Positions 1-64,000 of a stretch of DNA of 64,000 nt are shown here, one piece after another (the first letter of the stretch is position 1; each line of letters starts with the position of its first letter). Under the pieces are notes generated by a model, which was not told the origin of the DNA, ran no database searches, and was given only the letters and a program-made list of their open reading frames with translations. The DNA lies in the NCBI GenBank assembly GCA_013334745.1, contig JAAXWY010000002.1, positions 35,421-99,420 of the forward strand, given 5' to 3'. This DNA comes from Coriobacteriia bacterium. Lineage in GTDB: Bacteria > Actinomycetota > Coriobacteriia > Anaerosomatales > JAAXUF01. The translations under genes were made by a program, and so were the position numbers.

Positions 1-26
1 TCGGGTCCGAGGCGAGCTTCCAGGCG

Positions 27-1517
27 ATGGCCGACAGCCCCTCTCAGCTCAACTCATGGTTCGGCACCGCTTCGGCCGCCGGCAAGGAGACGCTGCGCTC
101 GAGCATCGACCACTTCGTCGACGTCACCGGTGACTACGGACAGGAGAGCCTCGCCGAGGCGCTCTCCGACTCCCTTGCCACGCACGAGCCTGCGAACCGC
201 GACGCGTTCTTCACGCTGGCGCTTGAACCGGGCGAAACCCGACAGCTCGCTGCCCGGGTGTTCCCGATGATGGACGCGGGCGACATCACGAAGGCCCTGC
301 TCGGTGGGAGCTTCGGCAGCAACATGCTCGCCTTGTCGAGCGCCTTGGTGCACTTGCCACTCGGCGACAACGCCGATTCCGTGCGACGCGAGGTCATCGA
401 GACGCTACGTGCCACGAATCGCAGAACCGGCGAGATCGAATTCCTTCAGCGCATGCTCGATGTTCGCGAGAGCGGGGCGCCGGAGCCTGCGTTGGCGCAG
501 AAGGACCGCACGTACCGCACCCTCGTGCAGGCGGGCGCGGTCAACGATGCCGACGTCACGCGAGCCCGTGAGGTCACCAGCGCGGCTGCAGCGATGCTCG
601 ACACCGCGGGCGTGCGAACCATGCTCGCGATGCTCGACTGCCAGAACGCCTACGAGGAGTACGCGGCCGATGCGGAGAGCATCGCGGCGATGATCCCTCG
701 CCTGCTCGAGCGCGGCGAGGTCGCGCTGGTGGCCAACGTGTTCGCGGAGCTCATCTCGCGCTCAGCGCGGCGCGTCGAATGGCCTGAGCTCGCTGCTCGC
801 GTCCAACAGGCGCTCGTCGTCGCGATCACGCCCGAATCCGCGGGATCCTTCGTCCGAGCGTGCCTCGACGACCGCTCGCTGATCCCCGCAGTGCGTGACG
901 TCGTCGCGCTCACCGGCGAGCAGGTCCACTCGGCGATAGCGGCCGAGGCGGTCACCCACAAGGCCGAAGGACTCGAGGTTGCCGAGGAGCTCATGGGCAA
1001 GCGCCTGATCGATCTGCTCATCGTTCTCGCGCCTTCTGTACAGTGGTTCCAACTTGGGCCCATCGTCGAGCGCCTCGGCGCCGAAGGAGGACCGCGGTCG
1101 ATGCAGACCATCGAAGCGTTGCTCGGCCGACCGGAAGAGCAGGCGCGGCGCGACATCATCAGCGCGCTGGCGTCCGCAAGCGACCCGGCCGTACTGCCGC
1201 TGCTCGATAAGGCGATGCGCGACCCCTCCGACGAGGTGTCTGCGCTGGCCGCTCGCGCGCTGTCGAAGAGCACGCTGGAGGGTGCGGGGCATCTGCTCGC
1301 GAAGTACCTCGGCGAGCTGGATGTCGACAACGCCGACTTCGCCCGCGCTCGCGAGGTCATCGGTGCGCTTGCACGCTCCCACGACTCATCCGCCGACGAG
1401 GCGCTCACGAAACTCGCGTCTCGTCGTGCGCTCATTAAGCGTGGACACTTCATCGAGATACAGCAGCTCGCCGAGCAGGCGCTTTCGATGCGCCATCGGT
1501 CGGGTGATGCATCGTGA
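27..1517 (+). CDS. HEAT/armadillo-like repeat protein, function unknown; possibly 5'-partial
   Basis: 496-aa ORF. The C-terminal part has HEAT-like repeats (DPAVLPLLDKAMRDPSDEVSALAARALSKS). The frame stays open upstream to the window edge. Its stop overlaps the GTG start of the next gene (GTGA at 1514-1517). Confidence 0.6.
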   Translation: MADSPSQLNSWFGTASAAGKETLRSSIDHFVDVTGDYGQESLAEALSDSLATHEPANRDAFFTLALEPGETRQLAARVFPMMDAGDITKALLGGSFGSNMLALSSALVHLPLGDNADSVRREVIETLRATNRRTGEIEFLQRMLDVRESGAPEPALAQKDRTYRTLVQAGAVNDADVTRAREVTSAAAAMLDTAGVRTMLAMLDCQNAYEEYAADAESIAAMIPRLLERGEVALVANVFAELISRSARRVEWPELAARVQQALVVAITPESAGSFVRACLDDRSLIPAVRDVVALTGEQVHSAIAAEAVTHKAEGLEVAEELMGKRLIDLLIVLAPSVQWFQLGPIVERLGAEGGPRSMQTIEALLGRPEEQARRDIISALASASDPAVLPLLDKAMRDPSDEVSALAARALSKSTLEGAGHLLAKYLGELDVDNADFARAREVIGALARSHDSSADEALTKLASRRALIKRGHFIEIQQLAEQALSMRHRSGDAS

Positions 1518-2830
1518 GCGACACCGCAGCACGCGCAGTCACCGCCCTCGCAGGCGCGCGCCGCGCGGTGCAGCTCTACCCGCCCGCGCACCCGGCGTAT
1601 GGCGAGGCGCTCACAGAACTCGCCGTCGCGGTGCGTGAGGCCGCTGCGGCCGAGCCGCTCGTACTCAACGTCCACCAAGGCCGGCTCTATCACGGCAGCC
1701 TGCCCCTGCCCGACGAGGCGCCGGGCCTGCTCGCCGTCGCCGAGATGTTCGAGTCGCTCACCATCGAGTCGCTCGTCTTTAAGTCCAACTTCTCGGCGAC
1801 CGACGCTGTCGCGCTGACCGAAGTGCTGAACTCACGACCGGCGCCCGATCTCGATCTCGCGGCGCTTCTTGCGCAGCGAGGCGTGCAGTCCGTCGCGATC
1901 TCGCTGCTGGAAAAGACCGAGGAAGATGACGACACCGACACGGTGCGCGAGCGCGACCGCGCGATGTTCCGGCGCTCGGTGACGGCCGTTCGCGGCATGA
2001 TGCAGCAGGTGTCCTCGGGAGACCTAAGTGTGGTCGCCGAGGCCCGGTCCGTACCCGGTCCGATCGTGCGGCGGCTCGAGCAGGACGCTGCGGCCGTGCT
2101 GGGGATGGCGGCGTCGCGCCAACCGACCGAGCGGCAGCTGTACCACTCGATCAACGTCATGTGCTACGCGCTGCTCATCGGTGGTCGGCTGGGGCTCGAT
2201 ACGGAGAGCCTGACCTCGCTTGGGTCGGCCGCGCTCCTGCACGATATCGGCAAGACCGCGTTCGATCCCGACGACCCGGCACAGGCCGAGGCGATGCGCC
2301 TCGAGCATCCTCGCTCAGGCGCTGAGATGCTGCGGCATCTCGCGCTCGACGACGTCGCGCCCATGCTCGTCGCCTACGAGCACCACATGCTCGCCGATGG
2401 CTCTGGCTACCCGGCACAGTGCGAGGGCTACGCGACGCACCCGTACACGCGGATCGTGAGCATCGCCGATCGTTTCGAGAATCTCACCGGACCGGTGTCG
2501 GAGACCGGCGCCCTCACGATGGATCAGGCGCTCGTCTCGATTCTTCGTGAGGCGAGCCAGGGGCACTTCGACCCCTTCCTCGTACGCCTCTTCGCGAGCG
2601 TACTCGGCCCGTTCCCGGTAGGAGCGCTCGTGCGGCTGTCGGATCACAGCGCCGCCGTGGTCTGCTCGCCGGGAAGCGACCCCCTCGCACCGATCGTACG
2701 CATCGCATACGACAAGCGCGGAATCGAGACGGTGGGCGAGGAGGAGATCGATCTGGCTGCGACAACTCTGCACATCGTCGAGGTGCTCGAGCCGATCTCG
2801 CTGGACATCGACGTCTCCGAGACGCTCTAG
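1514..2830 (+). CDS. HD-GYP domain phosphohydrolase (putative c-di-GMP phosphodiesterase)
   Basis: The LLHDIGKTAF and HHMLADGSGYP motifs are typical of HD-GYP. Translationally coupled to the upstream HEAT-repeat gene. Confidence 0.85.
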   Translation: MSDTAARAVTALAGARRAVQLYPPAHPAYGEALTELAVAVREAAAAEPLVLNVHQGRLYHGSLPLPDEAPGLLAVAEMFESLTIESLVFKSNFSATDAVALTEVLNSRPAPDLDLAALLAQRGVQSVAISLLEKTEEDDDTDTVRERDRAMFRRSVTAVRGMMQQVSSGDLSVVAEARSVPGPIVRRLEQDAAAVLGMAASRQPTERQLYHSINVMCYALLIGGRLGLDTESLTSLGSAALLHDIGKTAFDPDDPAQAEAMRLEHPRSGAEMLRHLALDDVAPMLVAYEHHMLADGSGYPAQCEGYATHPYTRIVSIADRFENLTGPVSETGALTMDQALVSILREASQGHFDPFLVRLFASVLGPFPVGALVRLSDHSAAVVCSPGSDPLAPIVRIAYDKRGIETVGEEEIDLAATTLHIVEVLEPISLDIDVSETL

Positions 2831-2869
2831 CGCGCTACGCGAGCCACGCTCCCCCGCCAGGCGTGAGCG

Positions 2870-3232
2870 TCAGAGCGCGTCCCCGGGACTCTTGCCGATG
2901 CGGTGAAGCACGAGTGCGATCAGCGCGAGCCGGCGTCCGCGATCCTGACATGCGTCAACGAAGTCGCCGACCTGGGCCTTGAGCTCCGCCGACGGCTTGT
3001 AGCGAATCAAGCCACCCGCCTGCTGAAGAATCCGCCCCTGACACAACATCTCGATCTCGGGTTCGATCTCTTCGACGCGACGGCCCAGCCGAGAAGCAAG
3101 ACCGGACGCGTCGAGCACGGTGTCGGGATTGCGATGGAAGAACACGAGGATGTCCCACGCCAGAAGGGATCTGACGTGGTTCTCGACGAATTGCGTGACC
3201 GTGGGCCCCAAGACCCCTTCGAGGTCGTACAA
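2870..3232 (-). CDS. hypothetical protein, possible winged-helix fold
   Basis: 120-aa ORF with protein-like composition. No diagnostic motif recognised. Confidence 0.5.
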   Translation of the reverse strand: MYDLEGVLGPTVTQFVENHVRSLLAWDILVFFHRNPDTVLDASGLASRLGRRVEEIEPEIEMLCQGRILQQAGGLIRYKPSAELKAQVGDFVDACQDRGRRLALIALVLHRIGKSPGDAL

Positions 3233-3472
3233 GTGTTCTTCGGCCCTTCTAGCGAAAGCACACTACAGTGCGAGGTCGGTCCAACTACGTAAAGTGCATG
3301 CACGGTGACAGATTCAGCCGTCCCCTAGTGTAGCGAGAAATCGCTGGAAAGCCACGACACGGGGCTAAACGGGCGCCGATTCGAGCCAAGCGGTCATGAG
3401 CAGGGATTAAGCAGCAGATAGGGGTGCAAATTCGGGCTCAAAGCGGTGCGCACCGTCACACTGCGATTTCCG

Positions 3473-4222
3473 CTATCCGGCTGGCCGGAGCGCCGCACCG
3501 AAGTGCTCGACCGTACGCGCTTCGCCCGGCACGCCGAGCTCATCGAGCACTCGCTCCATCGCCTCGACCATCACCGGCGGCCCTGCGATCAGGAAGCCGC
3601 ATCCCTCCACCGGCTCCAGGTGCCGGCGCACGGTCTCGGCGGTGATGAACCCACGCTCGCCCGTCCAGTCGTCGCTCGGGCGCTCGTAGCACAGCACCAA
3701 GCGCACCCCTGCTGATTGCATGGCCTTGAACTCCTCGGCGAACGGAGCGCAGCTCTCGTCTCGGTTGCCGTAGATGAGCACGGCGTCGTCGAACGCCCGC
3801 CCCTCGTGGGTGGCCGCGCGCAGAAGCGAGCGAACCGGAGTGATGCCCACCCCTCCCGCCAGAAAGCACAGCCGTTGCGCTCCCTCGGGAAGCGAAAGCC
3901 GTCCGCCGGATGCGGAGATCTCGACCCGGTCGCCAACCTCGAGGCCATCGAGCACGTTCTTGAAGACCGAGCCGGACAGGCGCGTCGTCATCACGATCTC
4001 ATCGTCGAACGGTGCCGAGCAGTGCGAGAACGTCTCGGCGATCTCGTCATCGGGCGTATGCAGGAACAACCTGAACCACTGCCCTGCTCGGAACGCGTAT
4101 TCAGCAGGCCGGGAGAATCGGCACGTGAGAATCTCGGCACCACACAGACAACGCTCCAGAAGCTCGACTTCGAATCGTGCTGGCACGGAACACCTCTCAT
4201 TGTTATCGAATGAAGGGAACAT
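3473..4222 (-). CDS. ferredoxin-NADP reductase-like FAD/NAD(P)-binding oxidoreductase
   Basis: An FAD-binding beta-barrel segment (RAGQWFRLFL, ETFSHCS) is followed by an NAD-binding GGVGITP motif. An alternative GTG start at 4186 has a GAGAGG RBS. Confidence 0.8.
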   Translation of the reverse strand: MFPSFDNNERCSVPARFEVELLERCLCGAEILTCRFSRPAEYAFRAGQWFRLFLHTPDDEIAETFSHCSAPFDDEIVMTTRLSGSVFKNVLDGLEVGDRVEISASGGRLSLPEGAQRLCFLAGGVGITPVRSLLRAATHEGRAFDDAVLIYGNRDESCAPFAEEFKAMQSAGVRLVLCYERPSDDWTGERGFITAETVRRHLEPVEGCGFLIAGPPVMVEAMERVLDELGVPGEARTVEHFGAALRPAG

Positions 4223-4263
4223 ACCCTACGCGAGCGCGTGCTCGGCAGACCAAGGGAGATCTG

Positions 4264-5001
4264 ATGTCAGGAGTACCGCAACCAAGACGAATGCGAATCG
4301 TCCGCCCCGGCACCGGAGCGTTGCTCGCGGGAGTCGGCGTCGTCATGGCGCTTCTGGCGACCGGCTGCACCTCCAACTTCCCGAGCCCCGCGGGAAGCGG
4401 CGGTACCGCCTCGGGTGACGACCCTGTCCCCGCATACACGAAGGTCGAAGTTCGCGAGTACAAGGGTCAGAAGCTCTCCTCGGTCGCCGATGAACCCGAG
4501 AACTCGATCAAGGGACCGCAGAGTGTCGACCCGAAGACGTACCAGCTCACGATCGACGGGCTGGTCGGACGTCCCGTGTCGCTGTCGTACAGCGATGTGA
4601 CGTCGATGACGCCGACCAAGCGCGTCATCGAGCTGCACTGCGTCGAGGGCTGGACGATGACCTATCTGTGGGACGGCATCCCGCTCATCGACCTGATAGA
4701 GCGGGCCGGCGGAGCGTCATCGGAAGCGACGGTGGTGGTGTTTCACTGCGTGGACGGCTACACGAGTTCGCTGCCGCTCGACTACGTGCGTCGACGCAAC
4801 ATCCTGCTCGGCTATCGCATGAACGGTGTCGAGATGCCGCCCGAGCGCGGGTTCCCGTTCCAGGTACTTGCCGAGGACCGGTTCGGCTACAAGTGGGCGA
4901 AGTGGGTCGAGCGCATCGAGCTGTCGAGCGACGCGAAGTACCTCGGCTACTGGGAGAAGCGCGGCTACGACAACGACGCCGTGCTACCCGGCAAAGACTA
5001 G
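4264..5001 (+). CDS. molybdopterin-dependent oxidoreductase (YedY/MsrP-like catalytic domain), predicted lipoprotein
   Basis: The IELHCVEGW motif is typical of the sulfite-oxidase-fold Moco domain. The N-terminus has RRMRI followed by a hydrophobic stretch and the lipobox-like LLATGC. I chose the ATG at 4264 over the longer ORF start at 4177. Confidence 0.8.
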   Translation: MSGVPQPRRMRIVRPGTGALLAGVGVVMALLATGCTSNFPSPAGSGGTASGDDPVPAYTKVEVREYKGQKLSSVADEPENSIKGPQSVDPKTYQLTIDGLVGRPVSLSYSDVTSMTPTKRVIELHCVEGWTMTYLWDGIPLIDLIERAGGASSEATVVVFHCVDGYTSSLPLDYVRRRNILLGYRMNGVEMPPERGFPFQVLAEDRFGYKWAKWVERIELSSDAKYLGYWEKRGYDNDAVLPGKD

Positions 5002-5720
5002 AGGCCGCTCGGGATGATCACGTAGAGCAGCACCGCGAGGAAGTGGCAGATGCTGCCGGCAAGCACCCACACGTGCCAGATGGCGTGCATGTAGCGCACC
5101 TTCTTGAGCACGTAGAAGATCGTGCCGACCGTGTAGCACAGACCGCCGGCGATGAGCAGCCACAGACCGGCGGGCTCGAGTGCGGCGATGAGCGGCTTGA
5201 TCGTGAAGATGACGGCCCAGCCCATGCCCAGGTACACCGCGGCCGAGAGCCAGCGCGGACGATACGGCCAGAACGCCTCGGCGGCGATGCCGACTACCGC
5301 GAACGTCCAGATGAACGCGAACATCCACAACCCGCCGCTGCCGCGCAGCGTCATGAGGCAAAACGGCGTGTAGCTGCCCGCTATGAGCAGGTAGATGCCG
5401 CAGTGGTCGAATATCTTGAAGAGGTGCTTCACGTTGGGCTGCGGGAACGCGTGATACAGCGTGGAGGCCGTGTACTCGAGCACGAGGGCGATGCCGTACA
5501 CGAGCGCGCTCGCGATCGCCCAGCCGTTCTGAGCCCAACCCGCGAACACGAGCAGCATCGTGAGCGCAGCGATCGAGAGCACGGCGCCGATGCCGTGGAT
5601 CACGCTGTTGGCGATCTCTTCACCAAGCGTGTACGGCCGCTTGATCGAGCTTCCCATCGGCGCGTGCACGACGGGTGTGGGTGCTGAGGCGTCAGTCATG
5701 TCAGGCGTCTTCGTCATCAT
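4998..5720 (-). CDS. hemolysin III / PAQR family membrane protein
   Basis: YTLGEEIANSVIHGIG at the N-terminus plus 7 hydrophobic segments is typical of the hemolysin III family. The start is uncertain: an ATG at 5699 lies 1 nt after the upstream gene's stop and is an equally good candidate. Confidence 0.8.
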   Translation of the reverse strand: MMTKTPDMTDASAPTPVVHAPMGSSIKRPYTLGEEIANSVIHGIGAVLSIAALTMLLVFAGWAQNGWAIASALVYGIALVLEYTASTLYHAFPQPNVKHLFKIFDHCGIYLLIAGSYTPFCLMTLRGSGGLWMFAFIWTFAVVGIAAEAFWPYRPRWLSAAVYLGMGWAVIFTIKPLIAALEPAGLWLLIAGGLCYTVGTIFYVLKKVRYMHAIWHVWVLAGSICHFLAVLLYVIIPSGL

Positions 5721-6108
5721 CGTCGGCAGCGACGTCGGCGGGCGCGATCGTGCACTGCATGACGCCGCCGACTGCGAAGCACTCGGCCGAAGGGTCGTGA
5801 ACGACGACCATGATGTCCTTGGCATGAATGCCGGGGTCGGCGGCGAGGTTTCCCACGATCGACTCGTAGAGCCTGCCCTTGAGGTCGGCTCCGCGACCAG
5901 GAAGCATCGAGATGTCGATGATGGTGAGCGAGTCGCCGCGGTCGGCGCCGGCGTCGATGTCTTCGGCGGGCGTCTCGATCAGGCGCTGCATGATGCGCCC
6001 GTCGGGCACGTCGAGCGCGAGCACGAGAGCACCGCGTACGCCGTGGAGCAGCGCGCGCTTGTACGCGGTCGACTTGCCGGACTGGATATCGATGCGTACG
6101 AACGGCAC
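5701..6108 (-). CDS. tautomerase (4-oxalocrotonate tautomerase-like) family protein
   Basis: The GTG start is followed by PFVRIDIQ, giving Pro-1 after the initiator, and is preceded by a GAAGGAG RBS. Only the C-terminal 135 aa of the 261-aa ORF look protein-like. Confidence 0.75.
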   Translation of the reverse strand: MPFVRIDIQSGKSTAYKRALLHGVRGALVLALDVPDGRIMQRLIETPAEDIDAGADRGDSLTIIDISMLPGRGADLKGRLYESIVGNLAADPGIHAKDIMVVVHDPSAECFAVGGVMQCTIAPADVAADDDDEDA

Positions 6109-6174
6109 GGTCGCTCCTTCGCGTTGTAGGATTTCAAATGCTATACCCGTCAGTCGGTTTTTGGGAGCCCGTTC

Positions 6175-6453
6175 ATGGAACGAGTGCGATATCGCGTGGT
6201 CATCGAAGGCCGCGTGCAGGGTGTGTGGTTCCGCGAATCGACGCGCAGGATGGCCGAGGAGTTCGGCGTCGAGGGGTGGGTCAGGAATCTGCCTGGCGGC
6301 AGCCGAGTCGAGGCGGTGTTCGAAGGTGAGGCGCTCGCGGTGGCGCGGGCCATCGAATGGGCACACCGCGGCCCCGAGCATGCAGTCGTGACTGCGCTCG
6401 TGGAGTTCCCCGAGGAGCCCGAGGGGCTGGCGGGGTTCGAGATCAGGCGCTAG
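6175..6453 (+). CDS. acyP: acylphosphatase
   Basis: 92 aa. The VxGxVQGVxFR signature is present (VIEGRVQGVWFRESTR), followed by GWVRNLPGGSVE. Confidence 0.9.
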   Translation: MERVRYRVVIEGRVQGVWFRESTRRMAEEFGVEGWVRNLPGGSRVEAVFEGEALAVARAIEWAHRGPEHAVVTALVEFPEEPEGLAGFEIRR

Positions 6454-6494
6454 AGACTGAGTGCAACCTGAGCTAAGTCGACGCACAACATCGA

Positions 6495-7010
6495 CTAGTC
6501 ATCGGGCGGTGTGAAGCCAATGGTGTTGCGTGCTGGAGCAGGCGGGAGCATCAACTGCCGGATGGCATCGAAGACGATACTGAACTGCGTGTCGTAGCGA
6601 TTCTCAAGCTCATCGATTCGAGCAACCAGCTCCCTGTGAGCGAGGATCACGGTTCGCATCCGCACGAACGCACGAACTACCAAGACATTGGCTTGGATAG
6701 CGCGATCGCTCCGTAGAACGCCTGACAGCATCGCGACGCCGTGTTCAGTGAAAGCATACGGTGCTTTGCGTCTGCCGCCATGTTGTCCCGTCCGACCGAG
6801 CGCCGTCCGCAGCTCGTCGAACTCGTCTTGTGAGAGACGGAACATGAAATCGTCAGGAAAGCGAGCCACATTGCGCTGAACTGCCCGCACGAGTTGTCGT
6901 GTTTCAACCTCGTAGAGCGCAGCGATATCCTCGTCCAAGATGATTCTGATGCCCCGAACCTCATGAATCAGAAGCTCAACATCGCCAACTGACAGCACGT
7001 CCGAATCCAT
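6495..7010 (-). CDS. ORF6N domain DNA-binding protein
   Basis: IHEVRGIRIILDEDIAALYEVETRQLVRAVQRNVARFPDDFMFRL matches the ORF6N/KilA-N-like N-terminal domain. The gene is visibly more A/T-rich than its neighbours. Confidence 0.8.
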   Translation of the reverse strand: MDSDVLSVGDVELLIHEVRGIRIILDEDIAALYEVETRQLVRAVQRNVARFPDDFMFRLSQDEFDELRTALGRTGQHGGRRKAPYAFTEHGVAMLSGVLRSDRAIQANVLVVRAFVRMRTVILAHRELVARIDELENRYDTQFSIVFDAIRQLMLPPAPARNTIGFTPPDD

Positions 7011-7099
7011 GCGCCCACCTCCATGGAGACACTCGCATGTCGCTCTTCCAAGAACCCAACCGGAATCTACGCTCGGTTTGCTACCGCGGGCTATCGGTC

Positions 7100-7130
7100 A
7101 ACTTGATGTGCCAGATTGGCACATCAAGTT
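7100..7130 (-). terminator. perfect 14-bp-arm hairpin downstream of the DMT transporter gene
   Basis: AACTTGATGTGCCA-GAT-TGGCACATCAAGTT. It lies between the stop of the EamA-like gene and the start of the ORF6N gene, so it could also be an operator. Confidence 0.45.
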
Positions 7131-7153
7131 CCACTCACGCGAAGTGAACGCCC

Positions 7154-8110
7154 TTACGCCTCCGATGCCTCCACCGGATTGGCCGCGATCTCTCCCACGA
7201 CCGCCTTGGGCTGGCCCTTCGTCTGCACGATCACAACACCCGCGATCGCGATGGCGCCGCCGATGATGGTGAGCAGCGCGGGCACCTCCCCCAGCCATAT
7301 CCATGCGATGAGCACCGCGATCACCGACGACACGTTGAGAAACACCGTGAGGCTCGATGCCGGCATCCGCGATAGCGCGTAGCTCCAAAGCACGTAGGCG
7401 ATGGCGGCCGGGAACACGCCCAGGTACACCACCGAGAGGATTGCCGAGGGCGCGGCTCCAGGCCACTGGCGAATGAGCCCCGGCGCGAAGATGAGCATGG
7501 GGAGCGTGCCGGCCCAGATCGTGTACGCGGTCCACTGCAGCGCCGAGTACATCGCCAGCCCTCGCTTCGACACGATGAAGTACGCCGACGTCGTGAGCGC
7601 CGCAAGCAATATCAGCAGCGATGCCGCCTCGAAGTGCAGCCCGCCACCCTCACCTACCGCGATGAGCGCGACGCCGGCGAACGCGGTGCCGATGCCCACC
7701 CAGCCGGCGAGGGTGATGTGCTCGCGCAGGAACACCACCGACATGATCGCGGTGAAGACGGGGCCCGCCGCGATGAGCAGCGACGCCGCGCCCGCGCTCA
7801 CCCGCAACTCGCCGAAGTTGAGCGCCACGTGGTAGATGCTGATGCCGAGGAATCCGGAGATGAAGATGCGCGGCAGGTCCTTCCCGGCGGGAAGCGACAT
7901 CCGCGTCAGTACGGCATAGCCGGCCAACACCAGCGAGGCGACCCCGAAGCGCAGCAGCGCGACCTGACCGGGGCCGAAGCCGTCGGGGCCTGGCAAACCG
8001 TCAGCCGTCAGCCGCATCCCCGCCTTGATGCCCGCGAACGCGGACGCCCACAGCACGAGGGTGATGGCGATCGCAGCCCAGGTCTTCGGTTCGCGCTTCC
8101 ATTCGGTCAT
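7154..8110 (-). CDS. DMT superfamily (EamA-like) transporter
   Basis: About 10 hydrophobic segments with the duplicated EamA-type layout. I chose the ATG at 8110 over the TTG at 8146. Confidence 0.8.
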   Translation of the reverse strand: MTEWKREPKTWAAIAITLVLWASAFAGIKAGMRLTADGLPGPDGFGPGQVALLRFGVASLVLAGYAVLTRMSLPAGKDLPRIFISGFLGISIYHVALNFGELRVSAGAASLLIAAGPVFTAIMSVVFLREHITLAGWVGIGTAFAGVALIAVGEGGGLHFEAASLLILLAALTTSAYFIVSKRGLAMYSALQWTAYTIWAGTLPMLIFAPGLIRQWPGAAPSAILSVVYLGVFPAAIAYVLWSYALSRMPASSLTVFLNVSSVIAVLIAWIWLGEVPALLTIIGGAIAIAGVVIVQTKGQPKAVVGEIAANPVEASEA

Positions 8111-8196
8111 GCGGTTGGGACCTGCTCTCGGGTGGGTGCGCGACAACCCCGCAATCCTACCCCAGCGGTCGGCGGCGGTTCTTCCCGAATCGCGCC

Positions 8197-9402
8197 CTAC
8201 TCGAGTTTGAGCCGAGACAGACCCACCACGAAGAAGACGGTCGCCATGACCAGCAGCGCAGCGACCGGCACGATGACGGCTTCGATGCCCATCCCGCGAG
8301 AGACTGTGTTCTTGAGCGCCACCATCGCCTGACCGGTCGGGAGCAGCAGCGCGGTCTTCTGCATGAACGGGGGCGTGATCTCCACCGGCCAGTAGCAGCC
8401 GCCCACCATCGCCATCGCGGTGCTCACCACCGGAACGAGCGCGCTGAGTTGACTACGCGTCTTCACGAGCGCCGAGAGCATGATGCCGAGGCCCGTGGCC
8501 GCCAGCACCAGGGCTCCCAACGTCAGCGTGACCGCCAGCGGCGAGTTGCCCCACGGCACCCCAAAGAGCAGCGCGCCGAACCCGACGAGGACGGCGGCCT
8601 CGAACGCGCCGATGCTCGCGACTCCAAGCACCTTGCCGCCGATGATCTGTCCGCGCGAGGACGGGGTGGCGAGCAGGCGGCGTAGCGTACCAAGCTCGCG
8701 CTCCTCGACGATACCGCCGGCACCGGATAGCGACACCATGAGCACGAAGAACACCGTGAACCCAAGCGAGTACTGCGTGTTCGCATTCGCGTTGAGCTCC
8801 GAGGCCCGTGTCTTGGACGCGCTCATCGTGGTGGTGACGATACCCACTGGCGGATCAGGGTCCCAGAAGCGATCCGCTTCGGCGTACAGGTCGCGGAAGT
8901 CAGGAGCGTTGCTGGGGTAGATGCCACCGTTGCCGTTGGCGAGCACAGTCGCCGTGACGCGCGCGGCCTTCGCGTCGGCCGCGATGCGGTTGCCCGCACC
9001 GGTGACGAGCTCGACGACCGCCTGGGCTTCGGTCGACCCGGGATCGCGCACGGTCTCGACCTTCGCGCCGCGGTTGTGCTCGACGTCCTCGCCGAAGCCG
9101 CGCTCGATGACGATCGCGACCGGCGCATCGCCCTCGCGCACACGCCTGTACGCCTCGGCGGGTGTGACCTTCTCGACGGTGAAGCCTTCCGGCTCCTCGA
9201 CCGCCGAGACGATCGCCTCGGCGTAGATGCTGCGGTCCATGTCGGCGACGGGCACCACGAGCCGAGCCGCCGAGCCCGACCCGAACGCCGAGCCGAACAC
9301 CCACGTCAGCAGTAGCGGCAACGCGAGCGTGCCGATCAGCTCCGAGCGGTCGCGGAAGAGCTGCGTGAGGTTGAGGCCGGCTATCGCGAAGACGCGCCTC
9401 AC
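8197..9402 (-). CDS. ABC-2 type transporter permease
   Basis: N-terminal TM segment, a large extracytoplasmic loop, then 5 C-terminal TM segments. The GTG start overlaps the upstream permease stop (GTGA). The longer 521-aa ORF N-terminus is Arg-rich junk. Confidence 0.8.
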   Translation of the reverse strand: MRRVFAIAGLNLTQLFRDRSELIGTLALPLLLTWVFGSAFGSGSAARLVVPVADMDRSIYAEAIVSAVEEPEGFTVEKVTPAEAYRRVREGDAPVAIVIERGFGEDVEHNRGAKVETVRDPGSTEAQAVVELVTGAGNRIAADAKAARVTATVLANGNGGIYPSNAPDFRDLYAEADRFWDPDPPVGIVTTTMSASKTRASELNANANTQYSLGFTVFFVLMVSLSGAGGIVEERELGTLRRLLATPSSRGQIIGGKVLGVASIGAFEAAVLVGFGALLFGVPWGNSPLAVTLTLGALVLAATGLGIMLSALVKTRSQLSALVPVVSTAMAMVGGCYWPVEITPPFMQKTALLLPTGQAMVALKNTVSRGMGIEAVIVPVAALLVMATVFFVVGLSRLKLE

Positions 9403-10634
9403 TGCTCGGCCCTCATGCGCCACACGCCGAACGCGAAGAACGCGATCGCGAAGCACCACAGCGCGATCACCGGCGCCATGACACCTGCGAGACCCGCTCC
9501 CTGGACCTGCACAGCACGCCACCCCTCGAGCGCCCAGCCCACGAGCGAGAAGTACTTGATGGGCTGGATCCACTCGGGCAACGCGTCGAGCTGGAAGAAC
9601 GCGCCGCCGATAGCCGCCTGGATCTGGATGAACAGGGGTGCGATCCCGCCGATGGCCCGCTGCGTCTTGGCGATGGCGCTGATCCCCGTCGCAAGGCCGG
9701 TCACCGCGGCGACCTCGGCCACCGCGACCATGACGATTGCCAGCGTGCTCTGACCCCACCACACGTTGAGCAGGTACTTGGTGAACAGGAACAACACCGC
9801 GAACTGCGTGATGCCGAGGATGAATACGCCCAGCATCTTGCCGCCCACGATCGACTCGCGAGCCGTGGGCGACGCGAGCATGCGTGCCATCGTCTGCTCG
9901 GTGCGTTCTCGGACGGTCGACATTGCGCCGAACATCGCAGCGAACATGAGGAACATCGCCGTCATCGACAGCGCGTAGTAGTCGATCGCCCCGACCTTGT
10001 TGGTGCCGCCGGAGACCGTGTCGGTCACCTTCACGGCATCGAAGACGTCGTCGCGCGACCCCTCGGTGATTGCGAACCCGACTACGGCGCCCGCTCCGCC
10101 GGCCTTGGCGAGCGCCGGCGAGTTGGCGCGCTGCACCGCCTCCATCGTCGTACGCACGACGACCACGACCGCCGAGTACCTCACCGCCACGGAACGCACG
10201 ATGCTCTCCCAGATACCCGCCGAGACCGTCGAGCCGGGATCTACGAGCACGTCAAGCTTGATCGTCCCCTGCCCGAGGGTGTTGCTGAAGCCCTCGGGGA
10301 TGACGAGCGCAGCGGCCAGATCCCCGTTGGCGACGCGGTGCTCGACCCCGGCCAGATCGCGCGTGCGCTCCATCGTGAACAGCGCCTTGATGCGCTTCTC
10401 GTCGGTAAGCGATGCTTCGAGCTCGGCGGCCTGGTCCTTGACGATCGCATAGGGCCGGCTGTCGAGGTTGACGATCGCGACCGGGATGCGCCCGCTGCCG
10501 GACATGATGCCGCCCAGCGCCGCACCCAGGATGACGATGAGCAGCGCCGGCATGCCGAGCAGGATGCCCAGCGCGGTGGGATCCCTCATCCACACGATGA
10601 GGTCCTTCTGTGCGATGTCGAACGCGCGGCGCAT
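9399..10634 (-). CDS. ABC-2 type transporter permease
   Basis: Same topology as its paralog downstream. Its ATG overlaps the stop of the ATPase gene (TGATG). Confidence 0.85.
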   Translation of the reverse strand: MRRAFDIAQKDLIVWMRDPTALGILLGMPALLIVILGAALGGIMSGSGRIPVAIVNLDSRPYAIVKDQAAELEASLTDEKRIKALFTMERTRDLAGVEHRVANGDLAAALVIPEGFSNTLGQGTIKLDVLVDPGSTVSAGIWESIVRSVAVRYSAVVVVVRTTMEAVQRANSPALAKAGGAGAVVGFAITEGSRDDVFDAVKVTDTVSGGTNKVGAIDYYALSMTAMFLMFAAMFGAMSTVRERTEQTMARMLASPTARESIVGGKMLGVFILGITQFAVLFLFTKYLLNVWWGQSTLAIVMVAVAEVAAVTGLATGISAIAKTQRAIGGIAPLFIQIQAAIGGAFFQLDALPEWIQPIKYFSLVGWALEGWRAVQVQGAGLAGVMAPVIALWCFAIAFFAFGVWRMRAEQ

Positions 10635-11728
10635 CAGTCTCGCAGGCCCCGGCCGGTGAGATGCAGGAAGACCGATTCGAGGTCGGGCTCGACGATCTCG
10701 ATCGCCCGGATGTCGGCGCCCGCTTCGACAATCGCGCTCACCACGTCGCCGAGCACCCCGGCGGCGTCAGGCGCCAGCACTTCGATCGCACCGGCGAGGG
10801 CATCGGCGCGCGAGACGCCGGGAAGCGCACGCAGCGCGGCGAGCGCGGCCTCGACCTCGGGCGCGGGCGGAATCGGCTCGTCGTCTGCCGGGTCGGGCTG
10901 CGGGCCCTTCGCGTTCTCGACTGCAGCTTCCGCCTCGCTCGCGTCGTCGCCGGGCGAATCGAGCGCGTCGCCCACCTTCACGCGAATCCGGTCCTCGTCG
11001 CCCACGAGCGCTCGCAACTCCTCCTGCGAGCCGGTCGCGATGACCTTGCCGTGGTCGACGATGGCGATGTCATCGCAGAGCGCTTCGACTTCCTCCATGT
11101 AGTGGCTGGTGTAGAGCACCGTCATGCCGGCTCGGTTGAGCTCGCGCACGGTATCGAGGATGTGGTTGCGGCTCTGCGGATCGATGCCCACCGTCGGCTC
11201 GTCCATGAGCAGCACGCGCGGCCGATGCAGGATCCCGGCGGCGATGTTGATGCGCCGCTTCATGCCTCCCGAGAAGGTCTCGACGCGGTCCTTCGCGCGG
11301 TCCTCTAGGCCGGCCATCATGAGGCCGTACTCGACGGCATCCGCGAGTGCCTTGCCCGACAGCCCGTACATCTTGCCCCAGAACCGCAGGTTCTCGGCGG
11401 CCGTGAGCGTGGGGTACAACGCGATCTCCTGTGGCACGATTCCGAGCACGCGGCGCACGCCGTGTGAGTCGGTACGCACCGAGTGGCCGTCCACGAGGAT
11501 GTCACCCTCATCGGGTGCGATAAGGCACGAGAGCATCGAGATGGTGGTGGTCTTTCCCGCACCGTTGGGGCCGAGCAGTCCGAAACACGAGTTCTCGGCG
11601 ATCTCGAAACTGACGCCGTCAACAGCCGTGAAGTCACCGTAGCGCTTCACCAAGCCGCGAACCTCGACGATGGGCGGTCGCTCAAGACCCGCAGTCTCGA
11701 ACGCGACCGATTCCTGCTCCGCGCTCAT
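10634..11728 (-). CDS. ABC transporter ATP-binding protein with extra C-terminal domain
   Basis: Walker A GPNGAGKTT, signature FSGGMKRR and Walker B VLLMDEP are present. An acidic/Pro-rich linker and about 70 extra residues follow. Confidence 0.9.
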   Translation of the reverse strand: MSAEQESVAFETAGLERPPIVEVRGLVKRYGDFTAVDGVSFEIAENSCFGLLGPNGAGKTTTISMLSCLIAPDEGDILVDGHSVRTDSHGVRRVLGIVPQEIALYPTLTAAENLRFWGKMYGLSGKALADAVEYGLMMAGLEDRAKDRVETFSGGMKRRINIAAGILHRPRVLLMDEPTVGIDPQSRNHILDTVRELNRAGMTVLYTSHYMEEVEALCDDIAIVDHGKVIATGSQEELRALVGDEDRIRVKVGDALDSPGDDASEAEAAVENAKGPQPDPADDEPIPPAPEVEAALAALRALPGVSRADALAGAIEVLAPDAAGVLGDVVSAIVEAGADIRAIEIVEPDLESVFLHLTGRGLRD

Positions 11729-12447
11729 CGCACGCCTCCTTCGCCGCGCTCAACCGCGCCCTCCAGGCCGTCGAGGAACTCGAACAGCAGCTCCCGACAC
11801 TCGGCGATGTGCGCGGGTGCGGCCTCGAGGAACTCGCCCGAATCGGCGACCCATTCGCCGCCGTCCGAGAAGTCGGTGATGCAGGCGTCGAGCAGGCCGT
11901 CGACGGTCGCCTCGTCCCACTCGATGTGGAACTGCAGCCCTACCACGCGCCCGTCGTAGACGAACGCCTGATTGCGCGTGAACTCGCTTGAGAGCACCGG
12001 CTCCATCCCCAGCGGCAACTCGAACGTGTCGCCGTGCCAGTGCCCGACGACGACCTCATCCGGCCATCGGCTGAACAGCGTCTCACCCAGGCTCGCGGCC
12101 GTGGGCATCACCGAGAACCAGCCGATCTCGCGCGCCTCGCCACGCACCACGCGTCCGCCGAGCACCTCGGCGATGATCTGCGCGCCCAGACAGATGCCGA
12201 GCACGGCTTTGCCCGCTGCAATCGCGTCGGCGATGTAGCGCTTCTCGGCGACGAGCCACGGCGATGCATCGTCGTCATCGGCGTCCATGGGACCACCCAT
12301 CACGACGAGCAGGTCGACCTCGGAAAGCGGCGGGTACTCCTCGGTGATGGACTGCGAGATCGAGATCGAATGGCCACACTCGGCCGCCCACTCCCCGATA
12401 AGCGCCGGACCTTCGAACGGTACGTGTTGGATCACTTCGATATGCAT
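11725..12447 (-). CDS. class I glutamine amidotransferase-like protein
   Basis: GICLGAQ nucleophile-elbow motif. The ATG at 12447 has a GGGGAG RBS. The stop overlaps the ABC ATPase start (ATGA). Confidence 0.85.
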   Translation of the reverse strand: MHIEVIQHVPFEGPALIGEWAAECGHSISISQSITEEYPPLSEVDLLVVMGGPMDADDDDASPWLVAEKRYIADAIAAGKAVLGICLGAQIIAEVLGGRVVRGEAREIGWFSVMPTAASLGETLFSRWPDEVVVGHWHGDTFELPLGMEPVLSSEFTRNQAFVYDGRVVGLQFHIEWDEATVDGLLDACITDFSDGGEWVADSGEFLEAAPAHIAECRELLFEFLDGLEGAVERGEGGVR

Positions 12448-12677
12448 GGTCGCTCCCCGTGCGACAGGTTGAGACGATACTACCTGACGCCGCACACCAC
12501 GCGGCGGAGGCGCAACGCCAACGTGCGCCTCTGCGTCGGCGAACGGCTGAATTGTTGTGCCTCATTGTCGCCACTGGCGCGATTTCTGTTGCTGGTCGCC
12601 GTGTGCGGGTACTAGGATTGTGCGATGCACGCTCGCCCGGGTCGGCCCGGGTGCGTGCCAAACGAGGGAGCCTGGAC

Positions 12678-13325
12678 ATGCACGTCGTCATCGGAGGGTA
12701 CGGCCGAGTAGGCCGCTACCTCGCCCATGAACTTGAGCGCCAAGGCCACACCGTGGCCGTCGTAGACCGAAATCCCGACGTGTTCGAGGAGTTCGAGGGC
12801 ATCAACGGACGCAAGCTGTCCGGCGAGGTCTTCGACCGCGACACGCTCATCAAGGCCGGCATCGAGAAGGCCGATGCGTTCGCCGCATGCACGAGCGGTG
12901 ACAACAGCAATATCATCGCTGCGCGTGTCGCCCGTGAGCGCTTCCGCGTGCCGCTCGTGGTCGCCCGCATCTTCGACCCCAAGCGCGCGGTCATCTACGA
13001 GCAGTTCGGCATCCCGACCGTCTCGGCGGTCCAGTGGTCCAGCTCTCGCCTGCTTGCCATGCTCACCGACCCCGACGCGCCGAGTGAGTTCGCGTTCGGC
13101 CAAGGCGAAGTCGTCATCCTCGACTCCGAGGTGACGCCGGCAATCGCCGGGAAGCGCGTACTCGATATCGAGCTGCCTCGCGTGCTCTCGATCGTGGCCG
13201 TCGAGCGTGACGGGAAGGCGACCATGCTCGCCGATATCGACGAGATCAAGCTCGGTGACCACATGTTCCTTGCTGTCGACCGCGCCTACGCCCCGGAGCT
13301 CTCGAAGCTCCTGGCCGGCGAGTAG
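12678..13325 (+). CDS. trkA: TrkA-type potassium transport regulatory subunit (RCK/KTN NAD-binding)
   Basis: The Rossmann motif VVIGGYGRVGRYLA sits right after the ATG at 12678, which has a GAGGGAG RBS. The 73-aa upstream extension of the ORF is not protein-like. Confidence 0.9.
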   Translation: MHVVIGGYGRVGRYLAHELERQGHTVAVVDRNPDVFEEFEGINGRKLSGEVFDRDTLIKAGIEKADAFAACTSGDNSNIIAARVARERFRVPLVVARIFDPKRAVIYEQFGIPTVSAVQWSSSRLLAMLTDPDAPSEFAFGQGEVVILDSEVTPAIAGKRVLDIELPRVLSIVAVERDGKATMLADIDEIKLGDHMFLAVDRAYAPELSKLLAGE

Positions 13326-13334
13326 GAGGCCACC

Positions 13335-14039
13335 GTGCGTATCGCAATCGTAGGAGCCGGCAAGTCCGGACTCTATCTCGCCCAGCAGCTCCGCAAGGAG
13401 CACGACGTCACCCTGCTCGAGGCTCGCTTCGACCGCTCCGAGGTCGTCGAGTCGATGATGCCCGACATCACCGTCATCCACGGTGATGCATGCGAGCCCG
13501 AGGTTCTTGAGCACGCCAAGATCGGCGATGCCGACCTGGTCATCTCGGTGACAGGCGACGATGAGGACAACCTCGTCGTGTCGATGCTCTCCAAGCACTT
13601 CGGCGCAGGCAAGGTCTTCGCCCGCATCAATCACCCCAAGAACGAGTGGCTCTTCGACAAGGACTTCGGCGTCGACGTGCCGGTCTCCTCAAGCTCGATG
13701 ATGCTGTCGCTCGTCGAGAAGGAGGTCGGCTTCGGCGACCTCGTCACGCTGCTGCGTCTCCAGGCCGACAACGTCTCCATCGAGGAGATCACGCTGCCCG
13801 AGTACGCAACGGCCGTCGGCAAGACGCTCGCAGAGATCAAGCTGCCCGAGAACTCGCACGTCATGGCGATCATCAACCCCGAGACCGGGCTGTCGGTCGC
13901 CAAGGGCGACACCGTGCTCGCTCCCGGCGATGAGCTGCTCATGTTCTCCGATGGCGGACATGAGAACGAGGTCCGAGAAGCGCTCGGCATCGCCGTGTCG
14001 GCCAAGCGACCGGAAGGCTACGTGGCCGATTCCGAGTAG
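13335..14039 (+). CDS. trkA: TrkA-type potassium transport regulatory subunit, second copy
   Basis: IAIVGAGKSGLYLA Rossmann motif with a C-terminal TrkA-C-like segment. GTG start 9 nt after the previous stop. Confidence 0.9.
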   Translation: MRIAIVGAGKSGLYLAQQLRKEHDVTLLEARFDRSEVVESMMPDITVIHGDACEPEVLEHAKIGDADLVISVTGDDEDNLVVSMLSKHFGAGKVFARINHPKNEWLFDKDFGVDVPVSSSSMMLSLVEKEVGFGDLVTLLRLQADNVSIEEITLPEYATAVGKTLAEIKLPENSHVMAIINPETGLSVAKGDTVLAPGDELLMFSDGGHENEVREALGIAVSAKRPEGYVADSE

Positions 14040-14104
14040 CGTTTCGGCGCGGGAATATACTCCAAGTAGGAGTGTTTTCTGTTGCCCATGGGAAGGGGGA
14101 CCCC

Positions 14105-15580
14105 ATGACTCGGAACTCATCGTGTAGCCGCCCCGCGGTTCGTACAGCGATTCGCTTGGTGGTTCTGTTGGCGGTGGCGGTCGTAGTTCTTGGCGCGGCC
14201 GCGCCTGCATTCGCGAAGCGTCCGACGCGCGTCAGCGGAATCTCATCGACGTATCTGTTCACCGGCTCATCGGTGATCGGCCACGGCACGCTGCAGCAGT
14301 ACTACAGTGGCTCGTGGCATGCCTTGGGCTCGCGCTACGTGAAGTTGTACAAAGGCAATGGCGTCGGCGGATGGGTCTACGTGGGGCGGATCAAGACCAG
14401 CTCCTCGGGCAGTTTCGCCTTCAATCTGACGACGACGAACGTCTATCGGCTCAAGTTTCTCGACACCTCCACGCTGCATGGGACCTACCGCACGTTCAGC
14501 GCGGGTCGTATGTGGAGCATGTTCCGGTCGAGCAAGAGCCATACGGGTCGGGTCGCTTGGGCCGGACCTACCGTCTCGGACATGGACTGGCGCTACAACA
14601 TAGGTGCGGACATCCAGTCGTCACCGGCAATCGGCAACGACGGGACGATCTACATCGGCACGGCGGACGGTCGCCTGTGTGCGCTCAATCCCAACGGCAC
14701 GCTCAAGTGGTGGTTCCCTGCAGACGGCGCCGTGAGCGGCTCACCTGCAGTCGCAGGTGATGGCAGCATCGTCTTCGGCACCGAGAACGGCACGTTGTAC
14801 GCGGTGACCGCCAGCGGTGTCAAGGACTGGCAGCACACCATCAGCGGAAACCCGGCGATCGCCTCATCTCCGGTGATCGGCTCTCTGGGAGTGGTCTACT
14901 TCGGCACCGACGACAACTACATCCGAGCACATCTGCTTACCACGGGCGCCCAGGTCTACAGCCCCCACCCCACCGGCGGCGCGGTTCGATCATCGCCTGC
15001 GCTCGGCTCGGACGGGACTGTGTACGTGGGCTCATCGGACGGCTACCTCTACGCGCTCAACCCCGACCTCAGCTTCAAGTGGTGGTACCTGACCGCCGGT
15101 GAGATCCGGTCTTCTCCCGCGGTCGGCTCTGACGGGACCGTCTACGTCGCGTCCGGCACCTACGATGACGCCTCCCGCGGGATCTACGCCGTCAGGAGCA
15201 CCGGCACACTCAAGTGGAGGCACGCGATGAGCGGCGCCGGCATCTCGTCTCCGGCGATCGGCGCCGATGGCACCGTGTACTGCGGCCGGGGCTTCTACGA
15301 CGGAGAGACCGGCTCGGTCATCGCTCTGCGACCCGCAACCGGCTCTGTGAAGTGGACGCGCACGCTCGATGCGGGCATGTGGGCGAGCCCTGCCGTCGAC
15401 TGCTACGGCCATATCTACATCGGCACATACAACGGCACCCTCTACGGCTTGCGCCCGACCGGCACCGTGATGTGGCACAAGCACACCAATGACCAGATCC
15501 GCTCGTCAGCGGCGATCGGCCGCAACGGCACGGTCTACTTCGGCAGCCAGGACCAGTACCTGCGCGCGATGGAGAAGTAG
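14105..15580 (+). CDS. secreted PQQ-like beta-propeller repeat protein
   Basis: The signal peptide ends in APAFA. The motif 'SSPA.G.DGT.Y.G..DG.LYA' recurs about 8 times. Confidence 0.8.
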   Translation: MTRNSSCSRPAVRTAIRLVVLLAVAVVVLGAAAPAFAKRPTRVSGISSTYLFTGSSVIGHGTLQQYYSGSWHALGSRYVKLYKGNGVGGWVYVGRIKTSSSGSFAFNLTTTNVYRLKFLDTSTLHGTYRTFSAGRMWSMFRSSKSHTGRVAWAGPTVSDMDWRYNIGADIQSSPAIGNDGTIYIGTADGRLCALNPNGTLKWWFPADGAVSGSPAVAGDGSIVFGTENGTLYAVTASGVKDWQHTISGNPAIASSPVIGSLGVVYFGTDDNYIRAHLLTTGAQVYSPHPTGGAVRSSPALGSDGTVYVGSSDGYLYALNPDLSFKWWYLTAGEIRSSPAVGSDGTVYVASGTYDDASRGIYAVRSTGTLKWRHAMSGAGISSPAIGADGTVYCGRGFYDGETGSVIALRPATGSVKWTRTLDAGMWASPAVDCYGHIYIGTYNGTLYGLRPTGTVMWHKHTNDQIRSSAAIGRNGTVYFGSQDQYLRAMEK

Positions 15581-15599
15581 CCAGGGACACGGTATGCAA

Positions 15600-15633
15600 G
15601 AAGGGCCGGTGCGAGTGCGCGCACCGGCCCTTC
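15600..15633. terminator. bidirectional hairpin between convergent genes
   Basis: GAAGGGCCGGTGCG-AGTGCG-CGCACCGGCCCTTC, a 14-bp perfect stem. Confidence 0.6.
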
Positions 15634-15671
15634 GTACGTGTGGCTGCGACCCGCAGGCCCGCCGCCCACTG

Positions 15672-17579
15672 CTATGCGGTCGGACCTGTCTCGACGCCGT
15701 CCGCCCGCTTCTCGCGAATCTCGTCGAAGCTGGGATGGTACGGAACGTCGGCGACGATGACGCCTTCTTCGCCGAACAGTTGCTGCTTGATCCAGAACGA
15801 CGTCTGGTCGTGAAGCATCGCGTCGGCGGCGTTCATCGGCGCGTACTCCGGGATGATCACCGTGATGACGTCGTCCTTCGTGCGTCGAGGCAACGAGCGC
15901 ACGTGCTCGATGACCGGCGAGATGACCTCGCGGTACGGCGACTCGACGACGATGAGCTTGATGCCGAATCCTGCCTGGTTCCAGCGCTGGCGCATCGACT
16001 CGACCTGCTCGCCGCCTGACGAATCGACGAAGAGCGCCTCGACCTCCTCGGCACGAAGCGACTTGGCGTACTGCAGCGCGCGGATCAGTCGGCGATCGAT
16101 GTTCTTCACGAGTACGACCACGTGGTTGTGAAGCCGGTTGTAAGCCTGATAGTTGAGGTCGGCGAGCTCGTCGGGTTGTATCGCGAGTTCCGCCGAGACG
16201 CGCTCGTACTGGCGGCGCACCCAGAGGAACGCGACGATCATCGTCGGGATGAGCAACACGACGACCCACGCACCGTCGCGGAACTTGGTGACGGTGACCA
16301 CGCCGAGAACGATCGCGGTGATGGTTGCGCCGAATCCGTTGATGGCGGTACTGATCTGCCAACCGGGCTCTTTGCTCTTCATCCAGCGGACGACCATACC
16401 CGCCTGCGAGAGCGTGAACGACGTGAACACGCCAAGCGCGTAGAGCGGGATAAGGCGGCTCGTCTGGCCACCGAAGCCGATGATGAGTCCGGCCGCAGCG
16501 GCCGTCAGCATGATGATGCCGTTGCTGAAGACGAGTCGGTGACCCAGGTCGCGCAGCTGGTGCGGCAGGAAGCTATCGGCAGCCATGAACGACGCGAGGC
16601 GCGGGAAGTCGGCGTACGCGGTGTTGGCGGCGACCACGAGGATTGCCGCAGTGAAGGCGGAGATCACGAAGTACAGCGGCCCCGTGCCGAAGAACTGCCG
16701 GGACAGCTGGCTGATGACGGTCTCCTCGGTGGGCTGGACCATGGCGTGAACGGCAAGCCACGACAGCCCGAGGAACATGAACAGTAGGATGCCGGCCATC
16801 CAGGTGATGGTGATGCGCGCGTTCTTCGCCGTGGGCTCACGGAACACCGCGACGCCATCAGCGATCGCTTCGACTCCTGTCATCGCCGCACACCCCGAGG
16901 CGAACGCCTTGAGGACGAGCATGATCGTCAGGGGCGCCGTCGCTTCGATGATCTCGTGCTGGGGCACCATGATCGCCTCGGCGCCTCCGGTGGTGTAGCG
17001 GAAGAAGCCCACGACGATGGTCACCACCATGAGGGCGATGAAGCCGTACGTCGGCACCGCGAACAGGCCGCCGGACTCCTTGACACCCCGCAGGTTGGCG
17101 ACCGCGAGAAGGGCGACGAACGCAAGCGCTATCTCGATTCGATACGGCGATGCCGCGGGGATCGCGGACGTGACCGCGGCCGTGCCCGCCGACACCGACA
17201 CCGCCACGGTCAGTATGTAGTCGACCAGCAATGAGGCTCCGGCAACGAGACCGGCGTTGGTGCCGAGGTTGTCGCTTGCCACCCGATACGAGCCGCCGCC
17301 CTGCGGGTACGCCTTGATCGTCTGCCGGTACGAGGTGACCACGATGACGAGCAGCACGCCGATGGCGATGGCGATCGGCCACGTCAGCCACAGGCGACTT
17401 GCACCGGCCACGGCCAGAACGAGCAGAATCTCGCCGGTGGCGTACGCGGTCGAAGAAAGTGCGTCGCTTGAGAACACCGCCAGCGCGATCGGGTTCGAAA
17501 GGCGCTGATGACCGGACTCCTCGTTGTGGAGCGCATCGCCGAGGAACAGGTTCTTGAACCTACTGGGCATGTCGAGCAC
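15672..17579 (-). CDS. APC superfamily permease with about 200-aa cytoplasmic C-terminal domain
   Basis: About 12 TM segments with an APC-type layout, then a soluble C-terminal domain. It lies near the two trkA genes. Confidence 0.85.
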   Translation of the reverse strand: MLDMPSRFKNLFLGDALHNEESGHQRLSNPIALAVFSSDALSSTAYATGEILLVLAVAGASRLWLTWPIAIAIGVLLVIVVTSYRQTIKAYPQGGGSYRVASDNLGTNAGLVAGASLLVDYILTVAVSVSAGTAAVTSAIPAASPYRIEIALAFVALLAVANLRGVKESGGLFAVPTYGFIALMVVTIVVGFFRYTTGGAEAIMVPQHEIIEATAPLTIMLVLKAFASGCAAMTGVEAIADGVAVFREPTAKNARITITWMAGILLFMFLGLSWLAVHAMVQPTEETVISQLSRQFFGTGPLYFVISAFTAAILVVAANTAYADFPRLASFMAADSFLPHQLRDLGHRLVFSNGIIMLTAAAAGLIIGFGGQTSRLIPLYALGVFTSFTLSQAGMVVRWMKSKEPGWQISTAINGFGATITAIVLGVVTVTKFRDGAWVVVLLIPTMIVAFLWVRRQYERVSAELAIQPDELADLNYQAYNRLHNHVVVLVKNIDRRLIRALQYAKSLRAEEVEALFVDSSGGEQVESMRQRWNQAGFGIKLIVVESPYREVISPVIEHVRSLPRRTKDDVITVIIPEYAPMNAADAMLHDQTSFWIKQQLFGEEGVIVADVPYHPSFDEIREKRADGVETGPTA

Positions 17580-17766
17580 GACCCCTCACTACACCGCGCC
17601 GGCTAGCGCGTATCCGGAGCGCATCCCACACCCCTGACCGAAACCATATCTGCACAGGATAGTGTGCGCGATGGTCCTGCGGAACCCCGAATGTGCTTGT
17701 CTCGGGTATACCCTAGTGCATGCGTTACCGCACAACGGCGCCCGTTCCGCACCGAGGAGACCGCCC

Positions 17767-19440
17767 ATGCCCGCCATGACTCGTAGCGAACGCTACCGCA
17801 GAATCGTCACCGTCCTGCTCGACGAGGGGTTCGCGACCCTCGCGAGCCAACTCGGACTGCACGCGCCGTGGCTCGCATCGCTTCGCGGCGACCGCGCGAA
17901 GGGCGCCGAGGCCGAGCTGACCCCGGAGCAGCGCCTGCGCCGTGCGATGGAGCGGCTCGGACCCACGTTCGCGAAGATCGGCCAGATGCTGTCCGTGCGC
18001 CCCGACCTCATTCCGGCATCATTCGCCGATGAGCTCGCCCGACTGCAGGACACGATGGAGCCGTTCCCGTTCGAGCAGGTCAAGGCTGAGATCGAGACGT
18101 CCTTCGGCGGGCCGCTCGAAGAGTCGTTCACCGAGTTCGACGAGGTCCCTGCGGCGGCGGCGAGCATCGGCCAGGTGCACATGGCGGTGTTGCTCGACGG
18201 CACGCCGGTGGCGGTCAAGGTGCAGCGCCCCAGCATCCACGAAGTGATCGAGGCTGACCTCGACATCCTGCGCACCCAGGCGCGCCGCGTTCAGGGACGC
18301 ACCGACTTGGGGCAAAGGTACGACCTTGTCGGCCTTGTCGACGAGTTCTCACGCGCAATCCGCGAGGAGTGCGACTACTTGAACGAGGCCGAGAACTGCG
18401 AGCGTCTCGCGACCGCGTTCGCCGACGACCCGGATGTACACTTCCCCGCCGTCTACTGGGAGCGCACGACGCCCACGGTCCTCACCCTCGAGCGCATCGA
18501 AGGCATCCCGTTCAACCGCCTCGACGAACTCGACCGCCAGAAGGTCGATCGCCAAGCTGCCGCCCGCAAGGGCATCGTCTGCTACTACGAGCAGATCTTC
18601 ATGCACGGCTTCTTCCACGCCGATCCGCATCCCGGCAACCTCTTCGCGATGGCTGACGGGCGCGTCGCGTTCACCGACTTCGGCCGGTGTGGCAGCCTGA
18701 GCGACCACGCCAGACGGCAGGTCGCCGACCTGCTCATCGCGATCATCGAGCAGGACGGCCAGCTCGCGACCGACATCCTGCTCGAGGTCAGCGGCGGTTC
18801 GGCCGACATCGACATCCTCGCGCTTCAGCGCGACGTCACCACCCTCATCGCCAAGTACTACGACCTCGAGCTGCACGAAGTGAACAGCAAGACCCTCATC
18901 GTCGAGGTCATGTCCCTCATCGGGAAGCGTGGCCTGACGATGTCGAGCGAGTTCGCGCTGCTGCTTACGACATTCGCGACGCTGCAAGCGCTCGGCACAT
19001 CGGTCGACCCACGGTTCCACTTCGTGAACTCTGTGCAGCCATTCGCGCGACGCCTCGTCGAGGAGCAGATGAAGCCCGAGGCGCTGCTTCAGGGCTTCGC
19101 GGGTACGCTTCGCCGAGCAGGTCGCGCGCTGCAGAACCTGCCCGACAGCGTCACGCGCGCACTGCGTCGCGTCGGCGACGGCGACCTGCGCATGACGGTG
19201 CGTCCTGCCGGATTCGACCCCTTGATGTCACGCGTCGAGGAGGCTGTCGACAGGCTCGCATTCGCCCTGGTCGTGGCGGCGTTCGTGGTTGGGTTCGCGA
19301 CGCTGCTCACCCGCGCCGATCTGCCCTGGTGGATGGAGCTCATCGCGCAGTTCGCCATCGTGTGCGCCGCGGGCGTGGGTGTGTGGTTCTTCGCCTCGAT
19401 CATCTTCCGTCGCTTCAGGCGCCGTAGCCGCGACGACTGA
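17767..19440 (+). CDS. ABC1/UbiB family atypical kinase
   Basis: The GPTFAKIGQMLSVRPDLIP and AAASIGQVH motifs, the HADPHPGNL catalytic loop and C-terminal TM helices are all present. The ATG at 17767 is 7 nt after a GAGGAG RBS. Confidence 0.85.
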   Translation: MPAMTRSERYRRIVTVLLDEGFATLASQLGLHAPWLASLRGDRAKGAEAELTPEQRLRRAMERLGPTFAKIGQMLSVRPDLIPASFADELARLQDTMEPFPFEQVKAEIETSFGGPLEESFTEFDEVPAAAASIGQVHMAVLLDGTPVAVKVQRPSIHEVIEADLDILRTQARRVQGRTDLGQRYDLVGLVDEFSRAIREECDYLNEAENCERLATAFADDPDVHFPAVYWERTTPTVLTLERIEGIPFNRLDELDRQKVDRQAAARKGIVCYYEQIFMHGFFHADPHPGNLFAMADGRVAFTDFGRCGSLSDHARRQVADLLIAIIEQDGQLATDILLEVSGGSADIDILALQRDVTTLIAKYYDLELHEVNSKTLIVEVMSLIGKRGLTMSSEFALLLTTFATLQALGTSVDPRFHFVNSVQPFARRLVEEQMKPEALLQGFAGTLRRAGRALQNLPDSVTRALRRVGDGDLRMTVRPAGFDPLMSRVEEAVDRLAFALVVAAFVVGFATLLTRADLPWWMELIAQFAIVCAAGVGVWFFASIIFRRFRRRSRDD

Positions 19441-19523
19441 CACCCGCTGAGAAACACCGCGACCTGCTAGAACTCCACCGTTGTGGGTATTGACACACTT
19501 TGGCCGGAAGACCGGGGTGCCAG

Positions 19524-19892
19524 ATGCCATGGAGCGTTGAGTACCACCCAGACAGCCGCATCATCGAGACACGCTACGAAGGTGTCATGTCGCCCGAGGA
19601 GCTGACCCTCGCGGTTCAGACGACGATCGAGGCCGCACACACCAACGGCACTTCGCTCCTATTCGGCGACTGCTCAGAACTGTCGGGCGGGCATTCGCTC
19701 GCCGATCTCTACTTCCTCGCCGAGTCGGTGCTTCCGGCGCTCACAGAGGGCGCACGGGAAGCAGTGCTGATGCCGCACCACGGTGAATCCACCGAGAAGG
19801 TCGAGTTCTGGGAGACGACGTGCCGCAACCGCGGAATCCACGTGCGGATCTTCAAGGAGCGCGCCGAGGCGCTGGCCTGGCTGACCGGCTAG
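19524..19892 (+). CDS. hypothetical protein
   Basis: 122-aa ORF with protein-like composition and no motif recognised. It converges on the HD-GYP sensor gene with a 3-nt gap. Confidence 0.5.
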   Translation: MPWSVEYHPDSRIIETRYEGVMSPEELTLAVQTTIEAAHTNGTSLLFGDCSELSGGHSLADLYFLAESVLPALTEGAREAVLMPHHGESTEKVEFWETTCRNRGIHVRIFKERAEALAWLTG

Positions 19893-19895
19893 GCG

Positions 19896-21980
19896 CTACT
19901 GGGCCGATGCCCAGATCGTTTCGAACCGTTCCTCGATCCGAGCGAAAGCCCCTGTCACCGCGGGGTCGAATTGAGTCCCCGCTCCCTCAACGATGATGCG
20001 CAGCGCTTCGTCATGCGACATGGCGGCCTTGTAGACGCGGACGGATCGCAACGCTTCGTACACGTCGGCGACCGCCATGATCCGGGCCGTCAGCGGAATC
20101 TGCTCCCCTGCCAGGCCGTCCGGATACCCCGTCCCGTCCCACCGCTCGTGATGCGAGCGGGCGATGTCTGCGCCCATGCGGATGAAGGCGTTCGTCGGGT
20201 GTCTTCCCTGCACAGCGGCGAGGGTCTCGGCGCCGATGAGCGTGTGGCTCTTGATGACCTCGAATTCCTCGGGGGTGAGCTTGCCCGGCTTGAGCAGAAT
20301 CGCATCGGGAACGCCGACCTTGCCCACATCGTGCAGCGGGGCGGCATTGAAGAGCATGTTCACGAACTCGTCGTCGATCCGATCCGCGAACGCGATGTCG
20401 GTGTGTAGCGACTCCGCGAGCGCCCTGCACAGACCTTGAACGCACTCGATGTGCCGTCCGGTCTCGTCGTCCCGGGACTCAGCGAGCTTCGCGAGCGCGA
20501 AAATCGTCGCCATCTGAGATTCCATGAGATCACCGGCCGCACGACGCCGGTCGGTGATGTCTTCCATGATTCCGATGTGCAGTTCAGGCGAGCCGTTGCC
20601 TTCGACGAGGGAGACCACGCGCAGCGACACCCAGACCGATTCTCCACCGCTGCGCAGATAGCGCTTCTCGACGGTGTAGGAGTCGATCTTCCCCTGTGTC
20701 AGCTGCTGGTTGTTGCGATTGGACACGGCGATGTCATCCGGGTGGGTGATGTCTCGGAAGCTGAGGGTCAACAGCTCATCTCGGCTGCGGTGAAGGATCC
20801 TGCAGAACGCCGGATTGACCTCGCGGAACATCCCCGACGCCGGCTCGATGATCGCAATACCGAGCGGGGCCTGAGCGAAGACGGTCTGAAACCGCGCCTC
20901 GCTCGTCGACGCTCGCTCATGCGCAACGTCGGCTGCCTCGGCGAGCGCCACGGTTAGGCGGGTGTTCTCGGCGAGCATCAGCACTCCGCGTGCCGCGACG
21001 AGCGAAGCGAGTGCAAGCCACACGGAGCCGGCCAAGATGTAGTCCCACCGATCGACCGAACCCGAGAGGACGATCGCGAGCAGGTACGGGATACCGACGA
21101 CAAGTGTGAGCAGTGCAGTAACGAGTGGGGCCCACGGAACGGTGTACTGTGCTTCGTCGGATAGTGACTCGACCGCCGGGCGCGAAATGCGCAACCACGC
21201 CGTCGCTGCCAGGACGCCCCATCCGGCCATCCAGAACAGATCGATCGCGTAGGCGGTGGTGCCGCCCGAAACGTACGTCCCTACGCCCAGAGTCCCGAAG
21301 TACAGCGCATCACCGATCGCCCACAGGCCGAATACCGCTCCGAGAAGTGTCCGCGGTTCAATCTTCGTTGGTCGTCGGTAGCCAAGAAGGAAGAACGCGA
21401 GGGCGAGGTCGAGGACGATCGAGAGGAATTCAGTGAGTTCACTCAGGTCATGCAGGTAGAGGGTGCCGTGCGTGGTCTTCACCACGAGAACCATGGTGAG
21501 GAACGTGTTCACGAGGAGCAGGAGTCCCAAGTCCAGCCCGTCGCTCCACTTGCGCAGGGTGGTCACTCCCTCTCCTCGAACCGACCACAGGGCCACGGGG
21601 ATGAAGAGTAGGTACGCGACCAGTTCCATTTCCAGCAAGAAGCTGCCGTCCGGCGGTCCCACTGGGTCGATGAACGCGGCGTAGATGGACCAGTTGAACT
21701 CGACAGCCGTGAGTATGAGCACGGCGATGAGCGTCAGCGTCCACTCCCTGCGCAGGTGACCCGTTGTGCGTCGGGCCGCTACTGTGGCTGCGACCAGGGC
21801 GATCAGCACGGGCACGAGGTACAGGATGCTTTCCAGCGCCGAACGCAGCTGATCCCCCACTGGAAGAAGATGGACGCCAGAGTAGACCAGGCCGAACGCG
21901 ACGACCAAGCCCGCAGTTGAAAGCGCCCGTCGATGAGCCACGGGTGCGCCTGATGACGCTTGCGCGATGCTTGCGTCCAT
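19896..21980 (-). CDS. membrane sensor protein with PAS and HD-GYP domains
   Basis: About 8-10 N-terminal TM helices, a PAS segment, then HDVGKVGVPD and HHERWDGTGYP. The ATG at 21980 follows a GGGGAGG RBS. Confidence 0.85.
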   Translation of the reverse strand: MDASIAQASSGAPVAHRRALSTAGLVVAFGLVYSGVHLLPVGDQLRSALESILYLVPVLIALVAATVAARRTTGHLRREWTLTLIAVLILTAVEFNWSIYAAFIDPVGPPDGSFLLEMELVAYLLFIPVALWSVRGEGVTTLRKWSDGLDLGLLLLVNTFLTMVLVVKTTHGTLYLHDLSELTEFLSIVLDLALAFFLLGYRRPTKIEPRTLLGAVFGLWAIGDALYFGTLGVGTYVSGGTTAYAIDLFWMAGWGVLAATAWLRISRPAVESLSDEAQYTVPWAPLVTALLTLVVGIPYLLAIVLSGSVDRWDYILAGSVWLALASLVAARGVLMLAENTRLTVALAEAADVAHERASTSEARFQTVFAQAPLGIAIIEPASGMFREVNPAFCRILHRSRDELLTLSFRDITHPDDIAVSNRNNQQLTQGKIDSYTVEKRYLRSGGESVWVSLRVVSLVEGNGSPELHIGIMEDITDRRRAAGDLMESQMATIFALAKLAESRDDETGRHIECVQGLCRALAESLHTDIAFADRIDDEFVNMLFNAAPLHDVGKVGVPDAILLKPGKLTPEEFEVIKSHTLIGAETLAAVQGRHPTNAFIRMGADIARSHHERWDGTGYPDGLAGEQIPLTARIMAVADVYEALRSVRVYKAAMSHDEALRIIVEGAGTQFDPAVTGAFARIEERFETIWASAQ

Positions 21981-22115
21981 TGCTGCCTCCCCGCAGCCGA
22001 GATGAGAGCGCGCCAACGGCGTCGTTCCAGCCGCCGATCAGACGCGACTACCACCCCGCACTCTCTCCTCGCGATAACGCGACCCCCGAGAGAGGAACGG
22101 CCCCTAGTGGTGTAG

Positions 22116-22379
22116 TTACCCCTTCTGCTCCCGCTCTCCCTGCTCTTCTCGCCATTCGGCCAAAGTCCGCAGGAAGCGAGTCATGCGGTGCTGCATCACA
22201 TCGCGCTTCACCGTGGGAGCGGCGATCTCAGCGGCAGCGACGCAGACGCGCTCTGCGGCCTCCAGCCGGGCCTGGACGCTTTCGAGGTGGGCAGCGATGC
22301 GCTGCGCTGCCTCCGGATTGTGTTCGGCGCGCAGGAGGGCAAGGTCCTCACGCGCGTCTTCGCTGGTGTAGTCCGACAT
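22116..22379 (-). CDS. hypothetical small protein
   Basis: The ATG at 22379 follows a GGAGG RBS. 87 aa, helical and acidic composition. Confidence 0.45.
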   Translation of the reverse strand: MSDYTSEDAREDLALLRAEHNPEAAQRIAAHLESVQARLEAAERVCVAAAEIAAPTVKRDVMQHRMTRFLRTLAEWREEQGEREQKG

Positions 22380-22469
22380 GTGGAATCCTCCGACGGTGCC
22401 ATCGGCGTTTGTCGCCATCGTCGCGCTGCGACCCACCGCCGTCCAGCGCCAGACAGATGCGCAACGCAA

Positions 22470-22500
22470 CAGGCCGGGAACTCAGTGAGTTCCCGGCCTG
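22470..22500 (-). terminator. 13-bp hairpin downstream of the displaced tRNA-Ala 3' fragment (probably the original tRNA terminator)
   Basis: CAGGCCGGGAACT-CAGTG-AGTTCCCGGCCTG. Confidence 0.5.
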
Positions 22501-22556
22501 CATATTCGTTGGTGGAGACGAAGGGGCTCGAACCCTCGACCCTCGGCTTGCAAAGC
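22497..22556 (-). repeat. att-type direct repeat containing a 47-nt copy of the 3' part of tRNA-Ala (distal island boundary)
   Basis: The 60 nt at 22497-22556 match 40914-40973 at 59/60 positions. Positions 22510-22556 equal tRNA positions 30-76, including CCA. Confidence 0.85.
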
Positions 22557-22740
22557 GAACCGGGCGGTAGGACGTGATGGGACGTCATAGACCCTGAACT
22601 GCAGTTTCTCGGTTTCGCGTTGTACGTGATAGGACGCCGTAGGGCGGCCTCACTAAAGAGAAACTACAGAAACCACGTCCCGGCGTTCTGCCTGTCTGTG
22701 TCTCGGTAATGCCTCTCGAATGATAGCCCCCAGAGCGACC

Positions 22741-25461
22741 CTAATGCAGGTTGGGACTGCCTCGATCACACCATTGAATCTCGGCCAGGTCCTTCATCAG
22801 CCATTCGTAGCAGAGCTCCGTGATAGGGCGCTTCCCGTATACGTCCAGAAGCGTATGGACAACCGATGACGAGGACCTCTCGATCAGATCCGTTCGTGTA
22901 CGTCGGGCGTCCGCTTGGATGGCCCAAAGCTCTTCGGGCGAGGGCTCCTCATCGACAAGGCTAACGCTGACTCGCGAGTCCTCCCCCTCGGGCAGGGGGA
23001 CGAGGTGCCATATGCCGACAGGTTGCGATTCCCATCCTGTGCCCTCCCGAAAGTGCAAGTAGAACACCAGTTCAACCGGTGAGAGGGCCCAGGTCCTAAG
23101 ATGTCGTGCGAGTGGCTGGAACAGTCCCTGTGCGAGGCGCTCGTAGGATCTCAATGCACCCTCGTAGACTCCCTCGACTCGTCGTCTAAGTTGCTCGGGT
23201 GAGTAGAAGTCCCAGACCCAAGCGCTACTACCAGACCCACGGAGGGAGAGGTCGACGTCAGGAAGGGGCCACGGCGGAACGAAGTTCTCTTCGCCAATAG
23301 CACGAAGTCGCTCGATTTCGGGCAGTACCAAGGCGAGTGGGTGCTCTAGTCCCTTCGGAGCGCCCGCGAAGACTATCTCTTCCAAGGGGCAGCCGGTGAT
23401 GTCACCAAATCGTGCCTGAATGAGTTCTTCGAGTGCCTGCACCCCGATTGCGTCACGCGGTGCACCTCTCCCGAGTACGACGTTCGCACTGTTCCAGATG
23501 GCCTCATGCATGACCTCGTCGGCTTCGGGGAATGGGGCCCCGCTTCTGAGAAGCGCCGTCATCTGCTTGCGAACGTGCTGCTGCGCCGTACGCCAAGGCC
23601 AGGCCGGGGCTGGCCCCGGGTACAGGAATCCCGACTGTGTCCAGCGGTATCGACTCGGTCCATCCCAACGAATGTCGCCGGGCTTAGTCTCTATGACGTC
23701 ACCGCTCTCGGGCCTTTCAGCCAGCCACGCGAAGTCCAATCGCGGCCCGTCGGTACTCACGCCCAAAGCTTGCACTTCGCCATCCGATGCGACAGGAACG
23801 AGCATGTCCCCCAGAGGACCGAGACCCTTGTGAAATCCGATCATTGCATGGCGCAACAGCGTTCCTGCCTTGTCGGCGTCAGGCATTGGAGTCGCCCGGT
23901 CTCTGTCGGCGAGGGGAGATGCACTCTCGCCGAGCAGCTCACCCACTAGGCCAGGATCGACCCGCACGAGCACTGACAGGAGGTTGTCCACAAACTCGGT
24001 GGGGGCGAGCTCCAAGAGCACTCTGAGGGCGCCCCTCCACCTGGAGAGCTGCTCTGGGGCCGATGCCAGTTCATCGGCATCGACTGCGCCCTTGAGGATC
24101 GCTCTCGCGGCGAACCATTCTTGGAGAAGCGCTAGCGGAAACGAAACCTGGCCGTCTCTTTGTTCAACGAGTCCAGAGTCGGTCAGTGAGGCAAGGTTTC
24201 CCGTGTGCGGCAGGTCTCTCGGAGCAACGGCCCGTGCGGAGGCAGTGGTGCTTACCGCGAGATGCATGAGCCATTCGTCAGCCTCAGAGTACCGACGCTC
24301 GCTGCCGGGAAGGCCTCGACGAACCAGATGCTGCACGAGTTCGCCGGTTGTTGCCGGCACCGCCGGATTCTCTCTGAGCCACAGACCCATCAGCAGAGCG
24401 AACAGCGGGAGCTTGGTTGCTTCGCGAATGCTCGGAGGCCATCGATTGACCTCCCAAGACCTCACCTCGCGATTCGCCGCCTTGGAGACCAAGGCTGAGG
24501 TTTCGCTCGGCTCCAGCGTTTCGATTGTGGTCCGCTCATCGTCGCCGAGATTCAGAGGCAGCGGCCGAGTTGTCAGCAGGCATGTGCTGCCGGTGATAGC
24601 GTTGAACGCACGTGCTTCGTTCAGAAGCCGCTCAGCATGCGACAGGTCGAGTTCGTCGAGACCGTCGACGATGACCACGGTTCCACCCGTTCCTCCGCCT
24701 CCGAGGCGCTTCTCGCGTTCTCCGACTTGCGTGTGGAGTGGTTCGTCGGTGAGCGTGTGTGAGTCGAGCCACACAGGCGCTAGGTCAACATCTGATGAAG
24801 CCAGTTGGATTGTGTACTGCAGCACGCTCTCTGCGAACGTGCTCTTTCCTGCGCCGACGGGAGCCACGACCACCTTCAGTGAACCCGAGCGGACCAGCCG
24901 CTCTGCCGCTTTCACGTGGAGTGACAGTAGTAGCGAGGCGAACGCTGGGGCTTGGGCTGATTCGACGCCGGCAGCAATACACCGTGTCGTCATGCGCTGA
25001 TTGGAGCCATGAACTAGCTCCTGCAGTACTTCCTCGCGTGGAGTCGTATGCAGAGTGACCAGTGCCTCGGACGCTTGAGCAGCCTTGGTTGCCTCCCTCA
25101 GGGTGCTGAGCTGAAGGTCATACCGCTGTGCAACCCGGAACGCAGCTAGGTAGGCTTCCGCGAGTTCCGGAGAGTCATCCGGTCGGTTGTCGAACCGTGA
25201 GAGGTTGAGATCACCTGTAGTGAGTGCATCTGTGCGCAGGCTGAGGGCCTCCTCGACGATGAGAACCCAGTTTTCCTCCCAGGCAAGGAAGCTCTCGTCG
25301 ACTGGCTGAATCGCGGACCATGACTCGCCTGCAGCCAACTCCGCGACGGCAGCATCATGAGCAGCGATAATCCTGGCCTGCGCCTCATCTCGGGGCGTCT
25401 TTCCCGGCAGCATGATCGGGAGAAGCGAGACTGCGAGTCCTATGGCTTCCATGATTGGCAT
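22741..25461 (-). CDS. NACHT-domain STAND NTPase (bNACHT/Avs-like candidate antiviral sensor)
   Basis: Walker A VVAPVGAGKST, the NACHT-type Walker B VVIVDGLDELD, LLTTRPLP and PLFALLMG are all present. The N-terminal region is about 220 aa and helical. The C-terminal region is about 500 aa and unassigned. I preferred the ATG at 25461 to the one at 25551. Confidence 0.85.
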   Translation of the reverse strand: MPIMEAIGLAVSLLPIMLPGKTPRDEAQARIIAAHDAAVAELAAGESWSAIQPVDESFLAWEENWVLIVEEALSLRTDALTTGDLNLSRFDNRPDDSPELAEAYLAAFRVAQRYDLQLSTLREATKAAQASEALVTLHTTPREEVLQELVHGSNQRMTTRCIAAGVESAQAPAFASLLLSLHVKAAERLVRSGSLKVVVAPVGAGKSTFAESVLQYTIQLASSDVDLAPVWLDSHTLTDEPLHTQVGEREKRLGGGGTGGTVVIVDGLDELDLSHAERLLNEARAFNAITGSTCLLTTRPLPLNLGDDERTTIETLEPSETSALVSKAANREVRSWEVNRWPPSIREATKLPLFALLMGLWLRENPAVPATTGELVQHLVRRGLPGSERRYSEADEWLMHLAVSTTASARAVAPRDLPHTGNLASLTDSGLVEQRDGQVSFPLALLQEWFAARAILKGAVDADELASAPEQLSRWRGALRVLLELAPTEFVDNLLSVLVRVDPGLVGELLGESASPLADRDRATPMPDADKAGTLLRHAMIGFHKGLGPLGDMLVPVASDGEVQALGVSTDGPRLDFAWLAERPESGDVIETKPGDIRWDGPSRYRWTQSGFLYPGPAPAWPWRTAQQHVRKQMTALLRSGAPFPEADEVMHEAIWNSANVVLGRGAPRDAIGVQALEELIQARFGDITGCPLEEIVFAGAPKGLEHPLALVLPEIERLRAIGEENFVPPWPLPDVDLSLRGSGSSAWVWDFYSPEQLRRRVEGVYEGALRSYERLAQGLFQPLARHLRTWALSPVELVFYLHFREGTGWESQPVGIWHLVPLPEGEDSRVSVSLVDEEPSPEELWAIQADARRTRTDLIERSSSSVVHTLLDVYGKRPITELCYEWLMKDLAEIQWCDRGSPNLH

Positions 25462-25758
25462 GTCTCGCCCGTCATCCTCTGGGTTGGGCCCGCGACTCTG
25501 TGCATGAGGCGGGAGGGTACGCCTTACACAGAGTAGCGTCTCAACGGCCATGATCGCTTGTGAGGTTGGCTCGAATGCTGCCGACGAGGGCAGCCAGCCG
25601 GACAGGTGGAGGTCTTCATCCCACTGGTCCTCGCTTGCTGATCAACCAAAGCTGAGTCACGCACATGCTGATGTCGCAGCGAACCTGCATAATCCTAGGG
25701 GCCGCATATCCGAGTCCGCTCGGGTGTCGTATCTGCCGGGTGAGTCTGGGGGGTCTCC

Positions 25759-27942
25759 TTGGGACGCAAGACAAGAGTTATCACGTTCGTCGTGCTGGTC
25801 ATTGCGCTGACCGCAGCGTTCTACATCGTCGCCGGGCAAGACTTCCTGTTGGACGTGCCGACCCTGGTCGTGTACACGTCGCTAGTGACCATGACGCTGG
25901 TCGTCTTCCTTGTAGAGCACTACTTCGGCACACCGTCCGGTGCGCTGGCGACCTCAATCTCCGGAGTGTTACTACTGATTCCCGCGTACGAGGGCTTGAG
26001 CGATTTGGGCCCGGTGTACTGGCTCATCCTTGTCTGGTGCGTTGGACTCGTTGCGTGCTCGAGCGCTGCCCTCATGATCCTGCCTGACAGGGAGGCGCAC
26101 GGGGCGAAGGCCGAGAGGGCGAGGTCGACTTCGGCCCGCCTCAAGGGGCTGAGCGTTCAGTACGGCAGCGCCCGACTCGTCTTCGGCTCGATTGCGGTGA
26201 CCACAGCGCTTGTATACATGATGGACGACCCGTACTTGGTGGGCCTGGTCTTCTTGTACGTCGTAGTGATCTTCGGGCTGGACACTCGAAGGCTGGGAGC
26301 CTCACGACCGCTGGAGACAACCGTGGTCGGCACAATCGTCAGGATTGAACCGAACAACGTGCTCCGCGTGACGGTCGGTAAGTACTCGGATCTAGTTGCT
26401 GGATCGAAGGTCGCCTACATTCTGCCGGGAGACGACGCGTCGGCTCGTCGCCAAGGGACGGTTGCGAAGGTCTATCGGACGATCGGTGGTCCGGAGGCCG
26501 TTGTCATTGAGGATGTCGGAGTCCTTGCACCAGCCGGGCCGGCGTTTGAGCATGGGGACGTCGCCGTCCTGCCCGAAGCGGCTACTGCCAGCGGTGTCGG
26601 TCTTGTGTCAGACAACTCAAGGATTTCATCAATCAAGGTGCAGACGTTGTCGCTCTCTGGTCTTCAGGAGGGCTCGTTACTAGCGGCGAACGTGGCCGCA
26701 GATGGCGACCAGACCGAGGTCATCTATCAGGTCTTTGACGCCGCAGTCCGGCATGAGGACGCACAGGCGCTGACAATCGCAGAAGCCGTCCAGTTGGGCG
26801 TGTGGAGCACAGCGGAATGCGGGCTTGTCAGATACGGCTGGGTTCCGCCAGTGAACACACTCATCACCCCCGTTGATGGCTCATGCAGCACGAGCGTTCC
26901 TGACGAGTCCATTCTTCTTGGCCACCTGCCGGGAACTGAGTACCCCGTCGCACTCAATCGTGACGCACTGCGGGGGACACACATCGCCATCCTTGGCGTC
27001 ACCGGATGCGGCAAGTCCGTCACCTCACGCTACCTTCTGAAGGAACTCGCGACCGATCACTCTCGCGTCGTGGTCGTCGATCTAACCGGCGAGTACGGAC
27101 GTCTGCTACGCGATCCGGCGCCGAACGCGATAGTGACCCAGGAGGTCCAGGGCAAGCTCATCGCGTCAATCGAGAAGCTCATGCTGCAGATGGCTGAGTT
27201 CCCCAACAAGCGAGACCAGAACCTCATTCGCGACTGCGAGGCCAATCTGGACAAGGGTTTCCGGCAGTCTCTAGGGGACTGGATCACTGCTGACGACGGG
27301 ACCTATGCACTGCTGGAGCTGCCGAGCTTTGAGAACACTGCTACTAGTCTGGAGTACACGCGTTGGTTCTTGCGGACGCTCTTTGATATCGCACGGACTG
27401 ACGGGCTTGCGGGCAAGAACGTCACCGTGGTCCTGGAAGAGGCTCACACGGTGGTTCCAGAGTGGAACTTCGCCGGCGCCAGAGGGGACAGGTCGGCAGA
27501 GGGCCTGCTGAACTCGATAGCCCAAATAGCATTGCAGGGCCGGAAGTACGGGATCGGGTTCGTCGTCATCGCTCAACGCACCGCCAACGTCTCCAAGACC
27601 GTCCTGACGCAGTGCTCCTCCGTGATTGCGTTTAGAAGCTACGACAACACCAGTGCCGACTTCCTGTCGAACTACTTGGGTGACGAACTGGTCAAGGCAC
27701 TACCAAACCTCCCTGACCGACACGCGATTGTGGTAGGGAGTGCCTTCCGCTCGCAGGTACCGCTGATATGTCAGGTGCTGGACATCGACGAGGGCAACGC
27801 CGAGGACGGTACTGTCGGGACGGGGCTTGAGGCGCAGGAGTCCGCAGACCCCCTGCCGGATACGTTGGTTGGCGCCCCGTCGATTGGCGAGTCGAGTCAC
27901 CCATCAGTTCCTTCAGGGCTCGACGACGACATCCCGTTCTGA
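25759..27942 (+). CDS. membrane-anchored HerA/DUF87-type (FtsK-HerA superfamily) ATPase
   Basis: About 6 hydrophobic helices in the first 190 aa or so. Then Walker A HIAILGVTGCGKS, Walker B VTVVLEEAHTVVPEW and VVIAQRTANVSKTVLTQCSSVIAFRSYDN. TTG start 5 nt after a GGGGGG run. Confidence 0.85.
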   Translation: MGRKTRVITFVVLVIALTAAFYIVAGQDFLLDVPTLVVYTSLVTMTLVVFLVEHYFGTPSGALATSISGVLLLIPAYEGLSDLGPVYWLILVWCVGLVACSSAALMILPDREAHGAKAERARSTSARLKGLSVQYGSARLVFGSIAVTTALVYMMDDPYLVGLVFLYVVVIFGLDTRRLGASRPLETTVVGTIVRIEPNNVLRVTVGKYSDLVAGSKVAYILPGDDASARRQGTVAKVYRTIGGPEAVVIEDVGVLAPAGPAFEHGDVAVLPEAATASGVGLVSDNSRISSIKVQTLSLSGLQEGSLLAANVAADGDQTEVIYQVFDAAVRHEDAQALTIAEAVQLGVWSTAECGLVRYGWVPPVNTLITPVDGSCSTSVPDESILLGHLPGTEYPVALNRDALRGTHIAILGVTGCGKSVTSRYLLKELATDHSRVVVVDLTGEYGRLLRDPAPNAIVTQEVQGKLIASIEKLMLQMAEFPNKRDQNLIRDCEANLDKGFRQSLGDWITADDGTYALLELPSFENTATSLEYTRWFLRTLFDIARTDGLAGKNVTVVLEEAHTVVPEWNFAGARGDRSAEGLLNSIAQIALQGRKYGIGFVVIAQRTANVSKTVLTQCSSVIAFRSYDNTSADFLSNYLGDELVKALPNLPDRHAIVVGSAFRSQVPLICQVLDIDEGNAEDGTVGTGLEAQESADPLPDTLVGAPSIGESSHPSVPSGLDDDIPF

Positions 27943-28003
27943 GCCCATCCGGTTGCCTCCGCCGTCGTGTGATGTGATCCTGGCGTGACGGGGAGGTCAA
28001 CCA

Positions 28004-28594
28004 TTGGATCGCATACTTGTTCACCTTGAAGCGGGGCAGCTCGACGACATCATCTCGATCGGCGTCGACGGTTCTGTCGACGTGGATACCGAGGCTCTCG
28101 CACGCGTGCTCTCGAAGCCGTTGGGCCTCGTCGGTGTTCGCGTAGCGGTCGCCAATGCGGACTACCTGCAGCATGAGGACGGAAGCCCGGAGCCCGATAC
28201 CCGGACAGTGAGTGGTATCTGGTGGCACCCGAAGGGTGATGACACTGCGCTCACCGGCGGATTCATTGTTGAGGGACACGTGCTCTCGATCACGACTGAG
28301 GGTGAGGGCGAGTCGCCGCTGGCTGAGGGTACCGAGGTTATCGAGCGAGCGACCAAGGCGATCGCTTCGCAGCACGAGGGTTCTGAGGTGCTGGAGCGGG
28401 GGCTGTTTCAAGTGCCGAGCCTGACAGGTGAGAAGCCGGTCCGTGTGGTCGTCACACGTGACTATCGGATACGTCGTCCGCAGGACCTCTTGGACGCGGA
28501 CGAGCTGGTGACGTTCGACGCTGGTCGGCTGGCGCTGGCCATCGTTCAGATGATCGGCGGCGGAAAGGCACTGGTCATCAAGCACGGGATCTAG
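28004..28594 (+). CDS. hypothetical 196-aa acidic protein, partner of the HerA-like ATPase
   Basis: TTG start 7 nt after a GGGAGG RBS. Composition and third-position G/C bias favour this strand over the Arg-rich antisense ORF 27692..28612. No motif recognised. Confidence 0.65.
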   Translation: MDRILVHLEAGQLDDIISIGVDGSVDVDTEALARVLSKPLGLVGVRVAVANADYLQHEDGSPEPDTRTVSGIWWHPKGDDTALTGGFIVEGHVLSITTEGEGESPLAEGTEVIERATKAIASQHEGSEVLERGLFQVPSLTGEKPVRVVVTRDYRIRRPQDLLDADELVTFDAGRLALAIVQMIGGGKALVIKHGI

Positions 28595-28663
28595 CCCCGC
28601 TGTGAGTGTCACTCCGTTACTCTATGGTGCGAACATCGACGCACACTCGAGGACGGATACTGC

Positions 28664-29776
28664 GTGTCGCAACTCCCTGTCATAAGCCTGTTCGCGGGCG
28701 CTGGTGGCCTTGACCTTGCCGTGCATAGATGCGCTGAGGCTCCGCTCGTGCAGGATGGGGCGGACGGCCCTCTGGAGACGGTTGTTGCAACGGACTGGGA
28801 CAAAGCTGCACTTGCGTCATTTGAGCGCAACTTCCCGGGGGTGCCAACGCTCCAAGGCGACATCAGACAGATGACGTCCTCAGGCATCATGAAGGCGGCC
28901 GGCCTCAGAAAGGGTGACGCATTCCTAGTCGTTGGGGGCCCTCCGTGTACGCCGTTCTCCAAGTCGGGCTTCTGGCTCGAGGAGAAGCGCACGAGTACTG
29001 ACCCCGACGCCTCGCTGCTCGACGAGTACGTGCGTGTCGTGCGTGACACTCAGCCCGCCGGGTTCGTGCTAGAGAACGTGCAGGGGCTAACCTACCGTAC
29101 CCACGCGAGCCAGTTCGCGAGACTACTTGGGCAGTTCTCCGAGCTTGGCTACAACCCCCAGTGGAAGGTTCTTCTGGCCGCTGACTACGGTGTGCCTCAG
29201 CTGCGGCGCCGGGTATTCGTTGTTGGTCGACGTGATGGCGTGCCGTTCGAGTTCCCGACTCCCACTCACGGGGGTATCAGCGAACGTCACGACAGCAGCG
29301 ATGAGAACCTGAGACCCTATGTGACTGCACGCACTGCGTTCAAGGGCCTTCGCACGAAGGCGGAGCCAGGCGAGATTGCTGACGGTGCGTACGGCGAGCT
29401 TCTGGCGAGTGTTCCACCCGGCCACAACTACTTGTGGCACACAGACCGTGGTGGCGGATCGCCAGTGTTCGGCTGGCGCAAGCGGTACTGGACGTTCTTG
29501 CTGAGGCTGGAGCCCGGTAGGCCGTCGACGACGGTGCAAGCGCAACCGGGCCCGTGGGTCGGTCCATTCCACTGGCAGAATGTGAGGAATGGGCAAGGTG
29601 AACTGCGGGCTCGGCGACTTCGGGTGCCGGAACTGCTAAGGCTTATGACCTTTCCTCCTACCTTCTATGCAGGCGAAGATCGCAGCACGGTCCAACGGCA
29701 AATAGGGAATGCGGTGCCCCTTGAGCTCGGGAAGGTCGTCATTCGCTCGCTATTGGAGCAGATGGGCGAACTCTAG
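28664..29776 (+). CDS. dcm: DNA (cytosine-5)-methyltransferase
   Basis: Motif I SLFAGAGGLD, motif IV GGPPCTPFS, motif VI FVLENV, motif VIII QLRRRVFVVG and motif X GNAVP are all present. Confidence 0.95.
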   Translation: MSQLPVISLFAGAGGLDLAVHRCAEAPLVQDGADGPLETVVATDWDKAALASFERNFPGVPTLQGDIRQMTSSGIMKAAGLRKGDAFLVVGGPPCTPFSKSGFWLEEKRTSTDPDASLLDEYVRVVRDTQPAGFVLENVQGLTYRTHASQFARLLGQFSELGYNPQWKVLLAADYGVPQLRRRVFVVGRRDGVPFEFPTPTHGGISERHDSSDENLRPYVTARTAFKGLRTKAEPGEIADGAYGELLASVPPGHNYLWHTDRGGGSPVFGWRKRYWTFLLRLEPGRPSTTVQAQPGPWVGPFHWQNVRNGQGELRARRLRVPELLRLMTFPPTFYAGEDRSTVQRQIGNAVPLELGKVVIRSLLEQMGEL

Positions 29777-29788
29777 TCGGGAGACAGC

Positions 29789-30856
29789 GTGAGAGTCGAC
29801 AAGGTTCAGGCACGAGAGACCCTGATGAAGGCAGTGGCTCTTGCGAAGTCAGACACCGCACTCCCAACTGAGTGGGAGGCCCATTCAGTAGCGCTTCGTG
29901 CCGACGCCATGCCAACTACGTACACGCCGTTCGTCTTCACGGCATTGTTAGCGAAGGCCACCAACCCAGCTGTTGATGCTCTGTCGATCAAGGCGGCAGC
30001 GGGACCTCGTGGCTACTCCGCACGTTCGCTCGCGAAGGACGTTGTGGTGCCAGTGGCCCAAGAGGTCGGCATCGATCTGCGCACGAAGGGGCCGGAGCCG
30101 CTCAACAACCAGCCGTTCTTCGCCTACTCGAGGGTCGACGCGATTGACCGCTCCAAGGACTCGGGCGCACTCGACTACTTGCTCTCCGCACTTCGCCGCG
30201 TAGAGTGTCTGGACGCACCTCAGGCGCTGCTTGCCCTGGCCGCTTTCGTGCGAACTGGCATCAAGCACTTCGATGGAGAGCGGATCCCGTATGTGGTGGC
30301 CGCCCGAGGTCTTGCGCAACTTCTACCAGCGGTTGAGGAGTTCCTCGCGGAGAATCCCGAGGGCGGTCAACGGGCGCAGGCCGTGGTTGCAGCGGCCATG
30401 TCGTGCGTGTTCACTGATGTGCGCACAGGACTAGTGAACGACCCGTCGCGACACCTGCCCGGCGACGTGGTGGTCTACGGCCGTCGCGACAACCCGATAC
30501 TGTCAATCGAAGTTCGAGCGAAGCTGGTAACGCCGGCTGACGCTGAGCGTTTCCGATCCCGTCTGATGGGTGCTGGCGTCCTCAAGGCACTCGTAGTCGC
30601 CTTGGCTGCACAGCAGGCACCCTTCGACTATGACTCGATTGTGGACCTCGGCACAGGGGAGACGGCCCCTACTCTGCAGGTTGTGGTTGGGCCCGTCGAC
30701 CTTCTCGCAACAGCAGCTACCTGGAGCCCCACGTCGGTTGACCAGTTCGCCAGCAACTTCCCCAAGCATCTCGCGGAGCGGCTTCTGCAGGTTGGTGCTC
30801 CGAGATCCACCGTGTCGCGGTGGGCTCGCTTGACCTACGACTTTCGGGAGGGATAG
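29789..30856 (+). CDS. putative type II restriction endonuclease cognate to the C5 methyltransferase (family not identified)
   Basis: Starts 12 nt after the methyltransferase stop on the same strand. There is a possible nuclease-like D...E..K stretch (PGDVVVYGRRDNPILSIEVRAK). The assignment rests on position only. Confidence 0.55.
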   Translation: MRVDKVQARETLMKAVALAKSDTALPTEWEAHSVALRADAMPTTYTPFVFTALLAKATNPAVDALSIKAAAGPRGYSARSLAKDVVVPVAQEVGIDLRTKGPEPLNNQPFFAYSRVDAIDRSKDSGALDYLLSALRRVECLDAPQALLALAAFVRTGIKHFDGERIPYVVAARGLAQLLPAVEEFLAENPEGGQRAQAVVAAAMSCVFTDVRTGLVNDPSRHLPGDVVVYGRRDNPILSIEVRAKLVTPADAERFRSRLMGAGVLKALVVALAAQQAPFDYDSIVDLGTGETAPTLQVVVGPVDLLATAATWSPTSVDQFASNFPKHLAERLLQVGAPRSTVSRWARLTYDFREG

Positions 30857-31124
30857 GTCGCGTCTAGTGCCGGAGCGCAGCGACGGCCTCCTCGAATGGG
30901 GTTCGGGGTTCTGAAATCGGTCTACGGCTATAAGCGGGTCATAGTGTTAATGGATTTCGGTTTCGTCAGATAAGTGCCCCCTACCCCTCGAGGGTAGTGG
31001 TCTTGAGGCCCGTTACTTCGGTGGCGGGCTTCTTTGCGTTCTGGCGTCGGTAGATCTGACGACAGGAAAGGAGGTGGTGCCGCGTCCGTCTGCGTTGAGT
31101 CCATATAGGAAGGAGGTGATCTCT

Positions 31125-31481
31125 ATGTCCAAGAAGTCGCTGAAGTCGAGAGGTGAGGATGCCGCCGCCGCGTACTTGGAGCGTTGTGGCATCTGCGTTG
31201 TCGAGCGTAGCTGGCACTGTGATGCCGGGGTGATCGACATCATCGCGTTCGACGTTGACACGCTGGTCGTCGTCGACGTGAAGACGAGAAGGGCGGCCCA
31301 GCAGGTAGGAAGCCAGGCCGTCACACCGGCAGTCACTCGTCGTGTCATTAAGCTCGCGGAGGCGTACCTCGAGTACGCCGAACTGCAGGACAAAGCGTGG
31401 CGCTACGACCGCATCGAGCTGCTCGTGATCTCCGAGGACCGGGCACTCCTACGTCACCATCGCGACGCACTGAACGCCTAG
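31125..31481 (+). CDS. yraN: YraN/UPF0102 family predicted endonuclease
   Basis: GEDAAAAYLERCG, then the PD-(D/E)xK-like stretch GVIDIIAF...LVVVDVKTRR. The ATG follows an AGGAAGGAGG RBS. Confidence 0.8.
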   Translation: MSKKSLKSRGEDAAAAYLERCGICVVERSWHCDAGVIDIIAFDVDTLVVVDVKTRRAAQQVGSQAVTPAVTRRVIKLAEAYLEYAELQDKAWRYDRIELLVISEDRALLRHHRDALNA

Positions 31482-31639
31482 CACCACCACCGACGGGAGC
31501 CGATCTCCCATAGGTGCGCACCACCGAGGCCGTACAGGATCCCCTGTGCGGCTCTTCTTGTACTTTCAGTCCGAATAGCGAAGGGCCCTTGGTGCTCGTT
31601 GCCAGGGGCCTCTTCGCGTTCACGAGAAGGAGTCATGAC

Positions 31640-32092
31640 ATGACACCCGCCGAAGTGAAGTCCACCGCCAGCGCCGACCTCGTCGACATGCTCACCCACC
31701 TGCGCCCGTCAGGCGATGCGGTGGCATGGCTTGCCGCTGTCATCTCCGATCCTGCCGCTGTCGAAGGCGTGGCCGAGCTGCGCCGTCGCTATGCCCCTGA
31801 GCCGAGTTTCCCGGTCACCGGTTCCGGTCGCATGTCAGGTGCCACCACCGTCTTCATCGACCGTGGTCGCTGGAACGCGTTCTTCTTCCAGCGCCGCATC
31901 CCGCTCATGCACGTGGGTGCGCTCATGGAGCCTGAACTCTCGGAAGGCTGGGCCTCGGTCGTCGGTCACAAAGGACGTGCGGGCTTCGCGTCGATGGACA
32001 GCCTCGCCTGTGCACTCGACATGCACGTCGACGACTTGATCTGGCAGGTCGGCACTGACGCTGAACGTGAGCGTCTTGCCGCGTGCGTGTAG
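31640..32092 (+). CDS. hypothetical protein
   Basis: The ATG is 7 nt after a GAGAAGGAG RBS. 150 aa, no motif recognised. Confidence 0.5.
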   Translation: MTPAEVKSTASADLVDMLTHLRPSGDAVAWLAAVISDPAAVEGVAELRRRYAPEPSFPVTGSGRMSGATTVFIDRGRWNAFFFQRRIPLMHVGALMEPELSEGWASVVGHKGRAGFASMDSLACALDMHVDDLIWQVGTDAERERLAACV

Positions 32093-32353
32093 TTGTACTT
32101 GGTGCCCGTGAGTCGCTGGCGTCCAAGGTTCGCGTCTAGCGAGTACGGCTCTCCATGGATATTGAGATCTCGAGCCGTCGAGCTGCGTTCCTTGGTGCCA
32201 GCGTGTCCGCCGATGTGTCGAGCTTGGTCCGCTCCGTCGGGTCAAGCGTTCTCATCGGCAGGTAGGGCACCTCCCTCACGCACCACGCTCACATCTTCCA
32301 TCCACTCGTAGGCATCCCATCCGGGGTGCCTTCTCTCCTTCAAGGAGGTAGTC

Positions 32354-33262
32354 ATGCCGACAGGAGCAAAGCCGCCCCTGTTCTCCGAGTTCGCACTGCA
32401 GTGGCTTGCCACGCGTGCCGTCGTCGAGCTCAAAGCGTCAGCGTTTCGTGAGTACGAGACGATCGTGCGCCGGCACTTGATCCCCGAGTTCGGGTCCACT
32501 CCACTGCCGGAGCTTGCCCCTCAGCGCATCCAGGAATGGATCGCCGCTTCCATCGCCAACGGGGCTTCCCCTCGCACCGTGCGGAACCGCGTCATCGTGC
32601 TACGCCGGATACTCGACACGGCCGTCGACTACGGGGTCTTGTCTCGCAACGTCGCCCGGCTCGTGGGCTCCATCCACATCGAGCCTCGCGACAAGAAGTA
32701 CCTCGATCCCGGACAGATCCGCCTGTTGCTGGACGCCACGCCCTCGTCCTGGCGCTTGTTGCTGGCACTCCCCGCACTCTGCGGACTGCGCAAGTCCGAG
32801 TGCCTCGCCCTCGAGTTCGATGACATCAGCCCGGGCAGCATGAACATCCGGATCACCAAGTCCCTTCGTGGCGGTGTCGTGACGTCCACTAAGACGACGT
32901 CTTCGGTCTCTTCGGTCCCGCTGCCGGAGTCTTTGCTCCCTTTGATAGAGCAAAGGCGTAGGCAGGCACGCGGCCACAAGCTCGTGTTCTGCAGGTCAGA
33001 CGGCTCCCCGCTCTCGGACTCCACTCCGAACCGGGTGCTTTCCACCGCACTCGATCGGGCGGGGCTGCCACACATCCGTTTCCACGACCTGCGATCCAGC
33101 TGGACGATCGCCCATCTGCAGGCCGGCACCGACATCAAGACCCTCACGGCACTCGGCAGATGGTCCTCCCCGACCACGCTGCTCGAGACCTACGCCGCCT
33201 TCATCCCATCTGTCGGCACCGACGCAGTCCGGAAGGTGGATGCCATGATCAACGACCGATAG
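32354..33262 (+). CDS. tyrosine recombinase (phage-integrase family), internal to the island
   Basis: N-terminal SAM-like core-binding segment. The catalytic set is LRKSE (Arg), RFHDLRSSW (HxxR) and GRWSSPTTLLETYAAF (Trp/Tyr). Confidence 0.85.
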   Translation: MPTGAKPPLFSEFALQWLATRAVVELKASAFREYETIVRRHLIPEFGSTPLPELAPQRIQEWIAASIANGASPRTVRNRVIVLRRILDTAVDYGVLSRNVARLVGSIHIEPRDKKYLDPGQIRLLLDATPSSWRLLLALPALCGLRKSECLALEFDDISPGSMNIRITKSLRGGVVTSTKTTSSVSSVPLPESLLPLIEQRRRQARGHKLVFCRSDGSPLSDSTPNRVLSTALDRAGLPHIRFHDLRSSWTIAHLQAGTDIKTLTALGRWSSPTTLLETYAAFIPSVGTDAVRKVDAMINDR

Positions 33263-33405
33263 AGCCGGGTGATGGCGCCCCGAGGGGTGGGGCGTCCACC
33301 GCCAACCAGAGTCGCACTCGCGGCTTACCCAGTTCTTACTACCAAGCCAAAGAAGGCCGGTCTCCCGATGCGGAGGCTGGCTTTCGCTATTCCTGGAGGT
33401 ACCTC

Positions 33406-34029
33406 ATGAAGTACGCAACAACCGACCGGCTCTCGGACGTGGAGCTCGTTGCCACGATCCTGGGACGGCAGTCACACGACGAGGCCGTCACCCGTCTCGC
33501 GACCGTGCTCGCGGTCGATGGCTGGATAGGCGGAGCACCCCTGGTCGAGATCGCCCGTGAGTACGGCACCATCGGACCGAAGAGCGTCGCCAAGCTCGAG
33601 GCTGCCGTGGAGCTCGGTCGCAGGACGCTTGCCGCTCGTGCCGCTCGGAAGGCCGATGTTATCTCGACCCCCGAAGATGTCGTCGCCCTCATCAAGCCGC
33701 TCGTGATCGGACTCGACAGAGAGATCTTCTGGTGCGCCTGCTTGGACACAAAGAACCGTGTCCTCAAGGTCGTGGAGGTCAGCGTCGGCAGCCTGAATGC
33801 ATCGATCGTGCATCCACGCGAACTGTTCAAGGAGGCCGTCATGGCTTCGGCCGCGTCCGTGGTGGTGTGCCACCAGCACCCCAGCGGAGATCCGACTCCG
33901 AGCGGTGCCGACATCCAACTCACCCGCAGGCTAGTCAAGGCCGGAGACGTGCTCGGCATCGAGGTCTTGGATCACGTCGTCATTGGGGGTGATGAGCATG
34001 CGTCGCTCAGAGATCTGGGACTCATGTAG
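33406..34029 (+). CDS. radC: RadC-like JAB/MPN domain protein
   Basis: HPRELFKEA and the VVCHQHPSGDPTPSGADIQLT JAMM motif. The ATG follows a TGGAGG RBS. The upstream ORF extension overlapping the recombinase gene was discarded. Confidence 0.9.
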   Translation: MKYATTDRLSDVELVATILGRQSHDEAVTRLATVLAVDGWIGGAPLVEIAREYGTIGPKSVAKLEAAVELGRRTLAARAARKADVISTPEDVVALIKPLVIGLDREIFWCACLDTKNRVLKVVEVSVGSLNASIVHPRELFKEAVMASAASVVVCHQHPSGDPTPSGADIQLTRRLVKAGDVLGIEVLDHVVIGGDEHASLRDLGLM

Positions 34030-34222
34030 CTGAGTCGCCAGGCAGCTTCACTTCGTTGCCATCCGCGTCGTAGAAGACGAGGGCTCCGAGCTCGAAGAGC
34101 CTCAACAGCGACTTCGCGAACTCCTGGCTCTCCGCCAGCGTGAGCTCATGGCCTTTGGCTGCCATGGCCGCTTGTATCGCTTCACCGAAGACGGGTGATT
34201 TCTGCTCGTCGTCTAGTTCCAT
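34022..34222 (-). CDS. hypothetical small acidic protein
   Basis: 66-aa ORF with plausible composition, but the RBS is weak and it overlaps the end of radC by 8 nt. Confidence 0.35.
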   Translation of the reverse strand: MELDDEQKSPVFGEAIQAAMAAKGHELTLAESQEFAKSLLRLFELGALVFYDADGNEVKLPGDSAT

Positions 34223-34325
34223 GCAGGTTCTATTCGTGTCAGTGACCCCGATCGCCTACATGGGTGGTCGGGGTCTTTGTCGTTTCGGCAGGGATGCCGG
34301 AACAGAGGAAAGGAGGTCGGTCCTG

Positions 34326-34736
34326 ATGACCGATCACTTCAAGACGCTTGGTCTCGAGCCAGGTGCGAAGCGGGTTGAGATCGAAGCTGCGTTCGAGGAG
34401 CAGCTCGCTGCCCGCAAGGCTCGTCGGCGCCGTACGTCAGATCTGCACGCCGCATTCGCAGTGCTCTCTGACCCGACGCTTCGTAGGGCGTATGAGTTGG
34501 CCCGGTTCGGGGAGGCCGCCAGCATCCGTGTCGCAGACGCCAAGGCCGTCACCATCGGTCGTGCCAGAGAGGTCGTCGCCCAGGTCGATGTGCAGGAGAT
34601 CGTTCACGACGCACGTCGACTCGGTCTCAAGAGTCTGGTGTTTGTCAGCAGGTGTACTGCTCGCGTGGCTGACGTGACTGCGGATGTGTCCCGCTCGATC
34701 CAGGTTGCTGCAAGTAGGGCGCTCGAGAACGAGTAG
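34326..34736 (+). CDS. J-domain-like protein lacking the HPD motif
   Basis: DHFKTLGLEPGAKRVEIEAAFEE...AFAVLSDPTLRRAYE resembles DnaJ helices I-III, but no HPD tripeptide is present. The ATG follows an AGGAGG RBS. Confidence 0.5.
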   Translation: MTDHFKTLGLEPGAKRVEIEAAFEEQLAARKARRRRTSDLHAAFAVLSDPTLRRAYELARFGEAASIRVADAKAVTIGRAREVVAQVDVQEIVHDARRLGLKSLVFVSRCTARVADVTADVSRSIQVAASRALENE

Positions 34737-34764
34737 AAGGACGGCCGGACAGGGAGCTGTGGGG

Positions 34765-34983
34765 TCAGTCCTGATCCACTTCTCCGGTCGGCGGCATCAG
34801 CAGTTCGGTGATGTCGACCTCGAGAGCAGTTGCCAACTTCTGCAGCGTGAGGATCGTCGTGTTTCTGCGACCTTGCTCCGCTTGCGAGATGTAGGTGCGC
34901 TCCAGACCGGCGAGGTGGGCGAGCTTCTCCTGAGTCAGGGAACGCTCGTCCCGCAGCTCCCTGAGCCGTTTACCGAAGTCCAT
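34765..34983 (-). CDS. XRE-family helix-turn-helix transcriptional regulator
   Basis: FGKRLRELRDERSLTQEKLAHLAGLERTYISQAEQGRRNTTILTLQKLATAL is a canonical HTH_3 domain. An upstream ATG at 35007 is an alternative start. Confidence 0.8.
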   Translation of the reverse strand: MDFGKRLRELRDERSLTQEKLAHLAGLERTYISQAEQGRRNTTILTLQKLATALEVDITELLMPPTGEVDQD

Positions 34984-35153
34984 GAGCTCTGCCTTCTGTT
35001 CTCGCATGGAGCGAGCATTGAGGCACTCGGTTCAGGGGTCTACGGTTCACAGGCAACGTGGTACACAGGCAACATATACTGATGCAACATCATTTCGCGT
35101 TCGTGCTGGTGAGATGTGGCATCTGCAACATCGTTGCGACGAGGGGAAGCAAC

Positions 35154-35297
35154 GTGAAAGTTCTTCTCGGGACCCTGTTCATCGGCTTCGGGATCTTCTT
35201 GCTGTTCACGATCCCGCTATCGCCAATCAGCCTGCTGCCGGCGGTCTTCTGTATCGGCGGCGGCTTTCGAGTAATCACCGGGAGCGGGTCGCTTTAG
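35154..35297 (+). CDS. possible small two-helix membrane protein
   Basis: GTG start after a GAGGGGAAG RBS. 47 aa, mostly hydrophobic (LLGTLFIGFGIFLLFTIPLSPISLLPAVFCIGGGF). Divergent from the XRE gene. Confidence 0.3.
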   Translation: MKVLLGTLFIGFGIFLLFTIPLSPISLLPAVFCIGGGFRVITGSGSL

Positions 35298-35343
35298 GGC
35301 GGGTCGCTCCTCATCCCTTTCAGCTCTTGCGACAGGAGCGACT

Positions 35344-36384
35344 ATGGATCTCTACTGGATTGACGCTGAGTGTGGCCAGCCCGAGCGCAGAGTGCGTGTG
35401 GGCGGCGAGTGGATGGGCGCCTATTCTTCGCTTACGGAGGCACTAGATGCCTGCTTGAACTGGTGGCGTCCGATGCATGAGAGTCGGTTGGGATGGTTCC
35501 AGTTGCGTGAGCGACACGGTGGCGACGTCGCCCTCGTCTGCGACATCAGCCCAGCAAATCAAGCCGCCCGCTGCGTCGTGGACGAAGGCGGCAGTTTCCT
35601 GGACTCCGGTCTGAGATTTCGAGAGACGAAACAGAGGTTCTGGGTTGTCCAGTTCTCGGAGGCATGGGCCACGGCGAATCATGACCGCTTCACCGCCTGG
35701 CTTAGACAAGGCTCCCCGTTCCCGCACAACGAAATCGACTTTGAGCGCACAAGAGTCCGTGCAGCCGAAGCCGCGAAGGCATTGGCATCAAGCGTTGCCG
35801 ATCGCGACCAACGTATAGGCCAGGCGCTCGAGGCCTGGAGTAGCGCTGAGCCTGAGGACTCGGATGTGCTGTTCTGCGATGAGCTGCAACCATCGCTGAC
35901 CTTTGCGACGAGGTCGGCGACAAGGACCGGCGATTGGAGCGTTGACGCTGTCACGCTCTCCGACTGGCACCTCGTGATCACCACGGCATGGCTTGCACTT
36001 GAGGACATCGACGCCGATTCACCCGAGCTCCGCACGGATGTCCGAGCTGTCGGAGAAGCCCTGCTCTGCATGTTTGCGCTATCGGGCGATTCGGCTGCAG
36101 CAGCAAGAGCCGCGTGCTCACTGGAGGCGCTTTGCTCGCTCAAGTGGATGAATCCGCATGTGCGTGATTCCCTCAGTGCGATCTTGCCGCACTTGAAGGC
36201 CAGTGATCTTCCAGGATGCCGGCAGCACGCAATCGAAGCACTGGGCCACTCGATAGCGGTGAACGACTCCGGGGATTGGTTGTGGTGCAGCAACTGCGAA
36301 GGCGATTGGGAGGGTGGCGGCTGGCCAAAGTGGCCGCGATCCTGTCCACTTTGTGGCGTCAGCTTCTACGACCCACGGACATGA
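35344..36384 (+). CDS. hypothetical protein with C-terminal zinc-ribbon-like CxxC...CxxC
   Basis: 346-aa ORF ending in WCSNCEGDWEGGGWPKWPRSCPLCG. No other motif recognised. Confidence 0.6.
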   Translation: MDLYWIDAECGQPERRVRVGGEWMGAYSSLTEALDACLNWWRPMHESRLGWFQLRERHGGDVALVCDISPANQAARCVVDEGGSFLDSGLRFRETKQRFWVVQFSEAWATANHDRFTAWLRQGSPFPHNEIDFERTRVRAAEAAKALASSVADRDQRIGQALEAWSSAEPEDSDVLFCDELQPSLTFATRSATRTGDWSVDAVTLSDWHLVITTAWLALEDIDADSPELRTDVRAVGEALLCMFALSGDSAAAARAACSLEALCSLKWMNPHVRDSLSAILPHLKASDLPGCRQHAIEALGHSIAVNDSGDWLWCSNCEGDWEGGGWPKWPRSCPLCGVSFYDPRT

Positions 36385-36435
36385 AGCGGATTGCAGTCGG
36401 GGTGCAACCGTTCGCCCAACGAACAGGAAGGCCAA

Positions 36436-37107
36436 TCAGGCGGTGCCGCCGATGAACGGATCACTCATCGGGTCGAAAGGCGCATCACTCTCGCCGGCTG
36501 CATGCTGCTTGCCGAGCAGGTACATCTCGATGGCACGGAGCTTCCCGCCCGACAGATATTCTGCTCGTTTCCGCATCCGGTCGACTCCTGCTACCAACTC
36601 GTCTTCAAGTCGCCTCTGACGGCCTCTCAGGCGGTCTAGATACAGGTTCGCGAGGCGGCTCTCCCGCGTTGCTTTCGCCCACGAATCGCGTCCTTGCATC
36701 ATCAGCAGCATCGAGTGGTTCAGCCGAGTGATGCACCTCGTTCTCTGCAGATCGATGTTGAGCGCTTCGGTGGCGAGTGCATCGAAGTCCTCCACGTCCG
36801 GCCATATCTTGAGGGCGGCCCACGTCTCGTGGAACTGAGCCAGGAATCGGCGGCTGAACTCCTGTTCCCAAGGACAAGGATCGCCGACAGTTGTGGAAGG
36901 GTAGCCGGCATCGCAGTAGCGGTAGTGGCAGCGACCGGTCCCTGGGCATGGGATAGGCCCTTCGAGGTGCGTTGCGTAGTTGACACTGTTGAACCTGCTG
37001 AGGCCGTAGTTGCCGGCCGGTTCGTGTCCAGATCCGCTATTTCGCTCCGATACATTCAGTGTCCCCGCACACGGGGAGGTGTTGTCCTGATGTGTGGCTG
37101 CGCCCAT
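36436..37107 (-). CDS. hypothetical Cys-rich protein
   Basis: 223-aa ORF. It has the Cys cluster CPGTGRCHYRYCDAGYPSTTVGDPCPW followed by a helical C-terminal half. Confidence 0.5.
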   Translation of the reverse strand: MGAATHQDNTSPCAGTLNVSERNSGSGHEPAGNYGLSRFNSVNYATHLEGPIPCPGTGRCHYRYCDAGYPSTTVGDPCPWEQEFSRRFLAQFHETWAALKIWPDVEDFDALATEALNIDLQRTRCITRLNHSMLLMMQGRDSWAKATRESRLANLYLDRLRGRQRRLEDELVAGVDRMRKRAEYLSGGKLRAIEMYLLGKQHAAGESDAPFDPMSDPFIGGTA

Positions 37108-37356
37108 CGACCTACTCCTCGGCCGAGTCTTGATGGCACATCGTGCTGTAGCCCGGGCACGTCGGCGCTCTTCGACAACGTAGGTCGGTCGCCGAATCGC
37201 GACTCGGTTCGGAGGCTGAACCGTACGCCATCTCCACGATCTCGTCGGCGATCGCCAGAAGGAAGCTCCTTGGCTCGGACTCGGTGCTCGCGTTCTTGGT
37301 GCCGCACATTGGCTGCTCCCTTCGGTCGGCGGTCGGCCAGGCCATCTCCGACGCCT

Positions 37357-37539
37357 CTACTGCAGCACCGCCAATGCGAGTACGAGCAGGTTCAACGCGA
37401 TCAGGAATGCGATCAGCTCGATGGTCAGCCGAGCGGTCCTGTCGGCCATCTCGATTGCGAGCTCGAATCGTGCGTCGGCTTCTTCCATCGACTGTCGATG
37501 CGTGTCAGTCACGGAGTCTCCTTCACTTGGCGCCGTCAC
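37357..37539 (-). CDS. small tail-anchored membrane protein
   Basis: 60 aa with a C-terminal hydrophobic helix (LTIELIAFLIALNLLVLALAVL). The start abuts the stop of the Rep-like gene. Confidence 0.4.
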   Translation of the reverse strand: MTAPSEGDSVTDTHRQSMEEADARFELAIEMADRTARLTIELIAFLIALNLLVLALAVLQ

Positions 37540-38073
37540 CTAACGAGCACCGACCTGAGCCACAGACAGAGTGCGGTCAAGCACCGAAGTCCGCACCGAC
37601 GGATCTGAGGCCCGCGTCGCTACATAGAAGTAGGCGCCGGGATCGGCCGGGCCACCCTTCCAGATGCCATGCGCAGAACCCCACGCTTTGCCGATCGCTC
37701 CTATGTTCTCGTCCCAGTCGCAGATGGCGTGGACGTGGATGCCCCCGTCGTCGTGGTTCTGGTGCGCTGTGGCGAAGAAGTTGCCCGTGTATCCGGCATC
37801 TCGGATGCACTTCTCGAAGTCGTCGAGTACGACGTCGGCTGCGGCCTTCCCCTTTGGTGCTTTGCGATACGTACCGCTGAAGAAAAGAGCCGCCGGCATT
37901 CGGGCCATCAGATGATCCTCGGCCAATCGCACGATCCTCGTGTCGGTGATGAAGTAGCGGTCGGCGTCCACCCTGTCGGGGATCTCCTGCGACTCATACG
38001 GATACAGCCGCGATATCTCCCGGTGGCGTCGCTTGATCTCCGAGCGTCGAACCCTAGGTACTTGGTTACTCAT
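37540..38073 (-). CDS. small HUH-type endonuclease-like protein (candidate rolling-circle Rep/relaxase)
   Basis: The order of motifs resembles Rep motifs I-III: FFSGTY (motif I-like), GGIHVHAIC (HUH-like) and GAYFYVATR (Tyr motif-like). Confidence 0.5.
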   Translation of the reverse strand: MSNQVPRVRRSEIKRRHREISRLYPYESQEIPDRVDADRYFITDTRIVRLAEDHLMARMPAALFFSGTYRKAPKGKAAADVVLDDFEKCIRDAGYTGNFFATAHQNHDDGGIHVHAICDWDENIGAIGKAWGSAHGIWKGGPADPGAYFYVATRASDPSVRTSVLDRTLSVAQVGAR

Positions 38074-38452
38074 CTTCCTTCTTCAGCCTCTCCATCTTCC
38101 CGGTATCTCCCTCTGGACATACCTATCCATCAAGTCCGGGGTTCCGGGCTCTACCTAAGTAGTACGGCTTCGATCTGAAAAAGTGCACAACTCGCGAAGT
38201 ACCGAGCGTCCTCCGATGCGAGCGCTCGATCAGCCACGTGCTGTCTCTCGCGTAGGAGGAGCTCGACTGGATGCACGGCACGGTCGACTTCCACCGACGA
38301 CCCTGCAGGCGACCTCGCGTTCGTCGGGAAACGCCCGCCGCCGGGCTGTCCGCAGCGAATCCCGAGGCCGGCTCCGTGCCAGTATTTGGTCAGGTCTAGA
38401 ACGACCGATCGTCGAGAAGGCGGGTGAAATCCGCCGAGGAAGGATAGCCCGT

Positions 38453-39181
38453 ATGAGCAAGAGCAAGATCGCGTGGACCGAGTCCACGTGGAACCCAGTG
38501 ACCGGTTGCACCAAGACCAGCGCCGGCTGCAAGAACTGCTATGCGGAGCGTCTGGCAGTACGTCTTCGGGCCATGGGCCAGGACAAGTACGCGAACGGCT
38601 TTCAGGTCACCACTCACCCCGAGTGCCTTGATGAGCCTAGGGGGTGGATCAAGCGCCGTCTGGTGTTCGTCTGCAGCATGGCTGACCTCTTCCACGACGA
38701 CGTGCCGGACGAGTTCATCAAATCCGTGTTCGCCGTCATGGCGGAGACACCACAGCACACGTATCAGGTGCTCACCAGGCGCTCGGGTCGGCTAGCGTCG
38801 TTGGCGCCAGAGCTCACCTTCGCACCGAACATCTGGGTGGGCGTCACGGTCGAGAATAACGACTACGTGCACCGTGTGGATGATCTCCGGCAGGTGCCGG
38901 CAGCGGTCCGGTTCATCAGCGCAGAGCCGCTTCTCGGTCCGCTGACCGACCTCGACCTGACAGGCATCGACCAGGTCATCGTCGGCGGTGAGTCCGGCAA
39001 GGGCTGGCGTCCGATGGACCCAGACTGGACTCGTGACCTCCGCGACCGCTGTGTGGGCGAGGGCGTGAGCTTCTTCCTGAAACAGTTCGCCGGGTTTCGG
39101 CCCAGGAAGCTCGGTCGTGAGCTCGATGGCGTGATCTGGGACGAGATGCCGAAGCGGGCAGCCGATGAGGATGCCGCGTAA
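38453..39181 (+). CDS. DUF5131 / phage Gp37-Gp68 family protein
   Basis: SKIAWTESTWNPVTGCTKTSAGCKNCYAE, then FVCSMADLFH and ISAEPLLGP...VIVGGESG, are all characteristic of this family. The ATG at 38453 follows a GAGGAAGGA RBS. Confidence 0.85.
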   Translation: MSKSKIAWTESTWNPVTGCTKTSAGCKNCYAERLAVRLRAMGQDKYANGFQVTTHPECLDEPRGWIKRRLVFVCSMADLFHDDVPDEFIKSVFAVMAETPQHTYQVLTRRSGRLASLAPELTFAPNIWVGVTVENNDYVHRVDDLRQVPAAVRFISAEPLLGPLTDLDLTGIDQVIVGGESGKGWRPMDPDWTRDLRDRCVGEGVSFFLKQFAGFRPRKLGRELDGVIWDEMPKRAADEDAA

Positions 39182-39446
39182 ACCATGACGATCCAGCTGA
39201 CAGCCCGGTTCTCGTGGCCGGGATCTTCGACAGGACCCGAGAGGATGAACACAGAGCAACCTGGTCCAAGTTGGCGGGACACCGCAGGTCCCGAGCGCTA
39301 CCCAAAGCCGTAGGTCCTCCCCCTAACGCACCACCCGACTCACACGAGCCATTTCTGCATCATCCGGCTGGGAGGCCATCCCCTTAGTTGAGCGCCACAA
39401 CGGCGCAACTTCTCGGGGCAATCGCTCCGGTGAGGATGGCTTCGCT

Positions 39447-39668
39447 ATGCCTGAGAACATGAACATCACGCAGGATCCGCTCATGACCGTTGCCGAGTTG
39501 GCCCGCTTCCTCCGCAAGTCGGAGGCATGGGTGTATCGCAACTCCCGCTCGGGAGTGCTGCCGACCATCATGGTTGGCCGTTCCCGTCGCTTTTCCCGCC
39601 GGGCAATCACCGGATGGCTTTCGCGTCGCTCGAGCTCCCAGCTCCACGACGACATGCACAACAACTAG
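39447..39668 (+). CDS. xis: excisionase / AlpA-like helix-turn-helix DNA-binding protein
   Basis: LMTVAELARFLRKSEAWVYRNSRSGVLPTIMVGRSRRFSRRAITGWL matches the excisionase-type HTH_17 pattern. It lies immediately upstream of the integrase gene. Confidence 0.75.
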   Translation: MPENMNITQDPLMTVAELARFLRKSEAWVYRNSRSGVLPTIMVGRSRRFSRRAITGWLSRRSSSQLHDDMHNN

Positions 39669-39686
39669 AGAAAGGGCGGCATCGCC

Positions 39687-40877
39687 ATGCCTGTATACAA
39701 GTACGAGCTCGACAGCAAGCGATCGGGAGGCAAGCCTAGTGTGCGTTGGCAGGCCTACCGCTACGACAAGAACGCGGGCCGGAATCGCTACCTCGGAACC
39801 TTTGCCACCAAGGCCGCTGCGAATGAGGCCATCCGACAGGAGGAGGAGCGTATTCGTCTCGGACGGCCACTCGTTCGGCGAAGAGTGATCGGCTTCTCCG
39901 ACCTTGTAGACGAGTGGATGTCCGTGCACGTGTCGAACCTGAGGCCCAATACCATCAACGACTACGAGGCGGCCGCGAAGCGTATGCGCCACTACTTCAA
40001 GAATGTACCGGTGGACTCGGTTGAACGCCGTGATGTCGCCTTGTACGTGTCTTGGCTGTGCAAACAACCTCTAGGGGTGCATACCGTCCGCAAGTTCGCG
40101 ACGAGGCTAACCCAGGTGTTCAACTTCGCCATCGAGTTCGGATACATCGATGCTTCGCCGACTGCCAGCGGGATCAAGAACCTGCCCAAGCTGCCACGCA
40201 AGCGCATCCAGCCACTGACGCCGGCGGAGCTTCGCAGTCTGCTCGACGTATTTCCCGAGCTCTACAGACCCATGGCCCTGATCATGGCAACGGCAGGGCT
40301 CCGTCGTTCAGAGGCCTTCGGCCTCACGACTGACAGCATCGACCTTGAGCGTGGCGAGCTCCGCGTGACCCATCAGCTAGTGAACGGTCGCCTAGTGGAG
40401 CCGAAGACCGAGAACGCCGTAAGGGTCATACCGCTTGCGCCCAGCGTGGTGGAGGCGTTGCGTCGACACCTCGAGCACCGTCCCGCCAACGAGCTCGACC
40501 TGCTGTTCCCTACTGAATCCGGCACGCCGATCATGGCTAGCAACTTCGTTCGCAGGGTGTGGGCGCCAGCCGTCGAGGCATCTGGTATCGGGCGCCACAT
40601 CACGATGCACGACCTGAGACGTACGTACGGGTCGATGACGGCTAGGCACGGGCGGAGCGCAGCCTATCTGCAAGCGACCATGGGCCACAGCAACGCCCGA
40701 ACGAGCCTCACGTATTACGTAGGAATCTACGGCGACGAGCAGCAAGAGGCGGTGGCCGATGTGGAGAAGTGGCTGGGTTCGGAACCCGCCAACCGCCATC
40801 CTGTCGGCCAGTTCATTGCCCTCGAGTCTGCGCCGGACTACAGAAATACTGAAGAAGAGGCGCAGTCAGCTGCCTGA
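39687..40877 (+). CDS. int: tyrosine integrase of the island
   Basis: Arm- and core-binding N-terminal region. The catalytic residues are in GLRRSEAFGL, MHDLRRTYGS and MGHSNARTSLTYYVGIY. It ends 49 nt before the tRNA-Ala 3' end. Confidence 0.9.
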   Translation: MPVYKYELDSKRSGGKPSVRWQAYRYDKNAGRNRYLGTFATKAAANEAIRQEEERIRLGRPLVRRRVIGFSDLVDEWMSVHVSNLRPNTINDYEAAAKRMRHYFKNVPVDSVERRDVALYVSWLCKQPLGVHTVRKFATRLTQVFNFAIEFGYIDASPTASGIKNLPKLPRKRIQPLTPAELRSLLDVFPELYRPMALIMATAGLRRSEAFGLTTDSIDLERGELRVTHQLVNGRLVEPKTENAVRVIPLAPSVVEALRRHLEHRPANELDLLFPTESGTPIMASNFVRRVWAPAVEASGIGRHITMHDLRRTYGSMTARHGRSAAYLQATMGHSNARTSLTYYVGIYGDEQQEAVADVEKWLGSEPANRHPVGQFIALESAPDYRNTEEEAQSAA

Positions 40878-40885
40878 GAGACAAA

Positions 40886-40917
40886 CAGGCCAGGGAGCAA
40901 ACACACTCCCTGACCTG
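40886..40917. terminator. hairpin between the integrase stop and the tRNA-Ala 3' end
   Basis: CAGGCCAGGGAG-CAAACACA-CTCCCTGACCTG, with one mismatch. It is the structural counterpart of the hairpin at 22470-22500. Confidence 0.5.
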
Positions 40918-40973
40918 CATATTCTTTGGTGGAGACGAAGGGGCTCGAACCCTCGACCCTCGGCTTGCAAAGC
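40914..40973 (-). repeat. att-type direct repeat (proximal island boundary) overlapping the 3' part of intact tRNA-Ala
   Basis: 59/60 identical to 22497-22556. Confidence 0.85.
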
Positions 40974-41002
40974 CGATGCTCTCCCAGCTGAGCTACGTCC
41001 CC
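40927..41002 (-). tRNA. tRNA-Ala (anticodon UGC)
   Basis: The reverse complement folds as a cloverleaf. Parts: acceptor GGGGACG/CGTCTCC with G3:U70, D arm GCTC..GAGC, anticodon loop TTTGCAA, T arm with TTCGAGC, and an encoded CCA. Length 76 nt. Confidence 0.95.
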
Positions 41003-41038
41003 GTGCGCGGGAGAGTATATCACCGCTTGCTCTGTCCG

Positions 41039-42262
41039 CTACTCCTCGTTCACGAGCGCGAGCACGGGCGCCTCGGCGAGGAGCTCGGCCACGGGGTCGA
41101 TTGGCTCGGTCATCGCCCATGGGAACACGACTGCGAGCAGCGGCGGCACGGCAACGGTGGATGCCACGACCACCATGATGATCATCGCGTAGCTCGTCGA
41201 ACCGATGACGCCCATCGCCAGGCCGGTCGATGCCACGATCAGCCCGACCTCACCACGCGGAACCATGCCGATGCCGATCGCAAGCATCTTGCGATAGCCC
41301 ATTCCTGCCGCCCCGAGCCCGCAACCGATGACCTTGGTCGCCAGCGCGATGGCAACGAGCACCAGACCGGGCACGAGCACCTTTGAGTCTGCGAACAGAG
41401 ACGGCTGCACCTGCATGCCCGTCACGACGAAGAAGTACGGCACGAGCCACTCGTACAGTGGCCGAGTCTGTCTGGTGAGTTCCCAGCGGTCTTCGGTCTC
41501 GGCGAACATCATGCCTGCAAAGAACGCACCCACGATGCCGGCCAGCCCGATCGCCTCGGAAAGTGCCGCCATTCCCAGCATCACGATGAGAGCCACCACG
41601 AACCCGGCATTGGGGATCTTGAGCTTGTCGAGCCAGTGCGCGTGACGCGAGACCAGTTTGGGCGCGATGAGCAGCTCGAAGCCGACGAACACCACGACCT
41701 GACCGATGAGCACCGCCATGTGCGCGATGTCCACACCGCCGCGACTCGACCCCACCACGAGCGACAGCACGAGCATTCCGAGCACGTCGTCGATGACGGC
41801 GGCGGCCAGGATGATGCGCGATTCAGTCGCGCTGAGGAACCCACGGTCCGCGAGCACGCGCGCGGTGATACCCACGGAGGTCGCGACGAGCGCGGTGCCG
41901 ATGAACAACGCCTCGGGCCGTCCGTTGCCCATCGTCATTCCGAACCAGTACCCGCACGCGAGTGGCAGTACGATCCCGACGCTGCCCACCACGAGTGCGC
42001 GCCCACCCACCTTGAACAGCTCGCTGGGCCGCGTCTCGAGCCCCACGACGAACATGAGCACGATCACGCCCATCGTCGCGACGGTCGACAGAACCGCTCC
42101 CGGCTCCACCCATCCGAGCAGCCCGGGTCCGATGATGATGCCCGCAAGCAGTTCGCCGATGACCGCCGGCTGACGGAGTCGCTCGAACACCTCGCCCATG
42201 AGCTTTCCGGCGCCGAAGACGATCAACAGGCTTATAAGGACGCGTGAGGTTTCGGTTTCCAT
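41039..42262 (-). CDS. cation:proton antiporter (CPA2 / Kef-NapA type), no KTN domain
   Basis: About 12-13 TM segments. The motifs GEVFERLRQPAVIGELLAGIIIGP and GLETRP are typical of the Na_H_Exchanger family. Confidence 0.85.
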   Translation of the reverse strand: METETSRVLISLLIVFGAGKLMGEVFERLRQPAVIGELLAGIIIGPGLLGWVEPGAVLSTVATMGVIVLMFVVGLETRPSELFKVGGRALVVGSVGIVLPLACGYWFGMTMGNGRPEALFIGTALVATSVGITARVLADRGFLSATESRIILAAAVIDDVLGMLVLSLVVGSSRGGVDIAHMAVLIGQVVVFVGFELLIAPKLVSRHAHWLDKLKIPNAGFVVALIVMLGMAALSEAIGLAGIVGAFFAGMMFAETEDRWELTRQTRPLYEWLVPYFFVVTGMQVQPSLFADSKVLVPGLVLVAIALATKVIGCGLGAAGMGYRKMLAIGIGMVPRGEVGLIVASTGLAMGVIGSTSYAMIIMVVVASTVAVPPLLAVVFPWAMTEPIDPVAELLAEAPVLALVNEE

Positions 42263-42570
42263 GACTGCCTCCGAGTAGTTCGCGTACGCGTAAGGCTAGT
42301 CCCGCCGGGTTTCCCGTCTGTTTCGTAACGCGTACCGGCAGCTTTCGGCGTGTCGAAATCGCGAAACGCATGTTTCACGGCTCGTTGTTCGTACGGAAAC
42401 TCCCCCGAAATATGGACACCGTAGGGTTGCTCCACGACCGCAATCGGTCTGCTCGGAGAAGCGCAACTCCGAGGTCGCCGTCCAACGACGTACGGCGCTT
42501 GTACCCCCCGAGGCGTTCCGCAACCCGCGGATCGTCGCCACCTAAGGAGGTGTGGGCGTTGAAGTCGCTT

Positions 42571-44166
42571 ATGACGCGTCTCTTCGACCCTTCCGCAGTA
42601 AAAGGGAGAATGCCTGACATTTTCAGGCGAGCTGCCGTGCGTACGGTGCTTCTTTCGATCGTCGCATTCGTACTTCTGACTGGCCTGGCTCTCGCGGGCG
42701 ACCCCACCGGTGCTGCCACCGGTGACATCAACGCGATCACCGCTGCCACTCCCGGCGCCCCGACACTCGAAGAAGTCGGTGCGAGTCTCGGCCACCTGAC
42801 CATCAGCACCAACATGTTCTTCGTTATGGTCGGTGTGTTCTTGATCTTCTTCATGCAGGCGGGCTTCATGCTCGTTGAGACCGGCTTCTGTCGCTCCAAG
42901 AACGCGGCGCATGTGGCCATGACGAACTTCATCGTCTTCGGCATCGGTGCCCTTGCGTACTGGGCCGCAGGATTCGCAATCCAGTTCGGGGGCTTCGGCT
43001 CCATCGCTCTTCTCGGCGGCGTCGAGCCGCTCGACAAGGTAGTCGCCGCGGCGCCCGGTTGGGGCCTGTTCGCCTACAAGGGCTTCTTCCTCGGCTCGCT
43101 GGGTGACGGCACGCTCGACGTCGGCATCTTCGCGTTCTTCCTCTTCCAGCTCGTCTTCATGGACACGGCCGCCACGATCGTCACCGGCGCGATGGCCGAG
43201 CGCTGGAAGTTCTCCGCGTTCATCCCGATGGGCGTCTTCATGGCCGTTGTGGTCTACCCGGTCTACGGCATGTGGGTGTGGGGCGGCGGCTGGCTGTCGC
43301 AGCTCGGCAACAACCTCGGCCTCGGCCACGGCGCGCTCGACTTCGCCGGCTCATCCGTCGTGCACATGATCGGTGGCTTCTCCGCCCTCGCAGGCGCGAT
43401 CGTCATCGGCCCTCGTATCGGCAAGTTCAAGAAGGACGGCACCCCCGTCGCCATCCCGGGTCACCACATCCCGATGGCAGTCCTCGGTACCATCATCCTG
43501 TTCTTCGGTTGGTTCGGCTTCAACGGCATGTCCACCCTGGCCGCCGGTGACATGCGCTTCTCCGTCATCATCGCCAACACGCTGCTTGCAGGCGCCGCAG
43601 GCATGATGACCGCGATGTTCCTGGTGTGGAAGATGTGGGGCAAGCCCGACCCGTCGATGGCTATCAACGGTTCGCTCGCCGGCCTCGTCGCCATCACCGC
43701 TCCCTGTGCGTTCGTCGGTCCGTGGGCGTCGGTCGTCATCGGTGGTATCGCCGGTATCTTGGTCGTCTACTCCGTCATCTTCATCGAGCGCAAGCTCAAG
43801 ATCGATGACCCGGTGGGTGCGTCTTCGGTCCACGGCGTCAACGGCGCGTGGGGCATGATCGCCCTCGGTCTGTTCGCCGATGGCAGCTACGGCGCCGGCT
43901 TCAACGGCGTGGCCGAGAACGTGACCGGCCTGTTCTACGGTGACCCGGGCCAGCTCTTCGCCCAGCTCATCGCAGTGGTCGTCGCCGCATCGTGGGCATT
44001 CGGCCTGTTCTACCTGTTCTTCAAGGTCCAGAAGGCCGTCATGGGTCTGCGCTCCTCCGAGGCCGATGAGATCTCCGGTCTGGACGCGACCGAGATGGGC
44101 GTGCTGGCCTACCCGGACTTCGTGAGCACCAGCCCCGTGACTGATGGCGTCGGAGGTGAGTCGTAA
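42571..44166 (+). CDS. amtB: ammonium transporter
   Basis: MQAGFMLVETG, FAFFLFQLVFMDTAATIVTGAMAERWKF, DFAGSSVVHMIGG and HGVNGAWG are Amt signatures. An N-terminal signal-like segment is present. A TTG at 42559, 8 nt after an AAGGAGG RBS, is an alternative start. Confidence 0.9.
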   Translation: MTRLFDPSAVKGRMPDIFRRAAVRTVLLSIVAFVLLTGLALAGDPTGAATGDINAITAATPGAPTLEEVGASLGHLTISTNMFFVMVGVFLIFFMQAGFMLVETGFCRSKNAAHVAMTNFIVFGIGALAYWAAGFAIQFGGFGSIALLGGVEPLDKVVAAAPGWGLFAYKGFFLGSLGDGTLDVGIFAFFLFQLVFMDTAATIVTGAMAERWKFSAFIPMGVFMAVVVYPVYGMWVWGGGWLSQLGNNLGLGHGALDFAGSSVVHMIGGFSALAGAIVIGPRIGKFKKDGTPVAIPGHHIPMAVLGTIILFFGWFGFNGMSTLAAGDMRFSVIIANTLLAGAAGMMTAMFLVWKMWGKPDPSMAINGSLAGLVAITAPCAFVGPWASVVIGGIAGILVVYSVIFIERKLKIDDPVGASSVHGVNGAWGMIALGLFADGSYGAGFNGVAENVTGLFYGDPGQLFAQLIAVVVAASWAFGLFYLFFKVQKAVMGLRSSEADEISGLDATEMGVLAYPDFVSTSPVTDGVGGES

Positions 44167-44504
44167 TGAAGCGTGTCGAAGCTATCGTTCGCCCGGAGAA
44201 GCTCGATGCCGTGAAGGAAGCGGTCGTTGCTCTCGGCCACAAGGGTCTGACGATCACGGAGGTGAAGGGCCACGGAACGCAGGGCGGCATCTCGCAGCAC
44301 TGGCGTGGCGCCGAGTACGTGATCGACCTGCTCCCCAAGGTCTCGCTCGTCGCGGTCGTCAACGACCACGAGGTCACCGACCTGGTGGCGGCGATCTCCA
44401 AGGCCGCGAAGACCGACCGTATCGGAGACGGCAAGATCTTCGTCTCGACGGTCGAAGAGGTCTACCGAGTTCGTACCGGTGAGAGCGGACCGGAGGCACT
44501 CTAG
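44166..44504 (+). CDS. glnK: P-II nitrogen regulatory protein
   Basis: 112 aa. MKRVEAIVRPEKLDAVKEA...GLTITEVKGHGTQGG plus a T-loop RGAEY. The start overlaps the amtB stop (TAATG). Confidence 0.95.
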   Translation: MKRVEAIVRPEKLDAVKEAVVALGHKGLTITEVKGHGTQGGISQHWRGAEYVIDLLPKVSLVAVVNDHEVTDLVAAISKAAKTDRIGDGKIFVSTVEEVYRVRTGESGPEAL

Positions 44505-44535
44505 CCCTCACGCCTCACCATAGGCACAACGCAAA

Positions 44536-44564
44536 GGAGCGGGTCCCTTCCAGGGGCCCGCTCC
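44536..44564 (+). terminator. hairpin after glnK
   Basis: GGAGCGGGTCCC-TTCCA-GGGGCCCGCTCC, followed by TCGTGT. Confidence 0.6.
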
Positions 44565-44571
44565 TCGTGTA

Positions 44572-44839
44572 CCGGTGAGGCTCGTATCTGCAGCCTAGCC
44601 GGGAAACGTCTTGACCGGGATGGCCTTCGCACCGCCTGAAGCGCCCCTGTGTGGGCTACTCTCGGGGACCTCTTGGCCGATCCTACGTGCTCTTCGGCCT
44701 CATCCCCGGCGAATCAACGGCTTATGCCTGATCCCGCTTCGCGTCCGATCTCTACGGTCGCTTCCCCGGAACCTTCATCTGCCATCCCGGTCGTACTGCT
44801 CTGTGGTGCTTTCCGTCTGCAGTTTGACCTCCTGACCGG
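44572..44839. ncRNA. candidate structured RNA, unclassified (rod-like fold); strand undetermined
   Basis: Nested long-range pairings: 44572-80/44828-39, CTGCAG 44588-93/44817-22, 44600-06/44811-16 and a 12-bp helix 44613-24/44781-92. There are also internal hairpins, for example 44665-69/44703-07 enclosing 44675-80/44694-99. It lies between convergent genes and has no credible ORF. Confidence 0.3.
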
Positions 44840-44926
44840 ACGGGTGCGGACGCCGAGCAAAGCGTCCTCTCCTAGGAATATACGCCCGCTCGTTACGACT
44901 CACACCCCTATTGACCGTCGAAACGA

Positions 44927-44953
44927 CGAACGGCTCCGCATGGGAGCCGTTCG
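44927..44953 (-). terminator. hairpin downstream of the rhodanese-thioredoxin gene
   Basis: CGAACGGCTCC-GCATG-GGAGCCGTTCG, followed on the minus strand by TCGTTTCG. Confidence 0.55.
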
Positions 44954-44996
44954 GTATTCATTCGGCGATGAACGCTATGGACTTCCCGATAAGCGT

Positions 44997-45692
44997 CTAG
45001 TTCAGTGCCTCGATCGAGGTCTTCATGTTCTCCTGAGTCATCGCACCGACGATGTTCTTCGACACGATGCCGTTGGAGTTCGCGAACACGAAGGTGGGGA
45101 CGTACTGCACGCCCATCTTGTTCGCAAGTTCGATCGCGGCCTGATCGGTCTCGACGTTGAGCCTCCGGAACTCCACCTTATCGCTGTACTGCTTCTCTAG
45201 CCCCTCGACCAGGGGCTTCATCTCTGCGCAGGTGGGTCAAGAGTTGGTGTAGAACTCGATGAACACGGGCTTGCCAGCGGTCTCGATCGTCTGACTCGAG
45301 CTCTCTCCACCGGTCGTGAGCTCACCGGTGTAGGCCTGAATGCCCTCCGCGAAGTGGAGGATGTTGCCAAAGCCCATCGATGTCATCGTATTCACGGCAT
45401 CCGTGGACCTCGCACCCGTCGCGCAGTACACGACGTAGGTAGCGTTCTTGTCCCAGCTCGCGGCTGCGGTCTGCACCGTCTCGACCGGGACGTTCACCGC
45501 TCCGGGGATGTGACCGAGCTGATACTCGCCCGCCGAGCGCACATCGATGACCTGAGCGCCCTTGTCGACCGCGGCAGTCACGCCCGCGGAGTCGACGTTC
45601 TTCACACCGCCGCCGCTCGCAGGCTTAAACGCGAGGAACCCGATCCCCACGACCACGGCAGCGACGATTATCCACACAACAGACTTCTTCAA
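44997..45692 (-). CDS. membrane-anchored rhodanese-thioredoxin fusion protein with in-frame UGA (probable selenocysteine, UxxC redox motif)
   Basis: ORFs 45237..45755 and 44997..45221 share one frame and are separated only by the TGA at 45237-45239. Read-through gives ...GKPVFIEFYTNS-U-PTCAEMKPLVEGLEKQYSDKVEF...VPTFVF.., a thioredoxin fold with the stop at the first Cys position. The upstream half has a TM helix and the rhodanese active-site loop VVYCATGARS. The TTG start at 45692 is 8 nt after a GGAGGT RBS. Confidence 0.75.
45199..45217 (-). promoter_or_regulatory. candidate bacterial SECIS hairpin
   Basis: The mRNA reads AGCCCCU-GGUCG-AGGGGCU, a 7-bp perfect stem with a G/U-containing apical loop. 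It starts 19 nt after the UGA. Confidence 0.5.
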
Positions 45693-45865
45693 CCCGTAAC
45701 ACCTCCAGGGTGGCCAACACGCAATACTATACCCCACGGGGTATCCTGACCGCAACCTCCGACGCTCAAGTCGCAGGTCGGGGATAATCAGAGCAGCCCA
45801 TCCTCACTACCACTGAGCAAACCACCGACCAAGACGGTGTTTTCCGAGCACCGCAGGAAGCTCAC

Positions 45866-48800
45866 ATGCCCGACACCAGCGTCACATCGGCCAATCGCGT
45901 GACCAACGACAACGCGCCGCTGCGCGCGGAACTGCTCTCGGCCGAGCGGCTGATGGGTGAGGCTCGGGCCCTCGCCACCGAGCAGGACTCGACCACGGCC
46001 GGGCGCATCAAGGCCACGCCACTCATCACTCTGGCCGAAAGCGCGGCTTCATCCCTTTCAGCCGACAATCGGGAACTGTCCCTCGCCGCACGCGATCGGG
46101 GCGCCACCCCCCCGGCCGGCGAGTGGCTGCTCGACAACTACTACCTCATCGAAGAGCAGGTTCTGCTGGTTCGCGCGGACCTGCCGTCGCACTACGGCCT
46201 GGAACTCCCCCGTCTTGTCGGCGGACGGTTCGCCGACTTCCCGCGCATCTACGAGGCGGTCCTCTCACTAGTAGCGCATACCGACTCCCGCCTCGACGAG
46301 GAGTTTCTCACCGGTTTCGTCCATGGCTACCAAGAGGTCGCGCCGCTGACCATCGGCGAAGTGTGGGCGGTACCGATCATGCTGCGAATCGCACTCGTCG
46401 AGAACCTCTCTCGGCTTTCGCGCGCAGTCGTTGCGTCGCAGCGTGCCGAGATCGCTGCCGATGAGTGGGCCGAGCGTCTCGTGCTCACCGGGCAGGACGC
46501 TCCGGATGAGCTGGGCGCACTGCTCGGACAGCTCGACGCCGCGACTCGGAAGGTGGCGGCGCCGTTCTTCGTGCGGCTCTCACAGCGCCTCGGCGACCTC
46601 GAACACGGGGGCGACGCCATCAACGCATGGCTCGAGAGACGGCTCCTTGCCGAGGGGATCGTGCTGGAAGCCGCGTCGGCGCTCGCGCAGCAAGAGCAGG
46701 CCGCGAACCAGGTGTCGATCGCGAACTCCATCACCAGCATCCGGCTACTGGATGCGCTCGACTGGCGCGAGTTCTTCGAGAGCGTGTCGCTGGTCGAGGC
46801 CGCGCTGCGGCACGATCCGGCTCGCACGTACTCGGCGATGGACTTCGAAAGTCGCGACCGGTATCGACACGCCGTCGAGGAGATCGCTCGTCGCTCCGAA
46901 TACACCGAGCTGGGCGTCACCGAGGCCCTCATGGAGCTTTCCCGCGCCGCGCTTGCCGTCGACGCGTCTGACGGGCTGCGCGGTCACGTGGGCTGGTGGC
47001 TCGTAGACGACGGTCGCCTTGAGCTTGAATCCCAGGTTGGCTATCGCCCTCGCAAGCGCGAGCGGTTCTACCGCAATGCCCTGGTGCGGCAACACGGCCT
47101 CTTCTATTGGGGCAACATCATCGTCCTCACGGGCGTGCTGCTCGGGATGCTGACGCTCTACGCCCGAAGTGAGGGTGCGGCGACGTGGCAGGTGGTGGTG
47201 CTTGCCGTGCTCGGGGTGGTGCCGTCGGTCGAGATCGCGCTCGTCGTGGTCAATCGGCTCGCGTCGTTGGTGTTCCCCCCGAAGCGTCTGGCGAAGTTGG
47301 ACTTCCGTAAGCCGGTCGACGAGTCGCATCGCACGCTCGTGGTGGTGCCCGCGTTGTTGTCCTCGGTCGGCTCGACGCGCGAGGTCATCGGGCATCTTGA
47401 GATCACGTACCTGTCGAATCGCGACGAGAACCTTGGATTCGCGCTGCTCGGCGACGTGCGGGCGCACTCCGAAGAGGTTCGCGACGACGATGCCGAGATA
47501 CTTGACGCCGCTCGCAGCGAGATCGAGGCGCTCAATGAGCGCTACGCCGCCGAGCACGGCGTCCGCCCGTTCCACCTGCTCGTGCGCGCGCGGCGCTACA
47601 ACGCATCCGAGGGTAGCTGGATGGGCTGGGAGCGAAAGCGCGGGGCCCTGCTCGAACTCGTGCGCGACCTGCGCGGCCGACCGGACGTCTCGTTCTCGGT
47701 GCGCCTCGGCGACGCCGCATTCCGGCGCTCGTGCGCGTTCGTATTGACGCTCGACGCCGACACGGTGCTGCCGCGCGACGGCGGCAGGCGGCTTGTCTCG
47801 GCGATCGCACACCCGCTCAACCGCGCGCGCTGGCGCCCGGGCGACCCACACGTGCGTGAGGGCTACGGGCTCGTGCAGCCGCGCGTGGGGATGACGCTCG
47901 AGGGCGCTCACCGCAGCCGCTTCGCAACGCTCTACAGCGGCCCGACCGGCATCGACCCGTACGCGGGTGCCGTCTCCGACACGTATCAGGACGTGTTTGG
48001 CGAGGGCTCGTTCACCGGCAAGGGCATCTTCGAGGTCGACGTGTTCGAGGGTGTGCTTGAGGGCAGGTTCGAGGAGAACTCGCTGCTCTCCCACGACCTC
48101 GTCGAGGGCTCGTTCCTGCGCACCGCGCTCGCGAGCGACATCGAGGTACTCGACGACTACCCCGCGAACTACCTCGCAGCCGCCTCGCGACTGCATCGTT
48201 GGGTGCGCGGCGACTGGCAGACGATTCCGTGGTTGCTCGGCAAGGTGAAGGATGCGCACGGTGCACGGGTCCACAACCCGCTGACCCGGCTGCACCGCTG
48301 GAAGATCACCGACAACCTGCGCCGCTCACTGTTCGCGCCGGCAATGCTCGTGCTCGCGGTCGCTGGCTGGTGGCTGCTGCCCGAGGCGAGTCTCTCGTGG
48401 CCGCTCATCGTCGCGGCGGTGCTGCTGTTCCCCGCGTACTTCTCGCTGGCCGACTCGATGATCTTCCGGCCCAAGTCGGTCGGGTTCGTGACGACGGCTC
48501 CCTCGGTGCTGCGCGACTTCGCGACCGACACGTGGCGCGCAGTGCTGACCGTCGCCGCACTTCCGTACCAGGCATGGCTCATGCTCGACGCGATCGTGCG
48601 CGCGCTCTGGCGCATGGGCGTGAGCCACAAGTTGTTGCTCGAGTGGGAGACGGCGGCCGATGCCGAGAAGCGCGCCGGGCGCACGAAGTCGGCGTTCTTC
48701 CGAGCGATGGGACCCGCCAACGCTGCAGCGGCGCTCGTCCTCGCCAGCGGTGTGGCCGCACCGATGTTGGCCGTCGCGGACAAGGGCCACGCAGTGCTGA

Positions 48801-51800
48801 TCGCGTGGGAGCGGGCGGGGCTTGCAATCCCGTTCCTCGCCGCATGGCTTGGCGGTCCGCTGCTGACCTGGTGGCTTTCTCAGCCCGAGATCGACGCGTC
48901 CCCGGAGGCGCTTCCCGATGGTGGCCGTGGGGCACTGCGGCGCATCGCCCGCAAGACGTGGCGGTTCTTCGACACCTTCGTCGTCGATCGCGGTCACTCG
49001 CTCGCGCCCGACAACTATCAGGAGGACCCGGGCGGCGTGGTCGCCTGGCGCACCTCGCCGACGAACATCGGCCTGCAGCTGCTCTCCTTCGTCAACGCCC
49101 ACGACCTGGGATACGTGACAATCGCCGAGCTTGAGTCGCGCGTTGCATCCACGCTCGCGGCGATGGCCGGACTCGAGCGCTATCGCGGGCACTTCTATAA
49201 CTGGTACGACATCGAGACCCTCGCGCCCCTTCGCCCGACCTACATCAGCACGGTCGACTCCGGCAACCTCGCGGGGCATCTTCTCGTGCTTCGCGTGGCG
49301 TTGCTCGAGGCCACAGAGGCTCCGTTGCTCGGGCCGCAGGTCATCGACGGCGCGCGCGATGCGGTGCTGCTCGCGCTTGAGGACCTCGTCGCCGAGCAGG
49401 CCGAGCTGCCCTCCACTCTCGATGCGCACCGCCTGCGCGAGGCGCTCGACTCTCTGTTGCGCACACTCGACGTCGCCGAGCCACCCGGCGACCTCTCCGA
49501 GTGGTGGGCGCTCCTCGAGCGTCTCGGCTCTCTCGCCGACGGCGTCGCCGCAGCGCTTGGCCCGATACAGCCGCCACTGCTCGCCGACGGCGAGCCGCAC
49601 GTCCCCGCGACGCCTGTCGAGCGCCTCGCCGCGTCCGTCGGCGATGCGCTCGACGCAGTGCGCGCCCCGCGCACACTGCTCGGCGCGTACGCGCCGTGGG
49701 CGCCGCTCCTCGCGAGCGCACCGGAGTCGCTGCGCAGCGAGCCGGCGCTCGAGCCGCTTGCGGCGCGAGTGCCCAGCCTGGCCGGGCTCGCCGAGGGACT
49801 CGACGGCGCGCTTGCGGCCCTCGATGTAGCTGCCGGCGCGCCAGCGCCCGATGTGGCCGAGTGGGCCGCGAGCGTCGCGGCAGGGATTCGCGAGGCCCGG
49901 CCAGTCGCCGGCGAGCTGCTCGCGCGGATGCGGCTGTCGACGGAGATCGCGCGCGAGATGTGGGAACACACGGACTTCGGGATGCTCTACGACCCGCATC
50001 GGCAGCTGTTCTCGATCGGCTTCAACCTCAACGAAGGCCGCCTCGATGCAAGCTACTACGACCTGCTTGCGAGCGAATGCCGACTCGCGAGCTTCCTCGC
50101 GATCGCGAAGGGCGACGTGAGTCAGGAGCACTGGTTCCGTCTCGGCAGGTCGCTCACGAAGGTGCGCGGAGGTCGCGCGCTCGTCTCATGGAGCGCATCG
50201 ATGTTCGAATACCTGATGCCGTTGCTCGTGATGCGCGATTGGCCGCAGACGCTGCTATCCGAGACCTACGACACCGTTGTCGCCGCGCAGATCGCGTACG
50301 GTGACGCGCGTGGCGTGCCGTGGGGGGTCAGCGAGTCGGCGTTCAACGCCAAGGACGCCGAGCTCACCTACCAGTACCAGGCGTTCGGCGTGCCCGGACT
50401 TGGCCTGAAGCGAGGCCTTTCAGATGACGTCGTCGTCGCACCGTACGCGTCGATCATCGCGCTGCCCATCGATCCTTCGAGCGTCATCGCGAACTTGAGC
50501 GCGTTCTCCTCGGAGGGCGCCGAGGGCCGATTCGGCTACTACGAGGCGCTCGACTACACGCCGGGCCGCGTTCCCGCCGGTCAGCGCCGCGCGGTGGTCG
50601 CGAGCTACTTCGCGCACCATCAGGGCATGGCGTTCCTCGCGCTGGGCAACGCGCTGTGCGGCGGCAGGATGCGCGACCGCTTCCACGAGGATCCCGTGGT
50701 CGGCTCGGCCGAGCTGCTGCTGCAGGAGCGCGTGCCGCGCCACATCGAGCTCGTCACCCCGCATGCCGAGGAGGTCGAGAACCTGCGCTCGGTCCGAGAC
50801 CTGCCGCCTCCGGTAGCGCGCACGTACACGACCGCCGACACGATGGTGCCCGCGACGCACTTCCTTTCCAACGGCCGCTACTCGGTCATGGTCACCAACG
50901 GCGGTGGCGGCTACTCGCGCTGGAACGGCGTCGCCGTCACCCGCTACCGTGAAGACGTCACTCGCGACTGCTGGGGCACCTTCTTCTACGTACGCGACGT
51001 CGAGAGCGGCGAGGTCTTCTCGGCACCGCACAACCCGCACCCCACACGGCCAAAGCGCTACAGCTGCGTGTTCTCGCCCGACAAGGCCGAGTTCAGCCGC
51101 CACGACGGCGACCTGGAGACGCACGTCGAAGTGTCGGTCTCTCCCGAGGACGACGTCGAGGTCCGACGACTGACGATCACCAATCACGGCCTCTCCGAGC
51201 GCACGCTGGAAGTCACCAGCTACTTCGAGATCGCGCTTGCGCTGCAAGGGTCCGACCAGGCGCACAAGTCGTTCAGCAACCTCTTTGTGGAGACCGACTG
51301 GCTGCCCGAGACCAACGCCGTGCTCTTCACCCGTCGCCCACGCAGCGCCCACGAGCAGCGGTTCTGGGGCCTTCACGTGCTCGCCTGCGAGCAGGGCTCG
51401 GAGTGCACCGTCACCTACGAGACCGACCGCGCCGCATTCCTCGGCCGCCTCCACGGCGCCGATTCACCGGTTGCAGTCACGCGCGGAGGCGACCTTTCGT
51501 GCGGCAGCGGCTCGGTGCTCGACCCGTGCTGCGCGCTGCGCCGCCCGGTCACCGTTCCAGCCGGCGAGAGCGTGCGGCTGACCTTCGCGACGGGGGTCGC
51601 GGACTCGCGTGAGATCGCGCTGCGCCTCACCGAGAAGTACGCCGATCCGCGTGGCGCTCAGCGAGCCATCGACCTCGCGTGGACGGCCGCCCAACTCGAA
51701 CTGCGCGATCTCGGCATCAGCCCGCAAGAGGCGGTCACGCTCGAGCGCCTCGGCTCGCGACTTCTGCTCACCGACCCGTATTCGCCGCTCAAGATCAAGA

Positions 51801-54709
51801 CACCGGTCGAGAACGGGCTGCAGATGTCGGGACTGTGGTCGATCGGCATCAGTGGAGACCTGCCGATCCTCCTCGTACGCGTGGAAGAGATCGAGCACGC
51901 TCCCCTCGTGCGACAGGCGATCCTCGCCCACCAGTACTGGCGGCACAAGGGACTCGTCGCCGACCTCGTGGTGCTCAACACCCGGCCCACCGGCTACTCG
52001 GACGAACTCGACGACCGGCTGCGCGTGCTCGTGCGCACCGGCCATGCGCTGCAGCTTCTCGACAAGCCCGGCGGCGTCTACCTGCGGCGCATCGACCAGA
52101 TGCACCCGGACGTCGCGAACCTGCTCGCATCGGTGGCGCGCGCGACACTCGAAGGCGAAGGCGGCTCCATCGAGCTGCAGCTCAACCGCCGCGGAACTGC
52201 GCGGCCAGCCCCTGGCGCGCTGCGCTCGGTCCCGCGTAGCGGCAAGGATGGCGTGGCCGACGCCACGTCGGCAACCGACTTCGCGCGGCCCGCGCTCGAC
52301 TTCGACAATGGCATCGGCGGCTTCGACCCCGCGACCGGCGACTACGTGATCGTGCTCGAAGGCGACGACGTGACGCCGGCTCCGTGGATCGACGTGCTCG
52401 CCTCCCCTGGGTTCGGCTGCATGGTGAGCGAGGCCGGCGTGGGCTGCACGTGGGCTCTCAACAGCCACGAGAACCGCATCACCACGTGGAACAACGATCC
52501 GGTGAGCGACGGTTCGGGCGAGGCGATCTACATCCGCGATGAGGAGACCGGCGAGTTCTGGAGTCCCACCCCACTTCCCGTCAGAACCCCCGAGCCCTAC
52601 GTGGTGCGTCACGGCAAAGGTCGCGTGCGCTTCGAGCATGAGACGCACGGCATCGCCCACGAGCTCGACTGGTTCGTGCCCGCCGAGGACCCGGTGCGCG
52701 TCTGCCGGCTGCGCCTGACCAACACCGGCGACCGTGCGCGGCAGCTCTCGGCGACGCAGTTCGTTGAGTGGGTGCTCGGCGACTCGCGTTCGCGCGCACA
52801 GCAGCTCGCGGTGACGTGGTTCGATGCCGAGACCGACATCCTCACCGCGCACAACCACTTCAACCTCGACTTCCCCGGCCGCTGCGGCTTCCTCGCGACC
52901 GATCGGCCGTTGGCTGACTGGACGGCGAGCCGTGGAGAGTTCGTGGGCCGTAACGGTCGGCCGAGCGACCCGGCTGCGATGCACCGCGAGGGGCTCGGCG
53001 AAGTGTCGGGGCGCTATCACGACACCTGCGGCGCGCTCCGCTGCCTCATCGACCTCGAGCCGGGACAGACCCGCGAGGTCAGCTTCCTGCTCGGCCAGGC
53101 GGCGACGCTCGACGAAGCGCGCACGCTCGTCGCACGCTACCGCGCTCCCGGTGCGATCGAGGGCGCCCTGGACGACGCGCTCGCGTTCTGGCGCGACCTG
53201 CTCGGCACCGTACAGGTATCGACGCCCGACCCCAAGCTCGACCTGTTGGTCAACGGCCAGCTGCTCTACCAGGCGACCGCGTGTCGGCTCTGGGGCCGCA
53301 CCGCCACCTACCAGAGCAGCGGCGCGTACGGCTTCCGCGACCAGTTGCAGGACTCGATGGCGCTCCTGCTCGCACGGCCGGAGCTCGTGCGCGAGCAGAT
53401 CGTCGAGGCGAGCCGTCACCAGTTCCCCGAGGGTGACGTGTTGCACTGGTGGCAGCCGTTCTCGGGCCGAGGCGTGCGCACGCACATCTCCGATGACCGG
53501 CACTGGCTGCCGCTCGTGGTCGCCGAGTACCTCGCGGCCACCGGCGATCACTCCGTACTCGACGAGCGGACCGCCTTCCTCGACGCGCCCCTTCTGGCGC
53601 CGGAGGCCGAGGACGCCTACGTCCAGCCCCAAGCGAGCGAGCAGGCTGCGAGCGTCTACGAGCACTGCCTCGCCGCCATCGAGACCGGCCGGCGCGTCGG
53701 GCACCACGGGCTGCCGCTTATCGGCGGAGGCGACTGGAACGACGGCATGAACCGCGTCGGACACGGCGGCGCGGGCGAGAGCGTGTGGCTCGCGTGGTTC
53801 ATCGGCTACGTGATCAGCCGCTTCGCTCCCATCTGCGAGCAGCGCGGCGACACCGATCTGGCGACCGACTACCGCGAGTGGGCGACGCGACTCGCTGCGG
53901 CGGCCGAAGAGTCATGGGATGGCGCGTGGTATCGCCGCGCGTACTTCGACGACGGCTCGGCGCTGGGCACCCATACCGACGACGAGTGCCGCATCGACGC
54001 CATCGCGCAGGCCTGGGCGACGATCAGCGGACTCGGGGACGCCGACCGCGCTGCCGCGGCGCTCGACAGCGTCGAGGAGAAGCTCATCCGCCGAGAAGAC
54101 GGGCTGATCGCCCTGCTCGCACCGCCGTTCGATACCACCGAGCGCGACCCCGGCTACATCAAGGGCTACCTGCCGGGGGTGCGCGAGAACGGCGGGCAGT
54201 ACACGCACGCAGCGCTCTGGGTGGTGCTGGCGTATCTGATGCGGGGTGACGGCGACGAGGCGCACTCCCTGCTGCAACTCATCAATCCGATCGAGCACGC
54301 GCTGACGCGCGAGGCCGCCGAGCACTACGTCGTCGAGCCGTACGTGGTCGCCGCCGATGTCTACGGCGCCCCTCCACACACCGGCCGTGGCGGCTGGAGC
54401 TGGTACACGGGCTCGGCGAGCTGGTTCTATCGGGTCGCACTCAACTCGCTGCTTGGAATCCGCGTCGAAGCGCAGAACGGCGAGCGCTATCTGGCCATCG
54501 ACCCGTGCATCCCCAAGCGCTGGCCGGGATTCACGGCTGCTGTACGTGAAGGCTCGACGCTGTACCGGGTGTCCGTCGAGAATCCGCGCGGCGTGAACCG
54601 GGGAGTCGAGCGCGTCACAGTGGACGGGACACCGGCCGAGGGCGGACGCTGCCGGCTCGTCGACGACGGCGGCGTGCACGAGGTCACGGTGACTCTGCTC
54701 GGCGGCTAA
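45866..54709 (+). CDS. cgs: cyclic beta-1,2-glucan synthase (GT84 glycosyltransferase plus GH94 phosphorylase-like domains)
   Basis: 2947 aa. TM segments flank a GT domain (VLTLDADTVLPRDGGRRLV, QPRVG). The C-terminal GH94-type region (RDQLQDS, GGGDWNDGMN, ENGGQYTHAALW) matches the Cgs/NdvB/ChvB layout. Confidence 0.9.
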   Translation: MPDTSVTSANRVTNDNAPLRAELLSAERLMGEARALATEQDSTTAGRIKATPLITLAESAASSLSADNRELSLAARDRGATPPAGEWLLDNYYLIEEQVLLVRADLPSHYGLELPRLVGGRFADFPRIYEAVLSLVAHTDSRLDEEFLTGFVHGYQEVAPLTIGEVWAVPIMLRIALVENLSRLSRAVVASQRAEIAADEWAERLVLTGQDAPDELGALLGQLDAATRKVAAPFFVRLSQRLGDLEHGGDAINAWLERRLLAEGIVLEAASALAQQEQAANQVSIANSITSIRLLDALDWREFFESVSLVEAALRHDPARTYSAMDFESRDRYRHAVEEIARRSEYTELGVTEALMELSRAALAVDASDGLRGHVGWWLVDDGRLELESQVGYRPRKRERFYRNALVRQHGLFYWGNIIVLTGVLLGMLTLYARSEGAATWQVVVLAVLGVVPSVEIALVVVNRLASLVFPPKRLAKLDFRKPVDESHRTLVVVPALLSSVGSTREVIGHLEITYLSNRDENLGFALLGDVRAHSEEVRDDDAEILDAARSEIEALNERYAAEHGVRPFHLLVRARRYNASEGSWMGWERKRGALLELVRDLRGRPDVSFSVRLGDAAFRRSCAFVLTLDADTVLPRDGGRRLVSAIAHPLNRARWRPGDPHVREGYGLVQPRVGMTLEGAHRSRFATLYSGPTGIDPYAGAVSDTYQDVFGEGSFTGKGIFEVDVFEGVLEGRFEENSLLSHDLVEGSFLRTALASDIEVLDDYPANYLAAASRLHRWVRGDWQTIPWLLGKVKDAHGARVHNPLTRLHRWKITDNLRRSLFAPAMLVLAVAGWWLLPEASLSWPLIVAAVLLFPAYFSLADSMIFRPKSVGFVTTAPSVLRDFATDTWRAVLTVAALPYQAWLMLDAIVRALWRMGVSHKLLLEWETAADAEKRAGRTKSAFFRAMGPANAAAALVLASGVAAPMLAVADKGHAVLIAWERAGLAIPFLAAWLGGPLLTWWLSQPEIDASPEALPDGGRGALRRIARKTWRFFDTFVVDRGHSLAPDNYQEDPGGVVAWRTSPTNIGLQLLSFVNAHDLGYVTIAELESRVASTLAAMAGLERYRGHFYNWYDIETLAPLRPTYISTVDSGNLAGHLLVLRVALLEATEAPLLGPQVIDGARDAVLLALEDLVAEQAELPSTLDAHRLREALDSLLRTLDVAEPPGDLSEWWALLERLGSLADGVAAALGPIQPPLLADGEPHVPATPVERLAASVGDALDAVRAPRTLLGAYAPWAPLLASAPESLRSEPALEPLAARVPSLAGLAEGLDGALAALDVAAGAPAPDVAEWAASVAAGIREARPVAGELLARMRLSTEIAREMWEHTDFGMLYDPHRQLFSIGFNLNEGRLDASYYDLLASECRLASFLAIAKGDVSQEHWFRLGRSLTKVRGGRALVSWSASMFEYLMPLLVMRDWPQTLLSETYDTVVAAQIAYGDARGVPWGVSESAFNAKDAELTYQYQAFGVPGLGLKRGLSDDVVVAPYASIIALPIDPSSVIANLSAFSSEGAEGRFGYYEALDYTPGRVPAGQRRAVVASYFAHHQGMAFLALGNALCGGRMRDRFHEDPVVGSAELLLQERVPRHIELVTPHAEEVENLRSVRDLPPPVARTYTTADTMVPATHFLSNGRYSVMVTNGGGGYSRWNGVAVTRYREDVTRDCWGTFFYVRDVESGEVFSAPHNPHPTRPKRYSCVFSPDKAEFSRHDGDLETHVEVSVSPEDDVEVRRLTITNHGLSERTLEVTSYFEIALALQGSDQAHKSFSNLFVETDWLPETNAVLFTRRPRSAHEQRFWGLHVLACEQGSECTVTYETDRAAFLGRLHGADSPVAVTRGGDLSCGSGSVLDPCCALRRPVTVPAGESVRLTFATGVADSREIALRLTEKYADPRGAQRAIDLAWTAAQLELRDLGISPQEAVTLERLGSRLLLTDPYSPLKIKTPVENGLQMSGLWSIGISGDLPILLVRVEEIEHAPLVRQAILAHQYWRHKGLVADLVVLNTRPTGYSDELDDRLRVLVRTGHALQLLDKPGGVYLRRIDQMHPDVANLLASVARATLEGEGGSIELQLNRRGTARPAPGALRSVPRSGKDGVADATSATDFARPALDFDNGIGGFDPATGDYVIVLEGDDVTPAPWIDVLASPGFGCMVSEAGVGCTWALNSHENRITTWNNDPVSDGSGEAIYIRDEETGEFWSPTPLPVRTPEPYVVRHGKGRVRFEHETHGIAHELDWFVPAEDPVRVCRLRLTNTGDRARQLSATQFVEWVLGDSRSRAQQLAVTWFDAETDILTAHNHFNLDFPGRCGFLATDRPLADWTASRGEFVGRNGRPSDPAAMHREGLGEVSGRYHDTCGALRCLIDLEPGQTREVSFLLGQAATLDEARTLVARYRAPGAIEGALDDALAFWRDLLGTVQVSTPDPKLDLLVNGQLLYQATACRLWGRTATYQSSGAYGFRDQLQDSMALLLARPELVREQIVEASRHQFPEGDVLHWWQPFSGRGVRTHISDDRHWLPLVVAEYLAATGDHSVLDERTAFLDAPLLAPEAEDAYVQPQASEQAASVYEHCLAAIETGRRVGHHGLPLIGGGDWNDGMNRVGHGGAGESVWLAWFIGYVISRFAPICEQRGDTDLATDYREWATRLAAAAEESWDGAWYRRAYFDDGSALGTHTDDECRIDAIAQAWATISGLGDADRAAAALDSVEEKLIRREDGLIALLAPPFDTTERDPGYIKGYLPGVRENGGQYTHAALWVVLAYLMRGDGDEAHSLLQLINPIEHALTREAAEHYVVEPYVVAADVYGAPPHTGRGGWSWYTGSASWFYRVALNSLLGIRVEAQNGERYLAIDPCIPKRWPGFTAAVREGSTLYRVSVENPRGVNRGVERVTVDGTPAEGGRCRLVDDGGVHEVTVTLLGG

Positions 54710-55518
54710 CTCGCCTGCCCGGGCGAATGCAGCTCGGCCATGCGTGCGACCCGCTGTTCCTCGGCCAGCGCGGCGGCCGCGCCGGACGCGAACAGGACCA
54801 CGGCAACCATGAAGCCAAACGTCGGGAGCGAGCCGGGCAGACGCCCACCGTAGGTGGACTCCCGGAACCAGGCGAGGTTCGACAGGACGAACAGCACTAC
54901 TCCAGCGGCGACTGCGAGCCGCGGGCCCGCAACGTACTCATCGCCCAAGCGAATAGCGACGGCGATCACACACACGGTGGGCGCGAGCATAAGCACGAAG
55001 TCGGCCGCCAGATAGGTCAGATGGGTCAGCACCGGCTCGCTCATGCCGCCGAGGTCCGTGATCGCCGGCGACAGGTAGAGCACCCACAGCAGCGCCGCCA
55101 ACAGCGTGCAGGCCACAAACGCCTCGGTCGCGACCCAGGCGAAATCGACACGATCCATGTATCGCAGAATGCTCACCAGAAGACCCGCCGTGAAGAGCAT
55201 TGCGGCCAGGCCGTAGAGAGCGTCGCTGAACTGAAGCCCGAACATCCCTGTTGTCGATGACAAGCCTGTGTGCTGAGCAGCATCGCCTGCTGCGGTGAAC
55301 ATGACGCTCGCGCCGATGCATGCCCACGCCACCTGCGCAGGCCCATCGACAATCCTGCGGGCGGCTGCGAGGATAATGAACCCGCACGCCACGCCCATCG
55401 CAGTCTCGCCGAATCCGGAGATGGTCGCCGCACCCGACTCGCCGCCCACTTGGAGGAGCGCCGCGGTGTTCACGAGCGCGGCGAATCCAAGTCCGATCAC
55501 TGCGATCAGGACCGGCAT
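54706..55518 (-). CDS. integral membrane protein, function unknown
   Basis: About 8 hydrophobic segments. I chose the ATG at 55518 because the longer ORF would overlap the divergent oxidoreductase gene. The stop overlaps the cgs stop region. Confidence 0.6.
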   Translation of the reverse strand: MPVLIAVIGLGFAALVNTAALLQVGGESGAATISGFGETAMGVACGFIILAAARRIVDGPAQVAWACIGASVMFTAAGDAAQHTGLSSTTGMFGLQFSDALYGLAAMLFTAGLLVSILRYMDRVDFAWVATEAFVACTLLAALLWVLYLSPAITDLGGMSEPVLTHLTYLAADFVLMLAPTVCVIAVAIRLGDEYVAGPRLAVAAGVVLFVLSNLAWFRESTYGGRLPGSLPTFGFMVAVVLFASGAAAALAEEQRVARMAELHSPGQAS

Positions 55519-55675
55519 CGCGGAATCTCGCGTTCGAATGGTCCGTGTGCTGTCCAGAACAACCCCAACCCAACCGTCACGACGGTACGCTGCTCGGGTA
55601 CTACAGTTGGTAGCGTCATTGAGTAGAGTGATTATCTCCATCCAGCCGGAAACAACACACAGGTCGGAGGACTTC

Positions 55676-57004
55676 TTGAAGATCGCCGTTGTAGGAGCCG
55701 GAGTCGCCGGAGTGGGCGCGGCGTGGCTCCTGTCGCCCTCACACACCGTGGACGTCTATGAAGCCGAGGCACGGCTCGGCGGTCATGCCGCCACGCTCGA
55801 CGTCACCGTGGGCGGCGTGACGTTTCCCGCCGACACAGGCTTTCAGGTCTACAACACGCGCACGTACCCCAACCTGATCCGCTTCTTCGAGGCCCTCGGC
55901 ATCGAATGGATCGAGACCGACATGTCCTTCTCGGTGCGCGTCGGCTCGGAGAACGTTGAGTGGTCGGGCACCAGCCTCAACACGGTGTTCGCCCAGCGCG
56001 GCAACATCGTCAATCCGAAGTTCTTGGCGATGCTCGCCGACATCGTCCGCTTCAGTCACGACGCCGACAGGCTGCTTGCCGACCCCGCCATCGACGACAT
56101 CACGCTCGCCGAGATGGTCGAGCGCGAGGGCTACTCGGCGACGTTCACCGACTGGTACCTCATCCCCATGGGCTCGGCGATCTGGTCGACGCCGCCGGAC
56201 CTGCTGCGCGACTACCCCGCAGGCACATTCCTGCGGTTTTGCGACAACCACGGACTGCTCCACATCACAGGCAAGCCGATGTGGCGCAGTGTCGTCGGCG
56301 GAAGCCGCACATACGTCGAGGCGGCAGCGAAGTCGTTCTCGGGCTCGGTGTTCGCGGGCGAGCCGGTGCGCTGCGTCGAGCGACTCGCCGGTGGCGGCGC
56401 TCGCGTCTCGACCGACGCGGGCTCGCTCGACTACGACGCCGTGATCCTTGCCGCGCACGCTCCCGACTCGCTCGCGATGCTCGGCGACGCATCACCTCTC
56501 GAGCGCGAGATTCTTGGCGCGTTTGGGTTCCAGCCCAACGAGATCGCGTTGCACACCGACGAGGCGTTCATGCCCAACTCAACGCGGGCGTGGGCGTCGT
56601 GGAACTGGTTCGCCGAGACGACCGAGTGCTCCAAAGACCTGCTCACGCTCACCTACTGGCTCAACAACCTGCAGCAGATGCCCGACGAGGCACCTCAGGT
56701 CTTCGAGACGCTCAATCCGCATCAGGAGTACGCGGAGGGCTCGGTGCTCGAGCGCGTGACGTTCGATCACCCCCTGTTCTCGGCAGAAGCGGTCGCGGCC
56801 CAGAAGCGACTGCCCGAGATCCAAGGTGAGGGCGGCGTGTGGTACGCGGGCGCCTGGCAGCGCTACGGCTTCCACGAAGATGGGCTCCTCTCGGCGGTCC
56901 GTGTCGCCGAGGCGCTCGGCGCGACACTGCCGTGGGGCGATGAACTCGACGAGACCCGCACGAAGGTGCTCGGCGAGCCGGCTCGAAAGTCGCCCCTCCT
57001 GTGA
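55676..57004 (+). CDS. FAD/NAD(P)-binding amine-oxidase-like oxidoreductase
   Basis: TTG start 5 nt after a GGAGG RBS, followed at once by KIAVVGAGVAGVGAAWLL (GxGxxG). Confidence 0.85.
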   Translation: MKIAVVGAGVAGVGAAWLLSPSHTVDVYEAEARLGGHAATLDVTVGGVTFPADTGFQVYNTRTYPNLIRFFEALGIEWIETDMSFSVRVGSENVEWSGTSLNTVFAQRGNIVNPKFLAMLADIVRFSHDADRLLADPAIDDITLAEMVEREGYSATFTDWYLIPMGSAIWSTPPDLLRDYPAGTFLRFCDNHGLLHITGKPMWRSVVGGSRTYVEAAAKSFSGSVFAGEPVRCVERLAGGGARVSTDAGSLDYDAVILAAHAPDSLAMLGDASPLEREILGAFGFQPNEIALHTDEAFMPNSTRAWASWNWFAETTECSKDLLTLTYWLNNLQQMPDEAPQVFETLNPHQEYAEGSVLERVTFDHPLFSAEAVAAQKRLPEIQGEGGVWYAGAWQRYGFHEDGLLSAVRVAEALGATLPWGDELDETRTKVLGEPARKSPLL

Positions 57005-57759
57005 ACAGCCGACTGTATACCGGCATCGTCGCCCACTCGCGGACGCGCCCCAAAGAGAACGCGTTCGCGTACCGGGCGTACTTCGTCTACGTCGACCTCG
57101 ATGAGCTCGATGCACTCGACGCCTCGCTCTCCAAGTTCTCGCACAACGGGCGCGCGCTCGTGCGCTTCCGCGACGCCGATCACGGGCCGCGAGACGGATC
57201 CCCTCTTCGTCCGTGGATCGACGCGCTGCTCGCCGGGCGCGGCATCGACCTGACCGGTGGAAGCGTGCGCATCCTCGCCTTCCCGCGCGTGCTGGGGTTC
57301 GGCTTCTACCCCGTGTCGTTCTGGTACTGCTTCGCAGCCGATGGCACGCCTCGAGCGGTCCTCGCCGAGGTGCAGAACACCTTCGGGGGACACCACAACT
57401 ACCTGCTCCACAACGACGGAGACGTCTTCGACTGGGACAGCCGCCCCACGGTGGACAAGGTGTTCTCGGTCTCGCCGTTCATCGCGATGGACGCTCGTTA
57501 CGAGTTCGCAATCTCCAAGCCCGATAATGAGCTCTCGGTCACCATCTCCGATTTCGTGGCCGGTCCCCTGCTGCTGACCGCGAGTCTGCAGCTCAACGCC
57601 GAGCCTCTGACCGACGAGGCGCTCAGCCGTGTCGTCCGAAAGTACGGTCCGATGTCGCTGCGGGCGTGGCTGCTGATCCACTGGCAGGCGCTGCACATCG
57701 TGGGCAAGGGAATCGCTTACATACCGCCACGACCCGACCCCGAGGAGGAGACGACGTAA
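57001..57759 (+). CDS. DUF1365 family protein
   Basis: LYTGIVAHSRTRPKENAFAYRAYFVYVDLDEL is the characteristic DUF1365 N-terminus. Overlaps the previous gene by 4 nt. Confidence 0.85.
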   Translation: MNSRLYTGIVAHSRTRPKENAFAYRAYFVYVDLDELDALDASLSKFSHNGRALVRFRDADHGPRDGSPLRPWIDALLAGRGIDLTGGSVRILAFPRVLGFGFYPVSFWYCFAADGTPRAVLAEVQNTFGGHHNYLLHNDGDVFDWDSRPTVDKVFSVSPFIAMDARYEFAISKPDNELSVTISDFVAGPLLLTASLQLNAEPLTDEALSRVVRKYGPMSLRAWLLIHWQALHIVGKGIAYIPPRPDPEEETT

Positions 57760-57760
57760 G

Positions 57761-58960
57761 GTGGGAGCCGGCTCGAACAACACGTTGCCCGGAATCGCGC
57801 AGTCGGCGCTTGGCCTGGCGCTGTCGCGTCTACGCTACGGTCGCCTGACACTGGTCGCTCCCGGAGGTGCTGAGCGCGTCTTCGAAGGCGCGAAGCCGGG
57901 CCCCGACGCGCGGATCGATGTAAGCCGCGATCGCGCTGCATGGCGTGCGATCGTCGACGGCTCGATGGGCCTCGCCGAGGGCTACCTTGCCGGCGACTGG
58001 GACACCCCCGATCTCGATGCGGTGCTCTCGCTCGGCGTCGCGAACCTCACGCACAAGCCCGCAGGGGCCCATTCCGCATTCGCCCCGCTGCACCGCGCGT
58101 ATCACGCGCTACGCGACAACTCGCTTTCCGGCAGCAAGCGCAACATCGAGAGCCACTACGACCTGGGTAACGACTTCTATCGGCTGTGGCTCGATGAGAC
58201 GATGACATACTCGTCGGCGCTGTTCGAAGCCGACGAAACCTCGTCGAATGCTCTCGTCACGGCGCAGAGGCGCAAGTGGGACCGCATGCTCGAGCTGCTC
58301 CAGCCCTCATCGGGCGATCACATCCTCGAGATCGGCTGCGGGTGGGGCGGCTTCGCGATGCACGCCGCGCGCGAAGCCGGCTGCAAGGTCACCGGCGTCA
58401 CGCTCTCCAACGAGCAGCACGCGTGGGCGACCTCCGCCGCCGAGCAGGCCGGCCTCGACGATCGCGTCGCATTCCGGCTGCAGGACTACCGCGACATCGG
58501 CGAGCAGTTCTCGGCGGTCGCATCGATCGAGATGTTCGAGGCCGTCGGCGAGAAGTGGTGGCCCGTGTTCTTCAGCCGACTCGCCGAGCTGACCGGGCCG
58601 GGCCGCCCGGTTGCGCTACAGACGATCACCATCGAGGACCACCGCTTCGAGGACTACCGCGACAAGCCCGACTTCGTGCAGCGCTACGTCTTCCCCGGCG
58701 GCATGCTCCCCAGCCCCGAGCGCTTCGTCGCCGCAGCCGGTGCCGCCGGGCTTCGTGCGGATGAGCCGCTGTTCTTCGGAGCGAGCTACGCGGCCACACT
58801 GGCGGCCTGGCAGGAGCGCTTCGAGGCGGCCGTCCCGGCGGTGCTCGCGCTCGGTTTCGATGAGCGCTTCTTGCGGCTCTGGCGCTACTACCTCGCCTAC
58901 TGCAGGGCCGGCTTCTCGGGCAAGACCATCGACGTCATGCAGGTCCGACTCGAGGGCTGA
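57761..58960 (+). CDS. cfa: cyclopropane-fatty-acyl-phospholipid synthase-like SAM methyltransferase
   Basis: NIESHYDLGNDFYRLWLDETMTYSSALF, the SAM motif ILEIGCGWGG and SIEMFEAVG. Confidence 0.9.
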   Translation: MGAGSNNTLPGIAQSALGLALSRLRYGRLTLVAPGGAERVFEGAKPGPDARIDVSRDRAAWRAIVDGSMGLAEGYLAGDWDTPDLDAVLSLGVANLTHKPAGAHSAFAPLHRAYHALRDNSLSGSKRNIESHYDLGNDFYRLWLDETMTYSSALFEADETSSNALVTAQRRKWDRMLELLQPSSGDHILEIGCGWGGFAMHAAREAGCKVTGVTLSNEQHAWATSAAEQAGLDDRVAFRLQDYRDIGEQFSAVASIEMFEAVGEKWWPVFFSRLAELTGPGRPVALQTITIEDHRFEDYRDKPDFVQRYVFPGGMLPSPERFVAAAGAAGLRADEPLFFGASYAATLAAWQERFEAAVPAVLALGFDERFLRLWRYYLAYCRAGFSGKTIDVMQVRLEG

Positions 58961-59153
58961 GGTAATCCCCGCAGTTCCGTGTGATTTCCCTTTCGGCCCG
59001 GATGCGCGTACACTACGCCGGCACGACCGCGCCACGGAGATGTGGCGCGCAATCCCAGACTCGGTTGTCCCTCGCTCCTTTCCTGGCCGTCGGATCAGCT
59101 GCGTCTACACACGCAGTGCTGCCGCATCGGCGCACGGAAGAGGAGTTTCACAC

Positions 59154-60440
59154 TTGAGTTTTGACAACCTGGGTCTCGACGCACGCATCCTTGATGCGGT
59201 GCGCTCCATGGGCTATGACGCCCCGACCCCCATCCAAGCGCAGGCCATCCCTGCAATCGTTGCCGGCAAAGACATCGTCGGTTGCGCCCAGACCGGTACC
59301 GGCAAGACCGCGGCGTTCACGTTGCCGCTGCTTCAGCGCATCCAGGGCGGCGGTAAGTCGCCCCGCGCGCTCATCGTCACCCCCACGCGCGAGCTGTGTG
59401 CCCAGATCGAGGACGTCGCACGTCAGGCGTCCAAGTACACCAAGCACCGCGTCATCTCGGTCTATGGTGGCGTCGGCTACCAGCCGCAGGCCAAGGCGCT
59501 TCGCCGAGGAGTCGACGTACTCGTCGCGACCCCCGGTCGCCTGCTCGACCTGTGCAACAACCGCGACTGTGACCTTTCGCGCGTCGAGGTCCTCGTGCTC
59601 GATGAGGCCGACCGCATGCTCGACATGGGCTTCCTGCCCGACGTGAAGCGCATCCTGGCGTTGCTTCCCAAGAACCGCCAGAACCTGCTGTTCTCGGCGA
59701 CGATGACTCCTGAAGTCATGCGCGTCGCGGGTGATACGCTGCACGACCCCGTGCACATCGACGTCTCCCCGCCGAGCAAGCCCATCGACAAGATCGCGCA
59801 GTCGATCTACCCGGTTGGCCAGCAGCAGAAGATGGACCTGCTCGTCCGACTGATCAGCGACCACCGCCTCGAGCGCGTGCTGGTCTTCACCCGCACCAAG
59901 CATCGCGCCGATCGCGTCGCCAAGGTGCTCGATCGCAGCGGCATCTCGGGTGCGGCGATTCACGGCAACCGCTCGCAGGGTCAGCGTCAGCAGGCGCTCG
60001 ACGGCTTCAAGCGCGGCCGCCATCGCGTGCTCGTCGCCACCGACATCGTCGCCCGCGGCATCGACGTCGACAACATCACGCACGTCATCAACTTCGACCT
60101 CCCTAACGTGCCCGAGGACTACGTCCACCGCATCGGCCGCACCGCTCGTGCGGGCAAGAGCGGCACGGCGTTCTCGCTGTTCGCGCCGGAAGAGCACGAT
60201 CAGCTTCGCGACATCGAGAAGACCATCGACGCGGTCATCGACTCCGAGGACCACGAGGGCTTCCACTACTCGGACGCCCGCATGGTGCCCGACCCCAACC
60301 GCAGCGCACAGCCGCAGCGCAAGCAGCCGCAGCAGCGTCAGACTCCCGGCCAGGGCCGCAAGGGCCGTCCGGGCGGTGGCGCACGTCGCCGTCGCATGAA
60401 CGGTGGCGGCGGAGGCGGCGGGAACACCGCGAGCTCGTAG
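59154..60440 (+). CDS. DEAD-box ATP-dependent RNA helicase with Arg/Gly-rich tail
   Basis: Q motif PTPIQ, AQTGTGKT, DEAD (VLDEADRM), SAT and HRIGRTARAG. TTG start at 59154 after a GGAAGAGGAG RBS. The 181-aa upstream ORF extension is not protein-like. Confidence 0.9.
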   Translation: MSFDNLGLDARILDAVRSMGYDAPTPIQAQAIPAIVAGKDIVGCAQTGTGKTAAFTLPLLQRIQGGGKSPRALIVTPTRELCAQIEDVARQASKYTKHRVISVYGGVGYQPQAKALRRGVDVLVATPGRLLDLCNNRDCDLSRVEVLVLDEADRMLDMGFLPDVKRILALLPKNRQNLLFSATMTPEVMRVAGDTLHDPVHIDVSPPSKPIDKIAQSIYPVGQQQKMDLLVRLISDHRLERVLVFTRTKHRADRVAKVLDRSGISGAAIHGNRSQGQRQQALDGFKRGRHRVLVATDIVARGIDVDNITHVINFDLPNVPEDYVHRIGRTARAGKSGTAFSLFAPEEHDQLRDIEKTIDAVIDSEDHEGFHYSDARMVPDPNRSAQPQRKQPQQRQTPGQGRKGRPGGGARRRRMNGGGGGGGNTASS

Positions 60441-60483
60441 AGCTCTCGCGCCCGCCTTCACGCTGAAACGATCGATCAACCGA

Positions 60484-60514
60484 GCGGCCCCTCTCGCATC
60501 TGCGGAGGGGCCGC
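60484..60514. terminator. bidirectional hairpin between convergent genes
   Basis: GCGGCCCCTC-TCGCATCTGCG-GAGGGGCCGC, followed by TTCGTGT. Confidence 0.65.
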
Positions 60515-60520
60515 TTCGTG

Positions 60521-63127
60521 TCAGTTGTCGCCGAGGGTGAACCCCTTGTTGCGGACCACGTCCAAGCAGGCGTCCACGACACCGGCATCGTATCGCGACC
60601 CCGAGCCGTCCTCGAGTTCTGCAAGTGCCGCCTCGAGCGTGTGCGCGATCCGGTAGGGCCGGTGCGACGTCATCGCCTCGAGCACGTCAGCGACCATGAG
60701 TATCCTGCTTCCGGTCAACAGTTCGTGGGCCAGCAACCCGGAGGGGTAGCCCGTACCATCGCACCGCTCATGATGCTGCAGCACGTACTCCGCGATGGAC
60801 CCGTTCATGTGAGCCGATGCGATCAGGGAACTACCCGCAGCAGCGTGTCCCTTCACCAACCCGAACTCCAACGCAGTCAGGGGGCCTGGCTTGGCGAGAA
60901 TCTCGGCGGGGACCGCGACCTTCCCGATGTCGAGCATGAGTGCCGCCATCCGGATATCGGCGATCTCCCTATCGGGCAGCCCGAGCTCATCGGCGATGCG
61001 GGTTGCGAGTTCGGCCACCCGTCGCTGATGGCCGGCAGTGTAGGGGTCTCGCATCTCCGATACCCCGCCCACGACGCCGATCATCGAGTTCAGGCTGTTG
61101 ATCTCTTCCTGCGCGATCTTGAGCTGAGTGATATCGGTCATGACCGACAGGATGTGCGTTGAGTCTTGATCGTGGATCAGTTCCGCCGAGAACAGGCCAT
61201 CGAGCACCTGGCCGTCCTTTCGCCTCACGTGCGTCTCCAGATCGTTCACGCGCTCGTGCTGGAGGAGTTCGGCGACGGCGCCGTCACGAACGCGCTGGTC
61301 GACGAACAGCCCAATCTCGGCGCTGGTCTTCCCGCGAACGTCCTCGTGGCTGTAGCCCAACGTCGTCACAAACGCTTCGTTGACGTCGAGAATCATCCCG
61401 TCGCGCGCATCGCTGACCATCATGGGCGCCGGGTTGCTCCGGAACAGTCTGTCGAATCTCTGCAACGCAGCCTGTTCTCGGGATAAGTCCTTCGAGACGC
61501 CGAAGATACACCGCTGCCCGTTCCAGCTCCCGAACCAGATGCGTGTCTCGACCGGAACCAGGCGGCCGCGCTTGGTTGCGAGCGGCAACGGACACGCGTC
61601 CCGCTCCCCTTTCAACATGTCGCCGAGTATGACCTCCGCCTCGGAACGTCGATCCGGCGGATGCATGTCGAGCACATTGAGCGAACCGAGGTCTGCCTCG
61701 GCGTATCCCAACTTGTCGTAGAACGCGGCGTTTGCGTGCAGCAGCGTGCCGTCCTGCGCGCCGACCACGACGATGTCACCGATTGCGCTGAAGAAGTCGC
61801 TGAAGTTTCGCTCGCTCTCGCGCACGCTGGCGTCAGCACGCATGCGCTCGATGGTGACCGAGAGGCTGCTCGCCGTCGACCGCAGGAGCCCCACCTCCGC
61901 GTCCGCCCACGTGCGTTCCCTGCGACAGGAGTCGAAGCCGATGAACCCCCACAGTCTCCCGTTGGCCTCGATTGGCAGCGCAAGAAGCGAAACGATACCC
62001 TGCGGCTCGAGCGCTTCACGCTCCGATGCGGGGAAATCCCTGACGTGACCGGCTACGTAGCCGCCTTCGACGAACGTGTCGTACCACCGCGGCGCCGCCT
62101 CATCCCACGGGACGTCCTGCAGGTCCGGGTTGTCGATCTGCGGCGTGACGTCATCGACCGACCACTCGTAGCGCTGGGAGATCGTGCCCCGCACGCTGCC
62201 CTCCCCGGGCGTGTGCTCGAAGACGTACACGCGGTCGACGCCGGTCACCACGCCCAGTTCCCGCAGAGCAGCGCCGACATTGGCCGGGGTCAGCTCGGTG
62301 TCCGCACTGAGGTGCGAGGTGACCTTCGAGAGGCCGACGAGCAATGCATCCCGAGACCCCAGGGCCTCCTCGGCCAGCTTGCGATCACTGATGTCCCGTG
62401 CGAACCCGACCGTGCCGAGCAGTTCGCCAGAGTCATCGAACACGGGGGCCTTGAACGTCTCGTGCCAACGACGCTCCCCGTCTTGAACGACCGGCTCCTC
62501 CACGTGCTTCGGCTGTCGGCTGTCGAGGACGACGCGGTCGTCGGCGCGATAGGCCTCGGCTAGATCGGCCGGCCACACGTCGAGGTCGGTCTTGCCGGCG
62601 ACATCGATGGCCGCCCCGCCCTGGCAGGCGGCTGCGAACGCGCTGTTGACGGTCAGGAATCGGCTATCCGTGTCCTTCAGCCACACAAGAAAGGGGAAGT
62701 TGTCGATGAGCGCGCGTAGATACCCCTCGCGCTCCCCCAGAGCGTCTTGCGCCTGACGCAGCTCGGTCACCTCTCGGGCAACGCCCACGATGCCAACGAT
62801 TCGTCCATTTGCCTCCACCACAGGCGTCTTGACCGTCTCCACGAGTGCGCGGCGGCCGTCGGATGAGTAGGTGATCCACTCCTCGTTCGCGGTGGGACCC
62901 CCGGCCGCCATGGCAGCGAGATCGTTGGCTCGGAAGGAGTCGGCTATCTCGGTGTCGACGAAGTCGTAGTCGGTCTTGCCGAACAGCTGCTCGGAGGGAA
63001 CTCCGAAGAAGTCCGCGAACGCGGGATTACAGCCGAGATACGTGCCTTCGGTGTCCTTGAAGAACACCAGATCCGGAATCGTGTTTAGCATTCGCGTCAG
63101 CACGGACTCGGCAGCCTGTGGTTCCAT
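60521..63127 (-). CDS. multi-PAS/GAF sensor protein with C-terminal HD-GYP domain
   Basis: Several PAS segments and one GAF-like segment. Then MLDIGKVAVPAEIL and HHERCDGTGYP. The ATG at 63127 follows a GAGGGG RBS. Confidence 0.9.
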   Translation of the reverse strand: MEPQAAESVLTRMLNTIPDLVFFKDTEGTYLGCNPAFADFFGVPSEQLFGKTDYDFVDTEIADSFRANDLAAMAAGGPTANEEWITYSSDGRRALVETVKTPVVEANGRIVGIVGVAREVTELRQAQDALGEREGYLRALIDNFPFLVWLKDTDSRFLTVNSAFAAACQGGAAIDVAGKTDLDVWPADLAEAYRADDRVVLDSRQPKHVEEPVVQDGERRWHETFKAPVFDDSGELLGTVGFARDISDRKLAEEALGSRDALLVGLSKVTSHLSADTELTPANVGAALRELGVVTGVDRVYVFEHTPGEGSVRGTISQRYEWSVDDVTPQIDNPDLQDVPWDEAAPRWYDTFVEGGYVAGHVRDFPASEREALEPQGIVSLLALPIEANGRLWGFIGFDSCRRERTWADAEVGLLRSTASSLSVTIERMRADASVRESERNFSDFFSAIGDIVVVGAQDGTLLHANAAFYDKLGYAEADLGSLNVLDMHPPDRRSEAEVILGDMLKGERDACPLPLATKRGRLVPVETRIWFGSWNGQRCIFGVSKDLSREQAALQRFDRLFRSNPAPMMVSDARDGMILDVNEAFVTTLGYSHEDVRGKTSAEIGLFVDQRVRDGAVAELLQHERVNDLETHVRRKDGQVLDGLFSAELIHDQDSTHILSVMTDITQLKIAQEEINSLNSMIGVVGGVSEMRDPYTAGHQRRVAELATRIADELGLPDREIADIRMAALMLDIGKVAVPAEILAKPGPLTALEFGLVKGHAAAGSSLIASAHMNGSIAEYVLQHHERCDGTGYPSGLLAHELLTGSRILMVADVLEAMTSHRPYRIAHTLEAALAELEDGSGSRYDAGVVDACLDVVRNKGFTLGDN
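61493..62177 (-). repeat. paralogous GAF-PAS coding segment (copy A)
   Basis: Clearly alignable by eye to 63316-64000 at both nucleotide and protein level, with long identical runs such as GACGAACGTGTCGTACCACC and GTTGTCGATCTG. Confidence 0.7.
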
Positions 63128-63294
63128 ACTCGCCCCTCGCATAGTGAACGGACCGCCCGTTAGGCGGCCTCAAGTCCGAGCGAGAGCGAAGTACCCCAAT
63201 TACCCCTAACACCTTATGCGAATGAGCGTACGGATGTCTGTGACAGATGCCCGTCGGCCCATCTCGGCGCAAACGGCGCGATTGACTCGTGCCG

Positions 63295-64000
63295 CTAGTA
63301 CACGTCCTCCTCGGCGGACACACCGAAGACGCACTCCACGCCATTCCACTTTCCGAACCATATGCGCGTCTGAACCGGCACTATCTCGCCGTCCTTGGTG
63401 ATGAGCGGCAGCGTACAACTGTCGCGATCGCCCCTGAGAATCGCGTCGAACACAGCCTCGGCATCCTCTCGGGCCTCGGCGGGATGAAGATCGAGGATGT
63501 GCATACCGTCGAGATCCGACTCGTCGTAGCCGAGCCTCTCGCGAAGCGCGGAGTTGCTCCGGATGATTCGCCCATCGACGGTGGCGACCGAAACCATGTC
63601 GTCGATCGCCTCGAAGAAGGCGCTGAAGTTCTCTTCGCTTTCGCGGAGGGCGACGTCGGCCCGCATACGCTCAACCGTCACCGCGAAACTCTTCGCGGTC
63701 GCCTTCAGCAAGCTCGCCTCGGTCTCGGTCCACGCCCGCTCGCCCTTACACACGTCAAAGCCGATGAAGCCCCAGATCTTGCCGTTGGCCTCGATTGGGA
63801 GGGCGAGCAGAGACACGATGTCCTGTGGCTCGAGTGCATCACGTTCATCCTGCGGGAAGTCCACTACGTTCCCGGCGATGTAGCCTCCAGCGACGAACGT
63901 GTCGTACCACCTCGGTGCAACGTCATCCCACGGAATGTCCTGCAGGTCGGGGTTGTCGATCTGTGCGTCGACGTCATCGACGGACCACTCATAACGCTGC
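63295..64000 (-). CDS. GAF-PAS sensor protein without output domain, 5'-partial at the window edge (paralog of 60521..63127)
   Basis: The reading frame continues past 63864 to the window end (QRYEWSVDDV..DNPDLQD..PRWYDTFV). It stops right after the PAS domain (..FGVSAEEDVY*), where the paralog continues into further PAS and HD-GYP domains. Confidence 0.8.
   Translation of the reverse strand, partial: QRYEWSVDDVDAQIDNPDLQDIPWDDVAPRWYDTFVAGGYIAGNVVDFPQDERDALEPQDIVSLLALPIEANGKIWGFIGFDVCKGERAWTETEASLLKATAKSFAVTVERMRADVALRESEENFSAFFEAIDDMVSVATVDGRIIRSNSALRERLGYDESDLDGMHILDLHPAEAREDAEAVFDAILRGDRDSCTLPLITKDGEIVPVQTRIWFGKWNGVECVFGVSAEEDVY
63316..64000 (-). repeat. paralogous GAF-PAS coding segment (copy B)
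   Basis: Counterpart of 61493-62177. Confidence 0.7.

Follow-up and report, generated by a model that had tools for sequence, protein, structure and literature searches.

The two genes considered here lie next to each other in a window of 64,000 nucleotides, the whole stretch of DNA that was analyzed. The HerA gene (25759-27942, plus strand) encodes a membrane-anchored HerA-clade ATPase of 727 aa, and the gene that follows it (28004-28594, plus strand) encodes an acidic protein of 196 aa. Both are carried on an island of 18.4 kb (22509-40973) that is integrated at a tRNA-Ala gene. An exact 48-bp direct repeat borders the island. The attL-type copy is located at 22509-22556 and the attR-type copy at 40926-40973, which is the 3' part of the tRNA-Ala gene (40927-41002, identified by ARAGORN; repeat and tRNA together occupy 40926-41002 on the minus strand). 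The island integrase (39687-40877, plus strand; Pfam Phage_integrase, E = 8e-23) lies beside the tRNA, and the G+C content is 0.615 in the island compared with 0.653 and 0.662 in its flanks. The border repeat, the integrase beside the tRNA and the lower G+C content identify a tRNA-integrated genomic island, as the original prediction had stated. Among the island ORFs that were scanned, Pfam detected no relaxase or T4SS family, and several ORFs had no Pfam match.

The HerA gene is cargo of the left variable slot of the island. The second gene of this slot, cargo slot 1, encodes a 936-aa NTPase (22741-25551, minus strand), which is divergent from the HerA gene across an intergenic region of 207 bp. 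This protein had been described as a NACHT NTPase. The description stands by motif only: Walker A (VGAGKST) and Walker B (VVIVDGLDEL) make the protein STAND/NACHT-like, while no significant match was obtained in Pfam, PADLOC, PHROG or PDB and the Pfam NACHT match reached just E = 0.08. The restriction-modification (R-M) module predicted on the other side of the pair was confirmed by Pfam and PADLOC matches. It is a type II cassette that fills cargo slot 2 (28595-30897, plus strand) with a C5 methylase (28664-29776, plus strand) and a SacI-type endonuclease (29789-30856, plus strand). The backbone block that follows (30898-34736, plus strand) was recognized by Pfam matches and by 88% DNA identity to the sister island L091 over 30898-33400. 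It encodes, all on the plus strand, UPF0102 (31074-31481), a 192-aa protein (31514-32092), a tyrosine recombinase (32354-33262), RadC (ORF 33160-34029) and a DnaJ-like protein (34140-34736), and its proteins are 36-94% identical to those of sister islands.

The HerA ORF starts at a TTG codon and ends at a TGA stop (27940-27942). Its assignment to the HerA/DUF87 branch was upheld by several methods. The motifs quoted in the original prediction, HIAILGVTGCGKS, VTVVLEEAHTVVPEW and AQRTANVSKTVLTQCSSVIAFRSYDN, were all found in the 727-aa product. The product matches the Pfam DUF87/HerA model at 62.2 bits (gathering score 23.2, E = 1e-16) and the PADLOC HerA models with a best E of 6e-33; the PADLOC search returned no match outside the HerA models. 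The best PDB matches by sequence and structure are 8wiv, 8xau, 9c1n, 8ziq and 8j4u. The AF2 model of the whole protein (pLDDT 78) was compared with the PDB using Foldseek, and all of the top 50 matches were HerA (E from 1e-17 to 1e-13), with no TrwB or FtsK structure among them; alignments with the HerA structures 8xau, 9c1n, 8wiv and 4d2i cover 450-600 columns. The ATPase core (aa 401-678; 26959-27792, plus strand) contains Walker A GVTGCGKS (aa 413-420, nt 26995-27018), Walker B VVLEEAH, the arginine finger R595 and the sensor-1 residue Q606. Within it K419, E560, E561, R595 and Q606 do not vary across 34 aligned family sequences. The HerA clade has as its signature a sensor-1 glutamine together with an arginine finger that precedes core strand 4 (PMC10853773). 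Preceding the core is a HAS-barrel-like beta domain (aa 189-400; 26323-26958, plus strand), which is all-beta in the AF2 model. The 727-aa protein is a true member of the HerA clade with a conserved membrane domain, and from its clade membership a hexameric ring that translocates dsDNA is predicted.

The N-terminal membrane domain (aa 1-176; 25759-26286, plus strand) comprises six transmembrane helices and one amphipathic cytoplasmic helix. About six hydrophobic helices had been predicted here, and hydropathy and the AF2 model together give six: hydropathy peaks at residues 7-25, 33-51, 89-107 and 158-176, and the model adds helices at 59-73 and 138-153, the membrane-domain helices having a pLDDT of about 80-90. 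The loops rich in K/R (residues 1-6, 108-137 and 177-190) are consistent with a topology of six helices in which the N- and C-terminal ends of the domain would both be cytoplasmic. At the other end of the protein is a disordered acidic tail (aa 679-727; 27793-27939, plus strand) with an AF2 pLDDT below 50. Residues 676-727 have a pI of 4.05, with 12 D/E and no K/R. The tail ends in DDDIPF (nt 27922-27939), the same hexapeptide that ends SSB (SSB-Ct motif; PMC5872125). In the nearest HerA homologues the tail ends in DEEIPF, VDIPF or VDSPF, with the IPF tip kept and the linker variable. This SSB-like tip is restricted to the actinobacterial subclade, and most of the family has a generic acidic tail only.

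The membrane-HerA family consists of 45 protein clusters and has a patchy distribution over 268 species genomes (of about 185,000) from unrelated phyla, including Actinomycetota, Bacteroidota, Pseudomonadota, Bacillota, Spirochaetota, candidate-phyla-radiation lineages and one archaeon. It is essentially absent from phages: none of 50,697 phage genomes gave a match, and 2.9 million viral contigs yielded one locus. The order of membrane domain, HAS barrel and ATPase is kept throughout the family, and Walker A is always found at about residue 405-432. The window protein is 44% identical to distant members in the ATPase and 18% identical in the membrane domain, which is the least conserved folded part of the protein and in which the conserved residues are all hydrophobic. 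This pattern of conservation is as compatible with a plain anchor as with an effector.

The family travels alone, without a conserved partner gene. BLAST clustering of the neighbours at HerA loci identified no recurrent neighbour, no small ORF around these loci was recurrent, and 145 flanking proteins matched 138 Pfam families, the commonest among immediate neighbours being ResIII, Methylase_S, HSDR_N, PLDc_2 and Mrr_cat. The gene does recur in a type of setting, namely variable regions with many genes for type I R-M, abortive infection (Abi), toxin-antitoxin systems and reverse transcriptases. For example, HsdM is found within 4 kb of HerA in 10 loci, HsdR and HsdS also recur, and the gene order in L010 is HsdM-HsdS-HerA-HEPN-YhcG-HsdR. 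In addition, plasmid copies, annotated as 'DUF87 domain-containing protein' only, adjoin Abi, AbiE, Fic and reverse-transcriptase genes. In the neighbourhood comparison that the original prediction had proposed, the HerA gene was associated with a defence context (type I R-M, Abi), and in none of the 88 fetched HerA loci was it paired with the 196-aa gene. Some family members may rely on a separate effector, because a few loci have a nuclease gene beside HerA (PIN_12 in L007 and L011, HEPN_Swt1 in L010).

The 196-aa gene was characterized separately. The features predicted for it were all confirmed: the spacer between the HerA stop and the start of the gene is 61 nt, a GGGGAGG (27990-27996) lies 7 nt before the TTG start at 28004, and the product is acidic (pI 4.73), lacks any hydrophobic segment and gave no match in Pfam, PADLOC, NCBIfam or PHROGs. 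The ORF reads as a real gene because 50 homologues of near-constant length, nearly all 196 aa and 51-87% identical, align from the TTG. The homologues make up only 22 representative clusters in 1.84 billion proteins. The AF2 model has a pLDDT of 92.3, and a Foldseek search of PDB and BFVD gave no match to it (the best had an E of 0.012 at a TM of about 0.2). The gene has its own conserved leader of 52 nt in the region 27950-28003 (plus strand), and this leader is kept in islands with quite different upstream cargo. The genes found upstream elsewhere are Fic with a 229-aa protein, GmrSD with HNH, a Bub ubiquitin-like system, an AAA_13 ATPase, a UvrD helicase and HNH with a 333-aa protein, or the gene directly follows NlpC/P60. 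In conjugative relatives of the island it comes after VirB4 and NlpC/P60 genes. The slot downstream nearly always contains a C5-methylase R-M cassette, which differs between islands. Together with its synteny with other backbone genes, these results place the 196-aa gene in the backbone of a family of islands and ICEs, between two cargo slots. As a guess, its role may be in element maintenance or may be tied to the R-M cassette, and not to HerA.

Several known systems resemble the window HerA. It shares the HerA clade, HAS barrel and ATPase with SIR2-HerA (Nezha / Gao_Her) and DUF4297-HerA, and like the defence HerA systems it matches PADLOC HerA models and is found in a defence island. It differs from them in having no adjacent SIR2 or DUF4297 gene, as is also the case at 88 related loci; neither domain is among the 25 commonest Pfam families of the flanking proteins or forms a recurrent BLAST cluster. 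It differs also in the polytopic membrane domain of about 180 residues that is fused N-terminal to the HAS barrel, on the face that the effectors of those systems occupy, and it scores only 71.4 bits against 800 and 68.7 against 850 for the NCBIfam anti-phage HerA equivalogs. NurA-HerA, which acts in end resection in archaea and some bacteria, has the same catalytic signature, and the HerA structures 4d2i and 9x1m match the fold of the window protein. However, the window HerA has no NurA neighbour, is membrane-anchored and belongs to a patchy, mobile family and not to a core repair operon, and its score against the NCBIfam helicase_HerA equivalog is 60.6 bits with a cut-off of 970. The statement that it fits none of the HerA architectures described is therefore supported by the missing SIR2, DUF4297 and NurA neighbours and by the low equivalog scores. 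N-terminal transmembrane helices joined to a hexameric P-loop ATPase of the FtsK-HerA superfamily are also found in FtsK/SpoIIIE, actinomycete TraB, type IV coupling proteins (TrwB/VirD4) and archaeal CedB, and the window protein has weak matches around the P-loop to these membrane-anchored ring ATPases (FtsK, TraB, coupling and Ced families). Unlike them, it has the HerA-specific HAS barrel and no gamma/wHTH DNA-recognition domain, falls under the threshold of the FtsK_SpoIIIE, TraB, TraD and Ced models, and lies outside the island backbone and any T4SS cluster. Gao_Tmn, a single-gene KAP NTPase with transmembrane segments that occurs in defence islands, would be similar to a lone membrane HerA; the two differ in NTPase clade (KAP versus HerA) and in the position of the transmembrane segments.

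The original prediction proposed that the two genes form one defence or abortive-infection module, with the small protein as effector or sensor of the hexamer. The genes share a strand across a 61-nt gap with no terminator-like site between them, and the defence HerAs known so far act together with partners; both points favour such a module. The proposed conservation of the 196-aa ORF beside HerA was examined by tblastn across all 109 fetched loci; HerA was present in 88 and the 196-aa gene in 21, and no locus had both. DNA homology to L091 covers 27950-28594 (86% identity) and the backbone segment 30898-33400, and leaves out both the HerA gene and the R-M cassette. The cassette likewise has no DNA-level counterpart in L091, L092 or L003, the methylases being only 25-33% identical. 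Homology to L091, L003 and L108 begins within 27950-27969, and the sequence upstream is unrelated in all three. The two genes lie on opposite sides of a recombination breakpoint in the spacer, because identity in the three-way alignment begins about 8 nt past the HerA stop, and this is true of L108 as well; homology to sister islands ends on the right at the 196-aa stop codon. Furthermore, the conserved leader of the 196-aa gene persists beneath differing upstream cargo. L108 has the closest relative of the 196-aa protein (87% identical) and the same SacI R-M cassette, but it lacks HerA and its DNA upstream of the shared leader is unrelated to the window. The pairing was rejected on the absence of shared loci and the breakpoint in the spacer, and a two-gene module is now extremely improbable. 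A different two-gene system, in which the divergent 936-aa STAND-like NTPase would be the sensor and HerA the executor, has a precedent in the 'capture' systems, where HerA/FtsK modules are linked to STAND or Orc/Cdc6 ATPases (PMC10853773, PMC12839542). The two genes also fill cargo slot 1 together and share the divergent intergenic region. A homologue of the 936-aa protein was found in none of the fetched HerA loci, however, and with a HerA family that has no recurrent neighbour this arrangement is very unlikely.

The other alternative raised by the original prediction would make the membrane HerA the ATPase that transfers the DNA of the island, a TraB/FtsK-like or type IV coupling protein that pumps it through the membrane in conjugation. 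Its N-terminal helices and FtsK-HerA superfamily ring ATPase on a mobile island agree with this idea, and four of the eight plasmids that carry a relative were typed as conjugative. The Pfam TrwB_AAD_bind match also exceeds its cut-off (36.8 bits against 20.5), but the best stretch spans no more than about 40 residues at the P-loop (positions 16-57 of the 387 in the profile). In contrast, the HerA gene is absent from the islands that share the backbone (L091, L092, L003, L001 and L108), and the conjugative relatives L005 and L097 encode a separate VirB4-type transfer ATPase. The FtsK_SpoIIIE (16 bits, cut-off 24) and NCBIfam plasmid_TraB (13.1 bits, cut-off 800) matches are under threshold. 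The top 50 Foldseek matches were exclusively HerA, and a disordered acidic tail takes the place of the C-terminal wHTH with which actinomycete TraB/FtsK-type translocases read clt repeats. The 25 Pfam families commonest in the 145 immediate neighbours include neither a T4SS nor a relaxase family, and the gene frequently lies inside type I R-M operons. A transfer function is consequently quite improbable. Slightly less so, and still unlikely, is another role outside defence, either DNA uptake or export like archaeal Ced or membrane-proximal DNA repair. The architecture would suit a DNA conduit, and there are weak NCBIfam matches to CedD (E = 7e-11, 41 bits) and CedB. Against this, the Ced scores are far under the cut-offs of 600-700, no Ced-type partner gene is recurrent among the neighbours, and the family has its patchy spread over unrelated phyla and its place in variable regions beside R-M, Abi and toxin-antitoxin genes.

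The best explanation of the locus is probably that a breakpoint joins two genes with separate evolutionary histories, a lone membrane HerA that is a cargo defence candidate and a 196-aa gene of the backbone. The proximity of two genes on a single island is no evidence that they work as a system, and here a sharp cargo/backbone breakpoint separates the genes. From genomic neighbourhood, that is, guilt by association, we infer that the HerA is a single-gene, membrane-tethered defence candidate of an unnamed family. It would act singly, with phage or other mobile DNA as its target. As a hexameric ring it would sit beneath the cytoplasmic membrane with its HAS-barrel face toward the membrane; this face is the one on which SIR2, DUF4297 or NurA docks in known HerA complexes. 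The ring would load on the ends of invading DNA and translocate it at the expense of ATP. Two outputs may be considered. The collar of 36 membrane helices could stand in for a separate effector and permeabilise the membrane, with abortive infection as the outcome. Alternatively, the six SSB-like DDDIPF tails could recruit SSB-interacting nucleases and helicases of the host, by which the DNA would be destroyed.

A broader proposal is put forward tentatively, as a possibility with the chances somewhat against it. The family would constitute a novel single-gene immune system of wide distribution, in which the fused polytopic membrane module replaces the separate SIR2, nuclease or NurA effector of the known HerA systems. 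In the actinobacterial branch the DDDIPF tails, six per ring, would recruit SSB-interacting nucleases and helicases to membrane-captured DNA, and separately the 196-aa protein would be an element protein of new fold with a functional link to 5-methylcytosine R-M cassettes. HerA rings increasingly prove to be platforms on which various immune effectors are activated. If the proposal is true, a partnerless HerA branch in 268 species genomes with its own membrane module would extend this platform logic to the membrane, and the membrane HerA would offer a small single-gene system amenable to testing. That an ATPase of a defence island bears the exact SSB C-terminal motif points to a route by which an immune protein could borrow host nucleases.

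The 196-aa gene marks a double hotspot that could be used for mining defence cargo in Actinomycetota. It is similar to the P2/P4 defence hotspots (PMC9122126) in being a conserved anchor with two slots of changing content. Unlike in those hotspots, the anchor is an isolated unit of 645 bp with sharp breakpoints on both sides, and the slot downstream of it is biased to C5-methylase cassettes.

The gene at 25759-27942 (+, TTG start), which encodes the 727-aa membrane-anchored HerA-clade ATPase (HerA hereafter), contains all of the P-loop motifs named in the original prediction, and it is a real gene because its product has 45 homologous clusters. Assignment to the HerA/DUF87 branch was borne out by Pfam DUF87/HerA (62.2 bits against a gathering score of 23.2) and by PADLOC HerA models with E values up to 6e-33. 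The roughly six hydrophobic N-terminal helices first noticed correspond to six transmembrane helices with both ends cytoplasmic, as judged by hydropathy, the helices of the AF2 model and the K/R distribution in the loops; an additional amphipathic cytoplasmic helix lies at about residues 116-135. The AF2 model (pLDDT 78) starts with eight helices, is rich in beta structure at 189-400 and continues into an ATPase domain with a helical insert; it is disordered from residue 680. The architecture is constant in the family: every full-length relative has hydrophobic helices in residues 1 to about 180, and Walker A falls at about residue 405-432. Residues K419, E560/E561, R595 and Q606 are invariant in a 34-sequence alignment of the family. 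An arginine finger and a glutamine sensor-1 are marks of the HerA/FtsK clade (PMC10853773), represented here by R595 and Q606. When the model was compared with the PDB by Foldseek, the best 50 matches were all HerA proteins (E 1e-17 to 1e-13), including the structures of DUF4297-HerA, SIR2-HerA, Sulfolobus HerA and Thermococcus HerA, and a PDB sequence search agreed.

The family was found in 268 of about 185,000 species-representative genomes, from Actinomycetota, Pseudomonadota, Bacteroidota, Bacillota, Spirochaetota, Acidobacteriota, candidate-phyla-radiation lineages and one methanogen, a scatter across phyla which indicates horizontal transfer. Phage genomes are essentially devoid of the gene. 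Relatives are annotated in their records only as "DUF87 domain-containing protein" or "ATP-binding protein." No description of a membrane-bound defence HerA was found in the literature; the FtsK-HerA survey by Iyer et al. (2004) may contain an early mention.

The downstream neighbour, the 196-aa gene (28004-28594, +, TTG start), begins 61 nt after HerA, and its start codon is preceded at 7 nt by GGGGAGG. Its 50 homologues, 51-87% identical, are almost all exactly 196 aa and their N-termini align on the TTG, so this gene is also real. The product was described at the outset as acidic, apparently soluble and without a placeable motif, and these properties were confirmed: the pI is 4.73, there is no hydrophobic segment, and searches against Pfam, PADLOC, NCBIfam and PHROGs gave no match. 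Nothing was found among PDB sequences either, when these were searched with a profile of the family alignment. The same type of search through 1.84 billion representative proteins returned 22 representative clusters and no relatives beyond the same small family, the few longer members of which have no Pfam domain. The AF2 model is of high confidence (pLDDT 92.3) with an alpha/beta fold, and Foldseek against the PDB and BFVD gave no credible match (best E 0.012, TM about 0.2); hot-dog-fold and PsbP-like matches were rejected at a TM of about 0.2. Invariant residues in the family include Y54, W73, W74, D80, T151, D153, R155, R158 and D161.

The original prediction considered HerA and the 196-aa gene as a possible two-gene defence module, which our analysis refutes. 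Loci with relatives of the 196-aa gene were collected from seven look-ups and a metagenome scan, and those with relatives of HerA from four contexts, 80 genome loci, plasmids and one viral contig. By tblastn, 88 of these 109 loci contained HerA, 21 contained the 196-aa gene and none contained both. The DNA itself places the two genes on different sides of a junction. Homology to the locus with the closest backbone (L091) covers 27950-28594 at 86% and resumes from 30898 at 88%. In a three-way alignment, identity starts at about 27950, 8 nt past the HerA stop codon, and the sequence upstream is unrelated; thus the 61-nt spacer contains the boundary between the backbone and a cargo slot (slot 1, 22557-27949). 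The same breakpoint holds against L108, despite the 87% identity of its 196-aa protein and a restriction-modification (R-M) cassette that is likewise of the SacI type. Elsewhere the upstream position is occupied by Fic and a 229-aa protein, GmrSD and HNH, a Bub ubiquitin-like system, an AAA_13 ATPase, a UvrD helicase, or HNH and a 333-aa protein. Proteins common to the island and to the 196-aa-gene loci, at 36-94% identity, are UPF0102, a 192-aa protein, a recombinase, RadC and a DnaJ-like protein. The methylase is just 25-33% identical to those of the 196-aa-gene loci, and HerA and the 936-aa protein upstream of it are absent from the island loci compared. The 196-aa gene is a backbone gene, and its family is confined to this island/ICE group. 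It carries its own leader (27950-28003), conserved more than the coding sequence, in which the stretch GTGATCCTGGCGTGACGGGGAGGTCA, near-identical between the window, L108 and L091, has GTGAT/GTGAC repeated 11 nt apart. This stretch may be an operator or promoter element.

Both genes lie inside an 18.4-kb island with identical 48-bp direct repeats at its two ends, 22509-22556 and 40926-40973; the latter copy forms the 3' part of tRNA-Ala (40927-41002, -). The G+C content of the island is 0.615, compared with 0.653 and 0.662 in the flanks. After the first repeat come a 936-aa STAND-like NTPase (22741-25551, -), HerA, the 196-aa gene, a C5 methylase, a SacI-type endonuclease, UPF0102, the 192-aa protein, a tyrosine recombinase, RadC, the DnaJ-like protein, several matchless ORFs, a DUF5131 protein, an integrase (39687-40877) and the tRNA. 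The NTPase, the companion of HerA in slot 1, has the Walker A VGAGKST and the Walker B VVIVDGLDEL. It reached only E 0.08 with Pfam NACHT and had no significant match in Pfam, PADLOC, PHROG or PDB; it may be an undescribed Avs-like sensor. No relative of this NTPase occurs in any fetched HerA locus. The DUF5131 protein (38183-39181, +) matches components of the PADLOC candidate systems PDC-M41B and PDC-M30B at E 1e-100 or better and may be a further defence candidate on the island. Outside the island, the 2947-aa ORF at 45866-54709 (+) is an ordinary gene of the chromosome; it shares its GH94 and glucoamylase domains with cyclic beta-1,2-glucan synthases.

The alternative reading, also raised originally, was that HerA is the DNA-transfer ATPase of the island. 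A Pfam TrwB_AAD_bind match above the cut-off would fit this, although its best stretch spans just some 40 residues at the P-loop; scores for FtsK_SpoIIIE and plasmid_TraB are below threshold, the AF2 model has no C-terminal wHTH, and FtsK, TraB and TrwB do not occur among the best 50 Foldseek PDB matches. The island does have conjugative relatives (L097:66-3605 and L005:1-10591), in which a VirB4-like ATPase and an NlpC/P60 hydrolase precede the 196-aa gene. From this order the window island looks like a reduced, non-conjugative derivative, and since nothing lies between these genes and the 196-aa gene in L097, slot 1 is empty there. These relatives have the VirB4-type ATPase as a separate protein, and HerA is missing from sister islands with the same backbone. 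A conjugative translocase is thus unsupported. What stands of the original prediction is its observation and the presence of an unusual membrane HerA in a defence island; the object of interest is a solitary membrane-tethered HerA family rather than the HerA/196-aa pair.

HerA has no fixed companion and recurs in defence neighbourhoods. When every ORF up to 4 kb from HerA at 84 loci was clustered by BLAST, no recurrent partner emerged; the most frequent neighbours were type I HsdM (10 loci), HsdR (5), HsdS (4 plus 4), C5 methylases (5) and integrases (4). The proteins that flank HerA most closely, 145 in all, match 138 different Pfam families, led by ResIII, Methylase_S, HSDR_N, PLDc_2, Mrr_cat and Eco47II, and none recurs as a partner; nor does any small ORF within 250 nt when these are clustered. 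For example, HerA lies inside a type I operon in L010 (HsdM-HsdS-HerA-HEPN_Swt1-YhcG-HsdR), and on rhizobial plasmids a relative adjoins Abi, AbiE, Fic and reverse-transcriptase genes. A nuclease gene adjoins HerA in few loci, PIN_12 in L007 and L011 and HEPN in L010; neither PIN_12 nor HEPN_Swt1 was retained as a lost partner, with no trace of either in the window. In L011 the PIN_12 gene is upstream of HerA and frameshifted. The closest HerA relative (66% identical) is on contig SRR22387826_280311 (L007/L109), on an island whose backbone is related (RadC 71% identical), where it follows a large integrase and is followed by the PIN_12 protein, a placement expected for the other end of the island or a circular permutation.

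In the solved defence and repair HerA complexes, the SIR2, DUF4297 or NurA partner is on the HAS-barrel face of the ring. A linker of about 12 poorly predicted residues joins the membrane domain of HerA to the HAS barrel, which suggests that the barrel face of the hexamer would be held against the inner side of the membrane, below a collar of 36 helices. Close to the membrane, the ring could load onto the free ends of invading DNA and use ATP to translocate this DNA. The output might be abortive permeabilisation, with the collar as effector, or the captured DNA might be passed to nucleases. Identity to distant members is 18% in the membrane domain, 25% in the barrel and 44% in the ATPase. Of the folded regions, the membrane domain thus varies most, and the residues conserved in it are exclusively hydrophobic, so a simple anchor is as likely as a pore. 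The protein ends in an acidic disordered tail (residues 679-727; 27793-27939, +) with the tip DDDIPF; over 52 residues the tail has a pI of 4.05 and zero K/R. The nearest homologues have the tips DEEIPF (P0052), VDIPF (P0053) and VDSPF (L011) after linkers unrelated in sequence; in most of the family the acidic tail is generic. DDDIPF is identical to the C-terminal hexapeptide of SSB, the motif by which SSB interacts with numerous proteins of genome maintenance (PMC5872125). This unexpected resemblance supports the hand-over to nucleases as the variant of the proposed output.

Downstream of the 196-aa gene is a second cargo slot (28595-30897 in the window), which contains a different R-M cassette in each island. 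It was compared between the window and L001, L003, L005, L091-L095, L097-L099, L101-L104 and L108. A C5 cytosine methylase lies within about 1.3 kb of the 196-aa gene in 15 of 16 distinct loci, downstream in all 15 and with an additional one just upstream in L102; in the sixteenth locus the distance is 4.6 kb. These methylases are mutually just 25-35% identical and occur in either orientation, often accompanied by Vsr, and the associated nucleases are SacI, Eco47II, EcoO109I, HNH, or Z1/AIPR/DUF4420 types. The preference for C5 methylases may arise from a functional link with 5-methylcytosine systems, or from a taxon bias. A 189-191-aa gene following the 196-aa gene (L003:10595-11164, -; L091:3076-3651, -) was rejected as backbone, as it is tied to one cassette type, C5 methylase/EcoO109I, and its L097 counterpart is unrelated. 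The two proteins are 71% identical and have no Pfam match; their PD...D-L-K motif is suggestive of a PD-(D/E)xK nuclease.

Follow-up and report, generated by a model that had tools for sequence, protein, structure and literature searches.

An in-frame TGA that is almost certainly read as selenocysteine in a membrane-anchored rhodanese-thioredoxin fusion of uncultured Coriobacteriia-like Actinomycetota

We studied a minus-strand locus in a 64-kb stretch of Coriobacteriia DNA (the window) where a single TGA raises the question of whether it ends one protein or is read as an amino acid within a longer one. The initial annotation had described two minus-strand ORFs (45237..45755 and 44997..45221) lying in one frame with the TGA at 45237-45239 between them, and this arrangement was confirmed. 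The frame is open from a TTG at 45692 to a TAG at 44999-44997, and the TGA at 45239-45237 is its sole interruption. As delimited by translation and Pfam matches, the complete coding sequence of the putative selenoprotein (44997..45692, minus strand, start codon TTG at 45692-45690) comprises 231 aa followed by TAG. Inspection of the sequence revealed a Shine-Dalgarno-like GGAGG (45702..45706, minus strand) 9 nt 5' of the TTG, and the start MKKSVVW was identical in a database copy of the gene (P0001). UGA is otherwise an ordinary stop here, because 14 of the 45 likely genes of the window terminate in TGA.

The Pfam models Rhodanese and Thioredoxin together covered the entire read-through. The upstream half contains both features proposed for it, a TM anchor (here a hydrophobic helix at the N-terminus) and a rhodanese domain whose loop reads CATGARS. 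The hydrophobic segment (aa 4-22, 45627..45683, minus strand) follows MKK and has the appearance of a signal-anchor or a signal peptide; residues 3-22 of the orthologue P0002 formed a helix in its AlphaFold model, and related Cys forms carried lipoprotein-type (L-x-x-G-C) or cleavable signal peptides where the anchor sits. As a signal-anchor, the segment would put both domains outside the cytoplasmic membrane. The rhodanese domain (aa 42-122, 45327..45569, minus strand) matched PF00581 with 63.6 bits (E 2.5e-17, cut-off 22.2); its PDB sequence matches were the rhodanese domains 3tp9, 6mxv and PspE 2jtq, and its structural matches were 3iwh and 3gk5. It is a single-Cys domain, whose catalytic Cys90 (TGC at 45423..45425, minus strand, in C-A-T-G-A-R-S, assigned from sequence and alignment) opens a six-residue active-site loop; Y89, C90, A91, G93, R95 and S96 were unchanged across 22 full-length sequences. 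A Gly/Ser linker joins it to the thioredoxin-fold domain (aa 133-228, 45009..45296, minus strand), which spans the TGA and matched PF00085 with 56 bits (E 4.5e-15, cut-off 23.5), a score obtained with Cys placed at the TGA. Thioredoxin_2 (PF13098) also matched the downstream domain, with 45 bits.

The position of the TGA within this second domain is precise. The read-through KPVFIEFYTNS-[TGA]-PTCAEMKPLVEGLEKQYSDKVEF...GVQYVPTFVF, proposed earlier as part of a 231-aa product, stood up to analysis, the PF00085 match running across the TGA. The domain aligned residue by residue with thioredoxin 2ynx_A (E 7e-13), and in thioredoxins of known structure the TGA fell on the WCGPC motif, at its first Cys. 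The AlphaFold model of the orthologue P0002 had a thioredoxin fold with a pLDDT of 93.4 (a single-sequence run was poor, with a pLDDT of 51.8), and it superposed on TrxA structures with an rmsd of 1.1-1.5 A (Foldseek). According to the alignment, AlphaFold and Foldseek, the first strand of the fold is encoded 5' of the TGA and the active-site helix immediately 3' of it. The TGC codon of the resolving Cys155 (45228..45230, minus strand) was the same in all 22 aligned full-length sequences although it lies 3' of the 'stop', and the cis-proline P199 (45096..45098, minus strand, motif V-P-T-F) aligned with the I-P-T of thioredoxins; V198, P199 and F201 were unchanged in the 22 full-length sequences.

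The codon at this position was identical, TGA, in all 23 species-representative genomes with an orthologue (24 of 24 counting the window gene), and the terminal stop codon of each of these genes, the window gene included, is TAG or TAA. In addition, 119 of the 120 best database homologues stopped exactly at the TGA codon, in the context ...EF[YF]Txx. The TGA is thus more than chance, because the same codon occurs in 23 of 23 genomes and all but one of the 120 best homologues have their C-terminus there. These data also bear on the possibility, foreseen in the initial annotation, that the TGA of the window is a sequencing or assembly error for TGC or TGT. TGA and TGC differ by one base and the source is a metagenome assembly, but the same TGA recurs in 23 further species-level genomes, which come from different projects and were sequenced on different platforms, it is implied in 119 database clusters, and the separate Logan assembly of run SRR11449211 was 100% identical over 3,940 bp, TGA included. 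With the codon recurring in 24 genomes, more than 100 metagenomic clusters and a separate assembly, we give an error a probability of next to nil.

Is the sequence past the TGA still a coding sequence? The 79-80 codons 3' of it were intact, with no frameshift or stop in any genome compared, and several thioredoxin residues, among them the second Cys and the cis-Pro, were unchanged among orthologues. The median dN/dS was about 0.33 downstream versus about 0.30 upstream of the TGA, which indicates translation of the downstream frame and purifying selection on it as strong as on the upstream frame. UGA, the hairpin described below and the downstream frame were kept together in 24 species-level genomes. 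The competing view is that the TGA is a true stop, giving a 151-aa anchored rhodanese and either a 74-aa thioredoxin fragment starting at the ATG at 45221 or a decaying pseudogene remnant downstream. Gene callers have annotated every public copy in this way, the Met at 45221-45219 was kept in all orthologues, and UGA ends other genes of the window normally. Yet the five codons from the TGA to this ATG were kept as protein (P-[TSA]-C-x-x) with an invariant Cys codon, and a thioredoxin fold made from the 74-aa fragment would have neither its first strand nor any part of its redox motif. Frameshifts or extra stops in relatives, considered beforehand as the mark of a decaying gene, were absent from the 24 genomes. 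Given this evidence and that of the Cys-containing orthologue (see below), a true stop is extremely improbable.

Selenocysteine is delivered at UGA as Sec-tRNA(Sec) by SelB, which binds a structure in the mRNA, the SECIS. A bSECIS-like hairpin, AGCCCCU-GGUCG-AGGGGCU, had been noticed 19 nt past the UGA; we found it at exactly that distance (45199..45217, minus strand: 5' arm 45217-45211, loop GGUCG 45210-45206, 3' arm 45205-45199), and its 7-bp stem was present in both MFE and centroid folds. The fold of the window sequence alone was not significant against shuffles (z = -1.55), and the evidence for the hairpin is therefore the comparison between genomes. RNAalifold recovered exactly the 7-bp stem unaided, and 98.1% of the stem cells were paired in the aligned sequences. 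Pair 34-42 was CG in nine sequences, GC in eight and UA in six, and pair 33-43 was CG in 16, UA in six and UG in one, neither with a broken cell. The combinations CUG/GAG and UUG/GAA, synonymous on both sides, were fully coupled (9 versus 6, with 0 discordant). Note that these are counts of covarying sequences and not of independent events; on a tree (rough neighbour-joining, with the hairpin residues left out) the compensatory changes were spread over several distinct lineages, L014 having a U·G intermediate. The RNA pairing, to judge from these alignments, forces coupled amino-acid changes in the protein: Leu/Val with Glu/Asp, and silent Pro with Gly/Arg. In the window sequence the lower stem is longer (CUGC...GCAG), but this extension was not conserved in relatives and was dropped.

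The loop is of five nucleotides (N-G-U-N-N), with GU at positions 2-3 in all sequences; the UGA-to-loop spacing is 26 nt in the window gene, and the MFE of the hairpin ranged from -8.1 to -12.8 kcal/mol in 23 sequences. The published bSECIS model asks for a loop of 3-9 nt, an upper stem of 4-16 bp, a G among the first two loop nucleotides, a UGA-to-loop distance of 16-37 nt and an MFE of at most -7.5 kcal/mol (PMC13188914). The hairpin falls within every one of these limits, so that the bSECIS check recommended at the outset came out in its favour, and the covariation supports the stem. An Rfam search (the locus at a permissive threshold, and the whole window) gave only tRNA-Ala and chance matches, with no match to a bacterial SECIS family.

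An alternation of Cys and Sec at this site had also been anticipated, and it exists: Cys occupies the position in P0002, P0131 and P0270. P0002, a syntenic orthologue present in three samples, has TGC at the Sec codon and is one continuous ORF. Its hairpin is degraded, with two stem pairs broken and an MFE of -3.8 kcal/mol, and a rough neighbour-joining tree placed it within the Sec clade. P0002 is thus, as read from its sequence, a natural control, a lineage that apparently went back to Cys and whose hairpin then decayed. Both its continuous ORF and the loss of the hairpin only where the TGA was lost speak against a true stop. Further, more distant Cys forms are P0131, P0270, P0241 and P0262; proteins with several rhodanese domains dominated an exhaustive representative search, which contributed no more than three distant Cys forms of full length. 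In L039 (Flaviaesturariibacter), a distant protein of the same architecture, the rhodanese Cys is lost and WCGPC is kept. The genomic context of the Cys forms gave no functional clue, P0002 lying near GH94 and P-II genes and P0270 near heliorhodopsin and BipA genes.

We also considered a read-through of the UGA that inserts a residue other than selenocysteine, by way of a suppressor or of a near-cognate tRNA for Trp or Cys; the hairpin would then do no more than pause the ribosome or stimulate read-through. UGA followed by C is the leakiest stop context in E. coli, and C followed the UGA in 22 of 23 aligned sequences. Moreover, neither the 64-kb window nor the related loci examined yielded selA, selB, selD or tRNA-Sec: ARAGORN reported no tRNA-Sec in the window and 25 related loci, and Pfam scans of 30 ORFs of the window gave no SelA, SelB or SelD, nor an electron donor of the CcdA/DsbD type. 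A scan of the window and related loci for other in-frame TGAs with coding signal on both sides returned none besides 45239-45237, and literature searches on OPB41 or Coriobacteriia brought up nothing usable on Sec machinery in the clade. Against such a read-through, the codon sits exactly at the redox-active Cys position, a typical site of Sec/Cys exchange; Trp as the nucleophile residue would inactivate the motif; the hairpin fits the SelB-type SECIS model in its invariant GU loop, size and spacing; and the Cys form P0002 has abandoned it. We therefore regard non-Sec read-through as very improbable, and infer the decoding machinery from the gene itself. The initial selenoprotein reading is strongly supported by the conserved UGA, the hairpin and the intact downstream frame: the in-frame TGA (45237..45239, minus strand), conserved in the alignment, is almost certainly read as selenocysteine (U152), which opens the motif U-P-T-C, in a membrane-anchored rhodanese-thioredoxin fusion, and the stretch from 45692 to 44997 on the minus strand is very probably one 231-aa selenoprotein, neither two proteins nor a pseudogene.

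How does this protein compare with known systems? No NCBIfam family reached its cut-off, and the 2026 prokaryotic selenoprotein inventory lists no rhodanese-thioredoxin fusion (PMC13188914). The Sec-thioredoxin of that inventory (PF00085, UxxC; WP_010956703.1, PMC13188914) shares with it the classic fold, Sec as first and Cys as fourth residue of the motif, and a UGA with a hairpin, but is listed under the thioredoxin domain alone, whereas here the domain is the C-terminal part of an anchored rhodanese fusion. The motif is U-P-[TSA]-C as opposed to the C-G-P-C of classic thioredoxins, and the residue before U is mostly Ser/Thr, not Trp. The TrxA equivalog TIGR01068 gave 56.1 bits, below its cut-off of 96.8, so that we speak of a thioredoxin-fold domain and not of a TrxA orthologue. 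The thiol:disulfide interchange (PF13098, UxxC) and DsbA-/DsbG-like selenoproteins have in common with it the predicted thioredoxin fold and UxxC; none of them is listed with a rhodanese, and the best matches here were of TrxA type, not Dsb/TlpA. The fusion is a new architecture within the known class of UxxC thioredoxin-fold selenoproteins.

On the rhodanese side, forms 1-5 of the rhodanese selenoproteins, TsoB (NF045694) included, likewise have a rhodanese in a selenoprotein, and TsoB is also a fusion of rhodanese and thiol-redox parts. In forms 1-4 the Sec motifs (UxxS, UxxG, CxU) are filed under the rhodanese model; in contrast, the rhodanese here keeps its Cys (TGC at 45425-45423) and the single in-frame TGA of the gene belongs to the thioredoxin domain, which sets the protein outside that class. 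The TsoB motif is UxxxxU as opposed to UxxC here, and the model NF045694 matched the present protein over the rhodanese part only, with 39 bits for a cut-off of 805, so that it is not a TsoB. PspE (periplasmic) and GlpE (cytoplasmic) of E. coli are, like this rhodanese, single-domain with one catalytic Cys, and PspE is also extracytoplasmic; in E. coli, though, their thiol acceptor is a separate molecule, whereas here a seleno-thioredoxin is fused in cis. In NCBIfam the two PspE equivalogs scored 42.4 bits (cut-off 102) and 40.6 bits (126.3), and GlpE 32.1 bits (102), all below threshold. The Cys fusions (P0131, P0270, P0241, P0262 and L039) have the same order of signal or anchor, rhodanese, linker and thioredoxin CxxC, but with Cys for Sec and no requirement for a SECIS hairpin; they are rare or distant (33-45% identical to P0002), and L039 is without the rhodanese catalytic Cys.

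The proposed product would combine a PspE-like single-Cys rhodanese (Cys90), a flexible linker and a TrxA-like domain with U152-P-T-C155, and it may serve to resolve the persulfide of its rhodanese reductively at the cell surface. The rhodanese Cys would accept sulfane sulfur from a donor such as thiosulfate or polysulfide to form a persulfide; the U152 selenolate would attack this persulfide, or an over-oxidised form, with release of sulfide; Cys155 would resolve the intermediate, giving a selenenylsulfide; and some membrane electron donor would re-reduce the U152/Cys155 pair. Rhodanese persulfides are known to hand sulfur to dithiols, freeing sulfide, PspE being a periplasmic example (PMC2593051). 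The same selenoprotein might have another job: instead of turning over a sulfur substrate, the seleno-thioredoxin could guard the exposed rhodanese Cys against sulfenylation, or repair it, in the oxidising surroundings outside the membrane, or the pair could handle selenium, as a perselenide carrier, in place of sulfur. In favour of this, the rhodanese has a single exposed Cys, and the predicted location of both domains is extracytoplasmic. General precedents exist as well: DsbC and DsbG rescue sulfenylated single-Cys periplasmic proteins, and a rhodanese can carry selenium as a perselenide. PspE, too, resides in an oxidising compartment, where modifications of its Cys may matter for stability (PMC2593051). 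Against this alternative, L039 keeps WCGPC without the rhodanese Cys, so that its thioredoxin part must act on another target. Such a job is possible, though we hold it to be somewhat unlikely.

Insertion of selenocysteine is not known to reach full efficiency, so that an anchored rhodanese of 151 aa, cut off at the UGA, is to be expected as a by-product. A more speculative idea, which we consider rather improbable, is that the gene is a selenium-dependent two-product switch, making the fusion with selenium and the stand-alone anchored rhodanese without it or on failed recoding. A switch could operate because the Sec codon marks the exact boundary behind a rhodanese domain that is already complete. 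If it did, surface sulfur chemistry would vary with selenium supply, and the near-exclusive use of Sec (24 of 24 genomes, 119 of 120 best clusters) would fit selection for the switch and not for catalytic rate alone.

UxxC thioredoxin-fold selenoproteins are the commonest kind known, and the fusion adds no new principle; it adds a domain architecture beyond the 2026 inventory. It implies that little-known lineages of soil, groundwater and sediment decode Sec, and a surface rhodanese and seleno-thioredoxin in cis would be a system for studying the resolution of persulfides by a selenolate. The prediction that gene callers would split the gene was borne out: public collections hold a 'rhodanese-like' protein of about 150 aa and a separate thioredoxin ORF of 70-74 aa, and several family members were named 'phage shock protein E' by JGI. 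A widespread gene of uncultured Coriobacteriia-like Actinomycetota is thus mis-annotated in every public copy examined, as a truncated rhodanese plus an orphan ORF, and the records to correct span 23 species-level genomes and more than 100 metagenomic clusters. The flanking genes (amt-glnB, a Na+/H+ exchanger and a giant glucan enzyme of GH94) have no link to sulfur or redox metabolism. Finally, 44 nt past the stop codon there is a terminator-like, GC-rich hairpin of 11 bp (44927..44953), followed on the minus strand by TCGTTTCG, which is likely a terminator shared with the convergent amt-glnB genes.

The selenoprotein gene occupies a single minus-strand frame that runs from a TTG at 45692, preceded 9 nt upstream by GGAGG, to a TAG at 44999-44997, with a TGA at 45239-45237 as its sole interruption. 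ORFs 45237..45755 and 44997..45221 each correspond to one half of that frame, as the initial annotation had claimed. With Cys set at the TGA, Pfam recognized in the 231-aa product a Rhodanese domain (residues 42-122, E 2.5e-17), which had likewise been assigned to the upstream half, and a Thioredoxin domain (residues 133-228, E 4.5e-15) whose match crosses the TGA. Alignment with solved thioredoxins placed V-P-T at the cis-proline loop and the TGA at the first Cys of WCGPC, the catalytic position where the annotation had put it. All its factual statements proved correct, and its finding and interpretation stand: the TGA is very probably a selenocysteine codon within one functional gene.

A protein search yielded, as the best 120 homologues, proteins 58-100% identical to the query; 119 are ~150 aa long and terminate precisely at the TGA codon with ...EF[YF]Txx, and only P0002, a close orthologue, continues past it, with Cys in that place. 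Scanning one genome per species, we found full-length orthologues in 23 genomes, all from uncultured Actinomycetota and mostly labelled Coriobacteria. Every one had TGA at the identical codon, followed by 79-80 intact codons and then TAG or TAA. Median pairwise dN/dS was equal in the two parts (0.33 downstream of the TGA vs 0.30 in the rhodanese part), and neither the motif's second Cys nor the cis-Pro varied across the aligned orthologues. The intact codons, the equal dN/dS and these invariant residues indicate that the region past the TGA is translated in frame; the decay in close relatives that the initial annotation had held out as contrary evidence was not seen. An assembly error hiding a TGC or TGT, also envisaged there, was excluded by the recurrence of the TGA in the 23 genomes, by the homologues that stop at it and by run SRR11449211, whose separate Logan assembly shows no difference over 3,940 bp, including the TGA. 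Reassignment of UGA was ruled out since about one third of the window's likely genes end in TGA at sensible lengths. Among 45 heuristically chosen window genes the stops were TAG (26), TGA (14) and TAA (5), i.e., TAG-dominant usage in a genome of 64.5% GC, a content at which TGA is usually the commonest stop. The selenoprotein gene itself ended in TAG or TAA in all 24 copies and in TGA in none. One MAG carried two near-identical copies of the locus (CAVYQS010000003.1 and CAVYQS010000016.1), both with the TGA, which points either to a duplicated locus or to a bin that mixes two strains.

The predicted stem 19 nt past the UGA was recovered at 45217-45199 of the minus strand, where AGCCCCU-GGUCG-AGGGGCU folds with 7 bp. 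For the alignment of the 23 orthologous segments, RNAalifold predicted this stem as the only structure; 98.1% of its cells were paired, vs 26-60% with the partner slid by one to three columns. Two pairs varied with no broken cells: pair 34-42 (C-G in nine, G-C in eight, U-A in six) and pair 33-43 (C-G in 16, U-A in six, U·G in one). The switch from C-G to U-A turns the codons CUG(Leu) and GAG(Glu) into UUG(Leu) and GAA(Glu), respectively; as both changes are synonymous and always occur together, protein constraint cannot account for them. The remaining switches alter the protein (Leu/Glu to Val/Asp, and a silent Pro change paired with Gly to Arg). On a neighbour-joining tree made without the hairpin-encoded residues, pair states shifted in several separate lineages, the tree being rough and the number of events uncertain; the U·G intermediate occurred in locus L014. 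GU was invariant at loop positions 2-3. The published bacterial SECIS model calls for a loop of 3-9 nt, a stem of 4-16 bp, G in the first two loop positions, a UGA-to-loop distance of 16-37 nt and an MFE <= -7.5 kcal/mol (PMC13188914). The hairpins agreed with it throughout, having a 5-nt loop that opens with GG or NG, a 7-bp stem, 26 nt between UGA and loop, and MFEs of -8.1 to -12.8 kcal/mol.

Alternation of Cys and Sec at this position was borne out by P0002, a true orthologue with the same neighbours, present in three samples. It has TGC at the codon and a hairpin with two broken pairs (MFE -3.8 kcal/mol). Its place inside the Sec-containing clade on the rough tree shows that its lineage returned from Sec to Cys and lost the RNA element afterwards. 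Further Cys forms were rare or distant: P0131 and P0270 with lipoprotein signals and WCPGC, and P0241 and P0262 with signal peptides and WCKPC or WCAPC.

Neither the 64-kb window nor the fetched related loci contained selA, selB, selD or tRNA-Sec; the UGA, the hairpin and the downstream frame have been conserved as a set, which suggests that these genomes encode the Sec machinery. UxxC thioredoxin-fold proteins are the commonest prokaryotic selenoprotein class. The five known rhodanese selenoprotein forms differ from ours in having Sec motifs filed under rhodanese or TsoB models, and the published inventory, supplementary lists of large surveys aside, had no fusion of rhodanese and thioredoxin in which the thioredoxin domain carries Sec. 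With that same proviso, the fusion therefore adds a variant to the known class: a solid, widely mis-annotated family with textbook SECIS covariation, and no new principle. No NCBIfam model reached its cut-off (TsoB 39 vs 805, TrxA 56 vs 96.8, PspE 42 vs 102), hence the NCBI label "rhodanese-like domain-containing protein".

The AlphaFold model of P0002, built from an alignment (pLDDT 93.4), comprised an N-terminal helix (3-22), the rhodanese (30-120), a linker (121-143) and the thioredoxin fold, whose first strand (144-149) is encoded 5' of the TGA position and whose active-site helix (154-170) lies just 3'. The rhodanese domain superposed on single-domain rhodaneses and the thioredoxin domain on TrxA structures (1.1-1.5 A); no solved chain among the structural matches spanned both. 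The MKK plus hydrophobic N-terminus and the signals of related forms, lipoprotein-type or cleavable, suggest that both domains are extracytoplasmic.

Rhodaneses hold sulfane sulfur as a Cys persulfide, from which a dithiol acceptor yields sulfide and an oxidised dithiol; with E. coli PspE such discharge occurs in the periplasm (PMC2593051). Here, unlike with PspE, rhodanese and acceptor form one polypeptide, and the acceptor would carry a selenolate nucleophile. Tentatively, Cys90 of the rhodanese would take up sulfane sulfur from thiosulfate, polysulfide or a comparable donor, U152 (the TGA-encoded residue) would attack the persulfide and sulfide would leave, Cys155 and U152 would form a selenenylsulfide, and a membrane reductant would recycle the pair. 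Alternatively, the seleno-thioredoxin may protect or repair the exposed rhodanese Cys, or handle selenium. In a secreted Cys-form fusion of Flaviaesturariibacter sp. (L039:3731-4600), WCGPC is kept and the rhodanese catalytic Cys is gone (VLVYDETDQTT), so its thioredoxin part must target something besides its own rhodanese.

The neighbours, syntenic across the clade, were a GH94 enzyme, convergent amt-glnB, a Na+/H+ exchanger and tRNA-Ala; they gave no functional clue for the selenoprotein. The GH94/glycoamylase-type protein (2,947 aa; 45866-54709, plus strand), cyclic or linear beta-glucan phosphorylase/synthase-like, is transcribed divergently from the selenoprotein gene, a pairing kept in relatives L002 and L085. 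The ~420 bp at 44505-44926, between the glnB end (44504) and a probable terminator hairpin (44927-44953), lacked a convincing ORF, and Rfam at a permissive threshold gave no credible match in this gap, scanned from 44800.

Elsewhere, a probable integrated mobile element (22700-41002) adjoins the tRNA-Ala (40927-41002), which an integrase (39687-40877) abuts directly. Also within the element lie another integrase (32354-33262), a C5 cytosine methylase with a SacI-type restriction enzyme (28664-30856), a HerA/TrwB-like ATPase (25759-27942), a DUF5131 protein (38183-39181) and an ORF of 936 aa that matched nothing in Pfam (22741-25551); its GC3 was 0.65-0.75 vs 0.80-0.89 elsewhere. Since L002 likewise has an integrase at tRNA-Ala, this tRNA seems to be a hot spot for insertion. 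Three HD_5-domain proteins in the 64-kb window, HD-GYP-like in our reading (1514-2830, 19896-22016 and 60521-63142), two of them with PAS or GAF sensor domains, suggest heavy investment in cyclic-nucleotide signalling. A NAD-binding ferredoxin-reductase-type ORF (3473-4222, minus strand) and a molybdopterin-oxidoreductase-domain ORF (4177-5001, plus strand) overlap by 46 nt, and their starts may be miscalled.
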